Shown here: piece after piece, positions 1 to 64,000 of the stretch | Position numbering within the stretch: the stretch's first letter is position 1 | Layout of the letters: each line of letters starts with the position of its first letter | Assembly: GCA_963677595.1 (NCBI GenBank) | Contig: OY782041.1 | Location: forward strand, 2,368,001 to 2,432,000 | Reading direction: 5' to 3' | DNA: 64,000 nt | From: Spirochaetia bacterium | Lineage (GTDB): Bacteria > Spirochaetota > Spirochaetia > CAKZLE01 | The notes under the pieces: model-generated | Database searches by the model: none | What the model saw: only the letters and a program-made list of their open reading frames with translations | What the model was told of the DNA's origin: nothing | Made by a program: the position numbers and the translations under genes

Positions 1-180
1 ATGCTGATATATGTCAAGAAATGTTAAGACCCAGTGTCTGTTAATCATGTATATCCCTGTTGACAGTGTTTGCAGGAATGTCATCATTGTTTGTGGTTCT
101 ATCTGTAACTTCATCTGTAATTGACCAGTGAAAAGCTTTTATTTCTAGATATGTGACATCGAATTTGATATACTAACGAT

Positions 181-330
181 ATGCCCACTATATCGATGTT
201 TTATGGAATTATGATACGTATGTATCTTGGTGGAAAAGAACACAATCCACCCCATTTTCATGCTAATTATTATCAGGGGAGCAAAGGTCTCTTCTCAATT
301 AATACCTGTTCTATAGAACCTTTAAAATAG
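181..330 (+). pseudogene. DUF4160-family toxin-like gene, apparently with an internal in-frame deletion (49 aa)
   Basis: Manual translation MPTISMFYGIMIRMYLGGKEHNPPHFHANYYQGSKGLFSINTCSIEPLK*. It has the HxPPHxH motif and the typical IEPLK C-terminus but is much shorter than the roughly 85-aa family members. Lies directly upstream of a DUF2442 gene. Confidence 0.75.
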
Positions 331-340
331 GAGGCCAGTT

Positions 341-583
341 ATGTATTTGAGTGTAACAGATGCTAAACCTCTCCAAGACTATAAACTACTCCTTACTTTT
401 GAAAATAACGAAAAACGGGTTTTTAACGTGATGCCATATCTAGGGAAAGGTATTTTTTCAGAACTGAAAGATCTGAAAGTCTTTTCATCTGTAAGAGTCG
501 AGTTTGACACAATATCCTGGGCAAACGGTGCTGATCTTGACCCGGAAGTTCTTTACGAAGACAGTCTTCCCCTGGAAGCCTAA
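341..583 (+). CDS. DUF2442-family protein (antitoxin-like partner of DUF4160)
   Basis: 80 aa with YKLLLTFEN and ISWANGADLDPEVLY patterns; GGAGG RBS at 330-334; paired with the DUF4160 gene. Confidence 0.85.
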   Translation: MYLSVTDAKPLQDYKLLLTFENNEKRVFNVMPYLGKGIFSELKDLKVFSSVRVEFDTISWANGADLDPEVLYEDSLPLEA

Positions 584-632
584 CAGCTTCTTCCCCATGA
601 ACAGGTGAACTACCCACAAACATCTCTATACA

Positions 633-663
633 CAGAAAAGCCACCAGATTTCTCTGATGGCTT
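633..663 (-). terminator. Intrinsic terminator immediately downstream of the duplicated tRNA 3' end
   Basis: Hairpin AAGCCACCAGA-TTTC-TCTGATGGCTT flanked by A/T tracts; could act in both directions. Confidence 0.6.
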
Positions 664-670
664 CCTTTTC

Positions 671-712
671 TAGCAGGGACAGGACTCGAACCTGCGACCT
701 CCGGGTTATGAG
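671..712 (-). repeat. att core, copy 1 (duplicated 3' 42 nt of tRNA-Met)
   Basis: TAGCAGGGACAGGACTCGAACCTGCGACCTCCGGGTTATGAG is identical to 50030..50071. Confidence 0.97.
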
Positions 713-838
713 TGAGTTCCGGTTTTCTCAACCTGCGTTCTTTCTTGTTCGTAAGTGTAGACAATAAAAAGAGAAGCGTCAACAGGAATTTTATAGCCGT
801 TGCTAGAAATTTTCAAAAGTAGCCCCTTGTTCAACGGT

Positions 839-862
839 TTATCTGTAATTCTGTCTGTAACT
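839..862. promoter_or_regulatory. Putative integrase arm-type sites (TCTGTAA pair, 12-bp spacing)
   Basis: ATCTGTAATTCTGTCTGTAACT; the same paired motif occurs at 49937..49958 near the other att. Confidence 0.6.
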
Positions 863-925
863 GAAGCCCCATAATACAGATTCTGAACTGGGAAAATTTG
901 ACTTTCGTTCGGCGGGTCCAAGTGT

Positions 926-958
926 CTTTCCCGACGTTTACCCGACGCTTTCCCGACG
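926..958. repeat. Three tandem 11-bp repeats YTTWCCCGACG
   Basis: CTTTCCCGACG / TTTACCCGACG / CTTTCCCGACG read directly. Confidence 0.85.
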
Positions 959-1060
959 GTATGGTAACATTGATTTTTATAATAAGAGAGAGGTAGAGTG
1001 ATATATGCGATTATCATTAGCCTTCCTTAGAAGTAGTATCTTAAGAGAAGACTAAAGTTA

Positions 1061-1252
1061 TTATATCGATAGTAAATTCCCTTTTTCCTTTAAAAGGTCT
1101 TGTTCCCTCTTTAGTTTATCTCTGACCGCTAGTTCTACGAATTCTCCTATCTTAACTTTCTTACCAGTTTTCACGTATATCTGGGCAAGAAGTAATAGCA
1201 GTTCCTGGTAGGTTGTCTCATCAGTCTTTGCCCAAAGTCTTTTACTTGTCAT
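1061..1252 (-). CDS. Small putative DNA-binding protein (ribbon-helix-helix-like)
   Basis: 63 aa with a beta-helix-helix pattern (KRLWAKTDETTYQEL...IGEFVELAVRDKL); GGAG RBS upstream. Confidence 0.5.
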   Translation of the reverse strand: MTSKRLWAKTDETTYQELLLLLAQIYVKTGKKVKIGEFVELAVRDKLKREQDLLKEKGNLLSI

Positions 1253-1426
1253 TGTGTAATTATGTTTTCTCCATATATATTTTTCAATTCACGTAACGTA
1301 ATAAAAGTTTGTGTGCCAAATATTGTTCGTATCAGTTCTTTTCGCTTGACACCAAGTGTTTGCATACTCACACTGTAGAAGATTGCTTTATAATGTGAGA
1401 CGTTATTCTAAATAGAGGAATTTTAA

Positions 1427-4216
1427 ATGAACCTTTCTGATTATCCAGGGACTCGATGGTATAAATGCGATTTACATCTTCATACACTTGCAAGCAAATG
1501 TTTCGAAGATGATGATTACTCTCCAGAGGCATTTATTGATGCTGTAAGTGCTAAGGGATTAGATTGTATCGCGATTACAGATCATAACACAGGGAAGAGC
1601 ATTGATGCTATAAAAGACGCTGCAAGAGATAAAAATATTACTGTCTTTCCTGGGGTTGAAATCACATGTACTGATGCAAAGGTCCATATTCTAGTACTGT
1701 TTAATCCTGAAAAGACAACACAGGATGTAGAGGATTTTCTTATAAGTCTAGGATTGGATAGGCAAAAATTTGGAGCACAGAATGCTCATATTGATAAGAC
1801 AATTACTAAGATAATGGAAATCATTGAGAGGAATGAGGCAATTGCTATACCCGCTCATATCGATGAATATAATGGATTGTCTTCTATAGCGGATGCCGTA
1901 AAGCAAGAATTATTTGGGAATGGGTTAATATCATCTGTACAGATAGTTCATTCAAGATTGATGAAAGAGAGCCTTTCAGGTGAAGAAGAAACCGAACTAA
2001 TAGATTATCTGAATGAATATTACGGAAAGACTGAGATAGGATTTCGTGATTTGAATACATGGCGTAGTTGTTCAAAATATATTAAATCAATAGCACAGCT
2101 AACTTTTTCAGATAATCCGAAAGAAACAAAATCATCAAAACACGGGCTCTGGGGGGTAGGTAATAAATATACGTGGATTAAAATGGGGAAATCCCCAGAT
2201 CTTGACAGCTTGAAGCAGGCATTCTTGGTTCCTGATCTTCGAGTACGAAATATGTTTTCTTGTCAATATAAGCCATATCAAGAACCAAAAACATGGATCG
2301 AAAGCATCTCAATAAACGATACATATATAACAGAATGTGGAAAGGGTTTTTCGCTATCCTTTAGCCCACAAATGAATACAATTATTGGGGGAAGAGGAAG
2401 CGGGAAATCGAGTATTTTGAGATTTATTCGTGGAATATTAAAAAAAACAAACGATCTTAGCTCTCTAACTGAAGTTGGTGAAGAGTTTCAGAATTTCTAT
2501 CAAAAGCAAGATTCACATCAGCATGGAGTATTTAATGGAAAATCCCAAATAACTCTAAATTTATTCAAGAACGGTATTTCTTATCAAATAGTAGCCGAAA
2601 ACATCACCGATGTTCATAATCAGAAAATCTCGATTTCGAAATTTGATTTTGAAACTAGAGAATATATTGAGATTGTGCAAGAAGAATTTTTATCTTTATT
2701 TGAAGTAAATATTTTTTCTCAGAAGCAAATCTACGAGATAGCAAACAATCCTAATGCCTTGTTAACCATTATAGATGAATCAATAGATGGTTTAGAAAGT
2801 AAAAAAGCCGAGATATCTCAACTCAAATCAGATTATTATGTTATTTCATCTGAAATAAGAAGTTATAAAGAAAAAATTAAAAATATAAAATTAATAGAGA
2901 GTGAAATTGATGAGATTGATTCAAGAATAAAATTGCTACAGAAAAGTGGCATTACTGATTTACTAGAACTAAGCCAACAGTATTCGAAAGAGAGCACTTA
3001 CCTGAGTAGATTTTTAACCAAAATTGATGAAGAAGTTAAGTCTTTTAATCATTTATTGGAAAAGTTGAAACTTGTTGTAGAGTTTGATGAGACTGTTTTA
3101 AAAACATCAAATAAAGATTCCATAATTGCTATAAAAGACAATCTTAATAACAGCACCTTTAAAATAATTGAAAGAATAACTTCGCTGAAGGATGAATATG
3201 TTGGAAATGTTGAAAAAGCAAAAGAAGCAATAAAAACATCTGGGTGGAGTACATTCAGACAATTGAATTTGGACCAAATTGAAATTAAGAAACGGGATTT
3301 GGGTGATCAAGCGATTAAAAATATTGAAGAGATTGGGGCCTTGGTTGAAGAAAAGCATAGTAAAGAGAAAGAGCGAGATGTTATAAGGAAATATGAGGCT
3401 GATATAAAACTTAAAGAAAAAGATCTAGAGATGAACTATTTAGAATATCTGAAAGCAATTAACGAGGTTTCTGAATGTCGTAAAGATTTTTTACGTGAAT
3501 CTGTTAGCGGTGATAATGTAAGAATTTCGGTTGCGCCTTTTCGAGATAAAAAAATGTTTGAAAAAGAGTTTAGGTCAATAATCAATAATGAGACTGCTTT
3601 TCACGATTCAATTGAAACTTTAATGCAAAAGTGTTTCGATGGTAGACTGCCCGATACTCTCAAAATCATCCATGAAGATTTACACCAACTTAGAGTAGGG
3701 GAAATTCCAGAAAATTACGATGGACGTTTTAAGAATTGTATTCAACGTCTTTCTCCTGATCAATTTGATAGTCTGATACTTCTTGTCCCAGATGACGAAA
3801 TAAAAGCCGAATATAAGCCCCCTAGGTCTAAAACATTTAAAAAGATTTCCTCAGCTTCCGCTGGCCAGAAAACTGCCACAATTCTGACTTTTTTGCTTTC
3901 CTTTGGTAATGAGCCTCTAATTTTAGATCAACCTGAGGATGATTTAGATAATCATCTAGTCTATGGGTTAATTGTTGACCGGCTTAAAGAATCAAAAGAA
4001 TCAAGACAAGTGATAGTAGTGACACACAATGCAAATATCCCGGTTAATGGTGATTCTGAATATATCATAGCAATGGATTCAGAATCGCTAAATCTTAATG
4101 TCTTACATGAGGGATCCATTGACGAGGATAATATAAAAAAGGAGATATGTGATGTCATGGAAGGTGGAGAGGATGCTTTCCGACTACGGTCAAAACGTTA
4201 TGAAATAAATAAATAA
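1427..4216 (+). CDS. PHP phosphoesterase + SMC/ABC-type ATPase fusion (Ppl/TrlF-like anti-phage protein)
   Basis: PHP motifs DLHLHT, AITDHN, GVEIT, AHID; Walker A GGRGSGKS; coiled coil; signature SAGQ; Walker B LILDQPEDDLD; H-loop VVTHN. Confidence 0.88.
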   Translation: MNLSDYPGTRWYKCDLHLHTLASKCFEDDDYSPEAFIDAVSAKGLDCIAITDHNTGKSIDAIKDAARDKNITVFPGVEITCTDAKVHILVLFNPEKTTQDVEDFLISLGLDRQKFGAQNAHIDKTITKIMEIIERNEAIAIPAHIDEYNGLSSIADAVKQELFGNGLISSVQIVHSRLMKESLSGEEETELIDYLNEYYGKTEIGFRDLNTWRSCSKYIKSIAQLTFSDNPKETKSSKHGLWGVGNKYTWIKMGKSPDLDSLKQAFLVPDLRVRNMFSCQYKPYQEPKTWIESISINDTYITECGKGFSLSFSPQMNTIIGGRGSGKSSILRFIRGILKKTNDLSSLTEVGEEFQNFYQKQDSHQHGVFNGKSQITLNLFKNGISYQIVAENITDVHNQKISISKFDFETREYIEIVQEEFLSLFEVNIFSQKQIYEIANNPNALLTIIDESIDGLESKKAEISQLKSDYYVISSEIRSYKEKIKNIKLIESEIDEIDSRIKLLQKSGITDLLELSQQYSKESTYLSRFLTKIDEEVKSFNHLLEKLKLVVEFDETVLKTSNKDSIIAIKDNLNNSTFKIIERITSLKDEYVGNVEKAKEAIKTSGWSTFRQLNLDQIEIKKRDLGDQAIKNIEEIGALVEEKHSKEKERDVIRKYEADIKLKEKDLEMNYLEYLKAINEVSECRKDFLRESVSGDNVRISVAPFRDKKMFEKEFRSIINNETAFHDSIETLMQKCFDGRLPDTLKIIHEDLHQLRVGEIPENYDGRFKNCIQRLSPDQFDSLILLVPDDEIKAEYKPPRSKTFKKISSASAGQKTATILTFLLSFGNEPLILDQPEDDLDNHLVYGLIVDRLKESKESRQVIVVTHNANIPVNGDSEYIIAMDSESLNLNVLHEGSIDEDNIKKEICDVMEGGEDAFRLRSKRYEINK

Positions 4217-4233
4217 TTTTTAAATACATAAGA

Positions 4234-5211
4234 TTACTGCTTTGATTTATTGAAAATTTGAACAACGATTTGGTGTGATATATGCCACATCATTACTGGA
4301 GGTATGGCATTCCCAAGAGCCCTGTATTGTGAGAACTCTGATCCCACAAGTTTGAAGTTTTCTGGAAAAGATTGAATTCTGGAAACTTCTCGAGGCGTGA
4401 ATCTTCTGAATCTTCCTGATATTTTTAAAACGGGATCTGTGCTATTTAAAGAGACCTTTGCAAGGTGAGCACCTACAGTGTTGCAGGGCTGGGAAATGTC
4501 TTGGGCTCGACCTTTGTTCATCATTTTATTCGATTTCTGAAGCCCTAGAACAGCCCTCTCACTAAAATAATATTTTTCAGGAACTTCATTTTCATTAATA
4601 ATTACTTCATTTAATGGGATGGGTGAAATACTATTAGATAATGGCTTGAAATTAAAGTTTAAGTTTAAATCATCCCTTATTCCTATTATGAATACTCTCT
4701 CCCTTTTTTGAGGCACACCGAAATCTACAGAATTTAAAAGTTTCCAAGTAACATTATACCCGGCTTCTTCAAAATTTTTTATAATGAGTGGGAATGCTTT
4801 CTTTTTATTAGCTGACAATATACCTTTCACATTTTCAGCAATAAAGACTTTGGGGCGCTTCTCTTTGAGTATTCTCACCATCTCGAAAAATAATTTGCCC
4901 TTATCATCCTTATACCCTAGTCGGGGAGGGTTCTGGGCTACAATTGAAAAGGATTGGCAGGGGAATCCTCCCGTTAAAATGTCATGATCAGGGATTTCGG
5001 ATGCTTCGACATCTCTAATATCTTTTTGCTGACACTTTATTTGAAAGTTCTCATTAAAAATCTGACAGGCCGATTCTTCTATGTCATTCGCATACACGAT
5101 TTCAGTATTTAGCCGTGGGTATTTTGTATTAAGAAAAGTGAAACCACCTTCGATGCCTATGTCTGTTCCACCGCATCCGCTAAACAATGAGGCTACACGT
5201 ATTAGTTCCAT
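4234..5211 (-). CDS. DNA (cytosine-5)-methyltransferase (M2 of an RM operon)
   Basis: FSGCGG, GFPCQ, ENVKG, QKRERV, motif IX RRFTPREVSRIQSFP, motif X LGNAIPP. Confidence 0.95.
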   Translation of the reverse strand: MELIRVASLFSGCGGTDIGIEGGFTFLNTKYPRLNTEIVYANDIEESACQIFNENFQIKCQQKDIRDVEASEIPDHDILTGGFPCQSFSIVAQNPPRLGYKDDKGKLFFEMVRILKEKRPKVFIAENVKGILSANKKKAFPLIIKNFEEAGYNVTWKLLNSVDFGVPQKRERVFIIGIRDDLNLNFNFKPLSNSISPIPLNEVIINENEVPEKYYFSERAVLGLQKSNKMMNKGRAQDISQPCNTVGAHLAKVSLNSTDPVLKISGRFRRFTPREVSRIQSFPENFKLVGSEFSQYRALGNAIPPVMMWHISHQIVVQIFNKSKQ

Positions 5212-6614
5212 GGTAGTAATTCCTGATATTCTCCGCTTGTTTCCGGATTAAAAGTGATTTCCATTCCCATTTGAGTGTTGAGTAACATATCAATTTTATC
5301 TTCTTTGTATAACCTGTCAGGATCCTGTAGAACATATAATTTTTTTGATTCTTTACTGATATATAGTCGATAGATAAAATATCTATCTGACAAAGTTTTT
5401 GCTGTATTCCACTCATTTGGTGTTAAATGGAATCTGTGAAAAGAAATGTTTTTACTGCTTATTGTAGTTTTTACTTCGATATACCTTTTTCGTGCATCAA
5501 GTTCAACCGATTGCAAATCATAACCAACTGCATATGAAGTGGGAATTAATTTAATAAGGTGTAGAAGGTCTTCTCTACCACCAATAGTAATTCTCTTACA
5601 TTCATGTCCGTATGCTAAGTTTTCACCTAAGTCTCCAATCTCCTTAGTGCGAACTTCTTGTGACTCGACTCTACTAAGAAGATCTTCATAGCTCTTCATC
5701 ATATTTTCATACTGTTCTTCACTGTCAGATATCAGGGCAAGAATATCTGTCATAAAGAAATCTTGGGATACCTTCTTATTAACAAATTCAAACCATGGAA
5801 CTTTTAATGATTTTATTTCTTCGAGATCTCCTGCATTATTTTCTATCTGGGTGTCATATCCTGAGAACCATGAAGGATTTGAAAGAAAGAAATCAATAGT
5901 TTTGCTCTCTAGAGAGTTGATGTAAAAATTACCATTATAAGTATTTAAAAGATTTGCGATTGACATATAGTCTAATATATCACCTGCATACCTGATGATA
6001 TCTCCAGTCCAATCCCATGAATAATTATGTTCCTTTGCATCTAATATTCTATCCACTGTTTCCGCATTAGACTCAAGGCCGGCAGTTACTCTTAAATCAT
6101 TGAAAATCAAATGTGTAGCTTCAGCCTTTGATAATCCAATATTTTTCCCCGTTGAAGCTTTAAGATCTGTTAAGATTTTTAATATGGTGTATGCAGGATG
6201 GAACTTGACACCTTTTTCCACAAACTTTTCAATTTCATGAGATTTTATATGTGCTCCCGGATATTGGAAGAAATATAGAAAAATTTTGAAGAACTGAACA
6301 AGATCCTGATTAGTTGCAAGATCTTGCGATCGTTGTGATGATCTGGTCAGATTATTGGGCTTATCCTCAATGTAAAAACCGAAAAGTGAAGATATTTCAG
6401 TTCTCCAGTTATTTATTGTTTTTTCGGATAAACCAATATTTCCCGGAAACCGTCTGATAGCCTCGTTTAGTTTTAATTTGAAATCGTCGCAAGATGCGGT
6501 GTCAATCCGTTTTATTTCCTCCGCGACAAAGATAAGGACGTTTTCAATATTATTTTTAAATCTGGGACGAACATGGTGGATACGGAAATAGTATTCAGCA
6601 GGAACATTATACAT
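5202..6614 (-). CDS. Putative restriction endonuclease with C-terminal DUF3883-like PD-(D/E)XK domain
   Basis: GDLGE...GYDLQS...RYIEVKTT...LTPNEW motifs; overlaps a C5 methylase gene on each side. Confidence 0.8.
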   Translation of the reverse strand: MYNVPAEYYFRIHHVRPRFKNNIENVLIFVAEEIKRIDTASCDDFKLKLNEAIRRFPGNIGLSEKTINNWRTEISSLFGFYIEDKPNNLTRSSQRSQDLATNQDLVQFFKIFLYFFQYPGAHIKSHEIEKFVEKGVKFHPAYTILKILTDLKASTGKNIGLSKAEATHLIFNDLRVTAGLESNAETVDRILDAKEHNYSWDWTGDIIRYAGDILDYMSIANLLNTYNGNFYINSLESKTIDFFLSNPSWFSGYDTQIENNAGDLEEIKSLKVPWFEFVNKKVSQDFFMTDILALISDSEEQYENMMKSYEDLLSRVESQEVRTKEIGDLGENLAYGHECKRITIGGREDLLHLIKLIPTSYAVGYDLQSVELDARKRYIEVKTTISSKNISFHRFHLTPNEWNTAKTLSDRYFIYRLYISKESKKLYVLQDPDRLYKEDKIDMLLNTQMGMEITFNPETSGEYQELLPWN

Positions 6615-7653
6615 TTAGCTCTCCCAATATACTCATTAATTCTTTTGCTATTACCCCAGCAAGGATCGGAGGAACAGCATTCCCTACTTGTGTTTCTTGC
6701 TCGGATTTGTTTCCAAGGAAGACAAACGAATCTGGAAAAGACTGAATCCGTGCTGCTTCCCTTACTGTAGGTACTCTGTTGAAAGCGTAATGAAAATGGT
6801 GCCTATGTCCAGTATCAATTGTGAAGCTTGGGAATTTGCTATTCAGCCTTGTCCATGCAATATTAACTTTCCTCGAATTTTTAAACTCCTCTGGAAGGTT
6901 TTTATAATTGCCACCATCAGGTACCAAATTTATTATCATTTTTGTTTTGTCTGTATGTTTGGTTGTTATATGATTATATATCCCATTTGACCCCTGTCTC
7001 ATTTTTTCTTGGTAGTTTGATTTTGGTTTTTCAGGATATCCTTCTTCTGGTTTGATATCAAATTCAGGTAAATCTGAAATAGCTTCTTCTGCACTAATAT
7101 GGTCAGTTAAATATTTATCAAGACGGTTAAAGTCGAATTTATGTGAGGATTTGAATCCGATAAGGATAAATCTTTTCCTATGTTGGGGCACACCATAATC
7201 TGAGGCTTTAAGAATTTTCCAATTTAGATGGTAGCCAATATTCTCGAAGTCAGTGAGAATAGAATTTAAAATTATGCCTTCACCCATAGATGCTATATTG
7301 GGCACATTCTCCATCATAAATACTGCTGGTTGTAGTACTTCTACAAATTTCAAAAACTGTTTGTATAATTTATTACGATGATCATCAACAATACGTTTCC
7401 CTGCAATTGAAAAACCTTGACAAGGGGGGCCGCCGATTATGACATCTACCTCCCGTCCTTTCATAATATCCAAGGGATCTATTTGTGCTAAATCAGCATT
7501 AATAGTAGTGGTTTCCTGATGGTTAAGTCTTAATGTATCTAATGCAATTTGACAATTGTCAATCGCATAATTTATCCTAAATCCAGCATTTTGGAATCCA
7601 AGAGACAATCCTCCACAACCTGAGAATAAGTCGAGTACCCTATATTTTTTCAC
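6607..7653 (-). CDS. DNA (cytosine-5)-methyltransferase (M1 of an RM operon)
   Basis: DLFSGCGG, GGPPCQ, ENVP, QHRKR, TVREAARIQSFPD, QVGNAVPP. Confidence 0.95.
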   Translation of the reverse strand: MKKYRVLDLFSGCGGLSLGFQNAGFRINYAIDNCQIALDTLRLNHQETTTINADLAQIDPLDIMKGREVDVIIGGPPCQGFSIAGKRIVDDHRNKLYKQFLKFVEVLQPAVFMMENVPNIASMGEGIILNSILTDFENIGYHLNWKILKASDYGVPQHRKRFILIGFKSSHKFDFNRLDKYLTDHISAEEAISDLPEFDIKPEEGYPEKPKSNYQEKMRQGSNGIYNHITTKHTDKTKMIINLVPDGGNYKNLPEEFKNSRKVNIAWTRLNSKFPSFTIDTGHRHHFHYAFNRVPTVREAARIQSFPDSFVFLGNKSEQETQVGNAVPPILAGVIAKELMSILGELNV

Positions 7654-8080
7654 CCTTAATTTCCTTTATCAGTTTCTCTAGATAATGAAGATCTTTAATT
7701 TCACATTCCCAAACAACTAGAACTTTAAACCCTAGTTTTTCTAGTTCTAAGTAGTTTTCCTCATCTCTGGTAATATTCCTGTTTATTTTATCTCTCCAAT
7801 AAGTCGTATTAGTCTTAGGGAGATGATTCTTCTTGCAATACTGATGCCCATGCCAAAAACATCCATTTACAAATACAACTGTTTTATAAAGGGATAAAAC
7901 AATATCTGGTTTCCCTGGAAGTATCCCATCATTGATAATTTTTTTTGAAACGTTGCCGTGCAATCGATATCTAAACCCTCTAGCAAATAGAAATTTTCGG
8001 ACCACCAATTCTGGTTTAGTATTTTTTGATCTGATTAGACTCATGTTCCAGCTGCGTTTTTCATTTGACAAATTATCCAC
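7640..8080 (-). CDS. vsr: Very short patch repair endonuclease
   Basis: RSWNMSLIRSKNTKPE, PGKPDIV, FVNGCFWHGH, VVWECE. Confidence 0.93.
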   Translation of the reverse strand: MDNLSNEKRSWNMSLIRSKNTKPELVVRKFLFARGFRYRLHGNVSKKIINDGILPGKPDIVLSLYKTVVFVNGCFWHGHQYCKKNHLPKTNTTYWRDKINRNITRDEENYLELEKLGFKVLVVWECEIKDLHYLEKLIKEIKGEKI

Positions 8081-8181
8081 GGTCTAATTTTACAACTCCT
8101 TTTGAACGAGATTATATCAAAACATCTTTAAAATATAAAGTTTCTAGAGAAAGTATGCTTTGACATCATTTCTAAAAAAAA

Positions 8182-8898
8182 TCAATATGGATGACAATGG
8201 AACCAGGCCACAACCTTCCCTTTGATCACTACGTTCTCATCGTCGATTGATACTGTTTTCACGTCTGGGTATCTTGGGTTCTCTGAGGATACCTTGATGG
8301 TTCTGTCAAAAGAGTCGAATTCTACCCGTTTGACCAAGACATCGCCGTTTACTGAGAGGACATAGATTCCTTCCTTGGCAATATGGCCGAGAGCAAAGAC
8401 CACGATATCTCCATCAAATATCCTGACTCCGGTCATGGAGTCTCCACGGACCTCAACCGCTTTTAAATCTGAAATATTATAATTTGATACCAATCTTCTC
8501 AGGACCGGAATATGATTACCGGAGAACTGTTCATCTATCATCATGGCCCCGTATCCGGCAGAAGCCTTCTGATCCAGGACAGGGAGCATGAGAAAATCAT
8601 CATCCGTGCTGAGAGGGATCTCCTGATTCCTAGGGGTCATATAGATAGCATGTTTCCTGACCGCTTGAGAGACCGCTTCCTGATCTTGGAGGAGATCTTC
8701 GCCGTCGCCGGTAACCAGGTACTCGACTGATACTCCGAGAGACTTAGCAATTTTCACAGCCAGGTCGGCTTTCGGCAGTCGGTCGTGGGTAATCCAGCTG
8801 GACATCGTGCCGCTTGAAACAGCTATCTCATTACATAACCAGTTCTGGTTTTTCTCGGGGTCTAAATTTTTTTTCACTCTTTTCCAGAAATCTAACAT
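8182..8898 (-). CDS. CI-like repressor (XRE HTH + S24 autopeptidase)
   Basis: N-terminal HTH (KIAKSLGVSVEYLVTG), ASAG cleavage site, VRGDSM serine and LVKR lysine. Confidence 0.93.
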   Translation of the reverse strand: MLDFWKRVKKNLDPEKNQNWLCNEIAVSSGTMSSWITHDRLPKADLAVKIAKSLGVSVEYLVTGDGEDLLQDQEAVSQAVRKHAIYMTPRNQEIPLSTDDDFLMLPVLDQKASAGYGAMMIDEQFSGNHIPVLRRLVSNYNISDLKAVEVRGDSMTGVRIFDGDIVVFALGHIAKEGIYVLSVNGDVLVKRVEFDSFDRTIKVSSENPRYPDVKTVSIDDENVVIKGKVVAWFHCHPY

Positions 8899-8905
8899 AC
8901 GTAAG

Positions 8906-8934
8906 AGTATATCGAAATAGTCATATGTTGACTA
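8906..8934 (-). promoter_or_regulatory. PRM-like promoter for cI
   Basis: Minus strand TAGTCA-17 bp-TATACT, 7 nt before the cI ATG. Confidence 0.6.
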
Positions 8935-8992
8935 GCGTATATGAGTGTCATTATTGATAAATCTGAGCAGAAAAAACATACATAAAAACCTC

Positions 8993-9021
8993 TTGAACAT
9001 GTAGGTATACGGATGTATAGT
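8993..9021 (+). promoter_or_regulatory. PR-like early lytic promoter
   Basis: TTGAAC-17 bp-TATAGT, divergent from cI. Confidence 0.6.
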
Positions 9022-9028
9022 GACACAC

Positions 9029-9148
9029 ATGAAGACAATGAATGGAAGAAACAAACGCAAGATTGACTGGGTATTCCCGGATCTCCATTGGAAAAAAGTT
9101 GTTTATGCAGACCGATTTCGAATCCTACATATGGTAAGAAATTTCTGA
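9029..9148 (+). CDS. 39-aa basic ORF in the cro position (function unknown)
   Basis: MKTMNGRNKRKIDWVFPDLHWKKVVYADRFRILHMVRNF*, starting 7 nt after the -10 box; no clear HTH. Confidence 0.3.
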   Translation: MKTMNGRNKRKIDWVFPDLHWKKVVYADRFRILHMVRNF

Positions 9149-9842
9149 TCCCCTACAGACATTGTATCGTTCTCATTGATTGAAACCAACCTGGGGTACA
9201 ACCCCTGACAATACAGCTCTGCCCGGAGAGTCTTACGGGATTCCTGATTCTTATGTGGTACAAGGATCAAGGAAAATGAAGATTACCAATACTAAGGAGA
9301 AGAAGTGGCAATACGATTACAGACGACCAGAGACATTGCTGTCCAGGGAGTGAAGCTCCTGGTCTACGGTGCTGCCGGTGCCGGAAAGACCTCACTGGTG
9401 AGAACTCTGCCAAAACCGATTGTGCTATCAGCGGAAGGAGGACTGTTGTCCCTTGCAGATGAAGATATTCCGTTTATCGAGATCTCATCTGTATCTGATC
9501 TGCAGGATGCTTACAGCTGGCTGACCGGTGAAGAGGGGAGTGAATACCAGAGTATCTGTCTGGATTCCATCTCAGAGATAGCTGAGGTAGTGCTCAACTA
9601 TGAGAAGAAGCATGCCAAAGATCCCCGGCAGGCCTACGGAGCAATGCAGGAGCAGATCACCGATCTCATCCGTGCCTTCCGTGATATCCAGGGAAAGCAT
9701 GTCTATTTATTTGTCTGTAGATGTCAAGAGGTATAAACAAGAAAGTTTTGGCAATTCAAATAGACACAATTCTCCGAGACCTTAAAAATAAGGACTTGCG
9801 TGGGGAGGTGGTTAGTGATAGGCTAAAACCGTTAGATTGGCT

Positions 9843-11012
9843 TTAGCTGGTTATTGAGCTCTTATCGGAATTAATCTTGCAGGATCGGGTTCCGATGAGA
9901 GCTTCAAGTTTATAGTATTGCAGTTTCTTCAACAGATACTGTTCCCCGTCAGGCATCCGGTAGATATCACCGTTCTTCAGCAGAGCGAATCCGATAGAGA
10001 GCATCTTATTAGCAATGGCAACTGATGCTTTCTGACCAAGCTTCCGTCGGCTTTCAAGACGCTGCCAGTACCGAGTAAGAGAACAATCTCTCCTAAAGCT
10101 CTTGATCCCCCAAGCTCCCTGCATGATGTGCCTCCTGATCGGCATACACCCGTGACGAGAGACCCCAAGATGCTTATCGACCGTCCCGGATTGATCCTTC
10201 TTCGGGATGAGACCGATATAGTTCCTCAGTTGGTTAGCAGAAGAGAATCGGTCCCCATTACCGAGGAAGGCAATGAGCGTTACAGCCGTGATGTCTCCGA
10301 TACCAGGAATCGAGAGCCAGGAAAGAGCTTCTCGTGGGTGAGCGAGAATGATCTCCTTGAGCTTCTCATGAATACGTTCCATCTGCGACTCCAATGATTC
10401 AAGCTCTTCGAGCAGGAGCCCTGCACTGAATAGAGCTATCTCCTCGGTGAGCAGGGTCTCCACCCAGTCCCGTCGCTTGCGAGGATCCTTCAGATCCGAT
10501 TTCTTCAGGTCAGGGAACCCCATTCCCGTGAATACCGCATGAAGCTTGTTGATGACCTTCGTACGATACTGTGAATAGGCGATGTGAAGCTTGACTACTG
10601 AGCGCTCAGCAGATTCCTGTTCAGTCGGGATAGGAACCAGTACCCAGTTCTCCGGGTGGGCATCCCGTGCATACTTAGCCAATTTTGCAGCATCTTGCCG
10701 ATCTGACTTGCAGATCGACTCGAAGATGATATGCAGTTTCATGGGGTTGAGTACATACACGTCTGCTTCGGTGTGCTTCAGCAGATACCGTGCGAGGTTG
10801 AAGGAAGAGGTCCCTCCCTCCATGAAGATCGCATCTCCTGCTTTGAACCGTTCAGCGAGTCGCTGACGTCCTTGAGCATTCATCTTCTCGTTGAAGAAGT
10901 GATTCTTCATGAACCCTTCTTCTGCTAGTAGCATACACCCAACCAGAGTCTTCTTGGAAAGATCCAAGCCGATGATCCTGGTTGCCGTCAATCGTAAAGG
11001 TCTGTCTATCAT
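9843..11012 (-). CDS. IS110-family DEDD recombinase/transposase
   Basis: IIGLDLSK (D), FMEG (E), KSDRQDA (D,D), SIPGIG, YIGLIP..QSG (catalytic Ser), AIANK. Confidence 0.96.
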   Translation of the reverse strand: MIDRPLRLTATRIIGLDLSKKTLVGCMLLAEEGFMKNHFFNEKMNAQGRQRLAERFKAGDAIFMEGGTSSFNLARYLLKHTEADVYVLNPMKLHIIFESICKSDRQDAAKLAKYARDAHPENWVLVPIPTEQESAERSVVKLHIAYSQYRTKVINKLHAVFTGMGFPDLKKSDLKDPRKRRDWVETLLTEEIALFSAGLLLEELESLESQMERIHEKLKEIILAHPREALSWLSIPGIGDITAVTLIAFLGNGDRFSSANQLRNYIGLIPKKDQSGTVDKHLGVSRHGCMPIRRHIMQGAWGIKSFRRDCSLTRYWQRLESRRKLGQKASVAIANKMLSIGFALLKNGDIYRMPDGEQYLLKKLQYYKLEALIGTRSCKINSDKSSITS

Positions 11013-11074
11013 GGCAGCCTCCTCAAAATAAAATTAACGGATAGTTGGGAAGCTTTATGACAGGAAGTGCGTAG

Positions 11075-11235
11075 ATGCCCTTCATTTTTATTATTGAGAT
11101 CATTCCCGGGGAGAATTCCCCGGGAAGTCTCCAAGTAGTCTTCGATGACCGGTCAGTGTATCTTTCTCATTGAGGTATGTCTGAAAGTCCAGCATCCATC
11201 ACAATAGATCATTACACGATCACCGGTTCCCATTC
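11075..11235 (-). ncRNA. Predicted bridge/seek RNA in the 5' non-coding end of the IS110 (ends approximate)
   Basis: Two stem/internal-loop/hairpin units whose loop strands match the insertion target and the circle junction (see findings). Confidence 0.75.
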
Positions 11236-11556
11236 TCCGTCAAGAATAGGATAGCATCTATGACTTCTCAACTACAGTCATACTACTTTCTCAGCAAAGC
11301 TCGAGAAGACCCAGGACGAAATGGGAAGGATTCTCTATTCACCCTCGATGCCGGGGAACAAGACCGGACAGCAGCTTCCTTACTTTTTCGATGAGGTTCT
11401 CGCTTTGAGAGTAGAGAAGGATTCTGACGGAGTGACCCAGCGGGCACTCATGTGTGATGCCGATGGGATCTGGACGGCGAAGGACCGCTCCGGGAAGTTA
11501 GCACCCTGGGAGAGTCCTGACCTGGGAATGATCATCTCCAAGATCGGAGGTGCAGC

Positions 11557-11946
11557 ATGACCGATATCGAGAAAGCCTGCCAGGCCTGGGATGAGGCGAA
11601 GCTGGCAGAGAAAGCTGCAGTCGAGCAGCGGCGAGAGATTGAGGATTGGCTCAGTGGACAGATCAAAGTCCCTGAAAGCTTTGAAGGAACGAAATTAGTT
11701 CCTGCCGGTCCTTTCAAGATCAAGGTCACCGGACGGATGACTAGGAAAGTTGATGAGGTGGAGCTGCAGCGAATTGCTGCTATTCATGGAACAACCGATC
11801 AGCTGCCGAAGCTTTTCCGCTGGAAGGCCGAGGTGAGTAAGAGTGTATGGGATAAAACCGATCCCGAGGTGACAACCCCGCTGCTTGCAGCGATCACCAC
11901 GAAACCCGGGAGATTGAGTTTTACCATCGTCCGGGAAGAAGCATAA
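11557..11946 (+). CDS. Phage hypothetical protein (recombination module)
   Basis: 129 aa, ATGA overlap with the upstream gene, phage-like codon usage. Confidence 0.75.
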   Translation: MTDIEKACQAWDEAKLAEKAAVEQRREIEDWLSGQIKVPESFEGTKLVPAGPFKIKVTGRMTRKVDEVELQRIAAIHGTTDQLPKLFRWKAEVSKSVWDKTDPEVTTPLLAAITTKPGRLSFTIVREEA

Positions 11947-11963
11947 GGAGGAAAAGAGAGTTC

Positions 11964-12449
11964 ATGGCGTATTTAGGACAAGTATATAACGAGGCAGATC
12001 TTCCCCAGGAAGACTCCTTTGAGGCGATTCCTGCAGGCTGGTATGATGCCGAAATCAAAGAGGCTGATATCAAGGAAGCGAAGAGCGGAGGGAAATACAT
12101 CAACCTTCAGTTCAGTATCACAGGACCAACTCATGAGGGGAGGGTCGTCTTTGACCTGATCAACTTCATCAATAGGAATGCTCAAACCATGGAGATCGCT
12201 CACAAGCAGCTTGGTTCCTTGATCAGGGCAATCGGGCTGGTGAGGGTAGAGGATACTAATGAACTGGTTGGGGGAGCCTGCAGCATCAAGGTGGGCTTTT
12301 CCAAGACGAGTGAGGAGTATCCTGATCCGAGGAATGAGGTGAAGGGCTACAAGAAGAAAGAAGGAGCAGTCCCTTCGTTTCAGGCTCCGAAGCCTGCAGC
12401 AGCACCTGCTGCAGATGATAAGAGCACTCCTCCCTGGGCAAGACGATAA
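11964..12449 (+). CDS. DUF669-like phage protein (putative ssDNA-binding)
   Basis: FEAIPAGWY start, RNEVKGY, and an Ala/Pro-rich tail ending PPWARR; strong RBS; follows the Sak4-like ATPase. Confidence 0.8.
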   Translation: MAYLGQVYNEADLPQEDSFEAIPAGWYDAEIKEADIKEAKSGGKYINLQFSITGPTHEGRVVFDLINFINRNAQTMEIAHKQLGSLIRAIGLVRVEDTNELVGGACSIKVGFSKTSEEYPDPRNEVKGYKKKEGAVPSFQAPKPAAAPAADDKSTPPWARR

Positions 12450-12527
12450 AAGACGACCAAATCTGCCACATCCTCAGGAAGTGATTCCTGAGGAGTGTCT
12501 ATCGAACTGCGAATCAAGGAGGAGTGC

Positions 12528-13553
12528 ATGGCTATTATACCAGAGCCTGAAATCAATACAATATCCCTCATCAACCGATATCATGAAGAATTATCGGAGA
12601 AACCCCGTTATCATCTGGGCTTCTCTCTTCTCGGGCATCCCTGTGACCGATGGCTCTGGCTGTCTTTCCGCTGGGCGGTGAGGGAACAATTTCCCGGCAG
12701 GATCAAGCGCCTGTTCAGAAGAGGGCAGGATGAAGAGCTCACTGCAGCTTCAGATCTCCGGGCGATCGGGGTGGACCTGAGAGAAACCGGACGATACCAG
12801 CGGACGATCTATGCCGGGTCCCATGTTCAGGGATCTCCTGATGGAATAATCTATCATGGACTTCCTGAAGCATCAAAGACGATGCATGTGTGGGAATGTA
12901 AAACTCACTCCAAGAAGAGCTTTGATGAACTCGAGAAAAAGGGAGTAGAAAAGGCAAAGTGGCAGCACTTTGTCCAGATGCAGTGCTCCATGACCAAGGC
13001 GAATATTACCCGAGCTCTCTATTATGCAGTCTGCAAGGATGATGATCGTCTCTATACTGATCGGGTCTATATCGACCGGGAGATCGGAGAGAAATACATC
13101 GAACGGGGTAAAAGGATCGCCTTGAGTGAACGTATCCCCGAGCCGATGTCAGCTGATCCTTCCTGGTATCAGTGTAAGCTCTGTGCTGCTCATTCCTTCT
13201 GTTTTGAAGCTCAATCAACTCAGGAAATCAACTGCAGGACCTGTGCCCATTCCACCCCGGAAGTAAACAGCACCTGGACCTGTGCCAGATGGAAGGCTGA
13301 GATTCCGAAGGAAGCCCAGACAGACGGTTGCAGAGCTCATGTGTTTCATCCTGATCTTGTTCCCTGGAAACTGCAGGAAGAGAAATGCAGCGAGAGGGAG
13401 GCTTGCTGGATTATCGGAGACCAGGAAGTTATTAACGGAGAAGCCGGGTATTCAAGCAGGGAGATATTATCTGGAAGCCCCTTCGGCGATGCAGTCATTG
13501 ATACCATACGGGAACTTTTTTCAGGTGAGTTAATTACCACCACTACAACATAG
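12528..13553 (+). CDS. Phage PD-(D/E)XK exonuclease with Fe-S-like cysteines (Cas4/RecB-like)
   Basis: GHPCDR, GSPDG...WECKT, QMQ, CKLC..C; GGAGG RBS before 12528. Confidence 0.82.
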   Translation: MAIIPEPEINTISLINRYHEELSEKPRYHLGFSLLGHPCDRWLWLSFRWAVREQFPGRIKRLFRRGQDEELTAASDLRAIGVDLRETGRYQRTIYAGSHVQGSPDGIIYHGLPEASKTMHVWECKTHSKKSFDELEKKGVEKAKWQHFVQMQCSMTKANITRALYYAVCKDDDRLYTDRVYIDREIGEKYIERGKRIALSERIPEPMSADPSWYQCKLCAAHSFCFEAQSTQEINCRTCAHSTPEVNSTWTCARWKAEIPKEAQTDGCRAHVFHPDLVPWKLQEEKCSEREACWIIGDQEVINGEAGYSSREILSGSPFGDAVIDTIRELFSGELITTTTT

Positions 13554-13562
13554 GAGAAAAAA

Positions 13563-14948
13563 TTGAATGAGTTACATTTATTTGCAGGGGCAGGGGGAGG
13601 AATCCTCGGTGGCCACTTGCTCGGTCATAGAACAGTGTGTGCAGTTGAAATTGAATCCTTCCCAAAGGAGGTGCTGTTGCAGAGGCAGCGTGATGGAGTC
13701 CTTCCTTGGTTCCCTATCTGGGATGATATCAGGACGTTTGACGGAACCCCATGGAGAGACTGCGTCGACATTGTTTGCGGAGGATTCCCCTGCCAGGATA
13801 TTAGTGCTGCAGGGAAAGGCAAAGGGATTTCAGGTGAAAGGTCGGGGCTCTGGTCGGAAATGGCGAGGGTGGTCAGCGAAGTTAGACCAAAGTATGTCTT
13901 TGTGGAAAATTCGCCCTTGCTTACCGGACGAGGACTTGACCGGGTCCTCATGGATCTGGCCGGCCTGGGGTATGATGCAAGATGGGGAGTGTTGGGTGCA
14001 GATGATGCCGGTGCTCCTCACCGAAGGAAAAGAATCTGGATCTTCGCGTATGATCCCGACCCCAACATGTTCAGATACCAGAACAGCCAACATGAAAAGC
14101 TCTCAAACTTCAGAGAACACCATGCACAGTGTAACATTAGCGAGATTGGTGGAGAAAGAGCCTTGGAAGATATGGCCTACTCCAACGAGTACCGATGCAA
14201 CTGCCGGGGCAGTATTGAATCAGAACACGAAGCTGATCAGGTTGAAATCGGGGCGATTAAGGAAGGTTTCGAACAACGGGGTTGCAGGAAGCATTGGTCT
14301 GGCGAGAACGGTTGCACTATGGCCGACTCCGGACGCAAGCATGGGGACGAGAGGATTGGAGAAGGACTGGAAGCCGGTACGTCCAAGTGGGCATCATGCT
14401 CAGTACACGATCAATCAGGCAGTGAACGATGTAGAAACCTTTTGGCCGACTCCTACCGCAAGCGAGGATGTAGCAGGAACCCCGGAGGGGAAGATGCAAT
14501 GGATGCTGACCCAAGCAGCGAAGAGTGGATGCAAGACTCGGAAGGAATATCTTGGTGGGAAATCGACCCCGCGGAATTACCCGACCCCGACAACTTCAGA
14601 TCGTTTCAATGTAGAACCTCAGCACGACAAGGGGAGAAAGCTTCTGAGGATGGAAGCTCATCCAGAGGGAACCGAAAATCTGACTGCTGCTCAAGCAAAC
14701 CAGATGAATGGCCAGTTGAACCCGGATTGGGTGGAATGGCTGATGGAATGGCCGATTGGGTGGACCTCGCTGGAACCGCTTTCGGGGGAAAAATACCAAG
14801 GGTGGGTACAGGCATCGATAAACGTGTTAAAAGGCTTAAGGCGATAGGAAACGGTCAGGTCCCTGTGGTAGCAGCAATGGCATTTATTATCCTCTCTCAA
14901 GGAATCATTCCTGATGAAGAGTCTTTATCGATGGAGAACGTATGCTGA
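13563..14948 (+). CDS. Phage C5 DNA methyltransferase, catalytic chain (motifs I-VIII and X; no motif IX)
   Basis: LFAGAGG, GGFPCQD, FVENS, HRRKRIW, then about 250 aa of unconserved-looking sequence, then RLKAIGNGQVP. Confidence 0.9.
   Translation: MNELHLFAGAGGGILGGHLLGHRTVCAVEIESFPKEVLLQRQRDGVLPWFPIWDDIRTFDGTPWRDCVDIVCGGFPCQDISAAGKGKGISGERSGLWSEMARVVSEVRPKYVFVENSPLLTGRGLDRVLMDLAGLGYDARWGVLGADDAGAPHRRKRIWIFAYDPDPNMFRYQNSQHEKLSNFREHHAQCNISEIGGERALEDMAYSNEYRCNCRGSIESEHEADQVEIGAIKEGFEQRGCRKHWSGENGCTMADSGRKHGDERIGEGLEAGTSKWASCSVHDQSGSERCRNLLADSYRKRGCSRNPGGEDAMDADPSSEEWMQDSEGISWWEIDPAELPDPDNFRSFQCRTSARQGEKASEDGSSSRGNRKSDCCSSKPDEWPVEPGLGGMADGMADWVDLAGTAFGGKIPRVGTGIDKRVKRLKAIGNGQVPVVAAMAFIILSQGIIPDEESLSMENVC
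13567..14847 (+). CDS. Overprinted +1-frame partner chain of the methylase (five PTP modules + motif-IX-like segment); start uncertain
   Basis: 426 codons with no stop; repeats MIPTPT, IWPTPT, LWPTPD, FWPTPT, NYPTPT; GQLNPDWVEWLMEWPIGWT. Confidence 0.72.
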   Translation: MSYIYLQGQGEESSVATCSVIEQCVQLKLNPSQRRCCCRGSVMESFLGSLSGMISGRLTEPHGETASTLFAEDSPARILVLQGKAKGFQVKGRGSGRKWRGWSAKLDQSMSLWKIRPCLPDEDLTGSSWIWPAWGMMQDGECWVQMMPVLLTEGKESGSSRMIPTPTCSDTRTANMKSSQTSENTMHSVTLARLVEKEPWKIWPTPTSTDATAGAVLNQNTKLIRLKSGRLRKVSNNGVAGSIGLARTVALWPTPDASMGTRGLEKDWKPVRPSGHHAQYTINQAVNDVETFWPTPTASEDVAGTPEGKMQWMLTQAAKSGCKTRKEYLGGKSTPRNYPTPTTSDRFNVEPQHDKGRKLLRMEAHPEGTENLTAAQANQMNGQLNPDWVEWLMEWPIGWTSLEPLSGEKYQGWVQASINVLKGLRR

Positions 14949-16579
14949 GACCATATCAGGAGAAAGCGCTCAAGGACCTCTACAGCTGGTTCGAAACTCA
15001 TGAAGGACATCCGTGCCTGGTACTGCCTACCGGTGCCGGGAAGAGTCATATCATTGCCGAGCTCTGTAAGGATGCGATACAGAAATGGCCGGAAACCAGG
15101 ATACTCATGCTCACCCATGTGAAAGAGCTCATCGAGCAGAATGCCCAGAAGCTGAGGCTCCATTGGCCGAATGCACCCCTGGGGATCTACTCAGCAGGGA
15201 TCGGCAGGAGAGAACTCGGTGAACCGATCACCTTCGCCGGTATCCAGTCGATCAGGAACCATGAAGTCGGGCATATCGATCTCTGTATCATCGATGAATG
15301 TCATCTTGTGAGTCACAAGGCAGAAGGGACCTATCGGTCCTTCCTGCAGCGGCTCCAGGAGATAAATCCAGATATGAGGGTGATCGGGCTCACGGCAACT
15401 CCCTATCGTCTTGGGCATGGACTGATCACCGATGCTCCCGCCTTATTCGATGATCTCATCGAACCGGTCACCATTGAGGAGCTCCAGAGTCAGGGTTATC
15501 TTGCAGATCTCAGAAGTAAGATCACCAGGTCGAAGCTCTCAGCAGATGGAGTACACCGGCGAGGTGGTGAGTATATCGAGAAGGAGCTGCAGCAGGCAGT
15601 CGATGTCACAGCGAAGACGGAAGCGGTGATTGAGGAAGTGATCAGCCTGGCGGGTGTGAGAAAATCGTGGCTCTTTTTCTGTACCGGGGTGGAACATGCC
15701 CAGCACGTGAAGGAGATCCTAAACTCCCGGGCTATTGCAGCTGACTGCATTACTGGATCAACCGGGAAGAAGGAACGCCAGAGAATCATCGAGTCGTTCA
15801 AGGCAGGAGAAATCAGGGCTCTAACCAATGCCAACGTACTGACCACCGGCTTTGATTATCCCGATATCGATCTCATTGTGATGATGAGACCAACCTTATC
15901 ACCGGGACTCTATATCCAGATGGCGGGGAGAGGCCTGAGGCTGAAGAGCCATACCGATCACTGCCTGGTGCTTGATTTCGCCGGGGTAGTGGAAACTCAT
16001 GGCCCGATCACGAATGTGAGAATCCCGGGAAGAAAATCAGAAGATAGCGATGCTATTCCTCCCTCTAAGATCTGCCCCAAATGTGATGAGATCTTGGCTG
16101 CTCAGGCTATGGTCTGCAGGTACTGTGGTTATGAGTTCCCTGCAGCAGAGCATCATGACTGGCAGCTGCATGATGATGACATTATGGGGAAGGAAGAGAG
16201 CAGCATGCTGGTAACCAGCTGGCTGTGGTCTCCCCATATAAGCCGGAAAAGTGGGAAGGAAATGGTGAAGATCACCTATTTCGGAGCTCTCTCTGATATG
16301 CCGGTCGTTGAGTATCTGCTGATCTTCCATGACGGCTATGCCGGAAGAAAAGCTCTCGGGTCCCTGAAGTTCATAGCAGCAAGCTGCCAGGTGGAGATCG
16401 ATGAGAGCTGGAATATTGATGAGCTCTGTATGGTGTTCAGTCTGAAAAACCCTCCTGAGGCGATCTCCTACCGGAAGGACGGGACCTTCTACAGGGTAAC
16501 AGAGAGAGTCTGGGAGAAACGAGAAGAAGAGGGAATAGAGCCGGCAGACAGCTCATTCTATGCGAGGAGAATTGTATGA
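14942..16579 (+). CDS. SF2 DExH helicase (RadD/YejH-like) with zinc finger
   Basis: LPTGAGKS, DECH, TATP, QMAGRGLR, CPKC..CRYC. Confidence 0.92.
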   Translation: MLRPYQEKALKDLYSWFETHEGHPCLVLPTGAGKSHIIAELCKDAIQKWPETRILMLTHVKELIEQNAQKLRLHWPNAPLGIYSAGIGRRELGEPITFAGIQSIRNHEVGHIDLCIIDECHLVSHKAEGTYRSFLQRLQEINPDMRVIGLTATPYRLGHGLITDAPALFDDLIEPVTIEELQSQGYLADLRSKITRSKLSADGVHRRGGEYIEKELQQAVDVTAKTEAVIEEVISLAGVRKSWLFFCTGVEHAQHVKEILNSRAIAADCITGSTGKKERQRIIESFKAGEIRALTNANVLTTGFDYPDIDLIVMMRPTLSPGLYIQMAGRGLRLKSHTDHCLVLDFAGVVETHGPITNVRIPGRKSEDSDAIPPSKICPKCDEILAAQAMVCRYCGYEFPAAEHHDWQLHDDDIMGKEESSMLVTSWLWSPHISRKSGKEMVKITYFGALSDMPVVEYLLIFHDGYAGRKALGSLKFIAASCQVEIDESWNIDELCMVFSLKNPPEAISYRKDGTFYRVTERVWEKREEEGIEPADSSFYARRIV

Positions 16580-16764
16580 GACATCCAGAACCTGATTTTG
16601 TAACCGCCTGGCTGAGAGGAGAAGTCCCCAAATGCTGCCATACCTGTCTTCAGTATTCGGAAGGCGGGATTTGTAAGATCTTCAGCACAGAACCTCCTGA
16701 ACAGTTTGCCCGGACCATTAAGGCCTGCGATGACTGGGAATCTTTCGATGGAGTGCCATTTTGA
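16576..16764 (+). CDS. Small Cys-rich phage protein
   Basis: 62 aa, CCHTC...C...C; overlaps both neighbours. Confidence 0.65.
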   Translation: MRHPEPDFVTAWLRGEVPKCCHTCLQYSEGGICKIFSTEPPEQFARTIKACDDWESFDGVPF

Positions 16765-18821
16765 TAGGAGCAGCAACCCAAAGAGTGGGTAATATCGTTG
16801 AACTCCTGGGGCAGCCCTGGGAGTACAAAGAAGAGACCGTAATACCTCCAGAGATGCAATTATCTCAAGCAATCCAGGATGCAGGACTTCATGCACCCGG
16901 CGGGATCACTTTCAATGGTGAAATCCACCGGTTTTCAGCGGACGGGTCTCGATCAGATCTTTCCGGCTGGTATGTTGCCTTCTCTGACGGAATCCCTGCA
17001 GGAGCGTTCGGGACCTGGAAGGACGAGAAGAAACACCAGTGGCGGGCTGATATAGGCCGGGAACTCACTGCAGTGGAATCGATGAAGGTTGCAGAACGGT
17101 TGAGAATAGCAGCGGAGATCAGGGACAAACAACGGGAACAAAAGCATCAGGAAACTGCAGAAAGCTGCCAGCACCTCTGGGAAGCAGGAGAGCCAGCACC
17201 GGATGATCACCCATATCTGATAAGGAAACAGGTGAAATCACATGGGATCAAGCTCTCCAAGGATGGACGGCTCATGCTGCCTCTATTCACAGCAGACGGT
17301 GAGCTCTCGACCCTGCAGTACATCGCAGAGTCGGGAAAGAAGCTGTTTCACTCAGGAGGGAAGGCTGGAGGCTGTTTCTGGTGGCTGGGAAATCTTGAGA
17401 ATGGGAAACGGGTTTATATCGCAGAAGGCTATGCAACAGCTGCCAGTATCCACGAGGTTACCGGTGAGCCGGTTGTTATCGCCTACAATGCGAAGAACCT
17501 GATCCCGGTGACCTCTTTGATCAGGACCAAGCTCCCGACACGAGAGCTCATTATTGTTGCCGACAACGATGAATCTGGGACCGGGAAGAAATGTGCTGAA
17601 GAGGCTGCAGAGAAGTCAGGAGCTGAAGTGATCATGCCGCCGGAGACTGGGGATGCGAATGACTTTCTGCTTTCTGGGGGAGATCTCAAAGAGCTGCTAC
17701 AGCCTAAAGTCCCATCCTGGTTGGTGTATGCGGATGAATTCTCTCAGCATCCATCCCCACTGAAATGGCTGGTACGAAGGTGGCTGCAGGAAGATGCCAT
17801 GATCATGATTCATGGGCCTTCGGGATCGGGCAAGACCTTTGTGGTCCTCGACTGGTGTCTCCATATCGCTTCAGAGAAAACTCATTGGCTCGGGCAGAAA
17901 GTGCAGAGCGGCCATGTGGTGTATCTGGCTGGAGAAGGCCATTACGGACTTCGTAGCCGTATCGCTGCCTGGAAGCAGTATCATCGGATCGAGCACCTTG
18001 ATATGACGCTCTCAGTGGGGGCGGTGGATCTCAATACTGTAGAAGGCTTGAGCAAGACGGTAAGCAATATACATTCCCTGGAGATCCAGCCGAAGCTGAT
18101 CGTGGTAGATACCCTCCATCGGTTTTTTGCAGGGGATGAGAACAGTGCCCAGGATGCGAAATCGATGCTGGATGCCTGTGCCCATCTGATGGGGGAATTC
18201 TCCTGCTCAGTAGCACTGGTCCACCATACCGGGGTGAACTCGGAAGCACAGCACCGAGCCCGAGGATCTTCAGCCTGGAGAGCTGCCATGGATGTCGATA
18301 TCTCTATAGAGCCGGGAGGAGCGAACACTCCGATCACCATCTCCCAGAAGAAGGTGAAGGATGCAGAAATGACTGAAGAGATCCATGTGGAACTGGAAGA
18401 GGTGCAGCTCCCCTGGTTGGATGAGGATGGTATGCAGGTATCGAGTGCTGTGGTTACCGAAGGAATACCCCGAGCCCAGCAGCAGAGGGACAGCAAGCAG
18501 CAGGAGCGGGTCAACGATATGATCCAGGCCTGGTTGAATTCAGGTGCAGAGGATATTGATGGCTTGCCCTATATCACCAAGTCGGCTTGGAAGGATTATA
18601 TCAAGGGGATAAATCCAGAGATCAAGGAAGGGAACCTGAGCCAGAAATTCAAGGCTTCCGATCCAAGGTCGATGGTCAGTCGGTTGATGGGCGAAGGATT
18701 AATCCAGGAATACCAGGCCGGCTACCTGATTATCGAGGGAGAAACCTCTTCGATCATGATGCTGACAAGGCTCGGTAGTAGCGGTAGTTCTACGGTAACA
18801 CTACCAAAGACTACCCGGTAG
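16761..18821 (+). CDS. Primase-helicase (TOPRIM + RepA/AAA_25-type helicase)
   Basis: IAEGYATA, ADND, DAND; Walker A GPSGSGKT; IVVDT; VHH; RGSSA. Confidence 0.9.
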   Translation: MIGAATQRVGNIVELLGQPWEYKEETVIPPEMQLSQAIQDAGLHAPGGITFNGEIHRFSADGSRSDLSGWYVAFSDGIPAGAFGTWKDEKKHQWRADIGRELTAVESMKVAERLRIAAEIRDKQREQKHQETAESCQHLWEAGEPAPDDHPYLIRKQVKSHGIKLSKDGRLMLPLFTADGELSTLQYIAESGKKLFHSGGKAGGCFWWLGNLENGKRVYIAEGYATAASIHEVTGEPVVIAYNAKNLIPVTSLIRTKLPTRELIIVADNDESGTGKKCAEEAAEKSGAEVIMPPETGDANDFLLSGGDLKELLQPKVPSWLVYADEFSQHPSPLKWLVRRWLQEDAMIMIHGPSGSGKTFVVLDWCLHIASEKTHWLGQKVQSGHVVYLAGEGHYGLRSRIAAWKQYHRIEHLDMTLSVGAVDLNTVEGLSKTVSNIHSLEIQPKLIVVDTLHRFFAGDENSAQDAKSMLDACAHLMGEFSCSVALVHHTGVNSEAQHRARGSSAWRAAMDVDISIEPGGANTPITISQKKVKDAEMTEEIHVELEEVQLPWLDEDGMQVSSAVVTEGIPRAQQQRDSKQQERVNDMIQAWLNSGAEDIDGLPYITKSAWKDYIKGINPEIKEGNLSQKFKASDPRSMVSRLMGEGLIQEYQAGYLIIEGETSSIMMLTRLGSSGSSTVTLPKTTR

Positions 18822-18933
18822 TAGTCGGTAGTATACCGGTAGTAACGGAAACTACTACCAGGGGGGCAAAGGTGGTCAGTATCGGTAGTAACGGTAGTAG
18901 TACCCTTTAGGGTACTACCGTACTACCACTACC
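18774..18933. repeat. GGTAGT iteron cluster, putative replication origin
   Basis: 7 forward GGTAGT and 6 inverted ACTACC copies in 160 bp, plus palindrome GTAGTACCCT-TT-AGGGTACTAC (18897..18918). Confidence 0.8.
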
Positions 18934-18974
18934 AGCGGGACCGGATTTACTGAGGATTTGAAGGAAGAAAGAGA

Positions 18975-19334
18975 ATGAAGAGAAATACAGAGGCAAAGAT
19001 CCAGGCCGAGATCGTGGAGTACTTATCGGGGCAGGGGATCTTCTGTCACTCGGTTCCTAATGAGGGAGCCGGGACTGATAAGCTGCGGACGATGCGGATG
19101 ATCACGATGGGGTTAAGGCCTGGGACTGCCGACCTAGTGGTGTGGTTCCCTCATAGGGTTATCGGCTACCTGGAGGTGAAGACTGAGACCGGGCAGCTCT
19201 CCGATAACCAGCGACGGTTCAAGAAACGGTGTGAGGAGAACGGGGTGTTCTATGCTGTGGTGAGGAGTGTGGAGGATGTGCGGCAGATCCTCATGGATCA
19301 GAGAAGTATTGAAGATGGAGGAGAAGAGGCTTAA
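18975..19334 (+). CDS. VRR-NUC domain nuclease
   Basis: TEAKIQ, GTADL...YLEVK...LSDNQ, VVRSVED. Confidence 0.88.
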   Translation: MKRNTEAKIQAEIVEYLSGQGIFCHSVPNEGAGTDKLRTMRMITMGLRPGTADLVVWFPHRVIGYLEVKTETGQLSDNQRRFKKRCEENGVFYAVVRSVEDVRQILMDQRSIEDGGEEA

Positions 19335-19537
19335 TGGCGAATCATAGAAAGATCATAGCGATCACGACCTACTCGATAAAGATATTCGATTCAGTGGCTG
19401 AGGTGTGCAGCACCTACGGACTGACCTATGCAAAGCTTAAGAAGCTCATAGAGACCGGGCAGACGCTTGAGGATGGAATGACCACCTTCGATGACCTGCT
19501 GGAGGATGGGGATTATGGGGAGCAGAGATGCGGTTGA
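19334..19537 (+). CDS. Small phage protein, possible HTH
   Basis: 67 aa, TAATG coupling, FDSVAEVCSTYGL. Confidence 0.55.
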   Translation: MANHRKIIAITTYSIKIFDSVAEVCSTYGLTYAKLKKLIETGQTLEDGMTTFDDLLEDGDYGEQRCG

Positions 19538-19797
19538 GAATGAGAGATAGTATAGGGGTGGATGGAGGTTGCTCAATGTTGAGAAGAATGAGGTCTGATG
19601 GGATGTCCGGTGAGTATATGTCCGGTGAGACAGAGGTGATAGGGGTGACCAGAGGTGGCTCTATGTCGAGAGGCGTAGGTTCTTCTGGGGATTTGGGGGA
19701 ATATCGGGTGGTCGTGCGCCCGGGCATTTGTATCTGCGGTCCTTCAAAATTTGTAAATCGATTTGGTGGCAGATGGTGTTGATGGGGGTAGGTAGAG

Positions 19798-20358
19798 ATG
19801 AGTAAGAAGATTGAGATCATCCCCAAGGCAGAGTTCGCCCGCCGCCTCGATATTTCCCGGAGTGCCGTCTCCAATGCCATCGCCCGGGGAAATATTTTTG
19901 GAGAGGCGATCACTGAGGAGGGAAAGCTGGTCTTCGAGATTGCCAAGCGGCAGTTTGAGTTCAACCGGACCGAGCGAGGTAGGAAGAAGAAATCTGAGAC
20001 GGTCTCGCAGAAGTTCAAAGGATCTCCTTCCTCGACCGATGAAGAGTTTACCGACTGGGCCCGGAAGAAGGCGATCGCCCAGGCGAAGAAAGCTGAGTAT
20101 GTTGCCCTGCAGGCAGAGCTGGAATATCGGAAAGATTCCGGGGAACTGATCGAGCGGAAGCTGGCGGTGGGGATCTCCTACCAGATAGCAAAGCATCTGA
20201 CCGACTCCCTGAGGAACTTGCCGGATCGTCTGGCCCAGAAGACCCATGCAGCTTATCAGGCTGGCGGCAATGAAGAAGATACGAGAGAGACGATGAGACT
20301 GGAGATCGACACGATACTCCATACTCTTTCAGAAGAGGTGAAGCAATTTGAAATCTGA
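19798..20358 (+). CDS. Terminase small subunit (Nu1-like)
   Basis: N-terminal winged HTH (AEFARRLDISRSAVS), GELIE and LRNLPDRLA; overlaps terL. Confidence 0.82.
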   Translation: MSKKIEIIPKAEFARRLDISRSAVSNAIARGNIFGEAITEEGKLVFEIAKRQFEFNRTERGRKKKSETVSQKFKGSPSSTDEEFTDWARKKAIAQAKKAEYVALQAELEYRKDSGELIERKLAVGISYQIAKHLTDSLRNLPDRLAQKTHAAYQAGGNEEDTRETMRLEIDTILHTLSEEVKQFEI

Positions 20359-22144
20359 AACAACGATGGTCCTGAAATCCTGGGCGAGAGGACTGAAGCC
20401 TCCTGCCGATCTCACGGTCAGTCAGTGGGCTGACCGGTACCGGATACTTCCGAAGGGATCAGCTGAGCCGGGTCCCTACCGGACCGACCGGACTCCCTTC
20501 TGGAAAGAGATCATGGATGTTCTATCTGCAAACTCGAGAGTGAAGATGGTTTACATCATGAAAGCTTCCCAGATGGGGGCAACCGAAGCAGGGGTATGTA
20601 ATCCGATCGGTTATTACATTCACTATGATCCCTCGGAGATCCTGGTAGTCTGGGCCGGGGAGAAGATGGTGGACAAGAACTCCAAAACCCGTATAGACCC
20701 TATGATTACCAGCACCCCGGTCATCCGGGATGCGATCGTAAAAAAGCGAACCCTGGAGGGAGGGAATACTACCAGACTGAAGCTCTTTCCCGGCGGCAGC
20801 TTGAATATCGGGAATGCAGGATCGATCACTGACCTCATCTCCTCACCAAAAAGAATCGCAATCGGGGATGAGATTGATGAGTGGCCGGAAGATCTCAATG
20901 GGCGAGGCGATCCATGGACCTTGCTGCTGAAAAGACTCAGGACCTACCCGAACTCCAAGGCCGTTGCTATCTCCAAGCCCTCGGTCAAAGGCCGTTCAAA
21001 AGTGGAAGCTGGCTACCTTGCCGGTGATATGAGGAAGTTCTTTGTCCCCTGTCCTCATTGTGGTGTGTATCAGATTCTCATGTGGACCCAGATGAAGTGG
21101 CAGAAGAATCCTGAAGGGGGTCGGGAAGTCTGGTATGAGTGTCCTCACTGTAAGAACGAGATCAAGAACTATCACAAGGAGCTCATGCTGAAGAAAGGGG
21201 AGTGGAGACCAACCAATCCCAATACTACATCAAAGAGTATCAGAAGTTATCAGATCAGTTCTCTCTATGCTCCGGTAGGCTGGACCACTTGGGAGTCCCT
21301 AGTGGAGCAGTGGCTTGATGCCCAAGGGAATGTGAACAAGCTGATCTCTTTTATCAACGATGAACTTGCTGAGACCTGGGAAGAGAAATCAGAGCAGCAG
21401 GACTGGGAAGTCCTTCGTGGACGGAAAGAGTCCTGGCGATCAGGAGAGATCCATGAGGATATCGTGATGCTGACCGCCGGTGCTGATGTTCAGGAGAACC
21501 GGATTGAGGTGGAGGTTATTGGTTGGGGGAAGCGTTTCGAACACTGGAGTGTGGAGTATCATGTCTTCACTGCAGATCACACAACCAACTCCCTGAATGA
21601 TCGCTGCTGGGAAGAACTTGCCATGCTCATGACCAAACAGTGGATGCATCCCACCGGTGAAGTTCTCTATCTCTCAGGGATCTGCATCGATGCCGGGTAC
21701 AATACAGAGACAGTGTATCATTTCTGTAGGGGCTATCCTCAGGATCGCGTCCTCGCGATTCAGGGATCTGATCGGCTGAAGGCACCAATCTCAGGAGCGA
21801 AAGCTGTGGATCATATCGGGGGGAAGCATATGCGAAATGCCCTATTTCATTATGAAGTAGGTTCCTCCTTCCTGAAAAGCGAGCTTTTCCACTGGCTCAA
21901 GCAGAAACCACCGGAGAGGGATGATCCCTATCCTTTCGGCTGGTGTCATTTCCCAGAAGACCGGGAAGATGAGTACTTCAAGCAGCTCTGTGCAGAGGTC
22001 CTGCAGAAAACAACGCCAAAAGACAAACGTTCAAAAGTCAAATGGGAATGGGTGAAAATACGAGAAAGAAATGAAGCTTTGGATACCCACATTTATGCCA
22101 GGGCTGCGGCAACAGGAGTTGGCTATGAAAGTATTGGGTATTAG
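20348..22144 (+). CDS. Terminase large subunit, GpA family
   Basis: LTVSQWAD, KASQMGATE, GDEID, CPHC x2, GADVQ, RNEALD. Confidence 0.95.
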   Translation: MKSETTMVLKSWARGLKPPADLTVSQWADRYRILPKGSAEPGPYRTDRTPFWKEIMDVLSANSRVKMVYIMKASQMGATEAGVCNPIGYYIHYDPSEILVVWAGEKMVDKNSKTRIDPMITSTPVIRDAIVKKRTLEGGNTTRLKLFPGGSLNIGNAGSITDLISSPKRIAIGDEIDEWPEDLNGRGDPWTLLLKRLRTYPNSKAVAISKPSVKGRSKVEAGYLAGDMRKFFVPCPHCGVYQILMWTQMKWQKNPEGGREVWYECPHCKNEIKNYHKELMLKKGEWRPTNPNTTSKSIRSYQISSLYAPVGWTTWESLVEQWLDAQGNVNKLISFINDELAETWEEKSEQQDWEVLRGRKESWRSGEIHEDIVMLTAGADVQENRIEVEVIGWGKRFEHWSVEYHVFTADHTTNSLNDRCWEELAMLMTKQWMHPTGEVLYLSGICIDAGYNTETVYHFCRGYPQDRVLAIQGSDRLKAPISGAKAVDHIGGKHMRNALFHYEVGSSFLKSELFHWLKQKPPERDDPYPFGWCHFPEDREDEYFKQLCAEVLQKTTPKDKRSKVKWEWVKIRERNEALDTHIYARAAATGVGYESIGY

Positions 22145-22243
22145 AATATATTTGGCATGGAACAACGAGGAAATACAATACTCGTTTTAACATTTATGGC
22201 TTCCATATACTGTGTCTAAGCGAGGGTAATTCTGAGCAACTAT

Positions 22244-22272
22244 TTGACATAGAAATAATTCTAGTTTAGTCT
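22244..22272 (+). promoter_or_regulatory. Putative sigma70 promoter for the defence cassette
   Basis: TTGACA-17 bp-TAGTCT. Confidence 0.5.
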
Positions 22273-22468
22273 TATTTAAACAGCATTATGCATAATAATT
22301 TGTCATAAGATTCATTGATCGTTCAACCTGACAAAGATGACTTTTGGTTGTGTCATTTATTCTGCCATAGTTTAATAAAGTAGAAAGGATTATTGTTGAT
22401 TTTTTAGATACCATTCCTTTATGTTTATTGGAGTTGGATGGAAATAATAAAACAAAAGAGGTTGTGAA

Positions 22469-23572
22469 ATGAGTGCTTATCTTGAAGAGCTTCAACATGA
22501 AATCGAGCAAGAAGAGAATATTGAAGATGTATTTGAAGAGGATGTGTCGCCATCGAGATATGATATTACAAGCTATGGAATCGACTTTGATGTTGAAGGG
22601 TTGGTTAGACGAATTGCTAGGGGAGATGTTTATATCCCTGAATTTCAGAGAGAATTTGTATGGAAGATGACAGAATCATCAAGATTTGTTGAATCTTTAT
22701 TGTTAGGGTTACCAGTCCCGGGAATCTTTCTTGCGCAGGACCTCGAGACAGGGAAATTACTTGTAATTGACGGTCAGCAAAGATTATTGTCATTAAAATA
22801 CTTTTTTGATGGATACTTTAATCCAAAAATTGATGCCTCTTCAAAAAAAGTATTTAAGTTACTCAAAGTTCAAGAATCATATGAGAATAAAACTTATGAT
22901 ACATTAGAAGAGAAAGACAGGATAAATCTTGAAAATAGCGTCATTCACGCCACTGTCGTAAAACAAGAATCTCCTCCTGAGGATGATACTAGCATCTACC
23001 ATATTTTTGAGAGACTAAATAGTGGTGGAAGAAAATTAACTGCTCAAGAAATTCGTACGGCCGTTTATCATGGGACTTTCATCAATCTATTGAAGGAATT
23101 AAATGAGTATGATTCTTGGAGACGGATTTTTGGGGTAAAGAATGACCGTATGCGAGATCAGGAGTTAATATTGAGATTTTTCGCTATGTTTGAAGAAGCT
23201 GAGAACTATAAGAAACCGATGAATGAGTTCTTAAATAAATACCTACAGAAAAATCGGAATTTAAATCCTGATAGAATTGAACATTTATCAGAAATCTTTA
23301 AATCGGTTGTTGATTTATTCGCAAATGCTATTCCTTTAAAAACCTTCCGTCTTGTTAGGGCTTTAAATGTAGCTTTATTTGAATCTGCAATGGTTGGCCT
23401 TGCTTTTAGCTTGACTAGTAAAAATACTCCAGATATTGAACAAGTGCAAAAAGCGTATAATGCATTATTGGAAGATGAAAAATTTAAAGACTTAATATCT
23501 CAATCAACATCAGATGCAACAAATGTGGAAACCCGATTGAATATTGCAAAAGCTATTTTTTTAGGGGCTTAA
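22469..23572 (+). CDS. DUF262 (ParB-like/GmrSD-N) domain protein
   Basis: PEFQREFVW, SLLLGLPVP, VIDGQQRL, IFERLNSGG. Confidence 0.92.
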   Translation: MSAYLEELQHEIEQEENIEDVFEEDVSPSRYDITSYGIDFDVEGLVRRIARGDVYIPEFQREFVWKMTESSRFVESLLLGLPVPGIFLAQDLETGKLLVIDGQQRLLSLKYFFDGYFNPKIDASSKKVFKLLKVQESYENKTYDTLEEKDRINLENSVIHATVVKQESPPEDDTSIYHIFERLNSGGRKLTAQEIRTAVYHGTFINLLKELNEYDSWRRIFGVKNDRMRDQELILRFFAMFEEAENYKKPMNEFLNKYLQKNRNLNPDRIEHLSEIFKSVVDLFANAIPLKTFRLVRALNVALFESAMVGLAFSLTSKNTPDIEQVQKAYNALLEDEKFKDLISQSTSDATNVETRLNIAKAIFLGA

Positions 23573-23577
23573 TATTT

Positions 23578-24054
23578 GTGAAAAGCTTTGAACTGAACCG
23601 GCAATATTCTATTATAGAAAATCTTATAAATTCTACTTCAGCGTTTTCTGATGGTAATATTGAGTTGCAAGGCCATTGGGGGAAATACTTATGTATTCTA
23701 TCTGCTGGCTTTTTAGAAAATGCAATTAGTGAAGTTTTTAGTAATATAGTATCGGTTTCTGCAGCCCCATTCGTTTCATCGTATGCTCAAAAAAATTTAA
23801 GAAAGATTCAGAACCCTAAATCAACCAAATTCATCGAGGTGGCATATGCTTTTAAGAAGGAGTGGGGAGAAAACCTTACAATCTTTTTAGATAATGATCC
23901 AAGTATTAAGGAAGCAATTGACTCAATAATGGCGAACCGGAATTTAATTGCTCATGGGAAAACATCCTCAATTTCAGTAGCTAGAATAAAAGAATATCTA
24001 AACAAGAGTATCAAGCTGATTGAATTTGTTGAGACTCAATGGTCGAGTACCTAA
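23578..24054 (+). CDS. HEPN-domain protein (RiboL-PSP/MAE_28990-like)
   Basis: N-terminal GFLE motif and RNLIAH (R-X4-H); 5 nt downstream of the DUF262 gene. Confidence 0.85.
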   Translation: MKSFELNRQYSIIENLINSTSAFSDGNIELQGHWGKYLCILSAGFLENAISEVFSNIVSVSAAPFVSSYAQKNLRKIQNPKSTKFIEVAYAFKKEWGENLTIFLDNDPSIKEAIDSIMANRNLIAHGKTSSISVARIKEYLNKSIKLIEFVETQWSST

Positions 24055-24131
24055 GCTATCATCTTATTTATAAGATAAATAAGGTTTTCAACTTTGGGTT
24101 TTTATTTCGAAAAAAATGGAGAGTAGTTGAT

Positions 24132-25568
24132 ATGATTCCGAAAGTTTTTATTTCTTATAGTTGGACTTCCTCGGGGTATCAAGCCCAGATTCGCCAGTGG
24201 GCAGAACAGATGATGGAAGGGGAGCGTGTTGATGTTATATTAGATCAATGGGAACTTAAAGAAGGGGATGATAAATATGCTTTCATGGAGAAAATGGTAA
24301 CAGATGAATCAGTTACCCATGTACTTATATTTTCTGATTCTGAATATACAGCGAAAGCAAATAGTCGAAAGTCAGGGGTTGGTACTGAATCCCAAATTAT
24401 TTCAAATGAGATCTATTCAAAAGTAAAGCAGTCAAAATTTATTCCGATTGTTTGTGAATTTGATGATTCTAGGGAACCTTATCTTCCAGTTTTTTTAAAA
24501 TCAAGAATTTGGATAGATTTCTCAACTCCTGAAGCAGCAAATGAGAATTGGGAGCGATTGATTCGTCTCTTGTATGGGGAGCCAGCTTATGTCAAGCCAC
24601 CCCTTGGGAAGGCTCCATCTTTTCTCTCATCTAATGTTTCCGTACCAGCGAGTCCAATCACTTCAAAGTTCTTTATTTTGAAACAAGCTATTATCCAAAA
24701 GAAAAATACACTTAAATTATATCGACAAGATTTTCTTGATAGCTGTTATTCATATGCAGATGAATTGAGAATCCGTAAGAAGCCAGATGCTACAAACTGG
24801 GGTGAGAGAGTATTAGAAGACTGTGGAAAACTAAAAATTGTTCGTGATCATTTGGTCGATTGGATCATTATAGAATCTGAAGTAAATCCTTCCGAAGAGT
24901 TTGATGAGTCCGTTTTAGGAATGCTAGAGAAATTGCTTGATTTGAAATCAAGACCCTCTGAGGTGAATCAATGGAGTGATAATTGGTTTGAGGCTCAAGG
25001 AGTATTTGTATATGAGACCTTTTTATATATTGTTGCTTCCCTAATGAAAACTGAAGCATACGATACTCTTAATTTAATTCTTACGAGTCATTATTTGCTT
25101 CCTCAAACAGAGATGCGGTGGGATAATCGATTTAAAGACTTCGGCGCTTTCCTTGGGTTTTCAGGATCATTACAAATTCTAGCACCAGAAGGGAAGAAAC
25201 TTTATGCGCCTGCAGCGGAATTAATCAAACGTCAGTCTGATCGGGAAGATCTGCCTTTCTCGTTAATTATTGAAGCTGAATTGCTTGTTTTGCTAATGGC
25301 TTTTATCTCTGAAGATGTAAGTTGGTTTCCACAAACACTTCACTATGAAGGTAGAGCTTCATCCTTTCCTTTTTTTATTAAGGCCACTCAGCATAGGGGT
25401 TTTAAGAAACTAGTAAAAATAACAGGTATTGAGGATGTTAACGAGTTGCGGGAAGCCGTAAAGAAAGGTCATGAAAGAATGCAGGTTGATAAATGGACAA
25501 CATTTTTTATATATGATCGTTCATTTTGGGAGAGCATGAATTTGGATAATATGGATACTCTAAAGTAA
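24132..25568 (+). CDS. SEFIR/TIR-domain protein (putative anti-phage NADase)
   Basis: PKVFISYSW, VILDQWELKEGDD..FME, GVGTESQII, KFIPIV; GGAG RBS before 24132. Confidence 0.88.
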   Translation: MIPKVFISYSWTSSGYQAQIRQWAEQMMEGERVDVILDQWELKEGDDKYAFMEKMVTDESVTHVLIFSDSEYTAKANSRKSGVGTESQIISNEIYSKVKQSKFIPIVCEFDDSREPYLPVFLKSRIWIDFSTPEAANENWERLIRLLYGEPAYVKPPLGKAPSFLSSNVSVPASPITSKFFILKQAIIQKKNTLKLYRQDFLDSCYSYADELRIRKKPDATNWGERVLEDCGKLKIVRDHLVDWIIIESEVNPSEEFDESVLGMLEKLLDLKSRPSEVNQWSDNWFEAQGVFVYETFLYIVASLMKTEAYDTLNLILTSHYLLPQTEMRWDNRFKDFGAFLGFSGSLQILAPEGKKLYAPAAELIKRQSDREDLPFSLIIEAELLVLLMAFISEDVSWFPQTLHYEGRASSFPFFIKATQHRGFKKLVKITGIEDVNELREAVKKGHERMQVDKWTTFFIYDRSFWESMNLDNMDTLK

Positions 25569-25644
25569 TTCTTCAGCTTTGATGAAGGCCTGATCGAGTT
25601 AAGTTTATATCCATAGTTTCGGAAATGTCTGTCAGGAGGATAAG

Positions 25645-26577
25645 TTGACAAACCAAGAACTTCATGATCGAATTTCCCATAAGCCTGCAGTTCACAAATT
25701 GTTTTATGGTGCATACTTTCAAGAATCGTTGATTTTGGATGACAATGTACTTTTAGTTCCTTTAAAGGCATTCGGATTCGATTCTCAGAGTAATTATACA
25801 GCACAATATGTAATACAGATTTTAGGTGGTCATGTCGATAATGATGGTTTGAAAAATCTACAAGAGCAAGGTAAAAATGCTCTGCCGGTTTTTGCCTTAA
25901 TAGCATTTTTAGATTCTGATTCTTCACCAGAGGATCTTGAGAAGCGTGCAAATATAATTCTTGAAGCCCCTGAATTAATATTAAGCTGGTCAAGCGGTGA
26001 TGACTTTTCATTATTTGCAATTTGTACTGTCACCGAAGAAAATACATTTTTCCGTTTAACTCCACCACATTCTCGGCGAAGGAGAAGGCTCGGGTTTGGT
26101 AATACTGGGGAACAATATGCAAATCTTCTAAAAAAACTGATCGAAGCGGAAAAACAAGATGAGCATTTCTCATTTGCCCTATCTATGTTTCACGATGCTG
26201 TAAGGGAAAAGAATCCTCGGTATCAGATTGCGCGCTTCTTTTCCTGCCTTGAATGCCTTGCATACAAATTAAAAAATAAGGAACGAGAGTCAAGGAAAGC
26301 GGTAAAGTATTTGATCGGATTAGGTGATGATACCGACACAGAATATGACATCGAAGGTGTGAAATATCGATTTGATCGGATAGAGATATCGGGGAGATTA
26401 AGAGACAAACTTTATCACGGTGTTGATTTCAAAGAATCTGATCTCAATAATGAAAACAAGCATGTTTTCAAATTGTTAGAGAACTATCCTCAGATGTTAG
26501 CTGATTCATTGCATGAAGATTGCAAATTGGAAATATCTAAATGGGCAAATGGTGTCTCAAGTGGATTGGTAGAGTAG
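25645..26577 (+). CDS. Hypothetical protein with C-terminal HEPN-like motif (ApeA/MauJ-like)
   Basis: FFSCLECL followed by RDKLYH (R-X4-H); AGGAGG RBS before the TTG start. Confidence 0.6.
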   Translation: MTNQELHDRISHKPAVHKLFYGAYFQESLILDDNVLLVPLKAFGFDSQSNYTAQYVIQILGGHVDNDGLKNLQEQGKNALPVFALIAFLDSDSSPEDLEKRANIILEAPELILSWSSGDDFSLFAICTVTEENTFFRLTPPHSRRRRRLGFGNTGEQYANLLKKLIEAEKQDEHFSFALSMFHDAVREKNPRYQIARFFSCLECLAYKLKNKERESRKAVKYLIGLGDDTDTEYDIEGVKYRFDRIEISGRLRDKLYHGVDFKESDLNNENKHVFKLLENYPQMLADSLHEDCKLEISKWANGVSSGLVE

Positions 26578-26669
26578 TTTTTCAAGGTATATAAATATCA
26601 TATCCCCAACATTTCAATATTTAAAATCCTGACATTGTGACCCTCTGATGCCCTAACTACAATTGCCGT

Positions 26670-26903
26670 ATGTTAGGGTTAGAAAAAGATCAGATGATCG
26701 GGTTTAGAGATCAGGCAATCTCCGCTTTACAGGCAGTCATGCTCAGTGGTTCCTCGTATGAGATCACTCATGCAGATGGTTCTAGGCAGCGGGTGACCAG
26801 GGCCAATATTTCAGAGATCCAGGAAGTAATTCACTTCTGGCAGCAGGAAATCGATATTCTCGAGGGTAAGGGGAGTCCACTGTATGTCAGACCGGGCTTC
26901 TAA
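26670..26903 (+). CDS. Head-tail joining protein (gpW-like)
   Basis: 77 aa, SYEI...RQRVTRANISEI; immediately upstream of the portal gene. Confidence 0.75.
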   Translation: MLGLEKDQMIGFRDQAISALQAVMLSGSSYEITHADGSRQRVTRANISEIQEVIHFWQQEIDILEGKGSPLYVRPGF

Positions 26904-28431
26904 GATCTCAACACTTGATCGCTTCATTTCCTATATCTCACCATCCTCCGGAATCAAAAGGATTCAGGCCAAGGCTGCAATTGATGCCTATGCCTTCGGC
27001 TCTTCAGCAGGGTACACCGGAAAGAAAACCAGATACGGACTGTCAAACACCATGCCGGTCGGTGATGATACCGATTACTCTTTAGCACAGCTTCGAAATT
27101 ATTCCCGTTCTCTGGTGACCTATACTTCGATTGGTGCTGGGGCAGTCTATATCAATGCCTCCAATACGATCGGGACCGGGCTCAAGATGCAGCCCTCGAT
27201 CCTGGAGAATGTGGTCCCGTTATCAAAGAAACAGATCGAAGCTCTCCAGGTTCAGATCAAGCAGCGATGGAAGCTCTGGTCAGAGAGTACTGATTGTGAC
27301 TTCCACGGCCAGTTTACCTTCAACCAGCTGCAGTTCCTCATGTACCTCTCAAAACTCACTAGCGGTGATGTTCTTGTTACCTTGCCCCTGGCTCATGAGG
27401 ACCGGACAGTGAACGGCCTGAAAGTGAACATCATTGAAGCTGACCGTGTTCGTAATGATCACCTGAAAAGCAACAGTGAGACCCTTGTGAACGGGGTGGA
27501 GCTTGATGCCCAGGGAAGGCCGGTCGGGGTGTATGTCCATCCTTCCGAGAATTCACTTGAAGACCAGGCAGCAGTCTATGTTCCGTTTGTCGGAACCAAA
27601 AGCAAAAGACGGAATGCTTTTCTCTGCTATACCCCGAAACGACCGAAAGAGTACCGGGGGAAACCCTTTCTATCTCCGGTGACCGAGACGATCAAGAAGC
27701 TGGACCGGTACTTTGAGAGTGAGATCACGGCCAGTGAAGTGAATTCCCTGTTCGGGCTGTTCATCAAGACCCCTTCGGGTGATGCCAGCTCAATTCTTGG
27801 GAAAACACCCATTACCCGAAACCCTGAGACCACCTATCCTGATGCTCCCGATTATTCTCTGGAGCCTGGAGTAGTGCTGCAGGGAAGGCCTGGAGATGAA
27901 GTACAGAGCTTCGATCCCGCAAGACCAAACTCAGCCTTCGGAGAGTTTATCAAATCTTCCCTGGTCCTGGTCGGGATGGGATTGCAGATCCCTTACGAGA
28001 TCCTGATCCAGTTCTTCTCCTCATCCTACTCAGCAAGCAAGGCAGCACAGAATGAGTACTGGAAAACAGTAAGGCGGGATCGTAATGATTTTGCACTCTT
28101 CTGCCAGCATATCTATGAGGAGTGGTTGACCGAGGAAGTCCTGCAGGGACGGATCAGCTGCCCCGGTTTCTTTGATGATATCGCAACGAAGCGAGCGTAT
28201 TGTCATGCCTCCTGGGTGGGAATTGCCCCGGGACAGATCAATCCTTCCGTTGAAGTAAAGGCAGCTATCGACCGGATTAATGGAAAGCTCTCCTCCCGGA
28301 AGAAGGAGTCTGCAGCTCTCGGCTTCGATCTCGATGAAGTCCTCGATGACCTTCATGATGAGCTGGAAGAGATGAAGAGTAGAGGACTCTACCAGGAAGC
28401 AGTGATAGAAACAAAAGAGGAAGAAGCATGA
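26884..28431 (+). CDS. Portal protein, lambda family
   Basis: LRNYSRSL, IEADRV, NGVELDAQGRPV, YRGKP, SSYSASK, QINPSVEV. Confidence 0.93.
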   Translation: MSDRASKISTLDRFISYISPSSGIKRIQAKAAIDAYAFGSSAGYTGKKTRYGLSNTMPVGDDTDYSLAQLRNYSRSLVTYTSIGAGAVYINASNTIGTGLKMQPSILENVVPLSKKQIEALQVQIKQRWKLWSESTDCDFHGQFTFNQLQFLMYLSKLTSGDVLVTLPLAHEDRTVNGLKVNIIEADRVRNDHLKSNSETLVNGVELDAQGRPVGVYVHPSENSLEDQAAVYVPFVGTKSKRRNAFLCYTPKRPKEYRGKPFLSPVTETIKKLDRYFESEITASEVNSLFGLFIKTPSGDASSILGKTPITRNPETTYPDAPDYSLEPGVVLQGRPGDEVQSFDPARPNSAFGEFIKSSLVLVGMGLQIPYEILIQFFSSSYSASKAAQNEYWKTVRRDRNDFALFCQHIYEEWLTEEVLQGRISCPGFFDDIATKRAYCHASWVGIAPGQINPSVEVKAAIDRINGKLSSRKKESAALGFDLDEVLDDLHDELEEMKSRGLYQEAVIETKEEEA

Positions 28432-29597
28432 GAGGATTATGGGCAATTGATACAACCTATAGCAGGGACCTGTCAGCAATCCAGGCTATGAGCTATTCCG
28501 TCCAGGACCGAAAGGACCTGGAGACAGCTTTTGAGGAAGTGACTGCTCCCTACTGGATCGAGGGTGATACCGCCTTTATCAAGATCCAGGGAGTGCTCTC
28601 CCGGCAGTGGTCCTTCGAAACCTGGCTGCTTGGTGGACTGCCGACCGGGTACCTGCAGCATGTCTTTGGGCAGGCAATAGCAGATCCCTCGGTGGCAAAG
28701 ATCCAGCTTTACTTCGATTCTCCAGGAGGGGAAGTGTCGGGATTGAGTGAGTTCGCTCAAGTTGTCAGGAATTCACCGAAACCGATCCATGCCCATATAT
28801 CAGGGCATTGTACCTCAGGTGCCTATTGGCTCGCTTCCCAGGCAGGGAAGATCTCTGCCTCGAAGACCTCGATGATCGGGTCCATTGGAGCGTTCATCAG
28901 TTTCAGGAAGGCAAAGGACTCGGGCTATGAGGAGGTGATCTACCGATCATCCGAGCATAAAGCTCCCGATCCAGAGAGTAGCGAGGGAAAGAGCGAGTAC
29001 CAGAAGCTGGTGGAAGGGATAGCCAATCTGTTTGAGGCAGATGTAGCTGAAGGCCGGGGTGTCGGGATGAAGACCGTGCAGGATACCTATGGGCAGGGGA
29101 AAGTTTTCCTGGCAGAGGAAGCATTATCACTCGGACTGATTGATGAACTCATCAACAGTATCGATATCGCATACAAAGCGGGCGAGAGCCTGGAATCTAT
29201 AGGAGGCAGTATGAAAACAGAGAAGCAGAAAGCAGAAGAGCTCGAACAGACTCCTGCTGCAGCTGTTACCGATGAAATGAGCGCTCACGTGACTGCCGAA
29301 GCAGAACGTGAACGAATCACAGCGATCCTGGGACTTGATGGTCCTGAGGATATCACGAACGAAGCCATCAAGGCAGGCTGGAGTGTTGAGGATGCGGCAG
29401 TGAAGGTCAATGCCTATCTCAAGGGCCAGCTCGAGCAGATGAAGACAGGACGGAAAGAAGATGCGAAGGTTCTGGAGAATATCCCGCAGGAACCGGCAGG
29501 TGATGTCGTTCCTTCGAAGAACCAGGTGAACATCTTCGGCATTGAGAGAGCAAGCATCGATGCTGAGCTCGATCGACTCAGTGGAAAAGGAGCGTAA
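28428..29597 (+). CDS. S49 prohead protease with C-terminal scaffold (gpC-like)
   Basis: DSPGG, SGAYWLAS, GSIG, GLIDE; AERERITAI scaffold segment. Confidence 0.9.
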   Translation: MRGLWAIDTTYSRDLSAIQAMSYSVQDRKDLETAFEEVTAPYWIEGDTAFIKIQGVLSRQWSFETWLLGGLPTGYLQHVFGQAIADPSVAKIQLYFDSPGGEVSGLSEFAQVVRNSPKPIHAHISGHCTSGAYWLASQAGKISASKTSMIGSIGAFISFRKAKDSGYEEVIYRSSEHKAPDPESSEGKSEYQKLVEGIANLFEADVAEGRGVGMKTVQDTYGQGKVFLAEEALSLGLIDELINSIDIAYKAGESLESIGGSMKTEKQKAEELEQTPAAAVTDEMSAHVTAEAERERITAILGLDGPEDITNEAIKAGWSVEDAAVKVNAYLKGQLEQMKTGRKEDAKVLENIPQEPAGDVVPSKNQVNIFGIERASIDAELDRLSGKGA

Positions 29598-29601
29598 GTA
29601 G

Positions 29602-30219
29602 ATGGATACGAATGTGAGCGAAGTACGGAATGTACTGCTTGGAGGCTGGGTCACAGCAAAGGCGAATGTTATCGCTGCAGGGCAGAACCTGCTCAAAGGA
29701 ACCGTGCTCTCCGAGATCAAGAGTGCTGCAGCCGCTGCAGCTGATGCCGGTAATACCGGTGACGGGACGGTGGGAAGTATCTCAGTCGGTCCCCTGGTGA
29801 AGAAGGGAGTGTATCAGCTGATCTGCAACGGCTCCGGCTTCAACGTGATCTCCCCGGAGGGAGATGCCTGCGGAGTTGCAGTGGTTGATGAAGCTTTCAC
29901 CTCCCGTGAACTAAATCTGACTGTTGCTGCCGGGGCTGCAGCCTTTGTGGCTGGGGATTTCTTCACGATCACCGTGAGCGGTACCGGAAAGCACAAGATG
30001 GTAGCAGCCGATGCAACGGATGGATCAGGTACTGCAGAGCAGGTCCTGATGCTCGATGTTGATGCAACTGAGGCTGATGTGCCGAGTAAGGGCTGGGAGA
30101 GCGGTGAGTTTGATGCAGCGTTTCTGATCGTTCCCGATGGTGAGAGCATTGCAGCCTACCGGGATCAGATGAGAGTGAAGAGCATGATCCAGATTGAAAC
30201 TACAGGAGGGAACTATTAA
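29602..30219 (+). CDS. Head decoration protein (gpD-like)
   Basis: GQNLLKGTVL, DATDGS, DVDATEAD; lies between protease and capsid genes. Confidence 0.8.
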   Translation: MDTNVSEVRNVLLGGWVTAKANVIAAGQNLLKGTVLSEIKSAAAAAADAGNTGDGTVGSISVGPLVKKGVYQLICNGSGFNVISPEGDACGVAVVDEAFTSRELNLTVAAGAAAFVAGDFFTITVSGTGKHKMVAADATDGSGTAEQVLMLDVDATEADVPSKGWESGEFDAAFLIVPDGESIAAYRDQMRVKSMIQIETTGGNY

Positions 30220-31256
30220 TGACCGTAGATATCTTTACCCGGGAACAGATGGCCCGGGCTTATGAGCAGACCTTGGGGAATCCCATGTTTCTCTACTCAA
30301 CTCTCTGGGGAAACTCCCAGAGCCAGAAGATTGTGACCGCCGATGTGAAGGTCATGGTCGATAAGATCAACAAATCAAGGTATATGGCCGGGTACACCGA
30401 GCACCAGGAACCGGCGAGGCTTATCTCGAAGTCAGGCTACTCGACTGACGAGTTCCAGCCTCCCTTCATCAATGAATCGGTGGCCTTCAACTATACCCAT
30501 GCCTCCAAGAGACCGGCAGGGGTAACTCCCTTCGGGACTCACGGGGTGAAGACCGGGGTGGATGAGCTGGTACGCAATACCAGGGAGCTGAGAAGCCGGT
30601 GGCTGCGAACCGTCGAGTACCAGTGCTCTTCAGCACTTTTCACCGGGAAGATCACCGCGGGGGACAAGACCTTCGACTTCGGTCTCAAGGCTACCCACAA
30701 GGTTGATCTGACTACCAAGTGGACCTCTGATTCTGCAGATCCCTTCAAGGATCTCGATGACATCATCGCTCTCAATGAGGAAGAGTCAGGAACCCCGACG
30801 AATATGGTGATCATGAGTATCACAGCCTGGCAGGCTTTCAGGAATAACAAGAAGGTCATGGCCATGATGGGCTCTCCCGCTTCCTCCCGCTGGATCAGCT
30901 TCGGGAATCTCAATGCTCCTTCCTATAATCCTGCCATGCAGGCTTCGTTAAAGGGAGCCCTGGAACTCACCGAGGCGACTGTTGAGATCTGGGTCTATGG
31001 CGGCAGGTATTTCGATGGGACCGAGACCAAGCGCTATGCCCCGGACGGCTGGATCTGGGTGGGAAGTAAAGAGACCCGCTATGACCAGTACTTCACCGGG
31101 TTCTTCGATTCCGAGTACATGGATATGGTACAGGCCGAGTACATGCTCGACCAGCTGAAGGAGACCAACCCTGACCAGGTGATCACCCGTCTCCGCAGCT
31201 GCCCGTTGATGGTGCCGATCGATATCGATTCCTACAGCGTCGTGAAGGTGGCCTAA
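30219..31256 (+). CDS. Major capsid protein (gpE family)
   Basis: 345 aa, RTVEYQCSSALFTGKI, W..ADPFKDL, SCPLMVP; position in the head operon. Confidence 0.9.
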   Translation: MTVDIFTREQMARAYEQTLGNPMFLYSTLWGNSQSQKIVTADVKVMVDKINKSRYMAGYTEHQEPARLISKSGYSTDEFQPPFINESVAFNYTHASKRPAGVTPFGTHGVKTGVDELVRNTRELRSRWLRTVEYQCSSALFTGKITAGDKTFDFGLKATHKVDLTTKWTSDSADPFKDLDDIIALNEEESGTPTNMVIMSITAWQAFRNNKKVMAMMGSPASSRWISFGNLNAPSYNPAMQASLKGALELTEATVEIWVYGGRYFDGTETKRYAPDGWIWVGSKETRYDQYFTGFFDSEYMDMVQAEYMLDQLKETNPDQVITRLRSCPLMVPIDIDSYSVVKVA

Positions 31257-31259
31257 GGA

Positions 31260-31583
31260 ATGGGAGTGGAATTCTGGGATCAGGTTGCTGTTGATACTGC
31301 CTCCCTCATCGGGGGAAGCGAGGTTTCTGTGCCCTTCCTCATTCTTGATGGGGAAGAGGAGTATGAGGCCTCGGGTATCTTCGAGCACTCCTACCGGGAG
31401 CTCGCGGGTGACGGCCCGATCCCGATTCCTTCCCGGTATGCTGCAATCAGGGTATATGAGGCAGCCATTCCGGTTCGTATCAGAACCGGTATGCAACTGA
31501 AGATTCTGGGAAAAACCTACCAGGTCATGAATATTCGTGAACCTGGACGAGACGGGATTACAACTCTGGAGCTGCAATTATGA
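31260..31583 (+). CDS. Head-tail connector (FII-like)
   Basis: Position after the capsid gene; C-terminus YQVMNIREPGRDGITTLEL. Confidence 0.6.
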   Translation: MGVEFWDQVAVDTASLIGGSEVSVPFLILDGEEEYEASGIFEHSYRELAGDGPIPIPSRYAAIRVYEAAIPVRIRTGMQLKILGKTYQVMNIREPGRDGITTLELQL

Positions 31584-31978
31584 GGTTCTCAGCCCATGCC
31601 TTTGTGGACCTTGAAGCCCTGGAGCGGGTAGTCGAGCGGTTCCCTGAAATGAGGAGCCGATATCTCGGTTTTACGGCAACAAGGATCAAGGCACTGATAA
31701 AGAGCCAGTTCCTCTCGGGACAGGAGATCCTGCTTACTAAGAGCCAGGATTCTCTTGGAAGAAGCATGGTGAACTATCGGATCTCCGGGAGAGGGGAGAA
31801 GGCCCGGCTAACCTCCATTCCGATGAATCTGTTTGAGCGGGGACGATTACTCCGGTCGGGGAAAAAAGAACAGGGGAAATGGGTTGTGACGAGAAAGGTC
31901 CCTCAGGAGGCTCAAGCTCAGGTCCACCTCTGGGCGAGTGAGTTTGAGCAGGAAGTGTTGAAGGAGTTTACCAGGTGA
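31580..31978 (+). CDS. Putative tail completion/neck protein
   Basis: Basic 132 aa, translationally coupled, synteny. Confidence 0.55.
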   Translation: MRFSAHAFVDLEALERVVERFPEMRSRYLGFTATRIKALIKSQFLSGQEILLTKSQDSLGRSMVNYRISGRGEKARLTSIPMNLFERGRLLRSGKKEQGKWVVTRKVPQEAQAQVHLWASEFEQEVLKEFTR

Positions 31979-32382
31979 GTACGAAGGAGAGGCTGCAGCA
32001 GGTCATAGATCACCTGATGGTGGATCTGAATGAACGACTGACGGAAGCAGATTTAGCAGCAGTACAGAACTGGGGGCTCTACCGGGTAGATGATAACCGG
32101 GGCGAGTACGACTGTGTGGGAACGGTATCCATGTGGGGCTCGGCGATCGATGAGGATCAACGAATCGGGGAAGTAACGGTGGAGATCAGGCTCCCTTCGG
32201 GCAGCGATGCCCAGATGGACCAGTACCAGGATCTGCTGATTGAGAGCCTCGATGCTGGTGGGACCTTCACTGATGCCTTTACGGAAACCTCGGTAACAGG
32301 GGAAGAGAAGTGGCCGAGTGGGCCGCAGGTACATGCTGCTGTGATGGTGCAGCTGCAGGTACGGATGAACAGACTCTATTAA
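31975..32382 (+). CDS. Putative tail terminator
   Basis: Acidic 135 aa directly before the tail tube gene. Confidence 0.5.
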   Translation: MSTKERLQQVIDHLMVDLNERLTEADLAAVQNWGLYRVDDNRGEYDCVGTVSMWGSAIDEDQRIGEVTVEIRLPSGSDAQMDQYQDLLIESLDAGGTFTDAFTETSVTGEEKWPSGPQVHAAVMVQLQVRMNRLY

Positions 32383-32394
32383 AAAGGAGAGATT

Positions 32395-33045
32395 ATGTCG
32401 AAAGAACGACCTGCCGGTAAAGACGGCAAGCATTACTATTTTAAACCCGGAGCACAGATCTCCGGTGACTCCATCTTAAAGCTCACAGCAGGCTGGTACC
32501 TGGTGGCGGCAAAGCATGTAAGTGCCAGTACCCTCCCAGCAGGGAAGAAGGTTGGAACGATCTTCCATACCGAAACTGACCTGATTACCCCGGCTGAGGG
32601 CGATAACGTGATTCCTCTCGAAGCTTCAGTGATCGAGTGGGCGACTGACGGTGAAGTATCGGCAAGCAGAGGGGTGGTGGAAGATACCGTCCAGGGAGAT
32701 TTTGCTGCTCACTTCCAGGATGAAGGTTACCCGAACAGTACCTACTCCTTGAGCGGGTACAACCGAATTGGCGACGAGCTGCAGAAGGAACTCAAGAACC
32801 GGACTGGTACCCTGAGTATCGATGACGGTGCAGGCTCGATCACGGTCACCGAACCGAAGGGAGATGAGATCATCTTCGGTGTCTGTGCCTATGAGTCGGC
32901 AGTAAGCGGGGAGAGTGAGGAGTGGACGATCCTATCAGGACTGATCACCTCAGTGACCTTGAATAAACCTCTGAAGGGTAACCAGGATTTCTCCCTGCAG
33001 CTGCAGCTGAACTACCGGGATACCTATCTCAAGACCGTAGCGTAG
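32395..33045 (+). CDS. Putative major tail tube protein
   Basis: 216 aa, strong AAGGAG RBS, beta-rich C-terminus (GLITSVTL...FSLQLQL), upstream of chaperone and tape-measure genes. Confidence 0.65.
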   Translation: MSKERPAGKDGKHYYFKPGAQISGDSILKLTAGWYLVAAKHVSASTLPAGKKVGTIFHTETDLITPAEGDNVIPLEASVIEWATDGEVSASRGVVEDTVQGDFAAHFQDEGYPNSTYSLSGYNRIGDELQKELKNRTGTLSIDDGAGSITVTEPKGDEIIFGVCAYESAVSGESEEWTILSGLITSVTLNKPLKGNQDFSLQLQLNYRDTYLKTVA

Positions 33046-33055
33046 GGGTAAGTAG

Positions 33056-33259
33056 ATGGAACTGAGAATTAAGAGAATCAGACCGGGAGACTTCTCCATC
33101 CATACAGAGAACGGAGAAGATATCTCCAACGCGGAGCATAAAGAAACCCGGTATCTGGGAGAAGAGGTGATCACCACGATCACCATCCGTACCCTGGCAA
33201 AGCATACCGGGAAATTCGTGAGAGCGAAAAAGGTGCAGGAGGAAAAGAGTGGAGATTAG
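33056..33259 (+). CDS. Hypothetical phage protein
   Basis: 67-aa ORF filling the gap in the tail operon. Confidence 0.45.
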   Translation: MELRIKRIRPGDFSIHTENGEDISNAEHKETRYLGEEVITTITIRTLAKHTGKFVRAKKVQEEKSGD

Positions 33260-33596
33260 TGCAGTACTGCATGAGCGGTTTATACCGAGACTGTGGGGGA
33301 ATGAGCAGAGACCTGCAACTGAGCAGATTGTCATCGAGCTTGAGCACCTCACTGCCCGGGAGATGGCCGAGTTTGAGTACACCCTCAACGATAACGGGGT
33401 CTACCGGAAGATGTACGACTACAACCGGATCGCAAAAAAGATCTTCTCGATTACTAACTTCATGGTAGGTAAAGAGGCGATCGATACCGCTGAGAAGCTT
33501 CTTGCAGCAAAGAGCCGGAAGGCTTCCGAGCTCCTGAAGGAGATCATCTACCACCTCTTCTATGAGGAACCGGATGAGATTGAAACAAAAAACTGA
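33249..33596 (+). CDS. Tail assembly chaperone (gpG-like)
   Basis: Ends in slippery A AAA AAC just before the TGA; upstream of the tape measure gene. Confidence 0.75.
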   Translation: MEISAVLHERFIPRLWGNEQRPATEQIVIELEHLTAREMAEFEYTLNDNGVYRKMYDYNRIAKKIFSITNFMVGKEAIDTAEKLLAAKSRKASELLKEIIYHLFYEEPDEIETKN

Positions 33597-33934
33597 TTGC
33601 TGCGTTCCAGCTCTCCTATCTGGGCTGGTTCGCAGCTGAATGGATTGAAGGGCGAGACCCTCCGAGGATTCCGGTCCCGGAGCCGGAGGGCTATATCGAG
33701 GGGAAGATGATTGCAGGCTTACGAACTTCTTTGTTCGTCAGTCTGTATGGGATATGGCATGACTATCATGTCCTCCAGGTCCTTCCCCACGGGAAAGGGA
33801 CTCTCGATGAGAGACCGGTAGTGATCCGATGGATCAAACGATTTGAAGCAGAACTTGCCTCGGTGCAGAGGTGGGAGAGACAAAGAGAAAAGGAGAAGCT
33901 GCCGGTATGCCGAGCGGAGCCAAGATACAGTTAG
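33593..33934 (+). CDS. gpT-like -1 frameshift extension of the tail chaperone
   Basis: The -1 frame is open from 33593 (LIAAFQLSYLGWF...) and continuous with ORF 33707..33934. Confidence 0.72.
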   Translation: MIAAFQLSYLGWFAAEWIEGRDPPRIPVPEPEGYIEGKMIAGLRTSLFVSLYGIWHDYHVLQVLPHGKGTLDERPVVIRWIKRFEAELASVQRWERQREKEKLPVCRAEPRYS

Positions 33935-36900
33935 TCATCGATGCTGACAGCAAACGCGCTGAAGCCAACCTGAAAGCATTTCAGGCCGAGGCGAAATCAG
34001 CAGGAGCTTCTGTATCCAAACTTGACCAGGTTGCCAGTGCAAGACATCTCGAAAAATTTGAGGAACGACTCTCACGCAATGCAAAAGCGGCAAAGTACTT
34101 CGGCGGGGAGACTGCTGCCCTTGAAAAAGAGCAGCAGCTCCTTCGTCGTGAAATCGAACGGCTTATCAGGCAGGGGATGGACCCGCTGGACTCTACGGTC
34201 ACAAGGCTGAAGAGCCGGTATGACAGCAACTCGGTATCACTGCAGAAACTTACCTCAGCAAATAGAGCCTACTCAGCGACGATGAAGACTGCTTCAGCAG
34301 TAACGGGAACCTTCATGCGGACCGTGCTCCCATTCGTGGGCGTGACTGCTGCAATCAGTTCTGCGGTCTCCATGATCAGGGACTCGGGGGCAGCTTTCGA
34401 GGAATCGGAAGCAAGAGCCCAGAAATTTGCGATCACCTATGAGGGGATCACGGATCTTGCAACCGAGCGGGTGAAGAAGCTTGCAGATACTTTCAACTAC
34501 GCTGACAGCACCATGATGGGTATCCTCGCAGAGACCGGGGACCTGCTGACCGGTTTCGGCTTGGCAGGAGTTGAAGCACTGAATCTCACTGAGAAGGCTG
34601 CCTATCTTGGGGCAGCACTGGCGAAGATGAACCCGAATATCGGGGACGCTGCAGCTGCGACTTCAGACCTCACCAAGCTCATGAGCGGTGAAGGTGAGTC
34701 AATGAAGAAGTGGGGTGTCATTGTCAGGGACTCGGCTGTCCAGGCAAAGCTCCTCGAGCAGGGGCTGACCAGGCTTACCGGGGAAGCACTCCTTCAGGCC
34801 CAGGCACAGGCACGTCTCGAGATCGCCTACAGCCAGAGCAAGAATGCCCTCGCGAATGTCTCCTCTGAAACCGTCCTCGCTCTTGATGTTGCCAGGCGCT
34901 ATGATGAGGCCTGGAAGGAACGAAAGGAGATTATCGGGGAAGCGACTACCAATTTCTTCACCCCGATCAAGCTGAAGATCGCCGAGCAGATCGAAGCCTG
35001 GAATGACGCGACCCAGGCAAAGAAGAACTATGATGCTGCCCTCGCCGGAGATCCCACTGCAGACCTGACAGCAGCCATTGCCAGGCAGCAGGAGAAGGTT
35101 GATGAACTCTATCAGGATCTTGAGAGCTATGCGAATCCCGACAATCTTGCCAAGAAATGGTTCTATGGCGGAGCTGACTGGATTCGGGAAGCCGTCGGCG
35201 GGGATACGATTGTCGAGAGTGTCCTGGAGAAGATCAAGGCAGAAGAAGGGAAACTCCAGCAGCTTAAAGATCAGCTGGCTGAGCAGACAGCGGAGCGGAG
35301 TACCGCTTCCACCATTGAAAGCAGCATTGCCAAGTACCAGGCGAGCCATGAAGCTCTTGAGAAGACGAATGCAGCAATCGAATCCCAGTTCTCGGCAATC
35401 GACCGACTCTCTGAAGCGAATGAGAAGGCAGGAGTCACCTTTGATTCTTTCACCGAAAAACAGCTTGCTGCCAGGAAGGCTTTGACTGAGTTAGTTTCCG
35501 GTGGAGTGATTAACACGGAACATCTCGATGAATTCATCGGTACTTATCGGGAATTCCTCGCTGAGGTGGAGAAGAAGCCTGCAGAGACTCCTACAATTGA
35601 TTTCTCCTCCCTCACTACAGAGCTTGATGCCCAGCTCACTGCAGTTGATCAGCTTCAGGCTGCATACCTCCGAGCAGGTAGTGAGTTTGACGGGTTCACC
35701 AAGAAACAGGCTCAGGTTCAGAAGGGTTTCGAAGCCCTGGCAACCAGCGGAGCTGACACAGAAATCCTTGATGCCTTCATTGCCAAGTACCGAGAGTTTC
35801 TAGCCCTCAGTGAAGGGGAAAACGGGGACCTGCCGCTCACGAGCGGGGAAGCTTTCTCTGCCTACCGGAGTGAACTCGATGCTGAGATCCTCTCTATTGA
35901 TAAGCTCTCAGCTGCCTATAGAAAGGCAGGGATCGAGTTTGATTCCTTCGAGCGGAAACAGCAGGCTGCCCGGAAACTCCTGAATGAAGTAGTCTCTTCC
36001 GGCTCTCTCGATACCGCCGATCTTGATCGATTCATTGGAGCCTACAAGGAATTCCTCGCTGATCTCCCTGAGGGTGGAGCATCCCTCCCTGCGGTCTCTT
36101 TCTCTGATATGAGTTCTGAACTCTCTGACCAGATCACCTCTATCGAACAGATGGCAGCAGCCTATGAACTGGCTGGTGGGGAGTTCGATGCATTCAATGA
36201 GAAACAGGCTGCCGTGAAGAAGACCTTCGAGGAACTTATCCAGGCAGGAACTGATACCGAGTTCCTGAAAGGATTCATTGCCCAGTATAGGGAATTCTTG
36301 GAAGTTGGGGAGAAAACATCAAGTATTGCTGAGGTCCTTTCTTCCGTTGATGAAGCTGCGTTCAACCTGAGAAATCAGTATGCCCGCATGGGGATCGAGC
36401 TTTCTGAAACAGAGAGTAAGACTAAGGTTCTTGAAGAGAAACTGGCAGCACTCGCGGCGACCGGGGAATATACCGAGTGGGAGCTCTATCAGATCGAGCA
36501 GACTCTGAAGGACCTGAAAGCAGCCTCTGATGAGACGGCTTCAGCCTGGGACAGCCTGGCTGATTCTATGACCTCAGCCTTAAGTGGTTTCCTCGAGGAT
36601 GCGATCGGTTCCCTCGGTTCCGGTGAGTTTGATCTCTCGGGTGCAGCAGAGTCTGCGATTGATACGGTGATCGGCGGGGCAGCGGATGCCGCTATGGTTG
36701 CCTTCCCTCAGTTTGCTCCCCTGATCGCTCTCGGTGAAGGTGCCATCAAGGGACTGAACAAGGCGATCTTCGATACGATCTCGGCAACCAGCGAAGCCAA
36801 TGATCTCATTGAGGAACAGCATGCAGCAATCACTGAGTTGTTTGCCGATGTGCTCGACCTGGAGACTGAGCTTGCAGACCAGAGAACAGAAGCGATCTAT

Positions 36901-37521
36901 GAACAGATGGAGCTGCTGGCAACGCAACATGATCTGGAGATGGAGATTCTCCGGGATCGCTGGGAGCATGGGGAGCTTACCGGGGAAGATTATTTCTCCC
37001 AGGCTATGGCTGCTAATATCTCCTATCAGGAGACAGAGGATTCCTATGATAACCAGTCCCAGCTGATCGAAGGTGTGCAGGGAACAATCAGCGATCTCCA
37101 GGACGAGCTGAATGGACTTTCCGGCTGGACGAAGTTCTGGACCCGAGCTGATGAGAAGCTTGAGGCTGAGATTGATAAGTACGAGAAACTCCTCGCAGCG
37201 ATCGCCTCGATGGATGGACTCTCTGATGCTGAAGTAGCTGACCTCGCAGAGACCTACGGGATCACCGTACCCGGTGCTGCCCGGGGAGCTGACTTCATTA
37301 CCTCGGGTCCCATGCTCATGGCAGTAGGGGATAACCCCGGTGGAAAGGAGAGAGTGCAGATCTCACCGATCACCAGCAGCAATATTCATGGACCCCAAGG
37401 GACGGATGGACAAGCGATTCATATCACGATCACCGGGGATGTGTACGGGGTGGATGATCTCTATGCCCGGCTCGATGCTGCCGGAAAGCGGCTGAAGAAA
37501 CTGGGGAGGATTGCCGGATGA
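33907..37521 (+). CDS. Tail tape measure protein
   Basis: About 1200 aa, Ala/Glu-rich and helical; N-terminus IQLVIDAD; C-terminal GADF...GP...VGD..G.E.V motif. Start moved to the ATG after AAGGAG. Confidence 0.9.
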   Translation: MPSGAKIQLVIDADSKRAEANLKAFQAEAKSAGASVSKLDQVASARHLEKFEERLSRNAKAAKYFGGETAALEKEQQLLRREIERLIRQGMDPLDSTVTRLKSRYDSNSVSLQKLTSANRAYSATMKTASAVTGTFMRTVLPFVGVTAAISSAVSMIRDSGAAFEESEARAQKFAITYEGITDLATERVKKLADTFNYADSTMMGILAETGDLLTGFGLAGVEALNLTEKAAYLGAALAKMNPNIGDAAAATSDLTKLMSGEGESMKKWGVIVRDSAVQAKLLEQGLTRLTGEALLQAQAQARLEIAYSQSKNALANVSSETVLALDVARRYDEAWKERKEIIGEATTNFFTPIKLKIAEQIEAWNDATQAKKNYDAALAGDPTADLTAAIARQQEKVDELYQDLESYANPDNLAKKWFYGGADWIREAVGGDTIVESVLEKIKAEEGKLQQLKDQLAEQTAERSTASTIESSIAKYQASHEALEKTNAAIESQFSAIDRLSEANEKAGVTFDSFTEKQLAARKALTELVSGGVINTEHLDEFIGTYREFLAEVEKKPAETPTIDFSSLTTELDAQLTAVDQLQAAYLRAGSEFDGFTKKQAQVQKGFEALATSGADTEILDAFIAKYREFLALSEGENGDLPLTSGEAFSAYRSELDAEILSIDKLSAAYRKAGIEFDSFERKQQAARKLLNEVVSSGSLDTADLDRFIGAYKEFLADLPEGGASLPAVSFSDMSSELSDQITSIEQMAAAYELAGGEFDAFNEKQAAVKKTFEELIQAGTDTEFLKGFIAQYREFLEVGEKTSSIAEVLSSVDEAAFNLRNQYARMGIELSETESKTKVLEEKLAALAATGEYTEWELYQIEQTLKDLKAASDETASAWDSLADSMTSALSGFLEDAIGSLGSGEFDLSGAAESAIDTVIGGAADAAMVAFPQFAPLIALGEGAIKGLNKAIFDTISATSEANDLIEEQHAAITELFADVLDLETELADQRTEAIYEQMELLATQHDLEMEILRDRWEHGELTGEDYFSQAMAANISYQETEDSYDNQSQLIEGVQGTISDLQDELNGLSGWTKFWTRADEKLEAEIDKYEKLLAAIASMDGLSDAEVADLAETYGITVPGAARGADFITSGPMLMAVGDNPGGKERVQISPITSSNIHGPQGTDGQAIHITITGDVYGVDDLYARLDAAGKRLKKLGRIAG

Positions 37522-39245
37522 TTCAGTTATTCCTCTACTTCCCTGACCTCACTGCTCCGATGGATATCTCTCACCTGGTGAGAGCAAACAGCTTCTCTAT
37601 GACCCGTAATCTCTACAATGAGAACTGTGAGAGTGTCATCGATACCTGCTCGGTGGAGCTGAAGTATGATCAGCTTCTCGTGGCCCGGATCATGGCTGCA
37701 CCAGCGAATGAGAAAATCCTCTGCAAGGTATACAACACAGATGAGACTCCACTATTTTCTGGGTATATCGCTCCCTCACTGGACCTCAGGAAGACGAAGC
37801 AGGTTGAGACGATCTCCCTGGAGATCCGGGACGATTCCTGGAAACTCGATCTTCCACTCTCCTCAGACTTCCAAAGACCGGCTTCAATTGCTGACCCAGA
37901 GGTAACGGTACGATCAGTCTACGAAGCGCTCCTTCTGGAAGCCGGGTATGACTCGCTCTCTATTGCAGCGGACGGGATTGCTGCAGCTGAGACGATCCAG
38001 ATGGTCAGTGTGGAAGCCGAGAAGTATACCTACCGGCAGCTGCTTGATTCTATCCTCAGGGATCATGGCTATGTGTTCAGCCTGAACAGTGAGGGACAGT
38101 TCTTTCTGTACCAGTGGAACCGTGATACCTATATCCCCTATGCCGTGATCGATCAGCAGCTCTCCACGGTGGATGCCTTTGAGATCTCGAAGGAGGATAC
38201 CTCATCAGACGGGATTAAACTGACTTGGGCAGGGTTGGAAACTCTGGAGGAGGTCCGCCTCTATACAGCAAATCTCCCGGTTGGGACCGATACAGCTTCC
38301 TCAGGAGTGAGCATCCTTCCTGACCGGTACTACCCGGAAGACGGGGATGTGATAGACACCTTCCAGACATTCCAGACCGAGTGGCTCGATGTTGCTTATC
38401 AGTCAAGAAAGACGAGGGTGAAGAATGAGGATATCACTCTCATTACTACAGAGAACCATAGACTCTCTACGCTCTCGGAGGCGGGAGTCTCTGTATTCAA
38501 GCAGAGCTTTGGGAAACACCAGGCACAGATCCTCTTCCAGAACTCTACCGAATCAGCTCAGAAGCTCTATGTCTTTGAGATTTACGGGAGAGCACTCTTC
38601 CGGTCTTCGATCAGGGAGACGGTGATACCTGCAGGAGCAGTGGACCCAGCAGAAGAGAGCAGTGAATTCGTCTTCTCCCAGAACACTGCAGAGAAGCTTG
38701 CAGCAGGACTCTACCGGAACCAGCGGTACGGGAATATCCTGTACCGCTTCACTCTCAGGGAGCAGCTGGTTGCCGTCGGGGATGTGGTATCACTCAGGCA
38801 GAGTGATCCTGCTCTCGATACTTTGGCAGTAATCACCAGTGAGAACTGGACGGACGGAGTGAACAGCTATCGGTATACGGCAAGGGGGGTGTCTTCCTTC
38901 GGGGAGCTTGAAGTGATTACAACCGCCTACCAGGCGGCGAAAGCAGGGAAGGGAGAAAAAGGGGAGGCTGGTGCTGCAGCAGTGAACTTGATTGTGGTCT
39001 CTGACCAGGGAAATATCTTCCGGCCAGCGCTGACCGACACGACCCTCGAGGCGAGAGTCTATCAGGACGGAGAGGAGATCACGGCTTCTTACGAGGCTTC
39101 CCGGTTCCGCTGGACCCGCTCCTCCCTTGATAGCACTGCAGATGCAATCTGGAATTCGGCTCACTACTCGGTGGGTACGAAGACCCTGCATATAACTGAT
39201 GAAGATGTTGAAAGCAGAGCGACATTCTTCTGCGAACTGATATAG
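37518..39245 (+). CDS. Tail tip/baseplate hub-like protein
   Basis: Follows the tape measure gene; short collagen-like GKGEKGEAG; C-terminal Ig-like segment (GNIFR...LEARVY...FRWTR). Confidence 0.65.
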   Translation: MIQLFLYFPDLTAPMDISHLVRANSFSMTRNLYNENCESVIDTCSVELKYDQLLVARIMAAPANEKILCKVYNTDETPLFSGYIAPSLDLRKTKQVETISLEIRDDSWKLDLPLSSDFQRPASIADPEVTVRSVYEALLLEAGYDSLSIAADGIAAAETIQMVSVEAEKYTYRQLLDSILRDHGYVFSLNSEGQFFLYQWNRDTYIPYAVIDQQLSTVDAFEISKEDTSSDGIKLTWAGLETLEEVRLYTANLPVGTDTASSGVSILPDRYYPEDGDVIDTFQTFQTEWLDVAYQSRKTRVKNEDITLITTENHRLSTLSEAGVSVFKQSFGKHQAQILFQNSTESAQKLYVFEIYGRALFRSSIRETVIPAGAVDPAEESSEFVFSQNTAEKLAAGLYRNQRYGNILYRFTLREQLVAVGDVVSLRQSDPALDTLAVITSENWTDGVNSYRYTARGVSSFGELEVITTAYQAAKAGKGEKGEAGAAAVNLIVVSDQGNIFRPALTDTTLEARVYQDGEEITASYEASRFRWTRSSLDSTADAIWNSAHYSVGTKTLHITDEDVESRATFFCELI

Positions 39246-39262
39246 ATAAGGAGAACAATAAT

Positions 39263-40309
39263 ATGGCAGTTTCAGTTGGACAGATTACGATTATGGATTA
39301 TAACGATGCGCTGACCCTTACCGGGTTCATTTCATCGAACTTACCGAAGACTCAGCGGTACTCGGCAGATACCGGAACCTTCACACCGGACTGGGGCAGC
39401 ACCTCTCTGGTACTCACCCCGAGCCTCTTCATTTTGGGAAGCGGTACTGACAAGATCACTGACTCGGCAGTGCAGTCAGTCTCCTGGCAGCGCAAGCCCT
39501 CGGACTCAAGTGTCTTTTCGGCACTCACCTCCGGGGAAGCACTCTCGGGAGCAAAGAGTCATATTCTCACCGTTTCAGCGAACAAGTTGACCGGCAGTAT
39601 CAATGCTATTGAGTACCTGTGTACGATCACCTACCTCGATAGTGCTACCGGACTGAACCTCACCTACAAGATCAGTATCAACCTCTCGAAGGTGATCGAC
39701 GGGAATAATATCGCGGTGGCTGCGGTCCATGCTCCGAGCGGAAATGTGTTCAAGAATTCAGAGCCCACCTCTCTTTCAGCAAAGGCAGAGCTCTACCGGG
39801 GAGCTACTCTCGATACCACTCTCCTTTCTTACCAGTGGTTCAAGTATGTTCCCGGCAATGCTGATGAAGGGGCAGGAGCCGACTGGGATCTCCTGGCAGG
39901 CCAGACCAGCAATACCCTTGCGGTAACTCCTGCGATGGTGGATGGCCTGCAGCAGTTCAAGGTGAAGATCACCGACAATGATGCCTCTTCTCCCACCAAC
40001 GGAGATTCCTTCTATGATGTGATAGCCTTCACCGATATGACCGATCCCGTCCAGGTGGTGATTGAATCAACTGCAGGAACGGTCTTCAAGAATGGGGTAG
40101 GGACTACCGATCTTTCATCCAAGCTCTTCCAGAATGGAGTGGAGATTGATGCTGGAGGGACGGGGTACACCTATACCTGGACGATCACCAACAAGGACGG
40201 GAATGCCCGGACCTTTGCTGATGCCTCTTCCTCGAAGACGGGAAAGACTATCTCGGTGGGAACCAGTGATGTGGATGTGAAATCGACGATCACCTGCTCA
40301 GTGAGCTAA
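39263..40309 (+). CDS. Tail protein with repeated Ig-like domains
   Basis: GQITIMD start; repeated GNVFKN/GTVFKN...LSAKAELY/LSSKLF...YQW/YTW units. Confidence 0.7.
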   Translation: MAVSVGQITIMDYNDALTLTGFISSNLPKTQRYSADTGTFTPDWGSTSLVLTPSLFILGSGTDKITDSAVQSVSWQRKPSDSSVFSALTSGEALSGAKSHILTVSANKLTGSINAIEYLCTITYLDSATGLNLTYKISINLSKVIDGNNIAVAAVHAPSGNVFKNSEPTSLSAKAELYRGATLDTTLLSYQWFKYVPGNADEGAGADWDLLAGQTSNTLAVTPAMVDGLQQFKVKITDNDASSPTNGDSFYDVIAFTDMTDPVQVVIESTAGTVFKNGVGTTDLSSKLFQNGVEIDAGGTGYTYTWTITNKDGNARTFADASSSKTGKTISVGTSDVDVKSTITCSVS

Positions 40310-40319
40310 AAGAGGAACC

Positions 40320-42041
40320 ATGAGCCTGATTACCAAGAACCAGATTACGATCGTCAATGTCGATGACGGAGCTCCTGGAAGCCCTGGGGAACCAGGGCCC
40401 GCCGGTCCCCGGGGAGCCTCCTCGGTCGGTCTCGGCCTGAAGATGAATTACTCAACCTTTACTGCCGTGAATCCGGGAGAGATCTATTTGCATGGCTTCA
40501 CTGATGCTGGAGATCCCGCTGATGTGGATGGCTTCATCTACTACCAGGATACCAAGCTCACGGTGGCGAAGAGGATGATCAATCCCAATGCAGTGATTGA
40601 CGGTTTTCTGGTACTAGAGGTTGCTACCGGGTATGCCTATGTAGCAGCCTATGATTACCTCGCGAACCAGTTCAAGCTCAGGGATACTTCCTACGGGAGG
40701 GAAGGGTATGTGATTGATGCTGCCGGTTGGCTCTGTATCGGCAGGATGAAGAATGATGACGTTGAGAATACTTCTTCTGCGATCCTGTATGAAAGGGCAG
40801 TTGATCTTGGTGCAGCACTGCGAACGGTACTGAGCGAAGTAATCTTCCAGAAGGCAGATGTTACCCAGGCAGAATTCGATTCCCTGCTGCAGTATACTCA
40901 GACTCAGTTCTTCAGTCGGTTGGCAGTGAGTAGTCTGTTCGTGAATGACCTGGTGGGAAACACTGCATTCATTGACTCCCTGATCTCAGAGGAAGCATTT
41001 ATCAACGATGCGACGGTGAGGAAGCTGGTGATCGAGGAGACGGTTGACGGGGTAGTGTACACGATCAGGATCGACAAGGATCACGGCATTGAGCTGACAG
41101 TTGACGGGGTGACGAAGTTTCATGCCAGTCCCACCGGTTCTCTCATTGCCAGGGATGCTTCACTGATCAATTCCTCGGTATCGGGGATCTTCACCTCGCC
41201 GGAGTTTTCCACCCAGAAGGCGGGATCAGCCGGGTCCACCAGCTATTCGAAAACCTTGGGGGACATCTACAAGACCATAGGCTACTTCTACACCCTGAGT
41301 GAATACATGCTGAATAATCCTTCAGCATCCGGTCTTTCCGGACAGTTCGGTTCCTACAGCTTTTCAGAAGTTGTCTACTACAATGGCGGGTCCCGGTCTT
41401 TGTATGCACTGGCAGGAGATTTTGTATCGAACGGGACTCTGTATATCATTCGGCAGTGTGAAGCAGATCCGTTTCCACCTCTCATGACGACCGCGGAAGA
41501 CTTGGGAGCAGTCTATGAAACAGTACCAGCCTCCTTTGTCGCCAATGTTGCTGATGACGGAGTGACCCTCTGGAACAACAGTACTGATGCCTTTGTCCAC
41601 TTTCTCTGCAGTGATCTGATCGCTCAGTTTGCAGCACTGCCGGTGGGGACCTCGATGCCGTTCACGGGAAGCTTTGCGATCACCTATGATCCGAGCGCCT
41701 TCTTCAATTACATAAGCGGTCCCACGATGGAGAGTGTCTCGATCACCTCCACAACCTCCTCGAAGTATTCACTCCTACTGAGCAGCACGGCTATAGAGAT
41801 CTATGATCCAAGTGGTGTATTTGTCGTTTCCATCAATGCTGCAACAAGAGCCACCTCCTGCGTGGTGAATATCTCTGTAGAGAGTGTGAAGGAAGGGATC
41901 AAGGTGAAGAACATCATGCCTACCTCTGATAATGCCTACAAGATAGGGGAGACGAACTCCAGGTTCACTGAAGTGCACAGTGTGGAGTTTCATGGAACCG
42001 AGGTATTCGCAACTACGGTACACGGGGCGGTATTCAACTGA
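40320..42041 (+). CDS. Tail fibre / receptor-binding protein
   Basis: NQITIVNVDDG, collagen-like GAPGSPGEPGPAGPRG, C-terminal P..DNAYKIG...RF motif. Confidence 0.7.
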   Translation: MSLITKNQITIVNVDDGAPGSPGEPGPAGPRGASSVGLGLKMNYSTFTAVNPGEIYLHGFTDAGDPADVDGFIYYQDTKLTVAKRMINPNAVIDGFLVLEVATGYAYVAAYDYLANQFKLRDTSYGREGYVIDAAGWLCIGRMKNDDVENTSSAILYERAVDLGAALRTVLSEVIFQKADVTQAEFDSLLQYTQTQFFSRLAVSSLFVNDLVGNTAFIDSLISEEAFINDATVRKLVIEETVDGVVYTIRIDKDHGIELTVDGVTKFHASPTGSLIARDASLINSSVSGIFTSPEFSTQKAGSAGSTSYSKTLGDIYKTIGYFYTLSEYMLNNPSASGLSGQFGSYSFSEVVYYNGGSRSLYALAGDFVSNGTLYIIRQCEADPFPPLMTTAEDLGAVYETVPASFVANVADDGVTLWNNSTDAFVHFLCSDLIAQFAALPVGTSMPFTGSFAITYDPSAFFNYISGPTMESVSITSTTSSKYSLLLSSTAIEIYDPSGVFVVSINAATRATSCVVNISVESVKEGIKVKNIMPTSDNAYKIGETNSRFTEVHSVEFHGTEVFATTVHGAVFN

Positions 42042-42679
42042 TGGCAACGGCAGGAAGCACAATAGGAAAAGCTGGATTCTCAACCGGGGTGGTGTTCTCG
42101 AAGTCCTGGGGGAGCGGGTCTCTCGTTGCCTCGGGCTCTGGGACCTCATACCGGCACGTCTACTTTGTAGCCTCGGTGTTTACCTTTCGAGCCTATATCA
42201 AGGACGTGTGGATCGGGTACGGGCTTAATGCCTATGAGTTGCAGTACTGGGGAGGCTCTTCCTGGGTGACCGAGCACCGGCAGACGAATATCGGGGACAA
42301 GGACTCTTACATGTTCGAGATCAATATCACAACAAGTGAGTCTGCCTCGAATGGGAAATATCGGGCGAACAGTGACAGGGTCTGGTGGAGGATGAGGATC
42401 AACAATACCAATGATTATTACCCTTCTTATAACACGGGGGAACTGAAGATCTATGGGCTGGGAGCTCATCTGGATTATGACAACCGGATCAAGGGGAAGT
42501 ACATCAAAGGGTATCTGAAATCCTCCCAGGGGGTTCCGTATGTGCACAGCAGTTCATCGGTGTATGACGTGTCTGTGACGAATTCCTGGGTGAGTGATCT
42601 GTACAACAATACCAGCCTGAAAGGCACGGTGATATCGGCGGGGGTTCCCGAGTATGCCGTGCTGCCTGATAACTACTAA
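42041..42679 (+). CDS. Hypothetical tail-associated protein
   Basis: 212 aa, Ser/Tyr/Gly-rich, TGATG coupling. Confidence 0.6.
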   Translation: MATAGSTIGKAGFSTGVVFSKSWGSGSLVASGSGTSYRHVYFVASVFTFRAYIKDVWIGYGLNAYELQYWGGSSWVTEHRQTNIGDKDSYMFEINITTSESASNGKYRANSDRVWWRMRINNTNDYYPSYNTGELKIYGLGAHLDYDNRIKGKYIKGYLKSSQGVPYVHSSSSVYDVSVTNSWVSDLYNNTSLKGTVISAGVPEYAVLPDNY

Positions 42680-42691
42680 AGGAGAAAAAGT

Positions 42692-43084
42692 GTGGGAATA
42701 TTAATGGATGTAGATAAGAGTCAGAATGCTCTTTTTCATCAGTTTACTGAAGCCTACTGGGCGATTGAGAATGTAGCATTCGGCTCTGATGGAGCGGACG
42801 GCTCAGTAATGGTCTCTTTCAACTTCTCTGCCTATCCAAGCAGGGAATCAAAGAAGGCGATGGAGCAGCATGTCACACCGGTATCGAACGGAACCTTCGG
42901 AGGACCGGTCATGAATATCGTGGAATCAACTCTCTATCGGTGGAGCGGAATGTTCCGTGCTTCTGATATCTTTGCAGTGGGTATCCCGGTGCTGAAGGAA
43001 GAGCAGCTGGAGATCCTCTATCCCTTTGTGAAGACCTATCTGAACCTCACCGAAGCGGTAGATGTCCTGGAGGAGATAGAGTGA
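42692..43084 (+). CDS. Hypothetical phage protein (possible fibre chaperone)
   Basis: AAGGAG RBS; YPSRE and LYPFVK motifs; position after the fibre genes. Confidence 0.55.
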   Translation: MGILMDVDKSQNALFHQFTEAYWAIENVAFGSDGADGSVMVSFNFSAYPSRESKKAMEQHVTPVSNGTFGGPVMNIVESTLYRWSGMFRASDIFAVGIPVLKEEQLEILYPFVKTYLNLTEAVDVLEEIE

Positions 43085-43473
43085 CTGACCCGATTGTAAA
43101 TGAAAAGAATGTGCTGCAGGTAGTCCAGGCGATGTATGAGAACGTGAAGTCAAACCAGCACCGCCTTGATACTACTGAACCGATCCTCAGGAAGATGAGT
43201 GAGCAGGTGAACCGACTCAATACTCTCCTTGTCGATAACGGGTATGCGAAGGCCGTAGAAGACTCAGCCCAGGAGATCAAGAAGCTGCGGAGTGAATTCA
43301 CTGTCTACAGTTTAACCCGGGAAGATTCCTGCCCGACGATGAAAAGGATTCAGGAACAGCGGCTACTGGATAGAGAAAAGAAGCATTGGAGTGTGGCTGT
43401 TATCAAGGTAATAGCTGCCGGGATCGGGGCAGTTTCCACCCTGATCATCATCTTTGAGAAAGTTGCAGTGTAG
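43081..43473 (+). CDS. Coiled-coil protein with C-terminal TM helix (lysis-module, XhlA-like topology)
   Basis: Hydrophobic C-terminus WSVAVIKVIAAGIGAVSTLIIIF; adjacent to the holin. Confidence 0.55.
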   Translation: MTDPIVNEKNVLQVVQAMYENVKSNQHRLDTTEPILRKMSEQVNRLNTLLVDNGYAKAVEDSAQEIKKLRSEFTVYSLTREDSCPTMKRIQEQRLLDREKKHWSVAVIKVIAAGIGAVSTLIIIFEKVAV

Positions 43474-43481
43474 GGGGAAGC

Positions 43482-43943
43482 ATGAGTTGGTTAGGAAAAA
43501 TATTTGGAGCGAAGGAAACTGCAGAAGCTGCAGGAACCGTAGTTGAATCGGTAAGTAACGGGATCACCAACCTTGCAACTGGTATCAGGTCGGCGATCAC
43601 CGGAGAGATGAGTCCAGATAAGAAAGCGGAGCTTGAAAAGATTGCCCTGGAAGCAGAGAATCTGCAGAAGCATACCCAGCTCGAGATCAACCTGGCAGAA
43701 GCTCGGCACCAGTCAGCCTTTGTGGCTGGCTGGAGACCGTTTATCGGGTGGGTCTGCGGGCTCTCCCTTGCAAACAACTATATCCTCAGACCCTGGGCGA
43801 TCGCTGTTTTATCGGCTTCTGGGAAAGTCTTCGAGTTCCCGGTAATTGATCTCTCACTGATGATCCCGATCATGACCGGGATGTTGGGACTGGCAGGTAT
43901 GCGAACTTATGAGAAGAAGCAGGGAGTGACGGGGAATCATTGA
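43482..43943 (+). CDS. 3TM holin (GTA-type family)
   Basis: QLEINLAEA, FVAGWRPFIGWVCG, GMLGLAGMRTYEK. Confidence 0.9.
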   Translation: MSWLGKIFGAKETAEAAGTVVESVSNGITNLATGIRSAITGEMSPDKKAELEKIALEAENLQKHTQLEINLAEARHQSAFVAGWRPFIGWVCGLSLANNYILRPWAIAVLSASGKVFEFPVIDLSLMIPIMTGMLGLAGMRTYEKKQGVTGNH

Positions 43944-44048
43944 TAGTTGTTATAAAAGTAGAGAATGGAAGAAAAAGATTCTCAGGAAGCTTTCTTAAGC
44001 ATTGCTAATTTACATGCCAGGGGTGATACTTGACCAAAGGAGGAGGGA

Positions 44049-45293
44049 ATGACACAAAACTCCTATCTGAAAGTAATTGAAGAGAACCTTCAAGAAGGCC
44101 TTTACATAGTTGATTTTGAGGCGAACCTTGTATACGCAAATGGAAGATTAGCTGAAATCTTAGGGTATGCTAGCGAAGAAGAAATTCTTGGTTTGAATGT
44201 CTTGGATTTTGTTAGCAGCGATTACCATGAGCAAATATGTGATTTGTTCGCGGAGACAATAAGCTCGAAGGCTCTCAAAAAAAATATAGTATTTAAAATA
44301 GATAAAAAAAATGGAGACAAAAATTTAATCCAACTAAACTTAGGTGGGATAAATCATCTTGGAATAATTGGTTCTCTAAGGGAGCTTCCAGAAGGGGAAG
44401 AAGCATGCAGCAATACTTCACATAGTGGTGCGCTCTATAAGACGATTGTCGAATTATCACCGGATGCAATCATGATATGTTCATTAGATGTTCAAATTCT
44501 GGACATTAACAACGCAGCTATAAATCTTTATGAATGTAACGATAAATTCGATGCCGTCGGGCACTCGGTATTGGAATTTATTGATCCCGATGAAATCGAG
44601 CATCTTAGAACCGTTTTTGAGGAAACTATTCTTTCTGACTACACTTTGCGGGCAGAAGCAAAATTGGTTACAAAAAGAGGAAAGCCCTTCATTGGCAAGA
44701 TAAGTGCGAAAAGAATCCCTGCAAATAATAAATTTGGATTTGTCATTGTAGTTCTGTCCCGAGATATTACAGAACAAAGACTGAAAGAACATAATCTGGA
44801 AGCTCAGGCAACAATTGATCCACTAACGAACCTGTTGAATCGCAGAGGGTTTCAAAATCTTGCAGATCAAGAAATAAAACATGCACAGAGAAGACGAATG
44901 AATGCAGTTCTCGTATTCATTGATATAGATAAAATGAAATTCATAAATGATTTGTATGGCCATGAATCGGGAGATCAGGCGATCCAAATTGTAGCAACTG
45001 CATTGAAAACCTCCTTCAGAAACTCTGATTTATTAAGTCGGTGGGGTGGTGATGAATTCCTCGTTTTAGCGCTTGATACTGAGGTTGAACATGCTGCAAA
45101 CATGATTGAAAAAATAAATTGGCACCTACAAAAAATTGTTGAAGAAAAGGATATCCCGTATGAGGTGTATGTCTCTGCAGGCTGCTCTCATTGTGATTTG
45201 CAAGGGGGATTCGAACTTCATAAGGCAATCTTGTTAGCAGATATGAATATGTATAAAGAAAAGGTGTTTAAAAAGAAAAGGATTTCAGACTAA
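44049..45293 (+). CDS. PAS-PAS-GGDEF diguanylate cyclase
   Basis: Two PAS domains; DPLTNLLNRR; IDIDKMKFIND.YGH..GD; RNSD I-site; RWGGDEF. Confidence 0.95.
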   Translation: MTQNSYLKVIEENLQEGLYIVDFEANLVYANGRLAEILGYASEEEILGLNVLDFVSSDYHEQICDLFAETISSKALKKNIVFKIDKKNGDKNLIQLNLGGINHLGIIGSLRELPEGEEACSNTSHSGALYKTIVELSPDAIMICSLDVQILDINNAAINLYECNDKFDAVGHSVLEFIDPDEIEHLRTVFEETILSDYTLRAEAKLVTKRGKPFIGKISAKRIPANNKFGFVIVVLSRDITEQRLKEHNLEAQATIDPLTNLLNRRGFQNLADQEIKHAQRRRMNAVLVFIDIDKMKFINDLYGHESGDQAIQIVATALKTSFRNSDLLSRWGGDEFLVLALDTEVEHAANMIEKINWHLQKIVEEKDIPYEVYVSAGCSHCDLQGGFELHKAILLADMNMYKEKVFKKKRISD

Positions 45294-47953
45294 TTCGAGC
45301 CTTCTACCCTGTTTTTCCCGTTTTCTTTAGCTTTATAAAGTGCAGTATCAGCATTCTTAAGCGTCTGCTTGACAGGAACTCCTGGATTATGGATTGTAAT
45401 ACCGAAACTACAGCTGAGCGTATCGACCGAATCGAATTGAAACTGCCCGATTTGGCTCCTGAGATGTTCTGCAAGTGTCTGCAGCCCTTCCAAATTCATA
45501 ATCTCAGCAATGATAATGAATTCATCGCCTCCCCATCTGATGATTGCATCTGTACTTCTTATGTGGTTTTTTAAGATATTTGAAACCTGTTTTAAGATTG
45601 TATCTCCTACATCATGTCCGTAGGTATCATTCACATCTTTAAACAGATCTATATCGAGCATGATAATACCTGTTTTATAGTTTTGTTTTTGATGAGACTC
45701 AATAATCTTATGTATATGCTCGTTGAAGAATTCTCTATTATATGAACCAGTAAGAGTATCAATCAAAGAGTTTTGTTTGAATCTAATCTTATCGAAAAAG
45801 TTTTCAGATATATCAGTAAACGTAATGAGGAACATATCATGCTCGTAACTATTTATGTTGACGGTGAATATATGAAGTTCTCTCTCTTTATTCTTTATTG
45901 CAACGACTCGATCACTTTCGTTGAGATGTAAAAGAGAGCTGATCCAATTGTCTTCAGAATCTTTCATTTTTTTTAAATGGAATACATCTTCATTCTCTAT
46001 AAAAAGGTCACAGATACATGAGTATTGTTTTAAAAAGGATTCCAAGTCCTTTATACCGGTAAACTTAAAAAGTGATTTATTGGCAAAAAGGAGTTTTTCC
46101 CCATTTGTAAGAACTACAATATTATCCTGATAATCGAGGAACTTTCTCATTCTACCTAAAGTATCTTTGTGCAATGAAACATCAGAAATGGAGCCCTCAA
46201 GTGTTTTTAATCCTGTTTCATTTACTATTTGCCGACCTATCTCTTCTACATAAATTATTTCATTGCTGGATGTCAGGATACGATAATCAAGTTTGAAGAA
46301 ACTGTTCGAGTCAATTGCTTCCCTGATTTGCTTTTCAACACGTGTTTGATCTTCTGGATGGACAATACTACGCAGCGACTTGCCTTCCTTTATGAATTCA
46401 CTCGCATGATACCCGGTTAACGGGAGGATTGCATCATTGATATAGGTAACTTTGCCTTCTATCCCATCAAGACACGTATAAATAATATCAGGAACCTTAT
46501 TAACAGCAGCTTCCAATTGATCTTTCATATTTTGCAAGGTAATCTCTTTTTCAACCAAATCAGTGACATCTTGAACGGTACCAAGTGATCTGATAGGAGA
46601 GCCAGACTTGTTATACTCGTGATAGGCACTCTCAAACACGTAAAGAACTGTTTCGTCTTGTCGTAATATTCTATGCCTGATACTGTATCCTGTTTTATTT
46701 TCTAGAGATGTCTTATAAGCATTATCCAATAATGTTCTATCATCTGGATGAACATACTCAAAAAATGCCTCGTAAGTCGCTTCGAAACTCTGGGGTTCTA
46801 TTCCAAAAATGATGTAAATTTCATCGCTCCAAATCAGCTTATTCTTTTTTACATCAAACTCCCATGATCCCATTTTCCCGATTCTTTGAACTTGTTCCAG
46901 AGTGTTCGTTTTCTTCTGGAGCCTTCTAGTCCACCTTTCTACGGTAATATAAACGAGAATTAGAAAAAGGAATGCAAAAGCCGTAGATAGAAGAGAGCTC
47001 AGTCTAGCTGTTTCTATGTTTTTTAAGCTCGTTTTGTCAGAGCAGCTTATCAAGTACCCCTCAACAAATCCTTGCATATTGTCTATGGCGTGCACTGAGA
47101 TAATAGCGCCACTTTTTAGTGGAATGGAGAACACTTTTTCTGGGAGTTCTGTGTGCAAATTCTGTTCAAAATATTTAACTATCTTATCAGCTTCATCAGA
47201 AGATATGAAAGAACTTATGTTTCGTTCTATGACAGTATCAGCGCTTATCAGAAAACTATCACTTAAAGGCCATGGTTTATAATTATCAAGTTCTTCTGCA
47301 AATTCTTTTTGTTCAACAATTTCTTTGCTTATTATAAACTGATTATCTAACCCTGTGTTTGTGCTTAAGAGATCTAATATAGTACTGATTGCTATGCTTA
47401 TCTCTATACTTCCAAGGTGTTTCTCATCTTTTTTCAAAGGGTAAACATTTCTAAGTCCATTAAACATGCGTCCTTCTTCGAAGGCTTTAATCGGTTCGTG
47501 TTTTTCGTTTACATAGGTGACAGTGTTACGGATGCCAACAAGGCTATCTCCATACGTTTCAGGTTTATGAAATCTGAGGTAGCTGTTTGACTCTGCATCA
47601 TGAAAATGAAGCTGCTGAAAGTTATTCGATTGTAATCTGTCATATACGGGAAGGAGATATTCATATAACTGCTTACGGAAATAATTCTGTTTTTCCTCAG
47701 TTTCTGCCTGTAATCCATTATTAAATATATCGATCACTTCAGGTTGGTTTATATAGAGATTATAGATCATATCAGCGAAGTTATTATAAGTATCCAGTAT
47801 TGCATTATAGTTAACCTCCAGACCGTATGAATGATCTTCAAGAATATTCTCCTTCATGAGATCAATATTAGTTTCTATCTGCAGATATGACCAAATTAAC
47901 AAGAGAGTGAAAATAATTACTGAACCAATACGAACCAAGCGTTGTCTATTCAT
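45290..47953 (-). CDS. Membrane sensor (Cache-like)-PAS-GGDEF diguanylate cyclase
   Basis: Two TM helices around a periplasmic domain; PAS domains (VHPDD, VHPED); DTLTGSYNR; RSTD; RWGGDEF. Confidence 0.94.
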   Translation of the reverse strand: MNRQRLVRIGSVIIFTLLLIWSYLQIETNIDLMKENILEDHSYGLEVNYNAILDTYNNFADMIYNLYINQPEVIDIFNNGLQAETEEKQNYFRKQLYEYLLPVYDRLQSNNFQQLHFHDAESNSYLRFHKPETYGDSLVGIRNTVTYVNEKHEPIKAFEEGRMFNGLRNVYPLKKDEKHLGSIEISIAISTILDLLSTNTGLDNQFIISKEIVEQKEFAEELDNYKPWPLSDSFLISADTVIERNISSFISSDEADKIVKYFEQNLHTELPEKVFSIPLKSGAIISVHAIDNMQGFVEGYLISCSDKTSLKNIETARLSSLLSTAFAFLFLILVYITVERWTRRLQKKTNTLEQVQRIGKMGSWEFDVKKNKLIWSDEIYIIFGIEPQSFEATYEAFFEYVHPDDRTLLDNAYKTSLENKTGYSIRHRILRQDETVLYVFESAYHEYNKSGSPIRSLGTVQDVTDLVEKEITLQNMKDQLEAAVNKVPDIIYTCLDGIEGKVTYINDAILPLTGYHASEFIKEGKSLRSIVHPEDQTRVEKQIREAIDSNSFFKLDYRILTSSNEIIYVEEIGRQIVNETGLKTLEGSISDVSLHKDTLGRMRKFLDYQDNIVVLTNGEKLLFANKSLFKFTGIKDLESFLKQYSCICDLFIENEDVFHLKKMKDSEDNWISSLLHLNESDRVVAIKNKERELHIFTVNINSYEHDMFLITFTDISENFFDKIRFKQNSLIDTLTGSYNREFFNEHIHKIIESHQKQNYKTGIIMLDIDLFKDVNDTYGHDVGDTILKQVSNILKNHIRSTDAIIRWGGDEFIIIAEIMNLEGLQTLAEHLRSQIGQFQFDSVDTLSCSFGITIHNPGVPVKQTLKNADTALYKAKENGKNRVEGSN

Positions 47954-48038
47954 AAGTTTTTATAGTACCTTTGTTCTAATTTAGTCTAGCATTTAGATAT
48001 TAGCAATTCAATTGGAATGCTATTGTATAACTTCGAGC

Positions 48039-48064
48039 AAAAAAACCGGCAGATCTCTGCCGGT
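48039..48064 (-). terminator. Intrinsic terminator after the int/xis/small-ORF genes
   Basis: ACCGGCAGA-TC-TCTGCCGGT stem with a T-tract on the minus strand. Confidence 0.75.
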
Positions 48065-48074
48065 CCCATTGCGA

Positions 48075-48227
48075 TCAATCAGGTTTTTCCTTCACGATCT
48101 TCGACTTCTCTATCAGGGCAAGGTGTTTGTCCCGAACCTTCAGGGTGATATGGATCTCTCCATGATCGAGAGTTCCAAGTTCCTTGTGTATCCAAAGGGC
48201 CAGTTTCTGCAGCTGTTCTTTTCCCAT
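48075..48227 (-). CDS. 50-aa protein, YezD/DUF2292-like (not in the ORF track)
   Basis: MGKEQLQKLALWIHKELGTLDHGEIHITLKVRDKHLALIEKSKIVKEKPD*; starts 5 nt after the xis stop. Confidence 0.55.
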   Translation of the reverse strand: MGKEQLQKLALWIHKELGTLDHGEIHITLKVRDKHLALIEKSKIVKEKPD

Positions 48228-48232
48228 ACCGG

Positions 48233-48445
48233 CTATCTCGAGGAATCCCTGATGAAATCTTCTATCTGGTCAGTAGTGAACCTGACTGACGCTCCGATTT
48301 TCACATATGGAATCCGCTTAGCTGAAACCCACTGCCTGAGCGTCTGGGGTTTCACAGCAAGTATGTCTGCAGCTTCCTGATACGTGAGCAGTGGCTGCAG
48401 GTGGGACATAGAATCCACTCCTTTGGATTTTGGCTTTGTTAACAT
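48233..48445 (-). CDS. Excisionase-like HTH protein
   Basis: LLTYQEAADILAVKPQTLRQWV...IPYVKIGASVRF; downstream of the integrase. Confidence 0.88.
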   Translation of the reverse strand: MLTKPKSKGVDSMSHLQPLLTYQEAADILAVKPQTLRQWVSAKRIPYVKIGASVRFTTDQIEDFIRDSSR

Positions 48446-48567
48446 CTATCGAGTACTCCTTCTCTTGGGACCAACCTGGGGAGCACGGGGCTAAGACCTA
48501 ACAATGTTAGAAGCACTATATCACTACAGGGATAAACTAGTCAACAAATGTATAGTAAAAAAATGAA

Positions 48568-49914
48568 TCATGCACTGATGCCTTCTGGACTCATCATCTC
48601 ATTGAATACATCGCTCACCGCCTTCGATACCTGATCCAGGTGAGAGCCCTGAGCATGATCAGCATAATGTGCTGCCATTGCCGGGGTCTTATGACCAGTA
48701 GCCAGCTGAACGGTCCTGAGTTCGATCTTATCGGCCAGGTGGGTGGCATAGAAGTGTCTCCAGGAGTGGAAGCAGATTCCGCGGTCGATCATCGCCTCTC
48801 TGATTTTCTCCTGCTCTTCGACATTACCTCGTTTATCTTCCGTCAGCTTCATGGCGACATAGACGGCGGAGAGACCTTTATTGAGGACATCTATATTCAT
48901 TGGTTTATCCTGTGCTGTTCCGTAGAATATGAACCCCTCATCCCCATAACTGCTGCTTTTGAGAAGATTCAGCAGCTCAGTCTTTATCTGGGGGAGGAGG
49001 GGAACAACACGTTCTTCCCCGTTCTTCGGTGCCTTGAGGCCGTCTGAGAAGCTCCAGCTGTGCCGAACCATGAGTTTATCACCCTGGATATCTTCCTTCC
49101 TGAGAGCGACGACTTCACCGGCTCTGAGGCCGGTGGTCATGGCAAGGAGGTTCCCGACTCTCGAGCGCTCATCATCCCAGGAAGCAGAGAATACCTGCTG
49201 GACCTCTTCTGGATTCAGGATATCACGCTTCTTTGAAGCGCCTGAGAACTTTCTTAAGCCGTTTGCCGGGTTGGTTGTGAGCTCCTCTCGATCTGTTGCC
49301 CATTTGAAGGCGACGGTTCCTGCCGTGAGAATGGAATTGATCGATTTCGGAGCGAGGTTCTTGTCTTTGAGGGTCAGCTGGAAATCCCTGAGATCATCTT
49401 TGGTGACATCGACAAGCCTAGTCTCGGGATCGAAGTAATCTCTCCAGTGGTTGAGTTTTTTCGACTGCTCATAGCAGTGACGCTTCCCGATACTCTGGCC
49501 GTAGGCATGTTTCTCTCTCACATAGGGAGAATTGTCGTAATCCCAGAATTCCTTGAGGAAGGGGAGAAGAAGAGCCTCTGATTTCTGTTCCTTCTTCAGG
49601 GCAACGTTCCCGATGACTCCTTTGTCCTGAAGGACGGAGGTAATCCGTATTGCATCCTGAGAAGATAACTCCAAAGTGTGCAGCACCTCGATAATGGTAT
49701 CTAGTGTGTAGATCTCTTTCAGGGGTTTCTTCTTTGCTTTTGATTTTTTCTGAGGAATTCCGTTCTGCAACCAATCTGAAACGATCATGTAGGCTTCAGA
49801 CTGATCTGTGGTCCCAGTGGATCTGGCTGCCAGGTATTTCCCTGTTTCGGGGTTCTTGATCTGGGCATAGTAAGTATCCTGCCCTTGGCGCTTATAAACA
49901 CAAAACCGGCGCAT
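48568..49914 (-). CDS. Tyrosine integrase
   Basis: TGLRAGE (R), APKNG (K), FHSWRH, TGH, HY; ATG at 49914 follows an AGGAG RBS. Confidence 0.95.
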   Translation of the reverse strand: MRRFCVYKRQGQDTYYAQIKNPETGKYLAARSTGTTDQSEAYMIVSDWLQNGIPQKKSKAKKKPLKEIYTLDTIIEVLHTLELSSQDAIRITSVLQDKGVIGNVALKKEQKSEALLLPFLKEFWDYDNSPYVREKHAYGQSIGKRHCYEQSKKLNHWRDYFDPETRLVDVTKDDLRDFQLTLKDKNLAPKSINSILTAGTVAFKWATDREELTTNPANGLRKFSGASKKRDILNPEEVQQVFSASWDDERSRVGNLLAMTTGLRAGEVVALRKEDIQGDKLMVRHSWSFSDGLKAPKNGEERVVPLLPQIKTELLNLLKSSSYGDEGFIFYGTAQDKPMNIDVLNKGLSAVYVAMKLTEDKRGNVEEQEKIREAMIDRGICFHSWRHFYATHLADKIELRTVQLATGHKTPAMAAHYADHAQGSHLDQVSKAVSDVFNEMMSPEGISA

Positions 49915-49936
49915 TTTCAATCTCCTGTCAGATGGG

Positions 49937-49958
49937 CTATCTGTAACTCCATCTGTAA
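49937..49958. promoter_or_regulatory. Putative integrase arm-type sites
   Basis: CTATCTGTAACTCCATCTGTAA, about 70 bp inside the att core. Confidence 0.6.
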
Positions 49959-50029
49959 GTTGGATTGAAAGAACGCCGGTTCTTCCGGTGAATCATTCAT
50001 AACTTGTTGTTTTGTAACAACTTGTTTGT

Positions 50030-50102
50030 TAGCAGGGACAGGACTCGAACCTGCGACCTCCGGGTTATGAGCCCGACGAGCTGCCAACTGCTCTACCCTG
50101 CG
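50030..50102 (-). tRNA. Initiator tRNA-Met (CAT); contains att core copy 2 (50030..50071)
   Basis: CGCAGGGTAGAGCAGTTGGCAGCTCGTCGGGCTCATAACCCGGAGGTCGCAGGTTCGAGTCCTGTCCCTGCTA; C1:U72 mismatch and GGG/CCC anticodon stem; CCA not encoded. Confidence 0.96.
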
Positions 50103-50437
50103 TCGACGTGAATGTAATGTATAGATATTCCCAAAAAAGGTCAATAGGTATTCGAAAATTAAATTCTCCCTATAAAATAACATATAACCCAGAGTGTATG
50201 CCTATTTTAACATGTATTTCTTATAGGATGGGGTAGAAACTGACCAAAATTCTTTTTCGTGTTTGTGAAGATGAGTCAAAAGGACACGCAATATAGGGCA
50301 TTGTGACACAGTGAGTCATTATGACACATGCTGGTAGGTGGCCTAAGAATCTTCGTCCTGTTTCCTTTTGTGATGAGTATATTCCTAACTTATTATATAT
50401 AAAACAAATAAAAATTCTTAATTGTGTTTTCCTAAAA

Positions 50438-50454
50438 TTGGCACGCCCTATGCA
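50438..50454 (+). promoter_or_regulatory. Sigma54 (-24/-12) promoter of hsp20
   Basis: TTGGCACGCCCTATGCA = GG-N10-GC. Confidence 0.7.
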
Positions 50455-50514
50455 TATAGGTATACGTAACAAGCTGAGAGCTGAACAAGTAACAAATTAA
50501 TACGGAGGTGTATT

Positions 50515-50946
50515 ATGAAATACATAGTTAAGAGAAATCCATCATTGAGCCTTATGAACGACTTCGATCGTATCTTCAACAGTTTCTGGGACTACCCGTC
50601 AGTACAGACCAAGGCACGGAAGCCTTCAGTCGACGTCCGGGAGACCGAGGATGCCTACATCCTGGAAGCAGAGCTTCCCGGGTTCGACGAGAATAACGTC
50701 GAGGTCAACGTGGACAAGCATGTACTGCATATCTCCTCTAAGCAGGAAGAGGAAAAGAGCGAGGAGAAGAAGGAGTACCTGCTCAGGGAGCGGTCATTCT
50801 ACTCCTTCGAGCGAAGCTTCTCACTGCCCGAGCATGTGGATGAGGAGAAGATCTCCGGTGAGTTCAAGCAGGGTGTCCTGACACTGACCATCCCGAAGAG
50901 CGAGAAACAGAAGCCGAAGAGGATCGATGTGAAACTCGCATCATAG
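50515..50946 (+). CDS. Hsp20/alpha-crystallin small heat-shock protein
   Basis: PSVDVRET, AELPG, RER...FERSFSLP, GVLTLTIPK. Confidence 0.95.
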   Translation: MKYIVKRNPSLSLMNDFDRIFNSFWDYPSVQTKARKPSVDVRETEDAYILEAELPGFDENNVEVNVDKHVLHISSKQEEEKSEEKKEYLLRERSFYSFERSFSLPEHVDEEKISGEFKQGVLTLTIPKSEKQKPKRIDVKLAS

Positions 50947-50988
50947 TTTTCATACAAAGCAAGAGACAAAGCATTCCTACAATACAAA

Positions 50989-51032
50989 GCAGGCCGTCCG
51001 CATCGTTGATGCGACGGCCTGCACTATTTTTC
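50989..51032 (+). terminator. Terminator between hsp20 and the convergent gene
   Basis: GCAGGCCGTC.GCATC...GATGCGACGGCCTGC hairpin followed by a T-tract. Confidence 0.7.
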
Positions 51033-51049
51033 ATGAGGTTTGGTAGTCT

Positions 51050-51781
51050 CTACCAAGTGACCGAGTAGTCGATCGGCTCCGCGAGGAGCAGGAAGTCAAT
51101 GATCGGGATGGAGAACTCCACCTGGGTGGGGGAGTGCTTGATACCGTTGGTATGGGAGATGATCGGGGAGTCGGTGTTGATGAAGATCGAGATCGTCGAC
51201 CGTTCGATAGCCCCGGGGCCCTCCTCGCCGAGCAGGTAGCTGATCATGTCGAGGTAGTCAGCCTCTGATACCCCGATGTTCTCCTCAGGCCCGAAGATCG
51301 AGAAGGAGGGGTCCTTCAGCAGCGGGATAAGCTCGGTGAGCTCCCCATAGTTGTCGATATCGAGGTACATCCTGAGAGAGTTGGTTGTGGCCCCCTCCGT
51401 GAAGGTGAAGAGCGACTCGAGCTTCAGGTCGTCATGGACGTCATTGAAGAACCGTTCAGCATCGCCGAACTGGAAAGTACCGATATAGTGGTTCGGCTCT
51501 ATCTCCGTGAAGTCAGCCTCCTGGGCATAGGGAGAGTCATTGATGGACTTCTGGATCTCATCGATGTTCATCTCGGTCACGTTCCGTTCCTCTTCAGGGA
51601 TGAATACGGTGAAGTCCTCGACTACCGCCTTGAAGAACTCCTCGACCTCGATGTCGAAGGAGACGTTCCCGGCGGCATCGGCGTCGATATAGATCTCCTG
51701 TCGGATGGAGCATGAGGTCAGGCTGGTCATCAGTAGCGAGAAGATGACCAGTATGAGGGTATATAGCTTCTTGTGCTGCAT
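51050..51781 (-). CDS. Putative lipoprotein
   Basis: MQHKK + hydrophobic stretch + LTSC lipobox. Confidence 0.7.
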   Translation of the reverse strand: MQHKKLYTLILVIFSLLMTSLTSCSIRQEIYIDADAAGNVSFDIEVEEFFKAVVEDFTVFIPEEERNVTEMNIDEIQKSINDSPYAQEADFTEIEPNHYIGTFQFGDAERFFNDVHDDLKLESLFTFTEGATTNSLRMYLDIDNYGELTELIPLLKDPSFSIFGPEENIGVSEADYLDMISYLLGEEGPGAIERSTISIFINTDSPIISHTNGIKHSPTQVEFSIPIIDFLLLAEPIDYSVTW

Positions 51782-51997
51782 GTGTATGCGTTCCTTATGA
51801 TTTTCTTCTGTCACCATGTGAAAAAAAAGCATCAGAATGATAAATGGTAACTTTTACAATCGTACCATGTTGTTCTAATATATAGAATATTATAGGATGG
51901 GTAAAGTTACAATCTGCGCGTGGGGAATACAGACATATTAACGAGTCATCTGGCGTGTCCCCATGTAGAAAACCCTCTGTAGGAACCTGGTACCTGT

Positions 51998-54346
51998 TTG
52001 ATGAAAGGCAAGAACATATACTTCAATATCGTGAGATTCTCACAACGGCACTCGAAGGTCGTCATCGTCCTGACGGTGCTCATCACCATACTCCTCGCAT
52101 TCTCGATGAAGAACATCAGGGTGAATGCGGACTACAACACCCTGCTCGGCGATGATGAGGAGAGCCGGATCTATGAGGAGCTGAATGCCAATTCGGATGC
52201 CTCGGAAGACATCATCCTCACGATCAAGGGCGACGACCTCTTCAGGCCCGAAGTACTCGGGACCCTCGAGGGGGTGATCGGGGAGATCGAGTCGTTCCCC
52301 AACGTGAGGGCCGGTTCCCACCCATTCTCGATGGTGACGGCCGTGAACAAGAACGGCCGCCTGGCCATCGTGCCGATGAACCCCCACGAGGGTGACGGGC
52401 CGTGGACCGAGGAGGAGGCCGCGATCTTCAAGGAGCGGCTCCTGAATGATGAGCTTGCACGGAACCTGGTAGTCTCACCGTCAGGGAACATGATGCTGAT
52501 CTACTTCCCGATGAAGGGACTCGGGGAGGGGAACAGTGACCAGTACAACGCGATCCTCGGGATCGTCGAGCCGCTGAGGGCCTACGGCAAGGTCGCGATC
52601 AACGGTGCGATCGCAATCACCGACAGTATCTCCCGCTACCTGGTGCGTGACCTCTTCACGCTCCTGAGCATCTCCTTCGTCGTGATCATGTTCGTCTACT
52701 ACTTCAGCTTCAGGGCGAAACGTGCAGTATTTCTGCCCCTATCGGTCGTGGTCCTCGGGGTCGTCTGGTGCCTCGGCATCATGTCCCTGCTCGGGTATGA
52801 CCTGACCATCTTCAATATCGTGACGCCTCCGCTCGTGCTGACCCTTGGCTCCTCCTACAGCATCCACCTGCTGAACGAGTACTACCGTTCGGGGCGGGCT
52901 GCGAAGGGTGATAACGGCAAGGAGTGGATCGCCGGGGCGGTCTACCACATAAACAAGACCATCATCCTCGCCTGCCTGACCTCAGTGGCAGGGTTCCTCT
53001 CCCTGCTCGTCACCGAGATCGACCAGTTCAAGGAGTTCGGGATCTCGACGGCGATCGGTATCACCATCTGTGCCCTGCTGACCCTCTTCTACCTGCCTGC
53101 GACGCTGCACCTGCTCTCGAACCCGAAGGAGACCCAGCTGAAGCTCGTGAGCGAGGGGAGGATGACGAGGATCATCTCCTATGTCGGAGATATCGTCATC
53201 AATCGCTGGAGACTCATCCTGGTAGCCTTCCTCGCCCTCGCAGCCGGCTTCATCATAGCCTTCCCCCGGGTCGAGTTCGAGACCAACTATACCAAGTACT
53301 TCCAGGAGGACGACCCCCTCGTCGTTAACTCCAAGGATTATATAGCCAACATCGGTGGGGTCGACATGGCCCATGTGACCCTGCAGGCGCCTGAAGGGGT
53401 GGATGACTACTTCCTCAACCCCGACGTCCTCAAGTCGGTGCGGGCCTTCGAGGAGTCGACTGCCGCCCTGACCGACGATATCACGCACACGCTCTCCTTC
53501 TCGAGCTATGTGGCCTTCCTTGACGGGGTCATGGAGGGAGATGAGGGGCGGGTCCCCGATTCCCCCGGGCTCATCATGCTGCTCTCCCGGTACCTCGGGC
53601 TCATCACCCAGGTAGAGACCGGCAACAGCGCGATGCAGATGCTCATCTCGGATGACCACAACCAGGTGACCATCATCTTCCGCTACCGTGATACCGCGAA
53701 CATGGCTACGACCGGCTTGGATAACACCCACAATGTGCTTGCAGCCATCGAGGAGAGCACCCAGATGCTCCCCGCCGATGTCGAGGTGATCACCTGGGGC
53801 AACGGGCAGCGGTACATGTCCTTAAGCGACAGGATACAGTCGGACCAGCGCCGGTCGACCCTGGCGTCGATCCTCGTGGTCTTCCTGATCACGTCGATCA
53901 CCTTCAAGTCGCTGGGGTACGGGTTCTTCTCGATCATCCCGATCGCCGTGGGTATCATGGCGAACTATATCTTCATGGTGCTCTTCAACATCCCGTTCGA
54001 CATGATCACCATGGGCTTCTCGAGCGTCACCGTCGGTGTCGGTATCGATGATGCCATCCACTTCATCATCAGGTTCAAGGAGGTCGAGTCGGAGAACCGC
54101 GGCACGCTGCGTGACCACATCAAGGACACGATCATCCAGACGGGCCGGCCGATCACCCTCACGTCGATCTCGATCATCGCGGGGCTGATGGTCTTGAGCT
54201 TCGCCAGCTTCATGCCGGTGCGCTTCTTCGGTATCCTGATCTCGATCGCCCTGCTCAATACCCTGCTTGCGACCCTCTTCATCCTCCCGGCACTGATGTA
54301 CGGCGGGCTCTCCTTCGCCAGGAGGATCCGCTCAGGCAGAGCCTAG
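51998..54346 (+). CDS. MMPL/RND-family transporter
   Basis: Duplicated TM/periplasmic architecture; GVGIDDAIH; GSSYSIH. Confidence 0.9.
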   Translation: MMKGKNIYFNIVRFSQRHSKVVIVLTVLITILLAFSMKNIRVNADYNTLLGDDEESRIYEELNANSDASEDIILTIKGDDLFRPEVLGTLEGVIGEIESFPNVRAGSHPFSMVTAVNKNGRLAIVPMNPHEGDGPWTEEEAAIFKERLLNDELARNLVVSPSGNMMLIYFPMKGLGEGNSDQYNAILGIVEPLRAYGKVAINGAIAITDSISRYLVRDLFTLLSISFVVIMFVYYFSFRAKRAVFLPLSVVVLGVVWCLGIMSLLGYDLTIFNIVTPPLVLTLGSSYSIHLLNEYYRSGRAAKGDNGKEWIAGAVYHINKTIILACLTSVAGFLSLLVTEIDQFKEFGISTAIGITICALLTLFYLPATLHLLSNPKETQLKLVSEGRMTRIISYVGDIVINRWRLILVAFLALAAGFIIAFPRVEFETNYTKYFQEDDPLVVNSKDYIANIGGVDMAHVTLQAPEGVDDYFLNPDVLKSVRAFEESTAALTDDITHTLSFSSYVAFLDGVMEGDEGRVPDSPGLIMLLSRYLGLITQVETGNSAMQMLISDDHNQVTIIFRYRDTANMATTGLDNTHNVLAAIEESTQMLPADVEVITWGNGQRYMSLSDRIQSDQRRSTLASILVVFLITSITFKSLGYGFFSIIPIAVGIMANYIFMVLFNIPFDMITMGFSSVTVGVGIDDAIHFIIRFKEVESENRGTLRDHIKDTIIQTGRPITLTSISIIAGLMVLSFASFMPVRFFGILISIALLNTLLATLFILPALMYGGLSFARRIRSGRA

Positions 54347-55008
54347 CTCCTGCCGTAATACCGGTCCTCGACCTGGGCCCTCCGGTAGAGGGTATGCAGG
54401 TGCTTCCAGCTGATGATGAGCAGGGGGATGATCCCGACCCACAGGATGGTCCCTGACATGAGGAAGAAGTCATACAGCCCATGGATGAGGATCGCTGCCG
54501 CCAAGCCCCTGCCTGCCGAGACTGACTCATCGAATCTCGCCCTCCCGAGGTAATACCCCATGATCCCTGATGCCACCGCATGGAGCGGGACTGCCGTCAC
54601 GCTCCTGATGAGGGCGGTCGAGACCGGGTCACCGATGCTGTAGGTGATATTCTCGAAGAGGGCGAACCCCATGCTGACCGCTATCGTGTAGACGATACCA
54701 TCGGTAGCCTCGTCGAAGGACTTCTCCCTGCTGATGACCTTCCTGATCACCAGGTACTTGAAGCTTTCCTCAGTACCCGCAGCGATGCCGAAACCCGTGA
54801 CCAGCGCATAGCCAAACCATGACATGCCCGAGGTGACCGGGCTGAGCAGGGTCTCGATCAGCGCCACCGGGGCGACGATGATGATCCCGAGGATCATGGT
54901 CTTGAGGATGACCTTCTTCGGCTCCGGGCGGAGCGTGTCCTTCCGGTAGTAGTAATAGAGCAGGGCAGCTGCGGGAGCAGCCGCCAGGAATATCTTCAAA
55001 AACAGCAT
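54343..55008 (-). CDS. PrsW-family intramembrane metalloprotease
   Basis: EESFK, GFALFEN, PLH, IHGLYD; GGAGGTG RBS before 55008. Confidence 0.9.
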   Translation of the reverse strand: MLFLKIFLAAAPAAALLYYYYRKDTLRPEPKKVILKTMILGIIIVAPVALIETLLSPVTSGMSWFGYALVTGFGIAAGTEESFKYLVIRKVISREKSFDEATDGIVYTIAVSMGFALFENITYSIGDPVSTALIRSVTAVPLHAVASGIMGYYLGRARFDESVSAGRGLAAAILIHGLYDFFLMSGTILWVGIIPLLIISWKHLHTLYRRAQVEDRYYGRS

Positions 55009-55112
55009 CGGTAGGCACCTCCACGTTTCCATCATACCGGCATCAGTACCCTCTTGTCGATGGTCCATCCACGTTTGTATCTTGTAGATGGAATGCTTGA
55101 ACGAGGTAGGAC

Positions 55113-57677
55113 ATGAGATTCGACAAGATGACAGTGAAATTGCAGGAAGCGCTGCAGGAGGCGCAGTCACAGGCGCAGGACCTGAACCACGGAACGGTAG
55201 CGAGCGAGCACCTGCTCGCCGTGCTGCTTGCCCAGAAGGAGGGCATCGTCAGCCCGCTCTTCGGTTCGTTGGGCGTAGATGCCCGTATGCTTGCCGAGGA
55301 GGTCGGCAGGCGCATCAGGCAGATGCCGAGGGCTTACGGCTCAGGAGCCATGCAGGTCTCGATGACCGGGGAACTCGCGGCCAGCCTCCAGCAGGCTGAG
55401 AAGGAGGCAGCTTCCCTCCATGACGAATACACCAGTACCGAACACATCATCCTGGCGTGGAGCGGGGGTGTCGGGTCCGTCGCTGAGGTGCTGAAGAAGG
55501 CCGGGGTTACCAGGGATCACCTGCTCACCGCATTGAAGAAGGTGCGGGGGTCCCAGCGGGTCACCGACCAGAACCCCGAAGCCAAGTACCAGGTGCTCGA
55601 CAAGTACTGCAAGGACCTGACCAGGCTTGCACGCCAGGAGAAGCTCGACCCCGTGATCGGCCGGGATGAGGAGATCCGGCGGGTCATGCAGGTACTCTCG
55701 AGGAGGACGAAGAACAACCCCGTCCTCATCGGGGAGCCGGGAGTCGGCAAGACCGCGATCGCGGAAGGACTTGCCCGGAGGATCGTCTCCGGGGACGTCC
55801 CTGAACTCCTGAGATCGAAACGGCTCCTCTCCCTCGACCTCGGAGCCCTCATCGCCGGGGCCAAGTTCCGCGGGGAGTTCGAGGACCGGCTGAAGGCCGT
55901 GATCCAGGAGATAGAGGAGGCTGACGGGCAGATCATCCTCTTCATCGACGAGCTCCATACGGTGGTGGGGGCCGGTGCTGCCGAAGGCTCCACGGATGCC
56001 TCCAACCTCCTGAAGCCGGCACTCGCAAGAGGTGAGCTCAGGGCCATCGGTGCCACGACCCTCGATGAGTACCGGAAGTACATCGAGAAGGATGCCGCCC
56101 TCGAGCGCCGGTTCCAGCCGGTCTACACGAAGGAACCGTCAGTCGAGAGCACGATCGCGATTCTCAGGGGGTTGAAGGAGCGGTATGAGGTGCACCACGG
56201 GGTGCGGATCAAGGACGAGGCGCTCATCGCCGCCGCGACCCTCTCCAACCGGTATATCACATCACGGTTCCTGCCTGACAAGGCGATCGACCTCGTCGAT
56301 GAGGCCGCGAGCCGCATGAAGATGGAGATAGAGAGCCAGCCGGAGGAGCTCGACAAGATCGAGAGACGGATCCTCCAGCTCACCATCGAGAAGCAGGCAC
56401 TGCTCAGGGAGACCGACGAGGCATCTGTGGAGCGCAGGCAGAAGATCGAGAAGGAGCTCTCAGGCCTCCAGACACAGCGGGACAGCATGAAGCTGCAGTG
56501 GCAGAACGAGAAGGTGATCATCGACGGGATCAGGAAGGACAAGGCTGAGCTCGAGCACCTCAAAGGTGAGGAGGCACAGGCTGTACGTGACGGGAACCTG
56601 TCCAGGGCGGCGGAGATCAAGCACGGGAAGGTCCCTGCCCTGACGGAGCAGATAGCGAAGAAGGGGGAAGAGCTGCATGCCGTGCAGGGCGAGCGTCAGC
56701 TGCTGCGGGAGGAGATCGGCGAGGATGATATCGCGCAGGTAGTCTCAGCCTGGACCGGCATACCCATCGCCAAGATGCTCTCCTCGGAGATGGAGAAGTA
56801 CCTCGAGCTCGAGGGGATCCTCTCCAAGCGGGTAGTGGGACAGGAACAGGCGATCACAGCCGTCTCGAATGCCATCCGCCGGAACCGGGCAGGGATCAGC
56901 GATGAGGGGAGGCCCCTGGGGTCCTTCCTCTGCATCGGGCCTACCGGGGTGGGGAAGACCGAGCTTGCCAGGACACTGGCAGACTTCCTCTTCGATGATG
57001 AGCATGCCCTGACGCGGATCGACATGAGCGAGTACATGGAGAAGCATGCCGTCTCCCGGCTCATCGGGGCCCCTCCGGGCTATGTGGGCTACGACCAGGG
57101 CGGGCAGCTTACCGAGGCGGTGAGGAGGAGGCCGTATTCGGTCATCCTCTTCGATGAGGTCGAGAAGGCCCATCCCGATGTCTTCAACGTGCTGCTGCAG
57201 ATCCTCGATGACGGGCGGCTGACTGACGGGCAGGGGCGGGTCGTCGATTTCAAGAACGTCATCATCGTCATGACCAGCAACCTCGGCAGTTCGCTGATCC
57301 TGCAGAGCGATGACCTCGGCAGTATCAGGGATGCCGTCGATGCCATGCTGAAGCAGGTGTTCAAGCCCGAGTTCCTCAACAGGATCGATGAGATCCTCCT
57401 GTTCGAGCGGCTCGGCAGGGATGCGGTGAGGAAGATCGTCGCGATCCAGCTGAAGCGGCTTACCGACCGGCTGGAGGGTCGTGGGATCAGGCTCAGTATT
57501 TCAGAAGAGGTCGTCGACCTCCTCGCAGCGGAGGGGTACGACCCCGCCTATGGGGCACGCCCGGTGAAACGGGCCATCCAGAACCTGGTGGAGAACCCCC
57601 TCGCGCTGTATCTCTTAGAGCACCAGAGGACGGATTTCTCCCTGACGGTACAGGACGGTAAGGTCAGTATCGCCTAA
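55113..57677 (+). CDS. clpB: ATP-dependent disaggregase ClpB
   Basis: Two AAA+ modules ([16 protein letters not shown]) with the long coiled-coil middle domain. Confidence 0.97.
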
Positions 57678-58246
57678 TGTCCCTGCAGCAGGAGCTTCTG
57701 GTAGGTCTCCGGGGTGTCGATGTCGGTGATGACCGCAGGGTCATCCCAGGGTACCTGCCGGTAGCGGCAGAGGCTGAAGACCTGCTGCATCGAGGAGGTC
57801 ACCGGCTGGGAGAGGATGAGTTCCCGTGCCCGGCCGTTCATGAGCACCGGGTGCCCGGGAACCCCGTCATGGACCGGCTGGATGATGTCGGCTGAGTCCC
57901 GGTAGGCAAGGAGTTCGGAGAAGGTCTGTGAGGTGACCAGGGGAAGGTCTGCATGGAGCACGAAGACGGCATCGCATGCGCTCTCGCGCATGCCGGCCTG
58001 CAGGGATGAGAACATCCCCTGCCGGTACCCGGTGTTGTCCAGGAAGGTGATCTCCTCCTCAAGGCTGCCTATGAACTCATGGAGGGCATCCGAGCGGAAT
58101 CCCGAGACGAGGATGACCCGGTCGGCACCCCTGAGGGCCGCATCGAGTACGTGCCTGATCACCGGTTTGTCCTGATAGGGAAGGAAGAGCTTCCAGGCAC
58201 GCATCCGGGAGGATGTGCCCGCGGCAGGAATGATACATTCAGTCAT
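57674..58246 (-). CDS. MobA/MocA-like nucleotidyltransferase
   Basis: [32 protein letters not shown]. Confidence 0.88.
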
Positions 58247-58302
58247 GTATACGATCATAGCATGATTGCATCTTTTTTCCAATGACCGTATAATCCTGAC
58301 CT

Positions 58303-59046
58303 ATGATAGCAACCTATATAAACTGTCTCACCATCATACTCGGCTCGCTGATCGGACTGCTCACACGGTCGAAGATCAGGTCTGAGATTCGGAGCGTGAT
58401 CTTCGCCAGTGCCGGTCTCATCTCGCTGCTGGTTGGCATCAGCATGGCCCTTGCCACGCAGAGCTACCTGATCATGCTCCTCTCCGTCGCCGCAGGGGGC
58501 ATGCTCGGGTACCTCCTCGATATCGAGGGGGGGATCCTGAAGCTGGGAGGCTTCTTCGAGCGGCTCACCATGCGAAAGCGCCCGGGGCAGCCGGAGGAGT
58601 TCATCCAGGACGAGTCGAAGAACTTCGCCCGGGGCTTCCTGGAAGCCTCGATCCTCTTCTGTGCCGGTGCGATGACGATCGTGGGGGCTATCAACGCGGG
58701 GATCGACGGCAACTACGAGCTGATCCTGATCAAGTCGGTCATGGACGGCTTCATGGCGATCCTCTTTACCGCAGCCTACGGGATCGGCGTCATGTTCTCG
58801 ATCCTCACGATCCTCGTCTACCAGGGCGGCATCACCCTTGCCTCGTCCTGGATCTCCCCGCTGCTCGGGGAAGCCGGCCTCAACGGGATCTCCTCGGTAG
58901 GGGGGATCCTGGTCATGATGATCGGTTTCAACCTGCTGTCAGTGAAGGAGTTCAAGACAGCCAACTTCCTCCCCGCGCTCATCCTGGTCCTGGTGCTCAC
59001 CTGGGTATCCTCGATACTGCCCGATTTCATCTCCATGCTCGCATAA
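58303..59046 (+). CDS. DUF554 membrane protein
   Basis: ASILFCAGAMTIVG, KSVMDG, YQGGIT, ANFLPAL. Confidence 0.88.
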   Translation: MIATYINCLTIILGSLIGLLTRSKIRSEIRSVIFASAGLISLLVGISMALATQSYLIMLLSVAAGGMLGYLLDIEGGILKLGGFFERLTMRKRPGQPEEFIQDESKNFARGFLEASILFCAGAMTIVGAINAGIDGNYELILIKSVMDGFMAILFTAAYGIGVMFSILTILVYQGGITLASSWISPLLGEAGLNGISSVGGILVMMIGFNLLSVKEFKTANFLPALILVLVLTWVSSILPDFISMLA

Positions 59047-59104
59047 ATGAAGAAGGAGACAGATCCCTGTCTCCTTCCCCGGTTGTCACTGCATCGGTAT
59101 GCTG

Positions 59105-61603
59105 TTATGGCCTCTTTGCATCCTCAAGTACCGTCAGCGGGTCGTTCTTCCCATCGATCCTACATGGCGGGACGTCCCAGACCTCGTTCGTGTACTGGCC
59201 GATCGTCCTGTCGGAGGAGAACTTCCCGGACGAGGCGATGTTGAGCACTGCCTTCCTGTTCCAGGCATCCCGGTCCGTATAGAGCTCCAGCATGCTGGTG
59301 TGGGCTGCGTCGTAGGATCCCAGGTCGGCGAAGTGCATGTAGGTATCACCCTCATCGAAGAGCGTCCTCCTGATGGGTTCGAAGATATCGGGTTCGGAGA
59401 AGTTGAAGTACCCGGAGGTAATCAGGTCGATCGCATGCCTGATCTCGTCATTGGCGAAGCAGTACTGGTAGGGATCGTAGGTGGGCCGCAGATCCGCGAC
59501 CTCCTCTGCGGTCTTGCCGAAGATGAAGACGTTCTCACGTCCTGCCTCCTCCATGATCTCTATGTTGGCCCCGTCGAGCGTACCGAGCGTCAGGGCCCCG
59601 TTGCACATGAACTTCATGTTCCCCGTCCCGGAGGCCTCGGTCCCCGCGGTGGATATCTGCTCGGAGATATCGGTGGCGGGGATGATCTTCTCTGCCATCG
59701 ATACCCGGTAGTTCGGCAGGAAGTGGACTTTGAGCAGGTCCCGGGTGCTCCTGTCGTTATTGACCACGTTCGAGATGTTGTTGATCAGCTTGATGATGAG
59801 CTTTGCCATCATGTAGCCGGGGGCGGCCTTCCCGCCGAAGAGGAAGGTGATCGGGTGGAAGTCTGCCGGCCTGTCGTTCTTCAGGCGGTCATAGAGCATC
59901 ACGATATGGATGGCGTTCAGCAGCTGCCGCTTGTACTCATGGATCCGCTTCACCTGGACATCGAAGATGCTGTAGGGGTCGACCGACCAGCCTAACTCCC
60001 TCTTCAGGTAGCTTGCGGCCTCCTTCTTGGCGGAGAGCTTGACGGTATCGAAGGCATCGAGGAAGCCCTTGTCCTCCGCGAAGGGGGCAAGCTCCCGCAT
60101 CTTCGAGAAGTCAGTGATCCAGCCGTCCCCGATCGAGTCGGTGATCAGCTTCGCCAGGGGAGGGTTCGAATTGAGCAGCCAGCGGCGCTGGGTGATCCCG
60201 TTCGTCTTGTTGTTGAACCGTTCAGGGAAGATCGCCGCCATCTCCGGGAACATCCTCTTCTGGAGGAGCTCGGTATGGAGGGCTGCCACCCCGTTGGTGG
60301 AGTGGGAGCCGACGATGCAGAGGTTCCCCATCCTGATGGCCTTGCCCGCTCCCTCCTCGACGATGCTGACCTTCCTGATCGCCTCGTTGTTCCCGGGGTA
60401 GAAGGTGATGGCCTGCTGGAGGAACCGGTGGTTGATCTCATAGATGATCTCCAGATGCCTCGGGAGGTTCTGTTCCATCATCTTCACCGGCCACTTCTCG
60501 ATGGCCTCGGGCATCAGCGTGTGGTTCGTGTAGCCCATCGTGGAGACGGTGATCTTCCAGGCGGTATCCCAGGGGAGATCTTCCTCGTCCACGAGGATCC
60601 TCATCAGCTCCGGTACTGCCAGGGAGGGGTGCGTGTCATTCATCTGTATGGCGGCGAGATCGGGGAAGCTGCTCCAGGGCTTCGAGGACTTCTTGAATCT
60701 CCTGATGATGTCGGCTAGTGAACAGGCGACGAAGAAGTACTGCTGCCGAAGCCGCAGTTCCTTGCCGAGGTAGAGATTGTCATTGGGGTAGAGGACCTGC
60801 GTCAGGTTCTCGGCCATGACCTTCGAGCGGACAGACTCTACATAGTCCCCCTCGTTGAAGTCCTGGAAGCTGAAGTCCTCATGCGCCCGGGCGCTCCACA
60901 GCCGGAGGGTGTTGATCGTATTACCGCCATACCCCACGATCGGGGTATCGTAGGCGATGCCGATCACATTGGTCGTATCAAGCCACTTGTAGTAGGTCCT
61001 GCCGTTCTCGGTGATCGCTTTCGTGTAACCGCCGAAACGGACCGGGACGGTCAGGTCGCTCCGCTCGATCTCCCACGGGTTCCCGTAGCGCAGCCAGTCA
61101 TCAGGCTGCTCATGCTGGTACCCATTCTCGATCTTCTGCCTGAAGATCCCGTAGTTGTACCGCAGTCCATAACCGAACGCCGGCAGGTCCATGGTCGCCA
61201 TCGAGTCAAGGAAGCAGGCTGCCAGCCTCCCCAGGCCGCCGTTCCCAAGCCCGGCATCGACCTCATGGTCGATGATCTCCTCGTAGGAGTAGCCCAGCTC
61301 GGAGAGAGCCTGTTTGAATTCGCCCTCGAGCCCGAGGTTGTTTATGTTGTTGGTCGCAGCCCTCCCCATGAGGAATTCCAGTGAGAGGTAGTATATGCGC
61401 TTGACCTCCCTGTCATGATGCATCTGCTGAGTCTGTATCCATTTGTATATGATGCGGTCCCTGACCGCATAGGCAAGTGCCTTGAATCGGTCCCTGTCCG
61501 TGGCGGTATATCGGTCACAGCCCAAGGTGTACATCAGGTGTTCCGCGAAATCCCATTTGATGGACTCGCTGTCGTTCTCGATTCGGATATGCTTCGTATC
61601 CAT
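59105..61603 (-). CDS. glgP: Glycogen/alpha-glucan phosphorylase
   Basis: LGNGGLGRLAAC, QVKRIHEYKRQ, EASGTGNMK (PLP lysine); start set at the ATG after the AAGGGG RBS. Confidence 0.96.
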   Translation of the reverse strand: MDTKHIRIENDSESIKWDFAEHLMYTLGCDRYTATDRDRFKALAYAVRDRIIYKWIQTQQMHHDREVKRIYYLSLEFLMGRAATNNINNLGLEGEFKQALSELGYSYEEIIDHEVDAGLGNGGLGRLAACFLDSMATMDLPAFGYGLRYNYGIFRQKIENGYQHEQPDDWLRYGNPWEIERSDLTVPVRFGGYTKAITENGRTYYKWLDTTNVIGIAYDTPIVGYGGNTINTLRLWSARAHEDFSFQDFNEGDYVESVRSKVMAENLTQVLYPNDNLYLGKELRLRQQYFFVACSLADIIRRFKKSSKPWSSFPDLAAIQMNDTHPSLAVPELMRILVDEEDLPWDTAWKITVSTMGYTNHTLMPEAIEKWPVKMMEQNLPRHLEIIYEINHRFLQQAITFYPGNNEAIRKVSIVEEGAGKAIRMGNLCIVGSHSTNGVAALHTELLQKRMFPEMAAIFPERFNNKTNGITQRRWLLNSNPPLAKLITDSIGDGWITDFSKMRELAPFAEDKGFLDAFDTVKLSAKKEAASYLKRELGWSVDPYSIFDVQVKRIHEYKRQLLNAIHIVMLYDRLKNDRPADFHPITFLFGGKAAPGYMMAKLIIKLINNISNVVNNDRSTRDLLKVHFLPNYRVSMAEKIIPATDISEQISTAGTEASGTGNMKFMCNGALTLGTLDGANIEIMEEAGRENVFIFGKTAEEVADLRPTYDPYQYCFANDEIRHAIDLITSGYFNFSEPDIFEPIRRTLFDEGDTYMHFADLGSYDAAHTSMLELYTDRDAWNRKAVLNIASSGKFSSDRTIGQYTNEVWDVPPCRIDGKNDPLTVLEDAKRP

Positions 61604-61966
61604 GGTCATCCCCCTTAAGATAAACCGGTTTAGCTGGAGATATTCTACTATATATGTCAGCTTTGTTCCATATCCTGCACCGCCGATCGGGGATTCCAAC
61701 CCTTTTTCTGGTGTGTCCCATGAAAACAGTATATACTATGCATGGTTTCCTGGAGTAAGATCGGTCTTCCTATGCGTGAGAACATGGTGAGTTCTTCGTT
61801 ATTACTGGCCGGTTCGGGCTCTTCCGCCGGCAGCGGGAAAAGAAACCGTGATGTTTTGGAAGACTCACTGGAAAATCTCTTGACAAAAAGGGATTGCTTT
61901 GGTATTTTTCCACCTACGTGGTTTACTGTCTGCCGTGAGAGCGGCGGGGTCAGTACCAGGTGGCAA

Positions 61967-62039
61967 GCCTCTGTAGCTCAGTCGGTAGAGCACCACCATG
62001 GTAAGGTGGGGGTCACCGGTTCAAGTCCGGTCGGAGGCT
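61967..62039 (+). tRNA. tRNA-Thr (GGT)
   Basis: GCCTCTG/CGGAGGC acceptor stem, CCACC-ATGGTAA-GGTGG anticodon arm, GGTTCAA T-loop. Confidence 0.95.
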
Positions 62040-62134
62040 CATTCGAAGGCACTGTTACTGTAATAGCCTAACAGGAGTCATTTGCTGAATATGGTGAGGC
62101 CAGAGGGAACGTCCTCGGCCGATTGGAGACGATA

Positions 62135-62311
62135 ATGGCAAGTAAGAAGAAAGGACCTGTTGAGAAGATCGCTCTGCAGTGTACCGAATGTAAACGCAAG
62201 AACTATACGACTTCGAAGAATAGAAGAAACATCCAGGGAAAACTTGAGCTCATGAAGTACTGCAAGTTCGACCGGAAGCATACTCTTCATAAAGAGACGA
62301 AGATCAAATAG
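62135..62311 (+). CDS. rpmG: 50S ribosomal protein L33
   Basis: [16 protein letters not shown]...LELMKYC...HTLHKE. Confidence 0.96.
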
Positions 62312-62325
62312 TAGGAACGAGATAT

Positions 62326-62399
62326 AGGTCAGTAGCTCCAACGGCTAGAGCGCCGGTCTCCAAAACCGGATGTTGAAGGTTCGAATCCTTCCTGACCTG
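62326..62399 (+). tRNA. tRNA-Trp (CCA)
   Basis: AGGTCAG/CTGACCT acceptor stem, CCGGT-CTCCAAA-ACCGG anticodon arm, GGTTCGA T-loop. Confidence 0.95.
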
Positions 62400-62427
62400 C
62401 TTTTTTCTTGAATCTATCGGAGATAGT

Positions 62428-62607
62428 ATGAAAAAACTGATTAAATACCTGAAAGAAAGCTACCTTGAGATGAAGAAGGTCGTCTGGCCATCACGCGAGA
62501 CGGTGATATCATCTACCAAGGTCGTGCTTGTCTCTACACTCATCTTCGCTGCTGTCCTTGGTCTTGTCGACTATCTTCTTCTTGAGGGTCTGTATCTTAT
62601 CTTCTAG
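62428..62607 (+). CDS. secE: Preprotein translocase subunit SecE (not in the ORF track)
   Basis: [24 protein letters not shown] + one TM helix; between tRNA-Trp and nusG. Confidence 0.93.
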
Positions 62608-62639
62608 TTGCAAGACTGGAACTTTTTTTTGGAGCGATT

Positions 62640-63194
62640 ATGGCGAAGGGCTGGTACGTAGTACATACATATTCCGGATACGAGAACAAGATCGAGAGGA
62701 CCATCAGGAAACTGATGGAAGACCCGAAGTTCGCTGAGGCTGTCTTTGATGTGCGGGTTCCCGCGGAAGACGTCGTCGAGGTGAAGGACGGTAAGCGCAA
62801 GGTCGTCTCGAAGAAGATCCTCCCCGGATATATCCTGCTCGAGATGGATCTTCCCAATCTCGGGTGGAAGTACCCGTGCTCCCTGGTCAAGAGGATACAG
62901 GGAGTGACCGGTTTTGTCGGTTCCCGTGACGGTGCGAAGCCGCAGCCGATCAGCGATGACGAGGCGAAGGGGATCTTCCAGCGGTCGGGCGACATCAAGT
63001 CCGACAAGGCGATCAGGCCGAAGCAGTCCTTCACGGTCGGCGAGAAGGTCAAGATCATCGACGGTCCGTTCGACACCTTCACCGGTACGGTGGAAGAGGT
63101 CAATGACGAGCGGTCGAAGCTCAAGGTCATGGTCGGGATCTTCGGCCGGTCGACCCCGGTCGAGCTTACGTTCCTGCAGGTCGAGAAGGTCTGA
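62640..63194 (+). CDS. nusG: Transcription factor NusG
   Basis: [19 protein letters not shown] motif [21 protein letters not shown]. Confidence 0.97.
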
Positions 63195-63372
63195 CAGGAG
63201 ACACGGTCAGGATTTTACGTCCATGACCTGATATTTGACATATATGGATTTACATATATAGTACCCCTTCCCGAGGGGCTATCGCTGTCTCGGGAAACGT
63301 TGGGAGCCTGTCGTTGACAGGCGTTTGAACCAGACATGGAACGTTTTTTGTTTCATGTTAAGGAGAACTGTT

Positions 63373-63804
63373 ATGGCAAAGAAGAAGGTCACTGCAATCA
63401 TCAAGTTGCAGGTACCAGCCCAGAAGGCTACCCCTGCGCCACCGGTAGGCCCGGCTCTCGGTCCTCACGGAGTGAGCGCACCCCAGTTCGTACAGCAGTT
63501 CAATGACCGATCGAAGAACATCGAGGCAGGATTGACTGTCCCCGTTGTGATCACGGTCTTCGCAGATCGAAGTTTTACGTTCATTCTTAAGACTCCGCCT
63601 GCTGCTGTACTCATCAAGAAGGCTTGCGGGATCACGAGTGGATCCGGGGAGCCGCACAAGAAGAAAGTCGCAAAGATCACCAAGGACCAGCTCCGCGAGA
63701 TCGCTGAATTGAAGATGCCCGACCTGAACGCGAACGACATCGATGCTGCCATCAGCATCATTGCCGGTACCGCTCGGAGCATGGGTGTCGAGGTGGAGGC
63801 ATAA
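63373..63804 (+). CDS. rplK: 50S ribosomal protein L11
   Basis: [27 protein letters not shown]; AGGAG RBS. Confidence 0.97.
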
Positions 63805-63807
63805 CTT

Positions 63808-64000
63808 ATGAGACGTGGTAAGAAATATCAGGAAGCGTTGAAGAAAGTTGACCGTGAATCCCTCTACGGGGTTGACGATGCCCTCGTCCTGCTGAAGGAT
63901 CTCTCCTTCGCGAAGTTCGATGAGACCATCGAACTCTCGATCAAGCTGAACATCAAGCGAAGCCAGTCGGTCCGTGACACCGTCGTGCTCCCGAACCAGT
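63808..64000 (+). CDS. rplA: 50S ribosomal protein L1 (runs off the window end)
   Basis: [10 protein letters not shown]...[14 protein letters not shown]...VRDTVVLP; follows rplK. Confidence 0.93.

Follow-up and report, generated by a model that had tools for sequence, protein, structure and literature searches.

The window, by which we mean the whole 64,000-nt stretch analysed here from a Spirochaetia bacterium (contig OY782041.1, positions 2,368,001 to 2,432,000), holds a prophage replication module at 8182-18821 with genes for a CI/S24 repressor, an AAA_24 ATPase, DUF7173 and DUF669 proteins, a C5 methylase, a helicase and a Toprim primase. The methylase ORF (13563-14948) is overlapped in another frame by a second ORF of 426 aa (13567-14847), and the region before the prophage repressor (4234-8080) carries what we take, from the translations, to be two C5 DNA methyltransferase-like genes, a restriction-endonuclease-like gene and a Vsr-like gene. 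The AAA_24 gene is interrupted by an IS110-family element that occupies 9708-11286, with its recombinase gene on the minus strand, between two TT cores at 9706-9707 and 11287-11288. On the plus strand, the 5′ half of this host gene spans 9305-9705 (Pfam AAA_24 positions 2-126 of 195, E 5.6e-18) and the 3′ half 11289-11560, the two being in frame when the empty site has three T. The frame is lost with one, two or four T; with no T it is also kept, but one codon is dropped. Empty sites were reconstructed throughout, that of the window copy being the exception in having the support of this frame test.

The recombinase gene (9843-11012, minus strand) encodes a DEDD/serine recombinase of 389 aa with the PF01548 and PF02371 domains, scoring 198 bits against NCBIfam NF033542 (cut-off 140). 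Residues D17, E65, D104, D107 and S275 align with the catalytic positions of IS621 and are invariant in the clade (36 sequences). A PF01548 DEDD domain, a PF02371 domain with its catalytic serine and a length within 300-460 aa are what the IS110 family in the broad sense comprises. The longer of the two non-coding ends lies upstream of the gene: the left end (LE, 11013-11286, minus strand) is 274 nt long, compared with 135 nt for the right end (RE, 9708-9842, minus strand), which is common to five copies and the plus strand of which opens with the right donor arm (RD).

LE carries a predicted bridge RNA running from about 11273 to about 11060, its start being placed from a -10 box. The first-pass annotation had proposed an RNA in minus-strand sense with the target loop before the donor loop, and the fold, the guide matches and the covariation described below uphold that proposal. 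Folded as the minus strand, 11040-11270 gave z = -4.67, none of 200 shuffles folding as well, and both target guides fell in one internal loop. The layout is IS621-like, namely a 5′ stem-loop, then the target loop, then the donor loop. The 5′ stem-loop (11229-11250, minus strand, as are all parts of the RNA) has a GACG loop that is also present in the Leptospira element ISLin1. The outer stem of the target-binding loop, which had been predicted from the letters, was located by fold and column pairing at 11213-11227 (5′ strand) and 11148-11160 (3′ strand); it encloses the left target guide (LTG, 11203-11211), an inner stem-loop (11170-11202), the right target guide (RTG, 11163-11169; core plus 5 nt) and a predicted handshake dinucleotide (11161-11162), placed as described for IS621 (PMC11208158) and in relatives often identical to the first bases of LE. 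In the donor-binding loop, the left donor guide (LDG, 11133-11141) and the right donor guide (RDG, 11087-11096) flank an inner hairpin at 11103-11126, the perfect hairpin noticed earlier. All four guide matches had been read correctly in position (AATAGA at 11203-11208, TTTCTCA at 11163-11169, AAGTAGT at 11133-11139 and TTTATT at 11087-11092), and two of them required lengthening. The first target guide has 9 nt and not 6, because sister copies with the same guides show it, and the first donor guide matches the start of the left end plus the core at 8/9 positions over 11133-11141. RDG has 6 contiguous matching bases, or up to 8 with a 2-nt bulge, and varies with the RE end in relatives.

We collected 4 + 7 + 80 loci, the relatives being 40-88% identical, among which 79 had an alignable upstream RNA (73 distinct rows). 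Stems were conserved with changes on both sides: 512/536 cells are paired in the 5′ hairpin, 403/438 in the target outer stem and 274/292 at the base of the donor stem, and a further pairing figure for the outer stems and 5′ hairpin is 200/219. The inner stems (285/477 in the target loop, where clade-wide column pairing is weak, and 258/509) and the second outer stem (226/344) are poorly aligned across the clade. Rfam gave no bridge-RNA match, the sole match being a snoRNA model inside the coding region (E 0.64). The element thus has the structured non-coding end with target and donor loops, and with guides that covary with their sites, by which the IS110 family in the broad sense is recognized; covariation was judged by permutation for the target guides and by eye for the donor guides.

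On the plus strand, the left target arm (LT, 7 nt, 9699-9705) lies downstream of the recombinase gene and is matched by the first target guide at 4/7 positions here and 5-6/7 in sister copies, while the right target arm (RT, 5 nt, 11289-11293) is matched 5/5 by RTG. The core at 9706-9707 marks the LT-RD junction, from junction comparison, and that at 11287-11288 the junction of the left donor arm (LD) with RT, from junction comparison and the frame test. TTT had been noted both at the empty target and at the circle junction, and both junctions do carry it. A TT/AA core had been defined in the first-pass annotation by the first guides ending in TT; the core is indeed TT, but the right guides and the junctions define it better, because RTG ends in AA in 78/79 aligned loci and the first target guide ends in TT in 62/79 only. 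Before the left end, 70/73 loci have AA, which is TT on the opposite strand, the three exceptions being one insertion (L020, L021, L026) with TA at the core position of its left junction. The recombinase matches of these three loci look frameshifted (1169-nt spans). Insertion is conservative at this 2-nt core. A 3-nt target duplication, or the other placement of the 2-nt core, was rejected, several left junctions having only AA before the end (L051, L088, L025, L028 and L011, for example). IS621 is reported to tolerate an engineered TT core (PMC11208158).

LD (7 nt, 11280-11286, minus strand) holds a -10 box, TAGTAT, at 11280-11285, and a -35 box, TTGACA, lies on the minus strand at 9722-9727 near the other end. 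In the IS110 family the circle junction rebuilds a sigma-70 promoter, and here circularisation would build a TTGACA-17-TAGTAT promoter from the two boxes; with the 2-nt core model, the spacer across the joined ends of the predicted circle is 17 nt in 55/55 loci that have both ends, although for subfamilies D and E we chose the left-end anchors with the data already in view, a choice that somewhat favours this count and the RTG result below. A linear promoter scan returned 2 sites where 1.8 are expected, the relevant promoter existing only across the junction. A search for sequencing runs that carry the element listed no RNA run, and contigs of four runs contained no RE-LE joint; contigs drop rare forms and are uninformative on circles. 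Natural change of LDG should be restrained by the presence of the -10 box within the left donor arm. Both ends also carry subterminal inverted repeats of 11-12 bp (9712-9723 in RE and 11269-11280 in LE, 10/12 identical). Taking the best of 20 placements, without a shuffle control, these repeats reach at least 9/11 identity in 29/31 distinct end pairs, and they change in step between subfamilies.

The genome holds five full copies of the element (96.5-100% identical), one left-end fragment and one distant element. The fragment (C1:253783-253963) has the 5′ hairpin and a whole target loop with different guides, ends inside the donor hairpin and comes without a recombinase; it could provide a target-only RNA acting in trans, or be a relic. 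The distant element (L011, C1:2614076-2618191) is a second member of the clade, 46% identical, with its own bridge RNA. Its right-end motif was not found in the 420 nt downstream, and it may accordingly be immobile. One full copy (L009, 1662853-1664446) and relatives such as L015, L076 and L082 are inserted in a T-run directly after GC-rich, terminator-like hairpins; the A-rich right guides may bias the clade towards such intergenic sites.

The earlier annotation had set covariation of guides with targets as a check on its proposal, and the other copies in the genome do fit their guides. In three further copies with the same guides, the right arms match at 13/15 bases (binomial p ~1e-5 at 0.3 background) and the left arms at 11/21 unshifted (p 0.03), or 17/21 with one copy shifted by one base. 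In the fifth copy (L010), both target guides and both flanks have changed together, the left being 4/7 identical with two wobble pairs in addition and the right 5/5. Further left flanks on loose contig ends of sequencing run X1 fit one or other guide, though X1 may be the source sample and is therefore not independent.

Covariation is also present across the relatives by permutation, for which 52 distinct downstream sites and 63 distinct upstream sites were available, the other loci missing an end on their contig or having no end motif. At 7 variable positions, LTG matches the reverse complement of the downstream flank at 4.52/7 on average over the 52 distinct sites, compared with 3.06 ± 0.14 when permuted (0/10,000), at 4.44 compared with 3.05 over 45 distinct guides, and at 4.94 compared with 3.71 ± 0.13 (0/10,000) when permuted within subfamilies; because related loci are not independent, such p-values overstate the case. 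Read against the upstream flank, that is, in the IS621 orientation, LTG showed no excess (1.25-1.97 vs 1.28-1.87, n = 64). RTG matches the upstream flank at 4.13/5, compared with 2.73 ± 0.09, at offset 0 only (63 sites). Guides so short and A/T-rich, many right guides being nearly pure A, might match AT-rich sequence by chance, the element being targeted by protein; against this, the permutations use variable positions only and come with within-subfamily and orientation controls, and guide and site have changed as pairs in L010, L051, L036, L034 and the ISLin1 copy L094, so that chance is a reading to which we give almost no weight.

The two target guides differ in how tightly they fit. Of 30 informative cases, 26 have the RTG marker base in register; in two it is displaced by one position, and in two it differs. 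LTG matches are loose: at least 6/7 with a unique best offset is reached in only 16 of the 52 sites, at offsets -1 (5), 0 (5), +1 (1) and +2 (5). All the -1 offsets fall in subfamilies B and F and four of the +2 offsets in subfamily D. A general slippage of the left guide, considered at one stage, was kept only in part, most cases being a lineage-specific register or a matter of anchor choice; shifts of left register under the same guide are confined to L009 relative to L005, L007 and L008, L013 relative to L014, and the ISLin1 copy L093. These figures fit a joint that would be set by the right (top-strand) guide, with the left guide pairing more loosely, through mismatches and offsets of 1-2 nt. 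Tolerance of target insertions has already been noted for IS621.

As for the donor guides, when subfamilies are compared by eye, the left one changes with its end sequence over 4-5 nt and the right one over 6-8 nt, and the first donor guide, which covaries over those 4-5 nt only, often mismatches the core. This bears on whether the target loop alone, as a short seekRNA, might be the working guide, the ends being recognized mainly by protein at the subterminal repeats and the donor-loop matches being secondary. Short target-only RNAs are reported to suffice for ISEc11 and ISEc21 (PMC11187229) and to dominate CazIS110-1 pull-downs (10.1101/2025.10.25.684509), and the IS1111-like repeats of the clade (the 29/31 end pairs, counted without a shuffle control) together with the short reach of LDG covariation would suit it. 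However, both donor guides are positioned as expected about a conserved stem, and from one subfamily to another they vary with the end sequences; CazIS110-1 is described as needing the full RNA for circles (10.1101/2025.10.25.684509). We consider a target-only guide unlikely; it is in any case a matter of degree, and compatible with a bridge RNA that reads both target and donor.

The first-pass annotation had also suggested that the guide order is flipped relative to IS621, and comparison with the IS621 sequences in the Durrant supplement bears it out. In IS621, according to that supplement, the first donor guide is the RE end in sense and RD is the start of LE; its left junction is LT-RD (PMC13626964). 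In the window element the first donor guide reads as the start of LE in reverse complement, the LT-RD junction lies downstream of the gene, and the first target guide reads the flank downstream of the recombinase, RTG reading the flank upstream of it, which is the IS1111-type order. IS1111 elements, which have their RNA downstream, are reported to show this order, and the IS110 element ISEc21 the opposite one (PMC11187229). The geometry of the RNA itself is that of IS621, with a 9-nt first guide, a second guide of core plus 5 nt, the handshake position and room for a 2-nt bulge in RDG, and we therefore read the DNA sites, not the loops, as inverted.

Order alone cannot separate inverted DNA sites from an RNA with swapped guide roles, in which the sites would face the IS621 way, the top-strand guide would come first and the chemistry would start on the other strand; indeed, for IS1111 elements Siddiquee et al. 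place the reversal in the RNA (PMC11187229). What makes swapped roles improbable here is that the first guide consists of a 7-nt arm plus core, and the second of core plus 5 nt with a handshake-like pair after it, just as LTG and RTG are built in IS621, and that RDG has room for a 2-nt bulge like U159/U160 of IS621. Reading the sites as inverted also gives ISLin1 a CT core and the clade a TT core, keeping the near-invariant second T.

Taken together, we consider it highly probable (roughly 90%) that this is an IS110-family element with covarying target and donor guides upstream of its gene, likely forming a bridge RNA that directs the recombinase to a TT core, with both sites opposite to those of IS621 relative to the gene. 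Its programmability and activity we infer from natural covariation. By analogy with IS621 and CazIS110-1, excision would join RE to LE and so create the TTGACA-17-TAGTAT promoter, from which the bridge RNA (~210 nt) and the recombinase would be transcribed. A recombinase tetramer would then bind both loops, the left guides pairing with the bottom strand and the right guides and handshake bases with the top strand, and D17/E65/D104/D107, together with S275, would cut the top strand immediately 3′ of TT, after which it would be exchanged, as proposed for IS621 (PMC11208158, PMC13626964). Two preprints report copy-out of mainly the top strand. With the sites inverted, the top strand is predicted to be the template strand of the recombinase gene, and a copy-out circle would be the non-coding strand.

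Set beside IS621 and ISCro4 (IS622), as described in PMC11208160, PMC11208158 and PMC13626964 and in PDB 8wt6-9 and 9t56, the element shares the DEDD and serine recombinase with aligned catalytic residues, the RNA upstream of the gene with its 5′ hairpin, target loop and donor loop, the 7+2+5 site geometry, a junction promoter (predicted here), the handshake position and a bulged RDG. It differs in that sequence similarity is weak (E ~1e-13), the protein has 389 aa rather than 326, both sites, target and donor, run the opposite way with respect to the gene, the core is TT rather than CT, the subterminal repeats are 11-12 bp rather than 2-3 bp long, and the 7-nt left donor arm contains the -10 box. 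An upstream RNA, a junction promoter and natural reprogramming are also described for ISEc21 (PMC11187229) and CazIS110-1 (10.1101/2025.10.25.684509); unlike the window element, ISEc21 has the bottom-strand match first (PMC11187229).

Among the 40 plasmid matches listed, the best bit score of a named element was that of ISLin1 (27-28% identity, 144-150 bits), which is sister to the window clade with supports of 97/95 and 99/98; it is filed under IS110 in the source data of Siddiquee et al. (PMC11187229). ISLin1 has a homologous upstream RNA with the GACG hairpin in 3/3 copies, the same flipped order, which is clear in two copies and fits the third with a 1-nt bulge, and a predicted TTGACA-17-TAGTAT junction promoter. 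Its copy L094 has a changed right guide with a changed flank. Unlike the window clade, its core is CT in guide sense (AG in gene sense) and its protein is shorter, at 357 aa. In two of the three copies seen, ISLin1 targets a 36-bp repeat, and in L092 (NZ_CP092665.1, 2152-4571) it is apparently in tandem, the 36-bp repeated unit being the target and four guides being readable in the upstream RNA.

Like the IS1111-group seekRNA elements ISEc11, ISKpn4, ISPa11 and ISPst6, the window element has the top-strand match before the bottom-strand match, and as in that group it has subterminal inverted repeats of 11-13 bp and a longer terminal extension on the left; in the IS1111 group, however, the RNA is downstream, the proteins have 330-350 aa and the extensions are 7+3, as described in PMC11187229, compared with an upstream RNA, 389 aa and a spacing of 6+2+4 here. 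The long non-coding region upstream of the gene is that of the IS110 group sensu Siddiquee and of IS621-type elements. The other two marks of the IS621 type, a bottom-strand match before the top-strand match in gene sense and subterminal repeats that are absent or of only 2-3 bp, are lacking. Of the IS1111 marks, the element has the 11-13 bp repeats and the guide order; it has neither the long non-coding region downstream of the gene nor the extensions of 7 (or 6) + 3 bp, the repeats being 12 bp apart at the junction (6+2+4) instead of 9-10. Nor is the recombinase that of the IS1111 clade, since its length is not 330-350 aa and it falls outside the IS5075/IS5708/ISShdy1 clade in both trees, which hold 11 reference rows only, lack IS621 and have an unresolved base. 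The group labels of IS5708 and ISShdy1 are our assumption, taken from their place in the Siddiquee matrix. We therefore place the window element in the IS110 family, broadly taken, while it lacks defining marks of the IS621-type subgroup and of the IS1111 subgroup alike. The upstream position of its RNA is combined with the guide order and repeats of IS1111, and its recombinase lies beyond the IS1111 reference clade.

A flip unique to the window element is excluded by ISLin1 and by other lineages that show it too. We surveyed 11 multi-copy elements from genomes of the phylum and 3 plasmid elements, the readings resting on matches of 5-8 nt without permutation tests. Five elements have a downstream RNA, and the only one read (G156, by eye) fits the IS1111 order. 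With an upstream RNA and the IS621 order we found G016, G211, ISBth13 and a Thermus element, which have CT or CA cores in gene sense and form one clade (96/99). With an upstream RNA and the flipped order we found elements in G174 and G146, where the core is AG in gene sense and the donor loop and right guide are clear, the left guide being weaker. G190 and G232 (two copies each, upstream RNA) gave no readable orientation. The G174 (L187-L192) and G146 (L199-L201) elements are inserted in ribosome-binding sites just before start codons, and a purine-rich sequence at their right end provides a new site. In ISHvo9 (L095, L109, L114, L117, L121), whose ends are approximate, the upstream donor loop looks flipped; at each of its ends this element has a long non-coding region, and its subterminal repeats are long as well. 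A single clade of flipped upstream-RNA elements was not supported, G174 and G146 sitting apart in a tree with an unresolved base.

In the literature, Siddiquee et al. mention that in a few elements the non-coding region is atypically placed, and the text seen gives no guide order for these (PMC11187229). We found no text on an upstream bridge RNA with IS1111-type order, or on a guide RNA of ISLin1, though figures, supplements and subscription papers may hold either. ISPpu9 is reported to recombine at AG (PMC12288879) and may be flipped as well. Durrant Extended Data Fig. 10c shows the related ISPpu10, so that the flip may already stand in a published figure.

Guidance by a bridge RNA is as such already known, 32,190 bridge RNAs under 86 models having been predicted in bulk, and the flip is shared with ISLin1 and other lineages. 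At a little under even odds, we tentatively propose a third, undescribed bridge-recombinase architecture, with RNA upstream, sites inverted and long subterminal repeats, spread over several deep lineages, namely the spirochaete clade, ISLin1, the lineage that targets ribosome-binding sites and probably ISHvo9. Under this proposal, the clade would be a natural TT-core recombinase whose right guide alone fixes the joint and which copies out the template strand of its own gene. If so, the position of the RNA and the order of its guides would be independent of each other, and not the linked marks of IS110 and of IS1111 that they are in print. The window element in itself contradicts the published use of guide order to tell IS110 from IS1111, a rule that rested on few upstream-RNA elements.

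In practical terms, the clade offers a system that has been mobile recently, to judge by five copies at 96.5-100% identity, and has been reprogrammed in nature, with a native TT core and fully readable guides, at about twilight-level similarity to IS621 and ISCro4. AT-rich targets could gain from such a core, because IS621 uses non-CT cores less well (PMC11208160). When such systems are mined, the sites must be read on the other strand, or else cargo would be inserted backwards and the core miscalled AA or AG. Finally, the clade offers a clean test of top-strand copy-out models, copy-out being predicted here for the other strand with respect to the gene.

Follow-up and report, generated by a model that had tools for sequence, protein, structure and literature searches.

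An orphan C5 DNA methylase gene in the replication module of a prophage, located in the 64,000-nucleotide stretch of DNA analysed here (the window), holds two long overlapping reading frames on the same strand and, judged from its homologues, selection acts on both of them. The best explanation overall, given a probability of about 0.6, is a two-chain methylase whose hidden chain would bear exchangeable recognition cassettes and would provide multispecific protection against restriction. Taken separately, it is very probable that the enzyme is a two-chain methylase of the M.EcoHK31I type with a catalytic alpha chain and a hidden beta chain, the cassettes are probably its recognition units, and the balance tips slightly towards several specificities being active at once.

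Two Overlapping Frames and a Likely Catalytic Chain

The alpha frame (frame 0, 461 amino acids, forward strand, 13563..14948) begins with TTG and is the likely catalytic chain, with motifs I–VIII, a linker and motif X. The beta frame (+1 frame, 426 amino acids, forward strand, 13567..14847) begins with ATG and is the likely recognition chain. An AGGAG on the same strand at 13552..13556, Shine-Dalgarno-like in sequence, lies 6 and 10 nucleotides upstream of the starts at 13563 and 13567 and would be common to both. The initial annotation described two same-strand frames open for about 1.28 kb near a single AGGAG, and both frames and the AGGAG were confirmed. The long +1 frame is not a product of chance, since a run of 426 open codons has a probability of about 1.6e-10 given the base composition of the prophage, and the +1 frames of 14 other long prophage genes contain 8–85 stops and never stay open for more than 138 codons. 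The third frame of the methylase gene contains many stops (34 counted), and no internal promoter-like site was found in the gene. Elsewhere in the prophage, an IS110 element interrupts an AAA_24 gene.

Residues 3–230 of alpha match the Pfam family DNA_methylase (PF00145, E 5.5e-36), and alpha also matches M.HhaI (E 5e-16). Motifs I–VIII (FAGAGG; GGFPCQ with the catalytic Cys77; EN; HRRKR) occupy 13563..14048 on the forward strand and were placed by PF00145, the M.HhaI alignment and invariant columns. The catalytic Pro-Cys, Glu-Asn and Arg-x-Arg are present, and P76, C77, E115, N116, R155, and R157 are invariant across 100 sequences. The pre-X segment and motif X (IPRV...RLKAIGNGQVPVVAAMAF) follow at 14811..14897 on the same strand; motif X reads RLKAIGNGQVP, with G429 invariant and N430 and R424 near-invariant. 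The Pfam match and this motif X bear out the claim that frame 0 carries C5-methyltransferase motifs I–VIII and X. Alpha is without motif IX. Its linker (14049..14712, forward strand) is an unconserved read-through of the cassette array: alpha pN/pS is 1.3–2.4 across homologous cassettes, meaning no constraint between motifs VIII and X, and the linker has been lost through stops in homologues whose motif X moved to beta. Its sole job is likely to be reaching motif X.

Selection on Both Frames

The comparison covered 97 close homologues, a non-redundant set of 73 obtained by removal of near-duplicates, and 55 distant loci. Over motifs I–VIII, the +1 frame contains no stops in the close homologues (97/97 open, 423 stops expected) or in the non-redundant set (73/73 open, 495 expected). 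The +2 frame of the non-redundant set has 476 stops against 445 expected. In a helicase used as control, 289 stops compare with 358 expected, and the frame is open in 1 of 38. The expectation that homologues keep both frames open held for all 97 close loci and failed for 18 of the 55 distant ones, which have +1 stops over the catalytic part. The beta start at nucleotides 5–7 is ATG in 78 of 100 cases and GTG in 6 of 100, the GTG starts arising through an Asn-to-Arg change in alpha. All close loci without a start at this position (15/97) have an in-frame ATG or GTG 2–23 codons upstream.

Mismatch at alpha codon positions 1/2/3, taken from frame-blind DNA alignments, is 0.14/0.07/0.29 in the catalytic part, 0.34/0.18/0.16 in the cassette region, 0.35/0.18/0.17 in motif IX, and 0.17/0.14/0.30 in motif X. 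The variable codon positions thus shift to the +1 frame across the cassettes and motif IX. For inner cassettes, pN/pS is 0.20 in beta and 2.40 in alpha (128 non-independent pairs in 15 families that were clustered on the beta sequence), so that the per-frame analysis finds them constrained in beta and unconstrained in alpha. The absence of +1 stops from every close homologue and a constraint that switches frame along the gene uphold the proposed dual coding. Within a 1.28-kb same-strand overlap, selection passes between frames and back inside one gene, and natural intermediates uncouple the frames; together these make the origin and resolution of overprinting testable.

The Proposed Hidden Chain Outside the Cassettes

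Beta has no match in Pfam, and a beta profile gave no significant match against PDB or Pfam; beta does match PHROG 1008 (labelled DNA methyltransferase) and PHROG 26627. Upstream of the cassettes, the segment WKx...WPxWGMMxxG (13903..13992, forward strand) overlaps alpha motifs VI–VII and is conserved in beta at the amino-acid level. Within this overlap the third base of alpha Gly136 is invariant (heterozygosity 0.03 vs a median of 0.63), and the segment is retained in the internally starting beta gene of phage Camperdownii. Downstream of the cassettes lies a motif IX-like segment, QLNPDWVEWLMEWPIGWT (14713..14766, forward strand), with Glu where the family has Gly. It was assigned through the homologous segment of locus L112, where motifs IX and X share a frame and can be aligned gap-free with motifs IX–X of M.HhaI (conditional E 0.002), a result in line with the earlier placement of a likely motif IX in the +1 frame. 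Profile-profile comparison of beta with the SPbeta-family tail was not significant (E 0.12–0.14), and PF00145 matched 0 of 4 beta chains bearing both IX and X. The predicted fold of cassette 5 plus motif IX consists of helices only (pTM 0.32; best Z in a structure search ≤2.9), and L112 folded without an alignment reached a pLDDT of 36. The beta tail, including 22 extra codons that separate motif IX from motif X, extends over 14767..14847 on the forward strand, and the beta stop codon falls within alpha motif X. The distance from IX to X is 37 codons here vs 15 in 98 of 109 loci; the extra codons likely arose by duplication of the 3′ end that both frames share.

Five Recognition-like Cassettes

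The five xPTP modules reported in the +1 frame were recovered, with starts, defined as the x of xPTP, at 14053, 14173, 14320, 14443, and 14578 (the positions given earlier sit one codon upstream). All are on the forward strand. Cassette 1 (14053..14172, 40 amino acids) has homologues in 2 of 311 beta-type sequences at 47–50% identity. Cassette 2 (14173..14319, 49 amino acids) has six matches at 48–89% identity, two of them from one contig, and is the first cassette in all. Cassette 3 (14320..14442, 41 amino acids) has eight matches at 53–66% identity in positions 1/1, 2/2, 2/3, 2/6, 3/3, and 3/4, and its family forms the sole cassette of locus L230. Cassette 4 (14443..14577, 45 amino acids) has one match at 47% identity, the last cassette of L021. 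Cassette 5 (14578..14712, 45 amino acids) shares the head motif only, with no core homologue among the 311 sequences. Four of the five cassettes recur in other sequences at other positions, and cassette families occur at differing positions with differing neighbours, as units exchangeable between enzymes; the shuffling implied by the earlier idea of a recombination-expandable array is thereby supported. Local tandem duplication was rejected as the source of the five cassettes. As anticipated, module number varies while both frames are kept: 130 loci have 0–5 cassettes, and the region gains about 35–45 amino acids per cassette. Heads number 1–12 per protein over 120 hits, with about 12 in one protein. 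Joints skipping a cassette were not found in contigs of four runs, contigs being assemblies that drop rare variants. No RNA dataset containing the gene was listed among five runs.

The microhomology reported at the module borders is present in that TGGCCKACTCC occurs at three of the five, but it is explained by the W-P-T-P codons. Third codon positions vary freely over 166 module heads, so there is no conserved DNA site beyond the protein motif, and a DNA-level recombination site at the borders was rejected. The proposed likeness to target recognition domains is supported by a cassette-head profile built from 175 heads, which scores highest at a TL-type motif (p ≤ 0.03) in 12 single-chain methylases out of 14 from the SPbeta family. 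The profile misses the TL sites of the other 2 of the 14 and of the two conventional methylases in the window (p > 0.8). Head position 4 is Pro in 157 of 175 heads, vs the Ile/Leu/Val of the published TL consensus (PMC2413257). A word-depletion analysis of the prophage yielded no readable target sequence.

Family and Natural Variants

The beta family comprises 14,949 protein clusters at E ≤ 1e-10, mostly unannotated phage proteins, of which this locus is one member. Only 1 of 150 related genomes has a match at E ≤ 1e-30, as expected for a mobile gene. In L081, L096, L182, L200, and phage Camperdownii, the alpha frame is closed by a stop either past motif VIII or within the linker, and it is beta that bears IX and X along with the cassettes. 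L104 has beta as a gene of its own, located downstream. Camperdownii has three cassettes, and the gene of mycobacteriophage Che9d is overprinted and has one. A search from the beta motif classified 59 of 80 loci as overprinted by pattern. Among 16 loci read by eye, 15 have alpha-frame sequence adjoining the beta motif and in one the motif was not located. Five pattern calls of motif IX in alpha were rejected as single-chain forms (of four followed up, three are frameshifted copies and one was not located), and four of six AquI-like calls among the beta-found loci were rejected as HNH insertions. HNH insertions at motif IX occur in five loci of this family.

Only alpha is annotated in the Escherichia coli P2-like phage ESSI2_ev129, a Paenibacillus phage, and mycobacteriophage Che9d. 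Single-frame annotation does miss the second chain, as had been predicted, and target prediction from the annotated protein consequently inspects junk sequence. No description of this family was found in the literature searched, which lay outside subscription journals, REBASE notes, and bioRxiv supplements. The chances are about even that a very large phage family hides its recognition chain in a second frame, built from shuffled cassettes of 35–45 residues with one methylation target each.

Proposed Mechanism and Alternatives

In the proposed mechanism, a single ribosome-binding site would direct initiation at either TTG 13563 or ATG 13567, and the resulting chains would assemble as the alpha and beta chains of M.EcoHK31I do. 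Each cassette could occupy the recognition position and give its own short target, as the tandem domains of Bacillus phage enzymes do, so that phage DNA would be methylated at several motifs during replication and several restriction enzymes would be evaded. Recombination at the common W-P-T-P codons is likely how cassettes are gained and lost; since motif X has to stay within reach of frame 0, only whole-codon changes without a frame-0 stop would survive. If this holds for the family as a whole, the overlapping frames would represent a general scheme by which multispecific anti-restriction methylases are built, and a natural cassette-to-target code would await read-out. If the cassettes set specificity, they would supply many small exchangeable units with which phage anti-restriction could be decoded and C5 methylases of chosen target constructed.

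It is unlikely, though more probable than the other alternatives, that the two-chain enzyme is monospecific or relaxed, with cassettes that have no individual targets and act jointly, are used singly, or give general DNA affinity. The cassette cores are basic (K+R 0.17 vs D+E 0.08), which also fits general affinity, and members with a single cassette offer only a short sequence upstream of the TL-like head, the place from which the 5′ portion of the target is read in conventional enzymes (PMC2413257). Relaxed C5 methylases are known from prophages (PMC3925955), although they are a different family of about 700 amino acids (PMC5537653). Against this, the cassette 3 family stands alone in L230 but occupies an inner position here, and families change position; the constraint on inner cassettes is no weaker than that on terminal ones (pN/pS 0.20 vs 0.36); and the five cores are mutually unrelated (p ≥ 0.12 in 10/10 pairs).

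That the family functions as proposed while this particular copy is impaired is improbable. The Glu in motif IX is found in 0 of 257 other matches (0/138 locus and 0/119 protein matches), and the IS110-split AAA_24 gene is consistent with a decaying prophage, but neither frame is broken within the 1.28 kb. Runs X2/X3, from one sample, contain a relative (about 89% identical) with no net indel in the gene; position 14747 is absent from the best-supported differences of this relative, which suggests indirectly that the relative shares the Glu.

Programmed frameshifting that moves from frame 0 to +1 once motif VIII is passed, and returns to frame 0 for motif X, would yield a single polypeptide and restore the canonical order of I–VIII, cassettes, and IX. 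This is very improbable: it leaves unexplained the stop-free +1 frame and kept start upstream of motif VIII, the open alpha linker, and the fact that beta is a gene of its own in L104 and Camperdownii, and the few database proteins that join the frames resemble indel products. Least probable of all is an independent +1 protein with no part in methylation, which would fit the lack of a significant family or structure match for beta but not the absence of motif IX from alpha, the alignment of the beta motif to motif IX of M.HhaI when in frame with X, or the transfer of motif X to beta in at least five natural variants.

Comparison with Known Systems

M.EcoHK31I is a heterodimer whose motif-IX subunit is encoded in an alternative frame. 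According to the reports on this E. coli enzyme (target YGGCCR), beta lies inside alpha in another frame, alpha carries motifs I–VIII, motif X and the recognition domain, beta carries motif IX, and the N-terminal portion of beta is important for association (PMC2836561, PMC3404938). The published placement of the recognition domain on alpha counts against the reading proposed here. The prophage gene likewise has a nested second ORF in another frame with a motif IX-like segment under selection, and its conserved pre-cassette beta segment recalls that N-terminal part. By contrast, the enzyme here is an orphan encoded in the replication module of a prophage, and its beta begins 4 nucleotides after alpha, covers the whole catalytic part, and bears TL-type cassettes (1–12 in the family), the two being likened by layout and not by sequence. 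It is M.EcoHK31I-like in layout but was not filed under the published enzyme type, because the stretch of alpha from motif VIII to motif X is under no constraint (pN/pS 1.3–2.4, the variable base being alpha position 1). If the present reading is true, it hints that the published assignment for M.EcoHK31I puts the recognition domain on the wrong chain.

M.AquI (CYCGRG) is described as a two-subunit C5 methyltransferase (PMC3404938). L081, L096, L182, L200, and Camperdownii gp76/gp75 have an M.AquI-like split, with I–VIII on one chain and the distal variable region and IX–X on the other, whereas this gene retains motif X on alpha. The 22 extra codons between IX and X resemble a segment of the AquI-like homologues.

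The Bacillus phage C5 methyltransferases (SPbeta MtbP, phi3T, SPR) are multispecific through tandem recognition domains. As in those enzymes, tandem TL-motif units of 30–50 amino acids in variable number stand between motifs VIII and IX. The Bacillus phage proteins are single-chain and single-frame, whereas here the cassettes and motif IX are off-frame from I–VIII and X and the heads are xPTP; multispecificity has been measured in the former and is proposed from sequence here. The relaxed Paracoccus enzymes were rejected as family members on their length of about 700 amino acids (PMC5537653) and are set apart by description. An out-of-frame HNH insertion in actinophage methylases has been reported for ShiLan (PMC11855218). 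There too, an alternative-frame ORF is hidden in a phage DNA methylase, and HNH insertions also occur, at motif IX, in the five loci of this family; the hidden ORF of ShiLan is a selfish endonuclease, whereas the present gene would encode a recognition chain in its second frame.

Anatomy of the methylase gene and its prophage

The two-frame methylase is a real feature of the window. The catalytic chain, alpha, is encoded on the + strand at 13563–14948 (461 aa, start TTG) and a second chain, beta, in the +1 frame of the same strand at 13567–14847 (426 aa, start ATG). The two ORFs overlap by 1.28 kb, one AGGAG at 13552 lies within reach of both starts, and the third frame is closed. The chance of an open frame of 426 codons at this locus is ~1.6e-10, and the +1 frame of 14 other prophage genes contains 8–85 stops each. 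Alpha matches Pfam DNA_methylase over residues 3–230 and M.HhaI over residues 4–183, and its C-terminal end is motif X. Beta consists of five cassettes starting with xPTP (40, 49, 41, 45, and 45 aa), followed by QLNPDWVEWLMEWPIGWT. The initial annotation had described both the shared AGGAG with two open frames and the five modules, and the ORF coordinates agree with it.

The gene sits within a lambda-like prophage, where it is part of the replication module between a 352-aa gene with no Pfam match and a helicase gene; no restriction endonuclease gene flanks it. A 42-bp direct repeat (671–712 and 50030–50071, with the second copy lying at tRNA-Met next to an integrase, 48568–49920) likely represents attL/attR of this 49-kb prophage. 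Among genomes, the nearest catalytic parts come from spirochaete records, at 81% and 79%. The prophage also carries low-GC cargo adjoining a CI-like repressor (4234–8080, - strand), with two conventional C5 methylases, a BpuJI-like endonuclease and Vsr, and a 929-aa PHP/SMC-type gene at 1427–4216. The terminase-portal interval (22469–26577) encodes a GmrSD N-terminal protein, a RiboL-PSP-HEPN protein, a SEFIR/TIR protein and a 310-aa protein with no Pfam match. This phage carries the GmrSD-like, possibly modification-dependent gene together with three C5 methylases. An AAA_24 gene (9305–11560) is split into two pieces by an IS110-family transposase (9843–11012, - strand), and the prophage may be impaired.

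Selection on both frames

Both frames are under selection. The catalytic part was used to fetch 160 loci, and 152 of 161 including the window were scored, nine being left out as cut, short or ambiguous. Over motifs I–VIII, synonymous codon use predicts 423 stops in the +1 frame of the 97 close loci, and none was present in any of them; the 55 distant loci had 42 (223 expected), with 37 of them stop-free. After removal of near-duplicates the +1 frame was open in 73/73 loci (0 stops vs 495 expected), whereas the +2 frame of the same loci (476 vs 445) and a helicase control (289 vs 358; open in 1/38) were near expectation. The beta start is kept: of 100 loci, 78 have ATG and six have GTG at this place, and all 15 of the 97 close loci lacking it there have an in-frame start 2–23 codons upstream.

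Mismatches by alpha codon position were counted in frame-blind DNA alignments of non-independent pairs (146 catalytic, 49 cassettes, 118 motif IX, 146 motif X). In the catalytic part (0.14/0.07/0.29 for positions 1/2/3) the variable base is alpha position 3. It shifts to alpha position 1, which is beta position 3, both in the cassettes (0.34/0.18/0.16) and in motif IX (0.35/0.18/0.17), and returns to alpha position 3 in motif X (0.17/0.14/0.30). Over most of its N-terminal part beta is just kept open, variation at four-fold sites being almost that of the control (0.57 vs 0.66); the exception is a segment, WKx...WPxWGMM, conserved as protein.

Cassettes

Cassettes number 0–5 in 130 loci, a further 22 having no motif match, and the region lengthens by ~35–45 aa per unit. 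They have been shuffled: 247 units form 36 families and 101 singletons, and families occur at differing positions beside differing neighbours. Homologues of four of the five window cassettes occur in a set of 311 beta-type sequences, the third cassette being the only one of locus L230, and the five cores are mutually unrelated. Heads number 1–12 per protein in 120 protein matches; one beta-type protein, P0024 (518 aa), has ~11–12 tandem cassettes. Purifying selection on inner cassettes in beta is indicated by pN/pS of 0.20 in beta vs 2.40 in alpha (0.36 in terminal cassettes), from families clustered on beta and hence biased toward this result; the position-mismatch alignments are frame-blind. 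The initial annotation had proposed examining homologues for an open second frame, a varying module number and dN/dS per frame; here the second frame is open in all close loci and module number varies. The microhomology noted at module borders is present, as the codon footprint of W-P-T-P and not as a DNA feature.

Identity of beta

A recognition-domain TL motif consensus including P-T-(ILV)-(TASV) is given in PMC2413257. A profile built from 175 cassette heads and nothing else was run on 14 single-chain SPbeta-family methylases. Its best site was a TL-type motif in 12 (p<=0.03); it missed the motif in the other two, as it did in both conventional methylases of the window. The LNP..EWLMGFP segment is in frame with motif X in locus L112, possibly a frameshifted copy itself, and the two align gap-free to IX–X of M.HhaI (conditional E 0.002). 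This agrees with the proposal that the hidden chain carries motif IX; profile searches gave it no such backing. The motif IX and TL assignments are putative, drawn from short motifs, position and genetics rather than a fold, because the beta profile had no significant match in PDB, in Pfam or to the SPbeta-family tail. Monomer fold predictions were uninformative. The window has Glu in motif IX, where Gly occurs in 132/138 locus and 116/119 protein matches and Glu in none. In a ~89% identical relative from sequencing runs X2 and X3 of one sample, the gene is kept with no net indels, and indirect evidence suggests the same Glu there.

Natural rearrangements and family extent

Natural rearrangements serve as genetics. 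In L081, L096, L182, and L200 alpha ends after motif VIII or within the linker, and cassettes, IX and X are all on beta; phage Camperdownii is split likewise, with both genes annotated. A de-overlapped locus (L104:2977–4061) has alpha with a short linker and motif X, then directly a separate 126-aa beta gene. In the window the beta stop falls inside alpha motif X, and IX and X are 37 codons apart (22 extra) vs 15 in 98 of 109 loci; the extra segment resembles the spacer of AquI-like loci and probably arose when the shared end was duplicated.

Among loci found by the beta motif 59/80 are overprinted by pattern; in 16 read by eye, the loci departing from this layout proved to be AquI-like, HNH-invaded, frameshifted or cut. 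At E<=1e-10 the beta profile matches 14,949 clusters, a number that rises to 35,857 at E<=0.001. Cultured phages with the overprinted layout, alpha alone annotated, include E. coli P2-like ESSI2_ev129 (L327, three cassettes), a Paenibacillus phage (L328, three) and mycobacteriophage Che9d (L380, one). Near its motif IX match, L223 has the beta frame fused, probably by deletion, to an N-terminal part bearing PFPYFGGK, presumably an adenine methylase. The IX/X overlap is present twice, with frames shifted, at the gene 3' end of L130, either by duplication or as an assembly artefact. Five loci (L089, L176, L188, L244, and L245) have an HNH endonuclease-like ORF inserted at motif IX in the third frame, resembling the ShiLan element of PMC11855218.

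Proposed mechanism and known systems

Alongside the observed anatomy, selection and cassette shuffling, we propose that one ribosome-binding site with two starts would give separate alpha and beta chains, assembling as in M.EcoHK31I; we put the probability of such a two-chain enzyme at about 0.85. In Bacillus phage methylases, tandem recognition domains each supply target contacts. Each cassette could do the same, and cassettes with several targets would therefore protect the phage against several restriction enzymes; the analysis leans slightly toward such multispecificity. In the open literature and part of its supplements, we did not find the combination of these principles, the 5'-end double start or the family size described. 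Singly, the principles are already known from M.EcoHK31I, M.AquI and the Bacillus tandem domains. According to PMC2836561 and PMC3404938, M.EcoHK31I requires both chains, beta is encoded in another frame of alpha, and the recognition domain is placed on alpha. In the family of the window, by contrast, alpha is unconstrained over that region.
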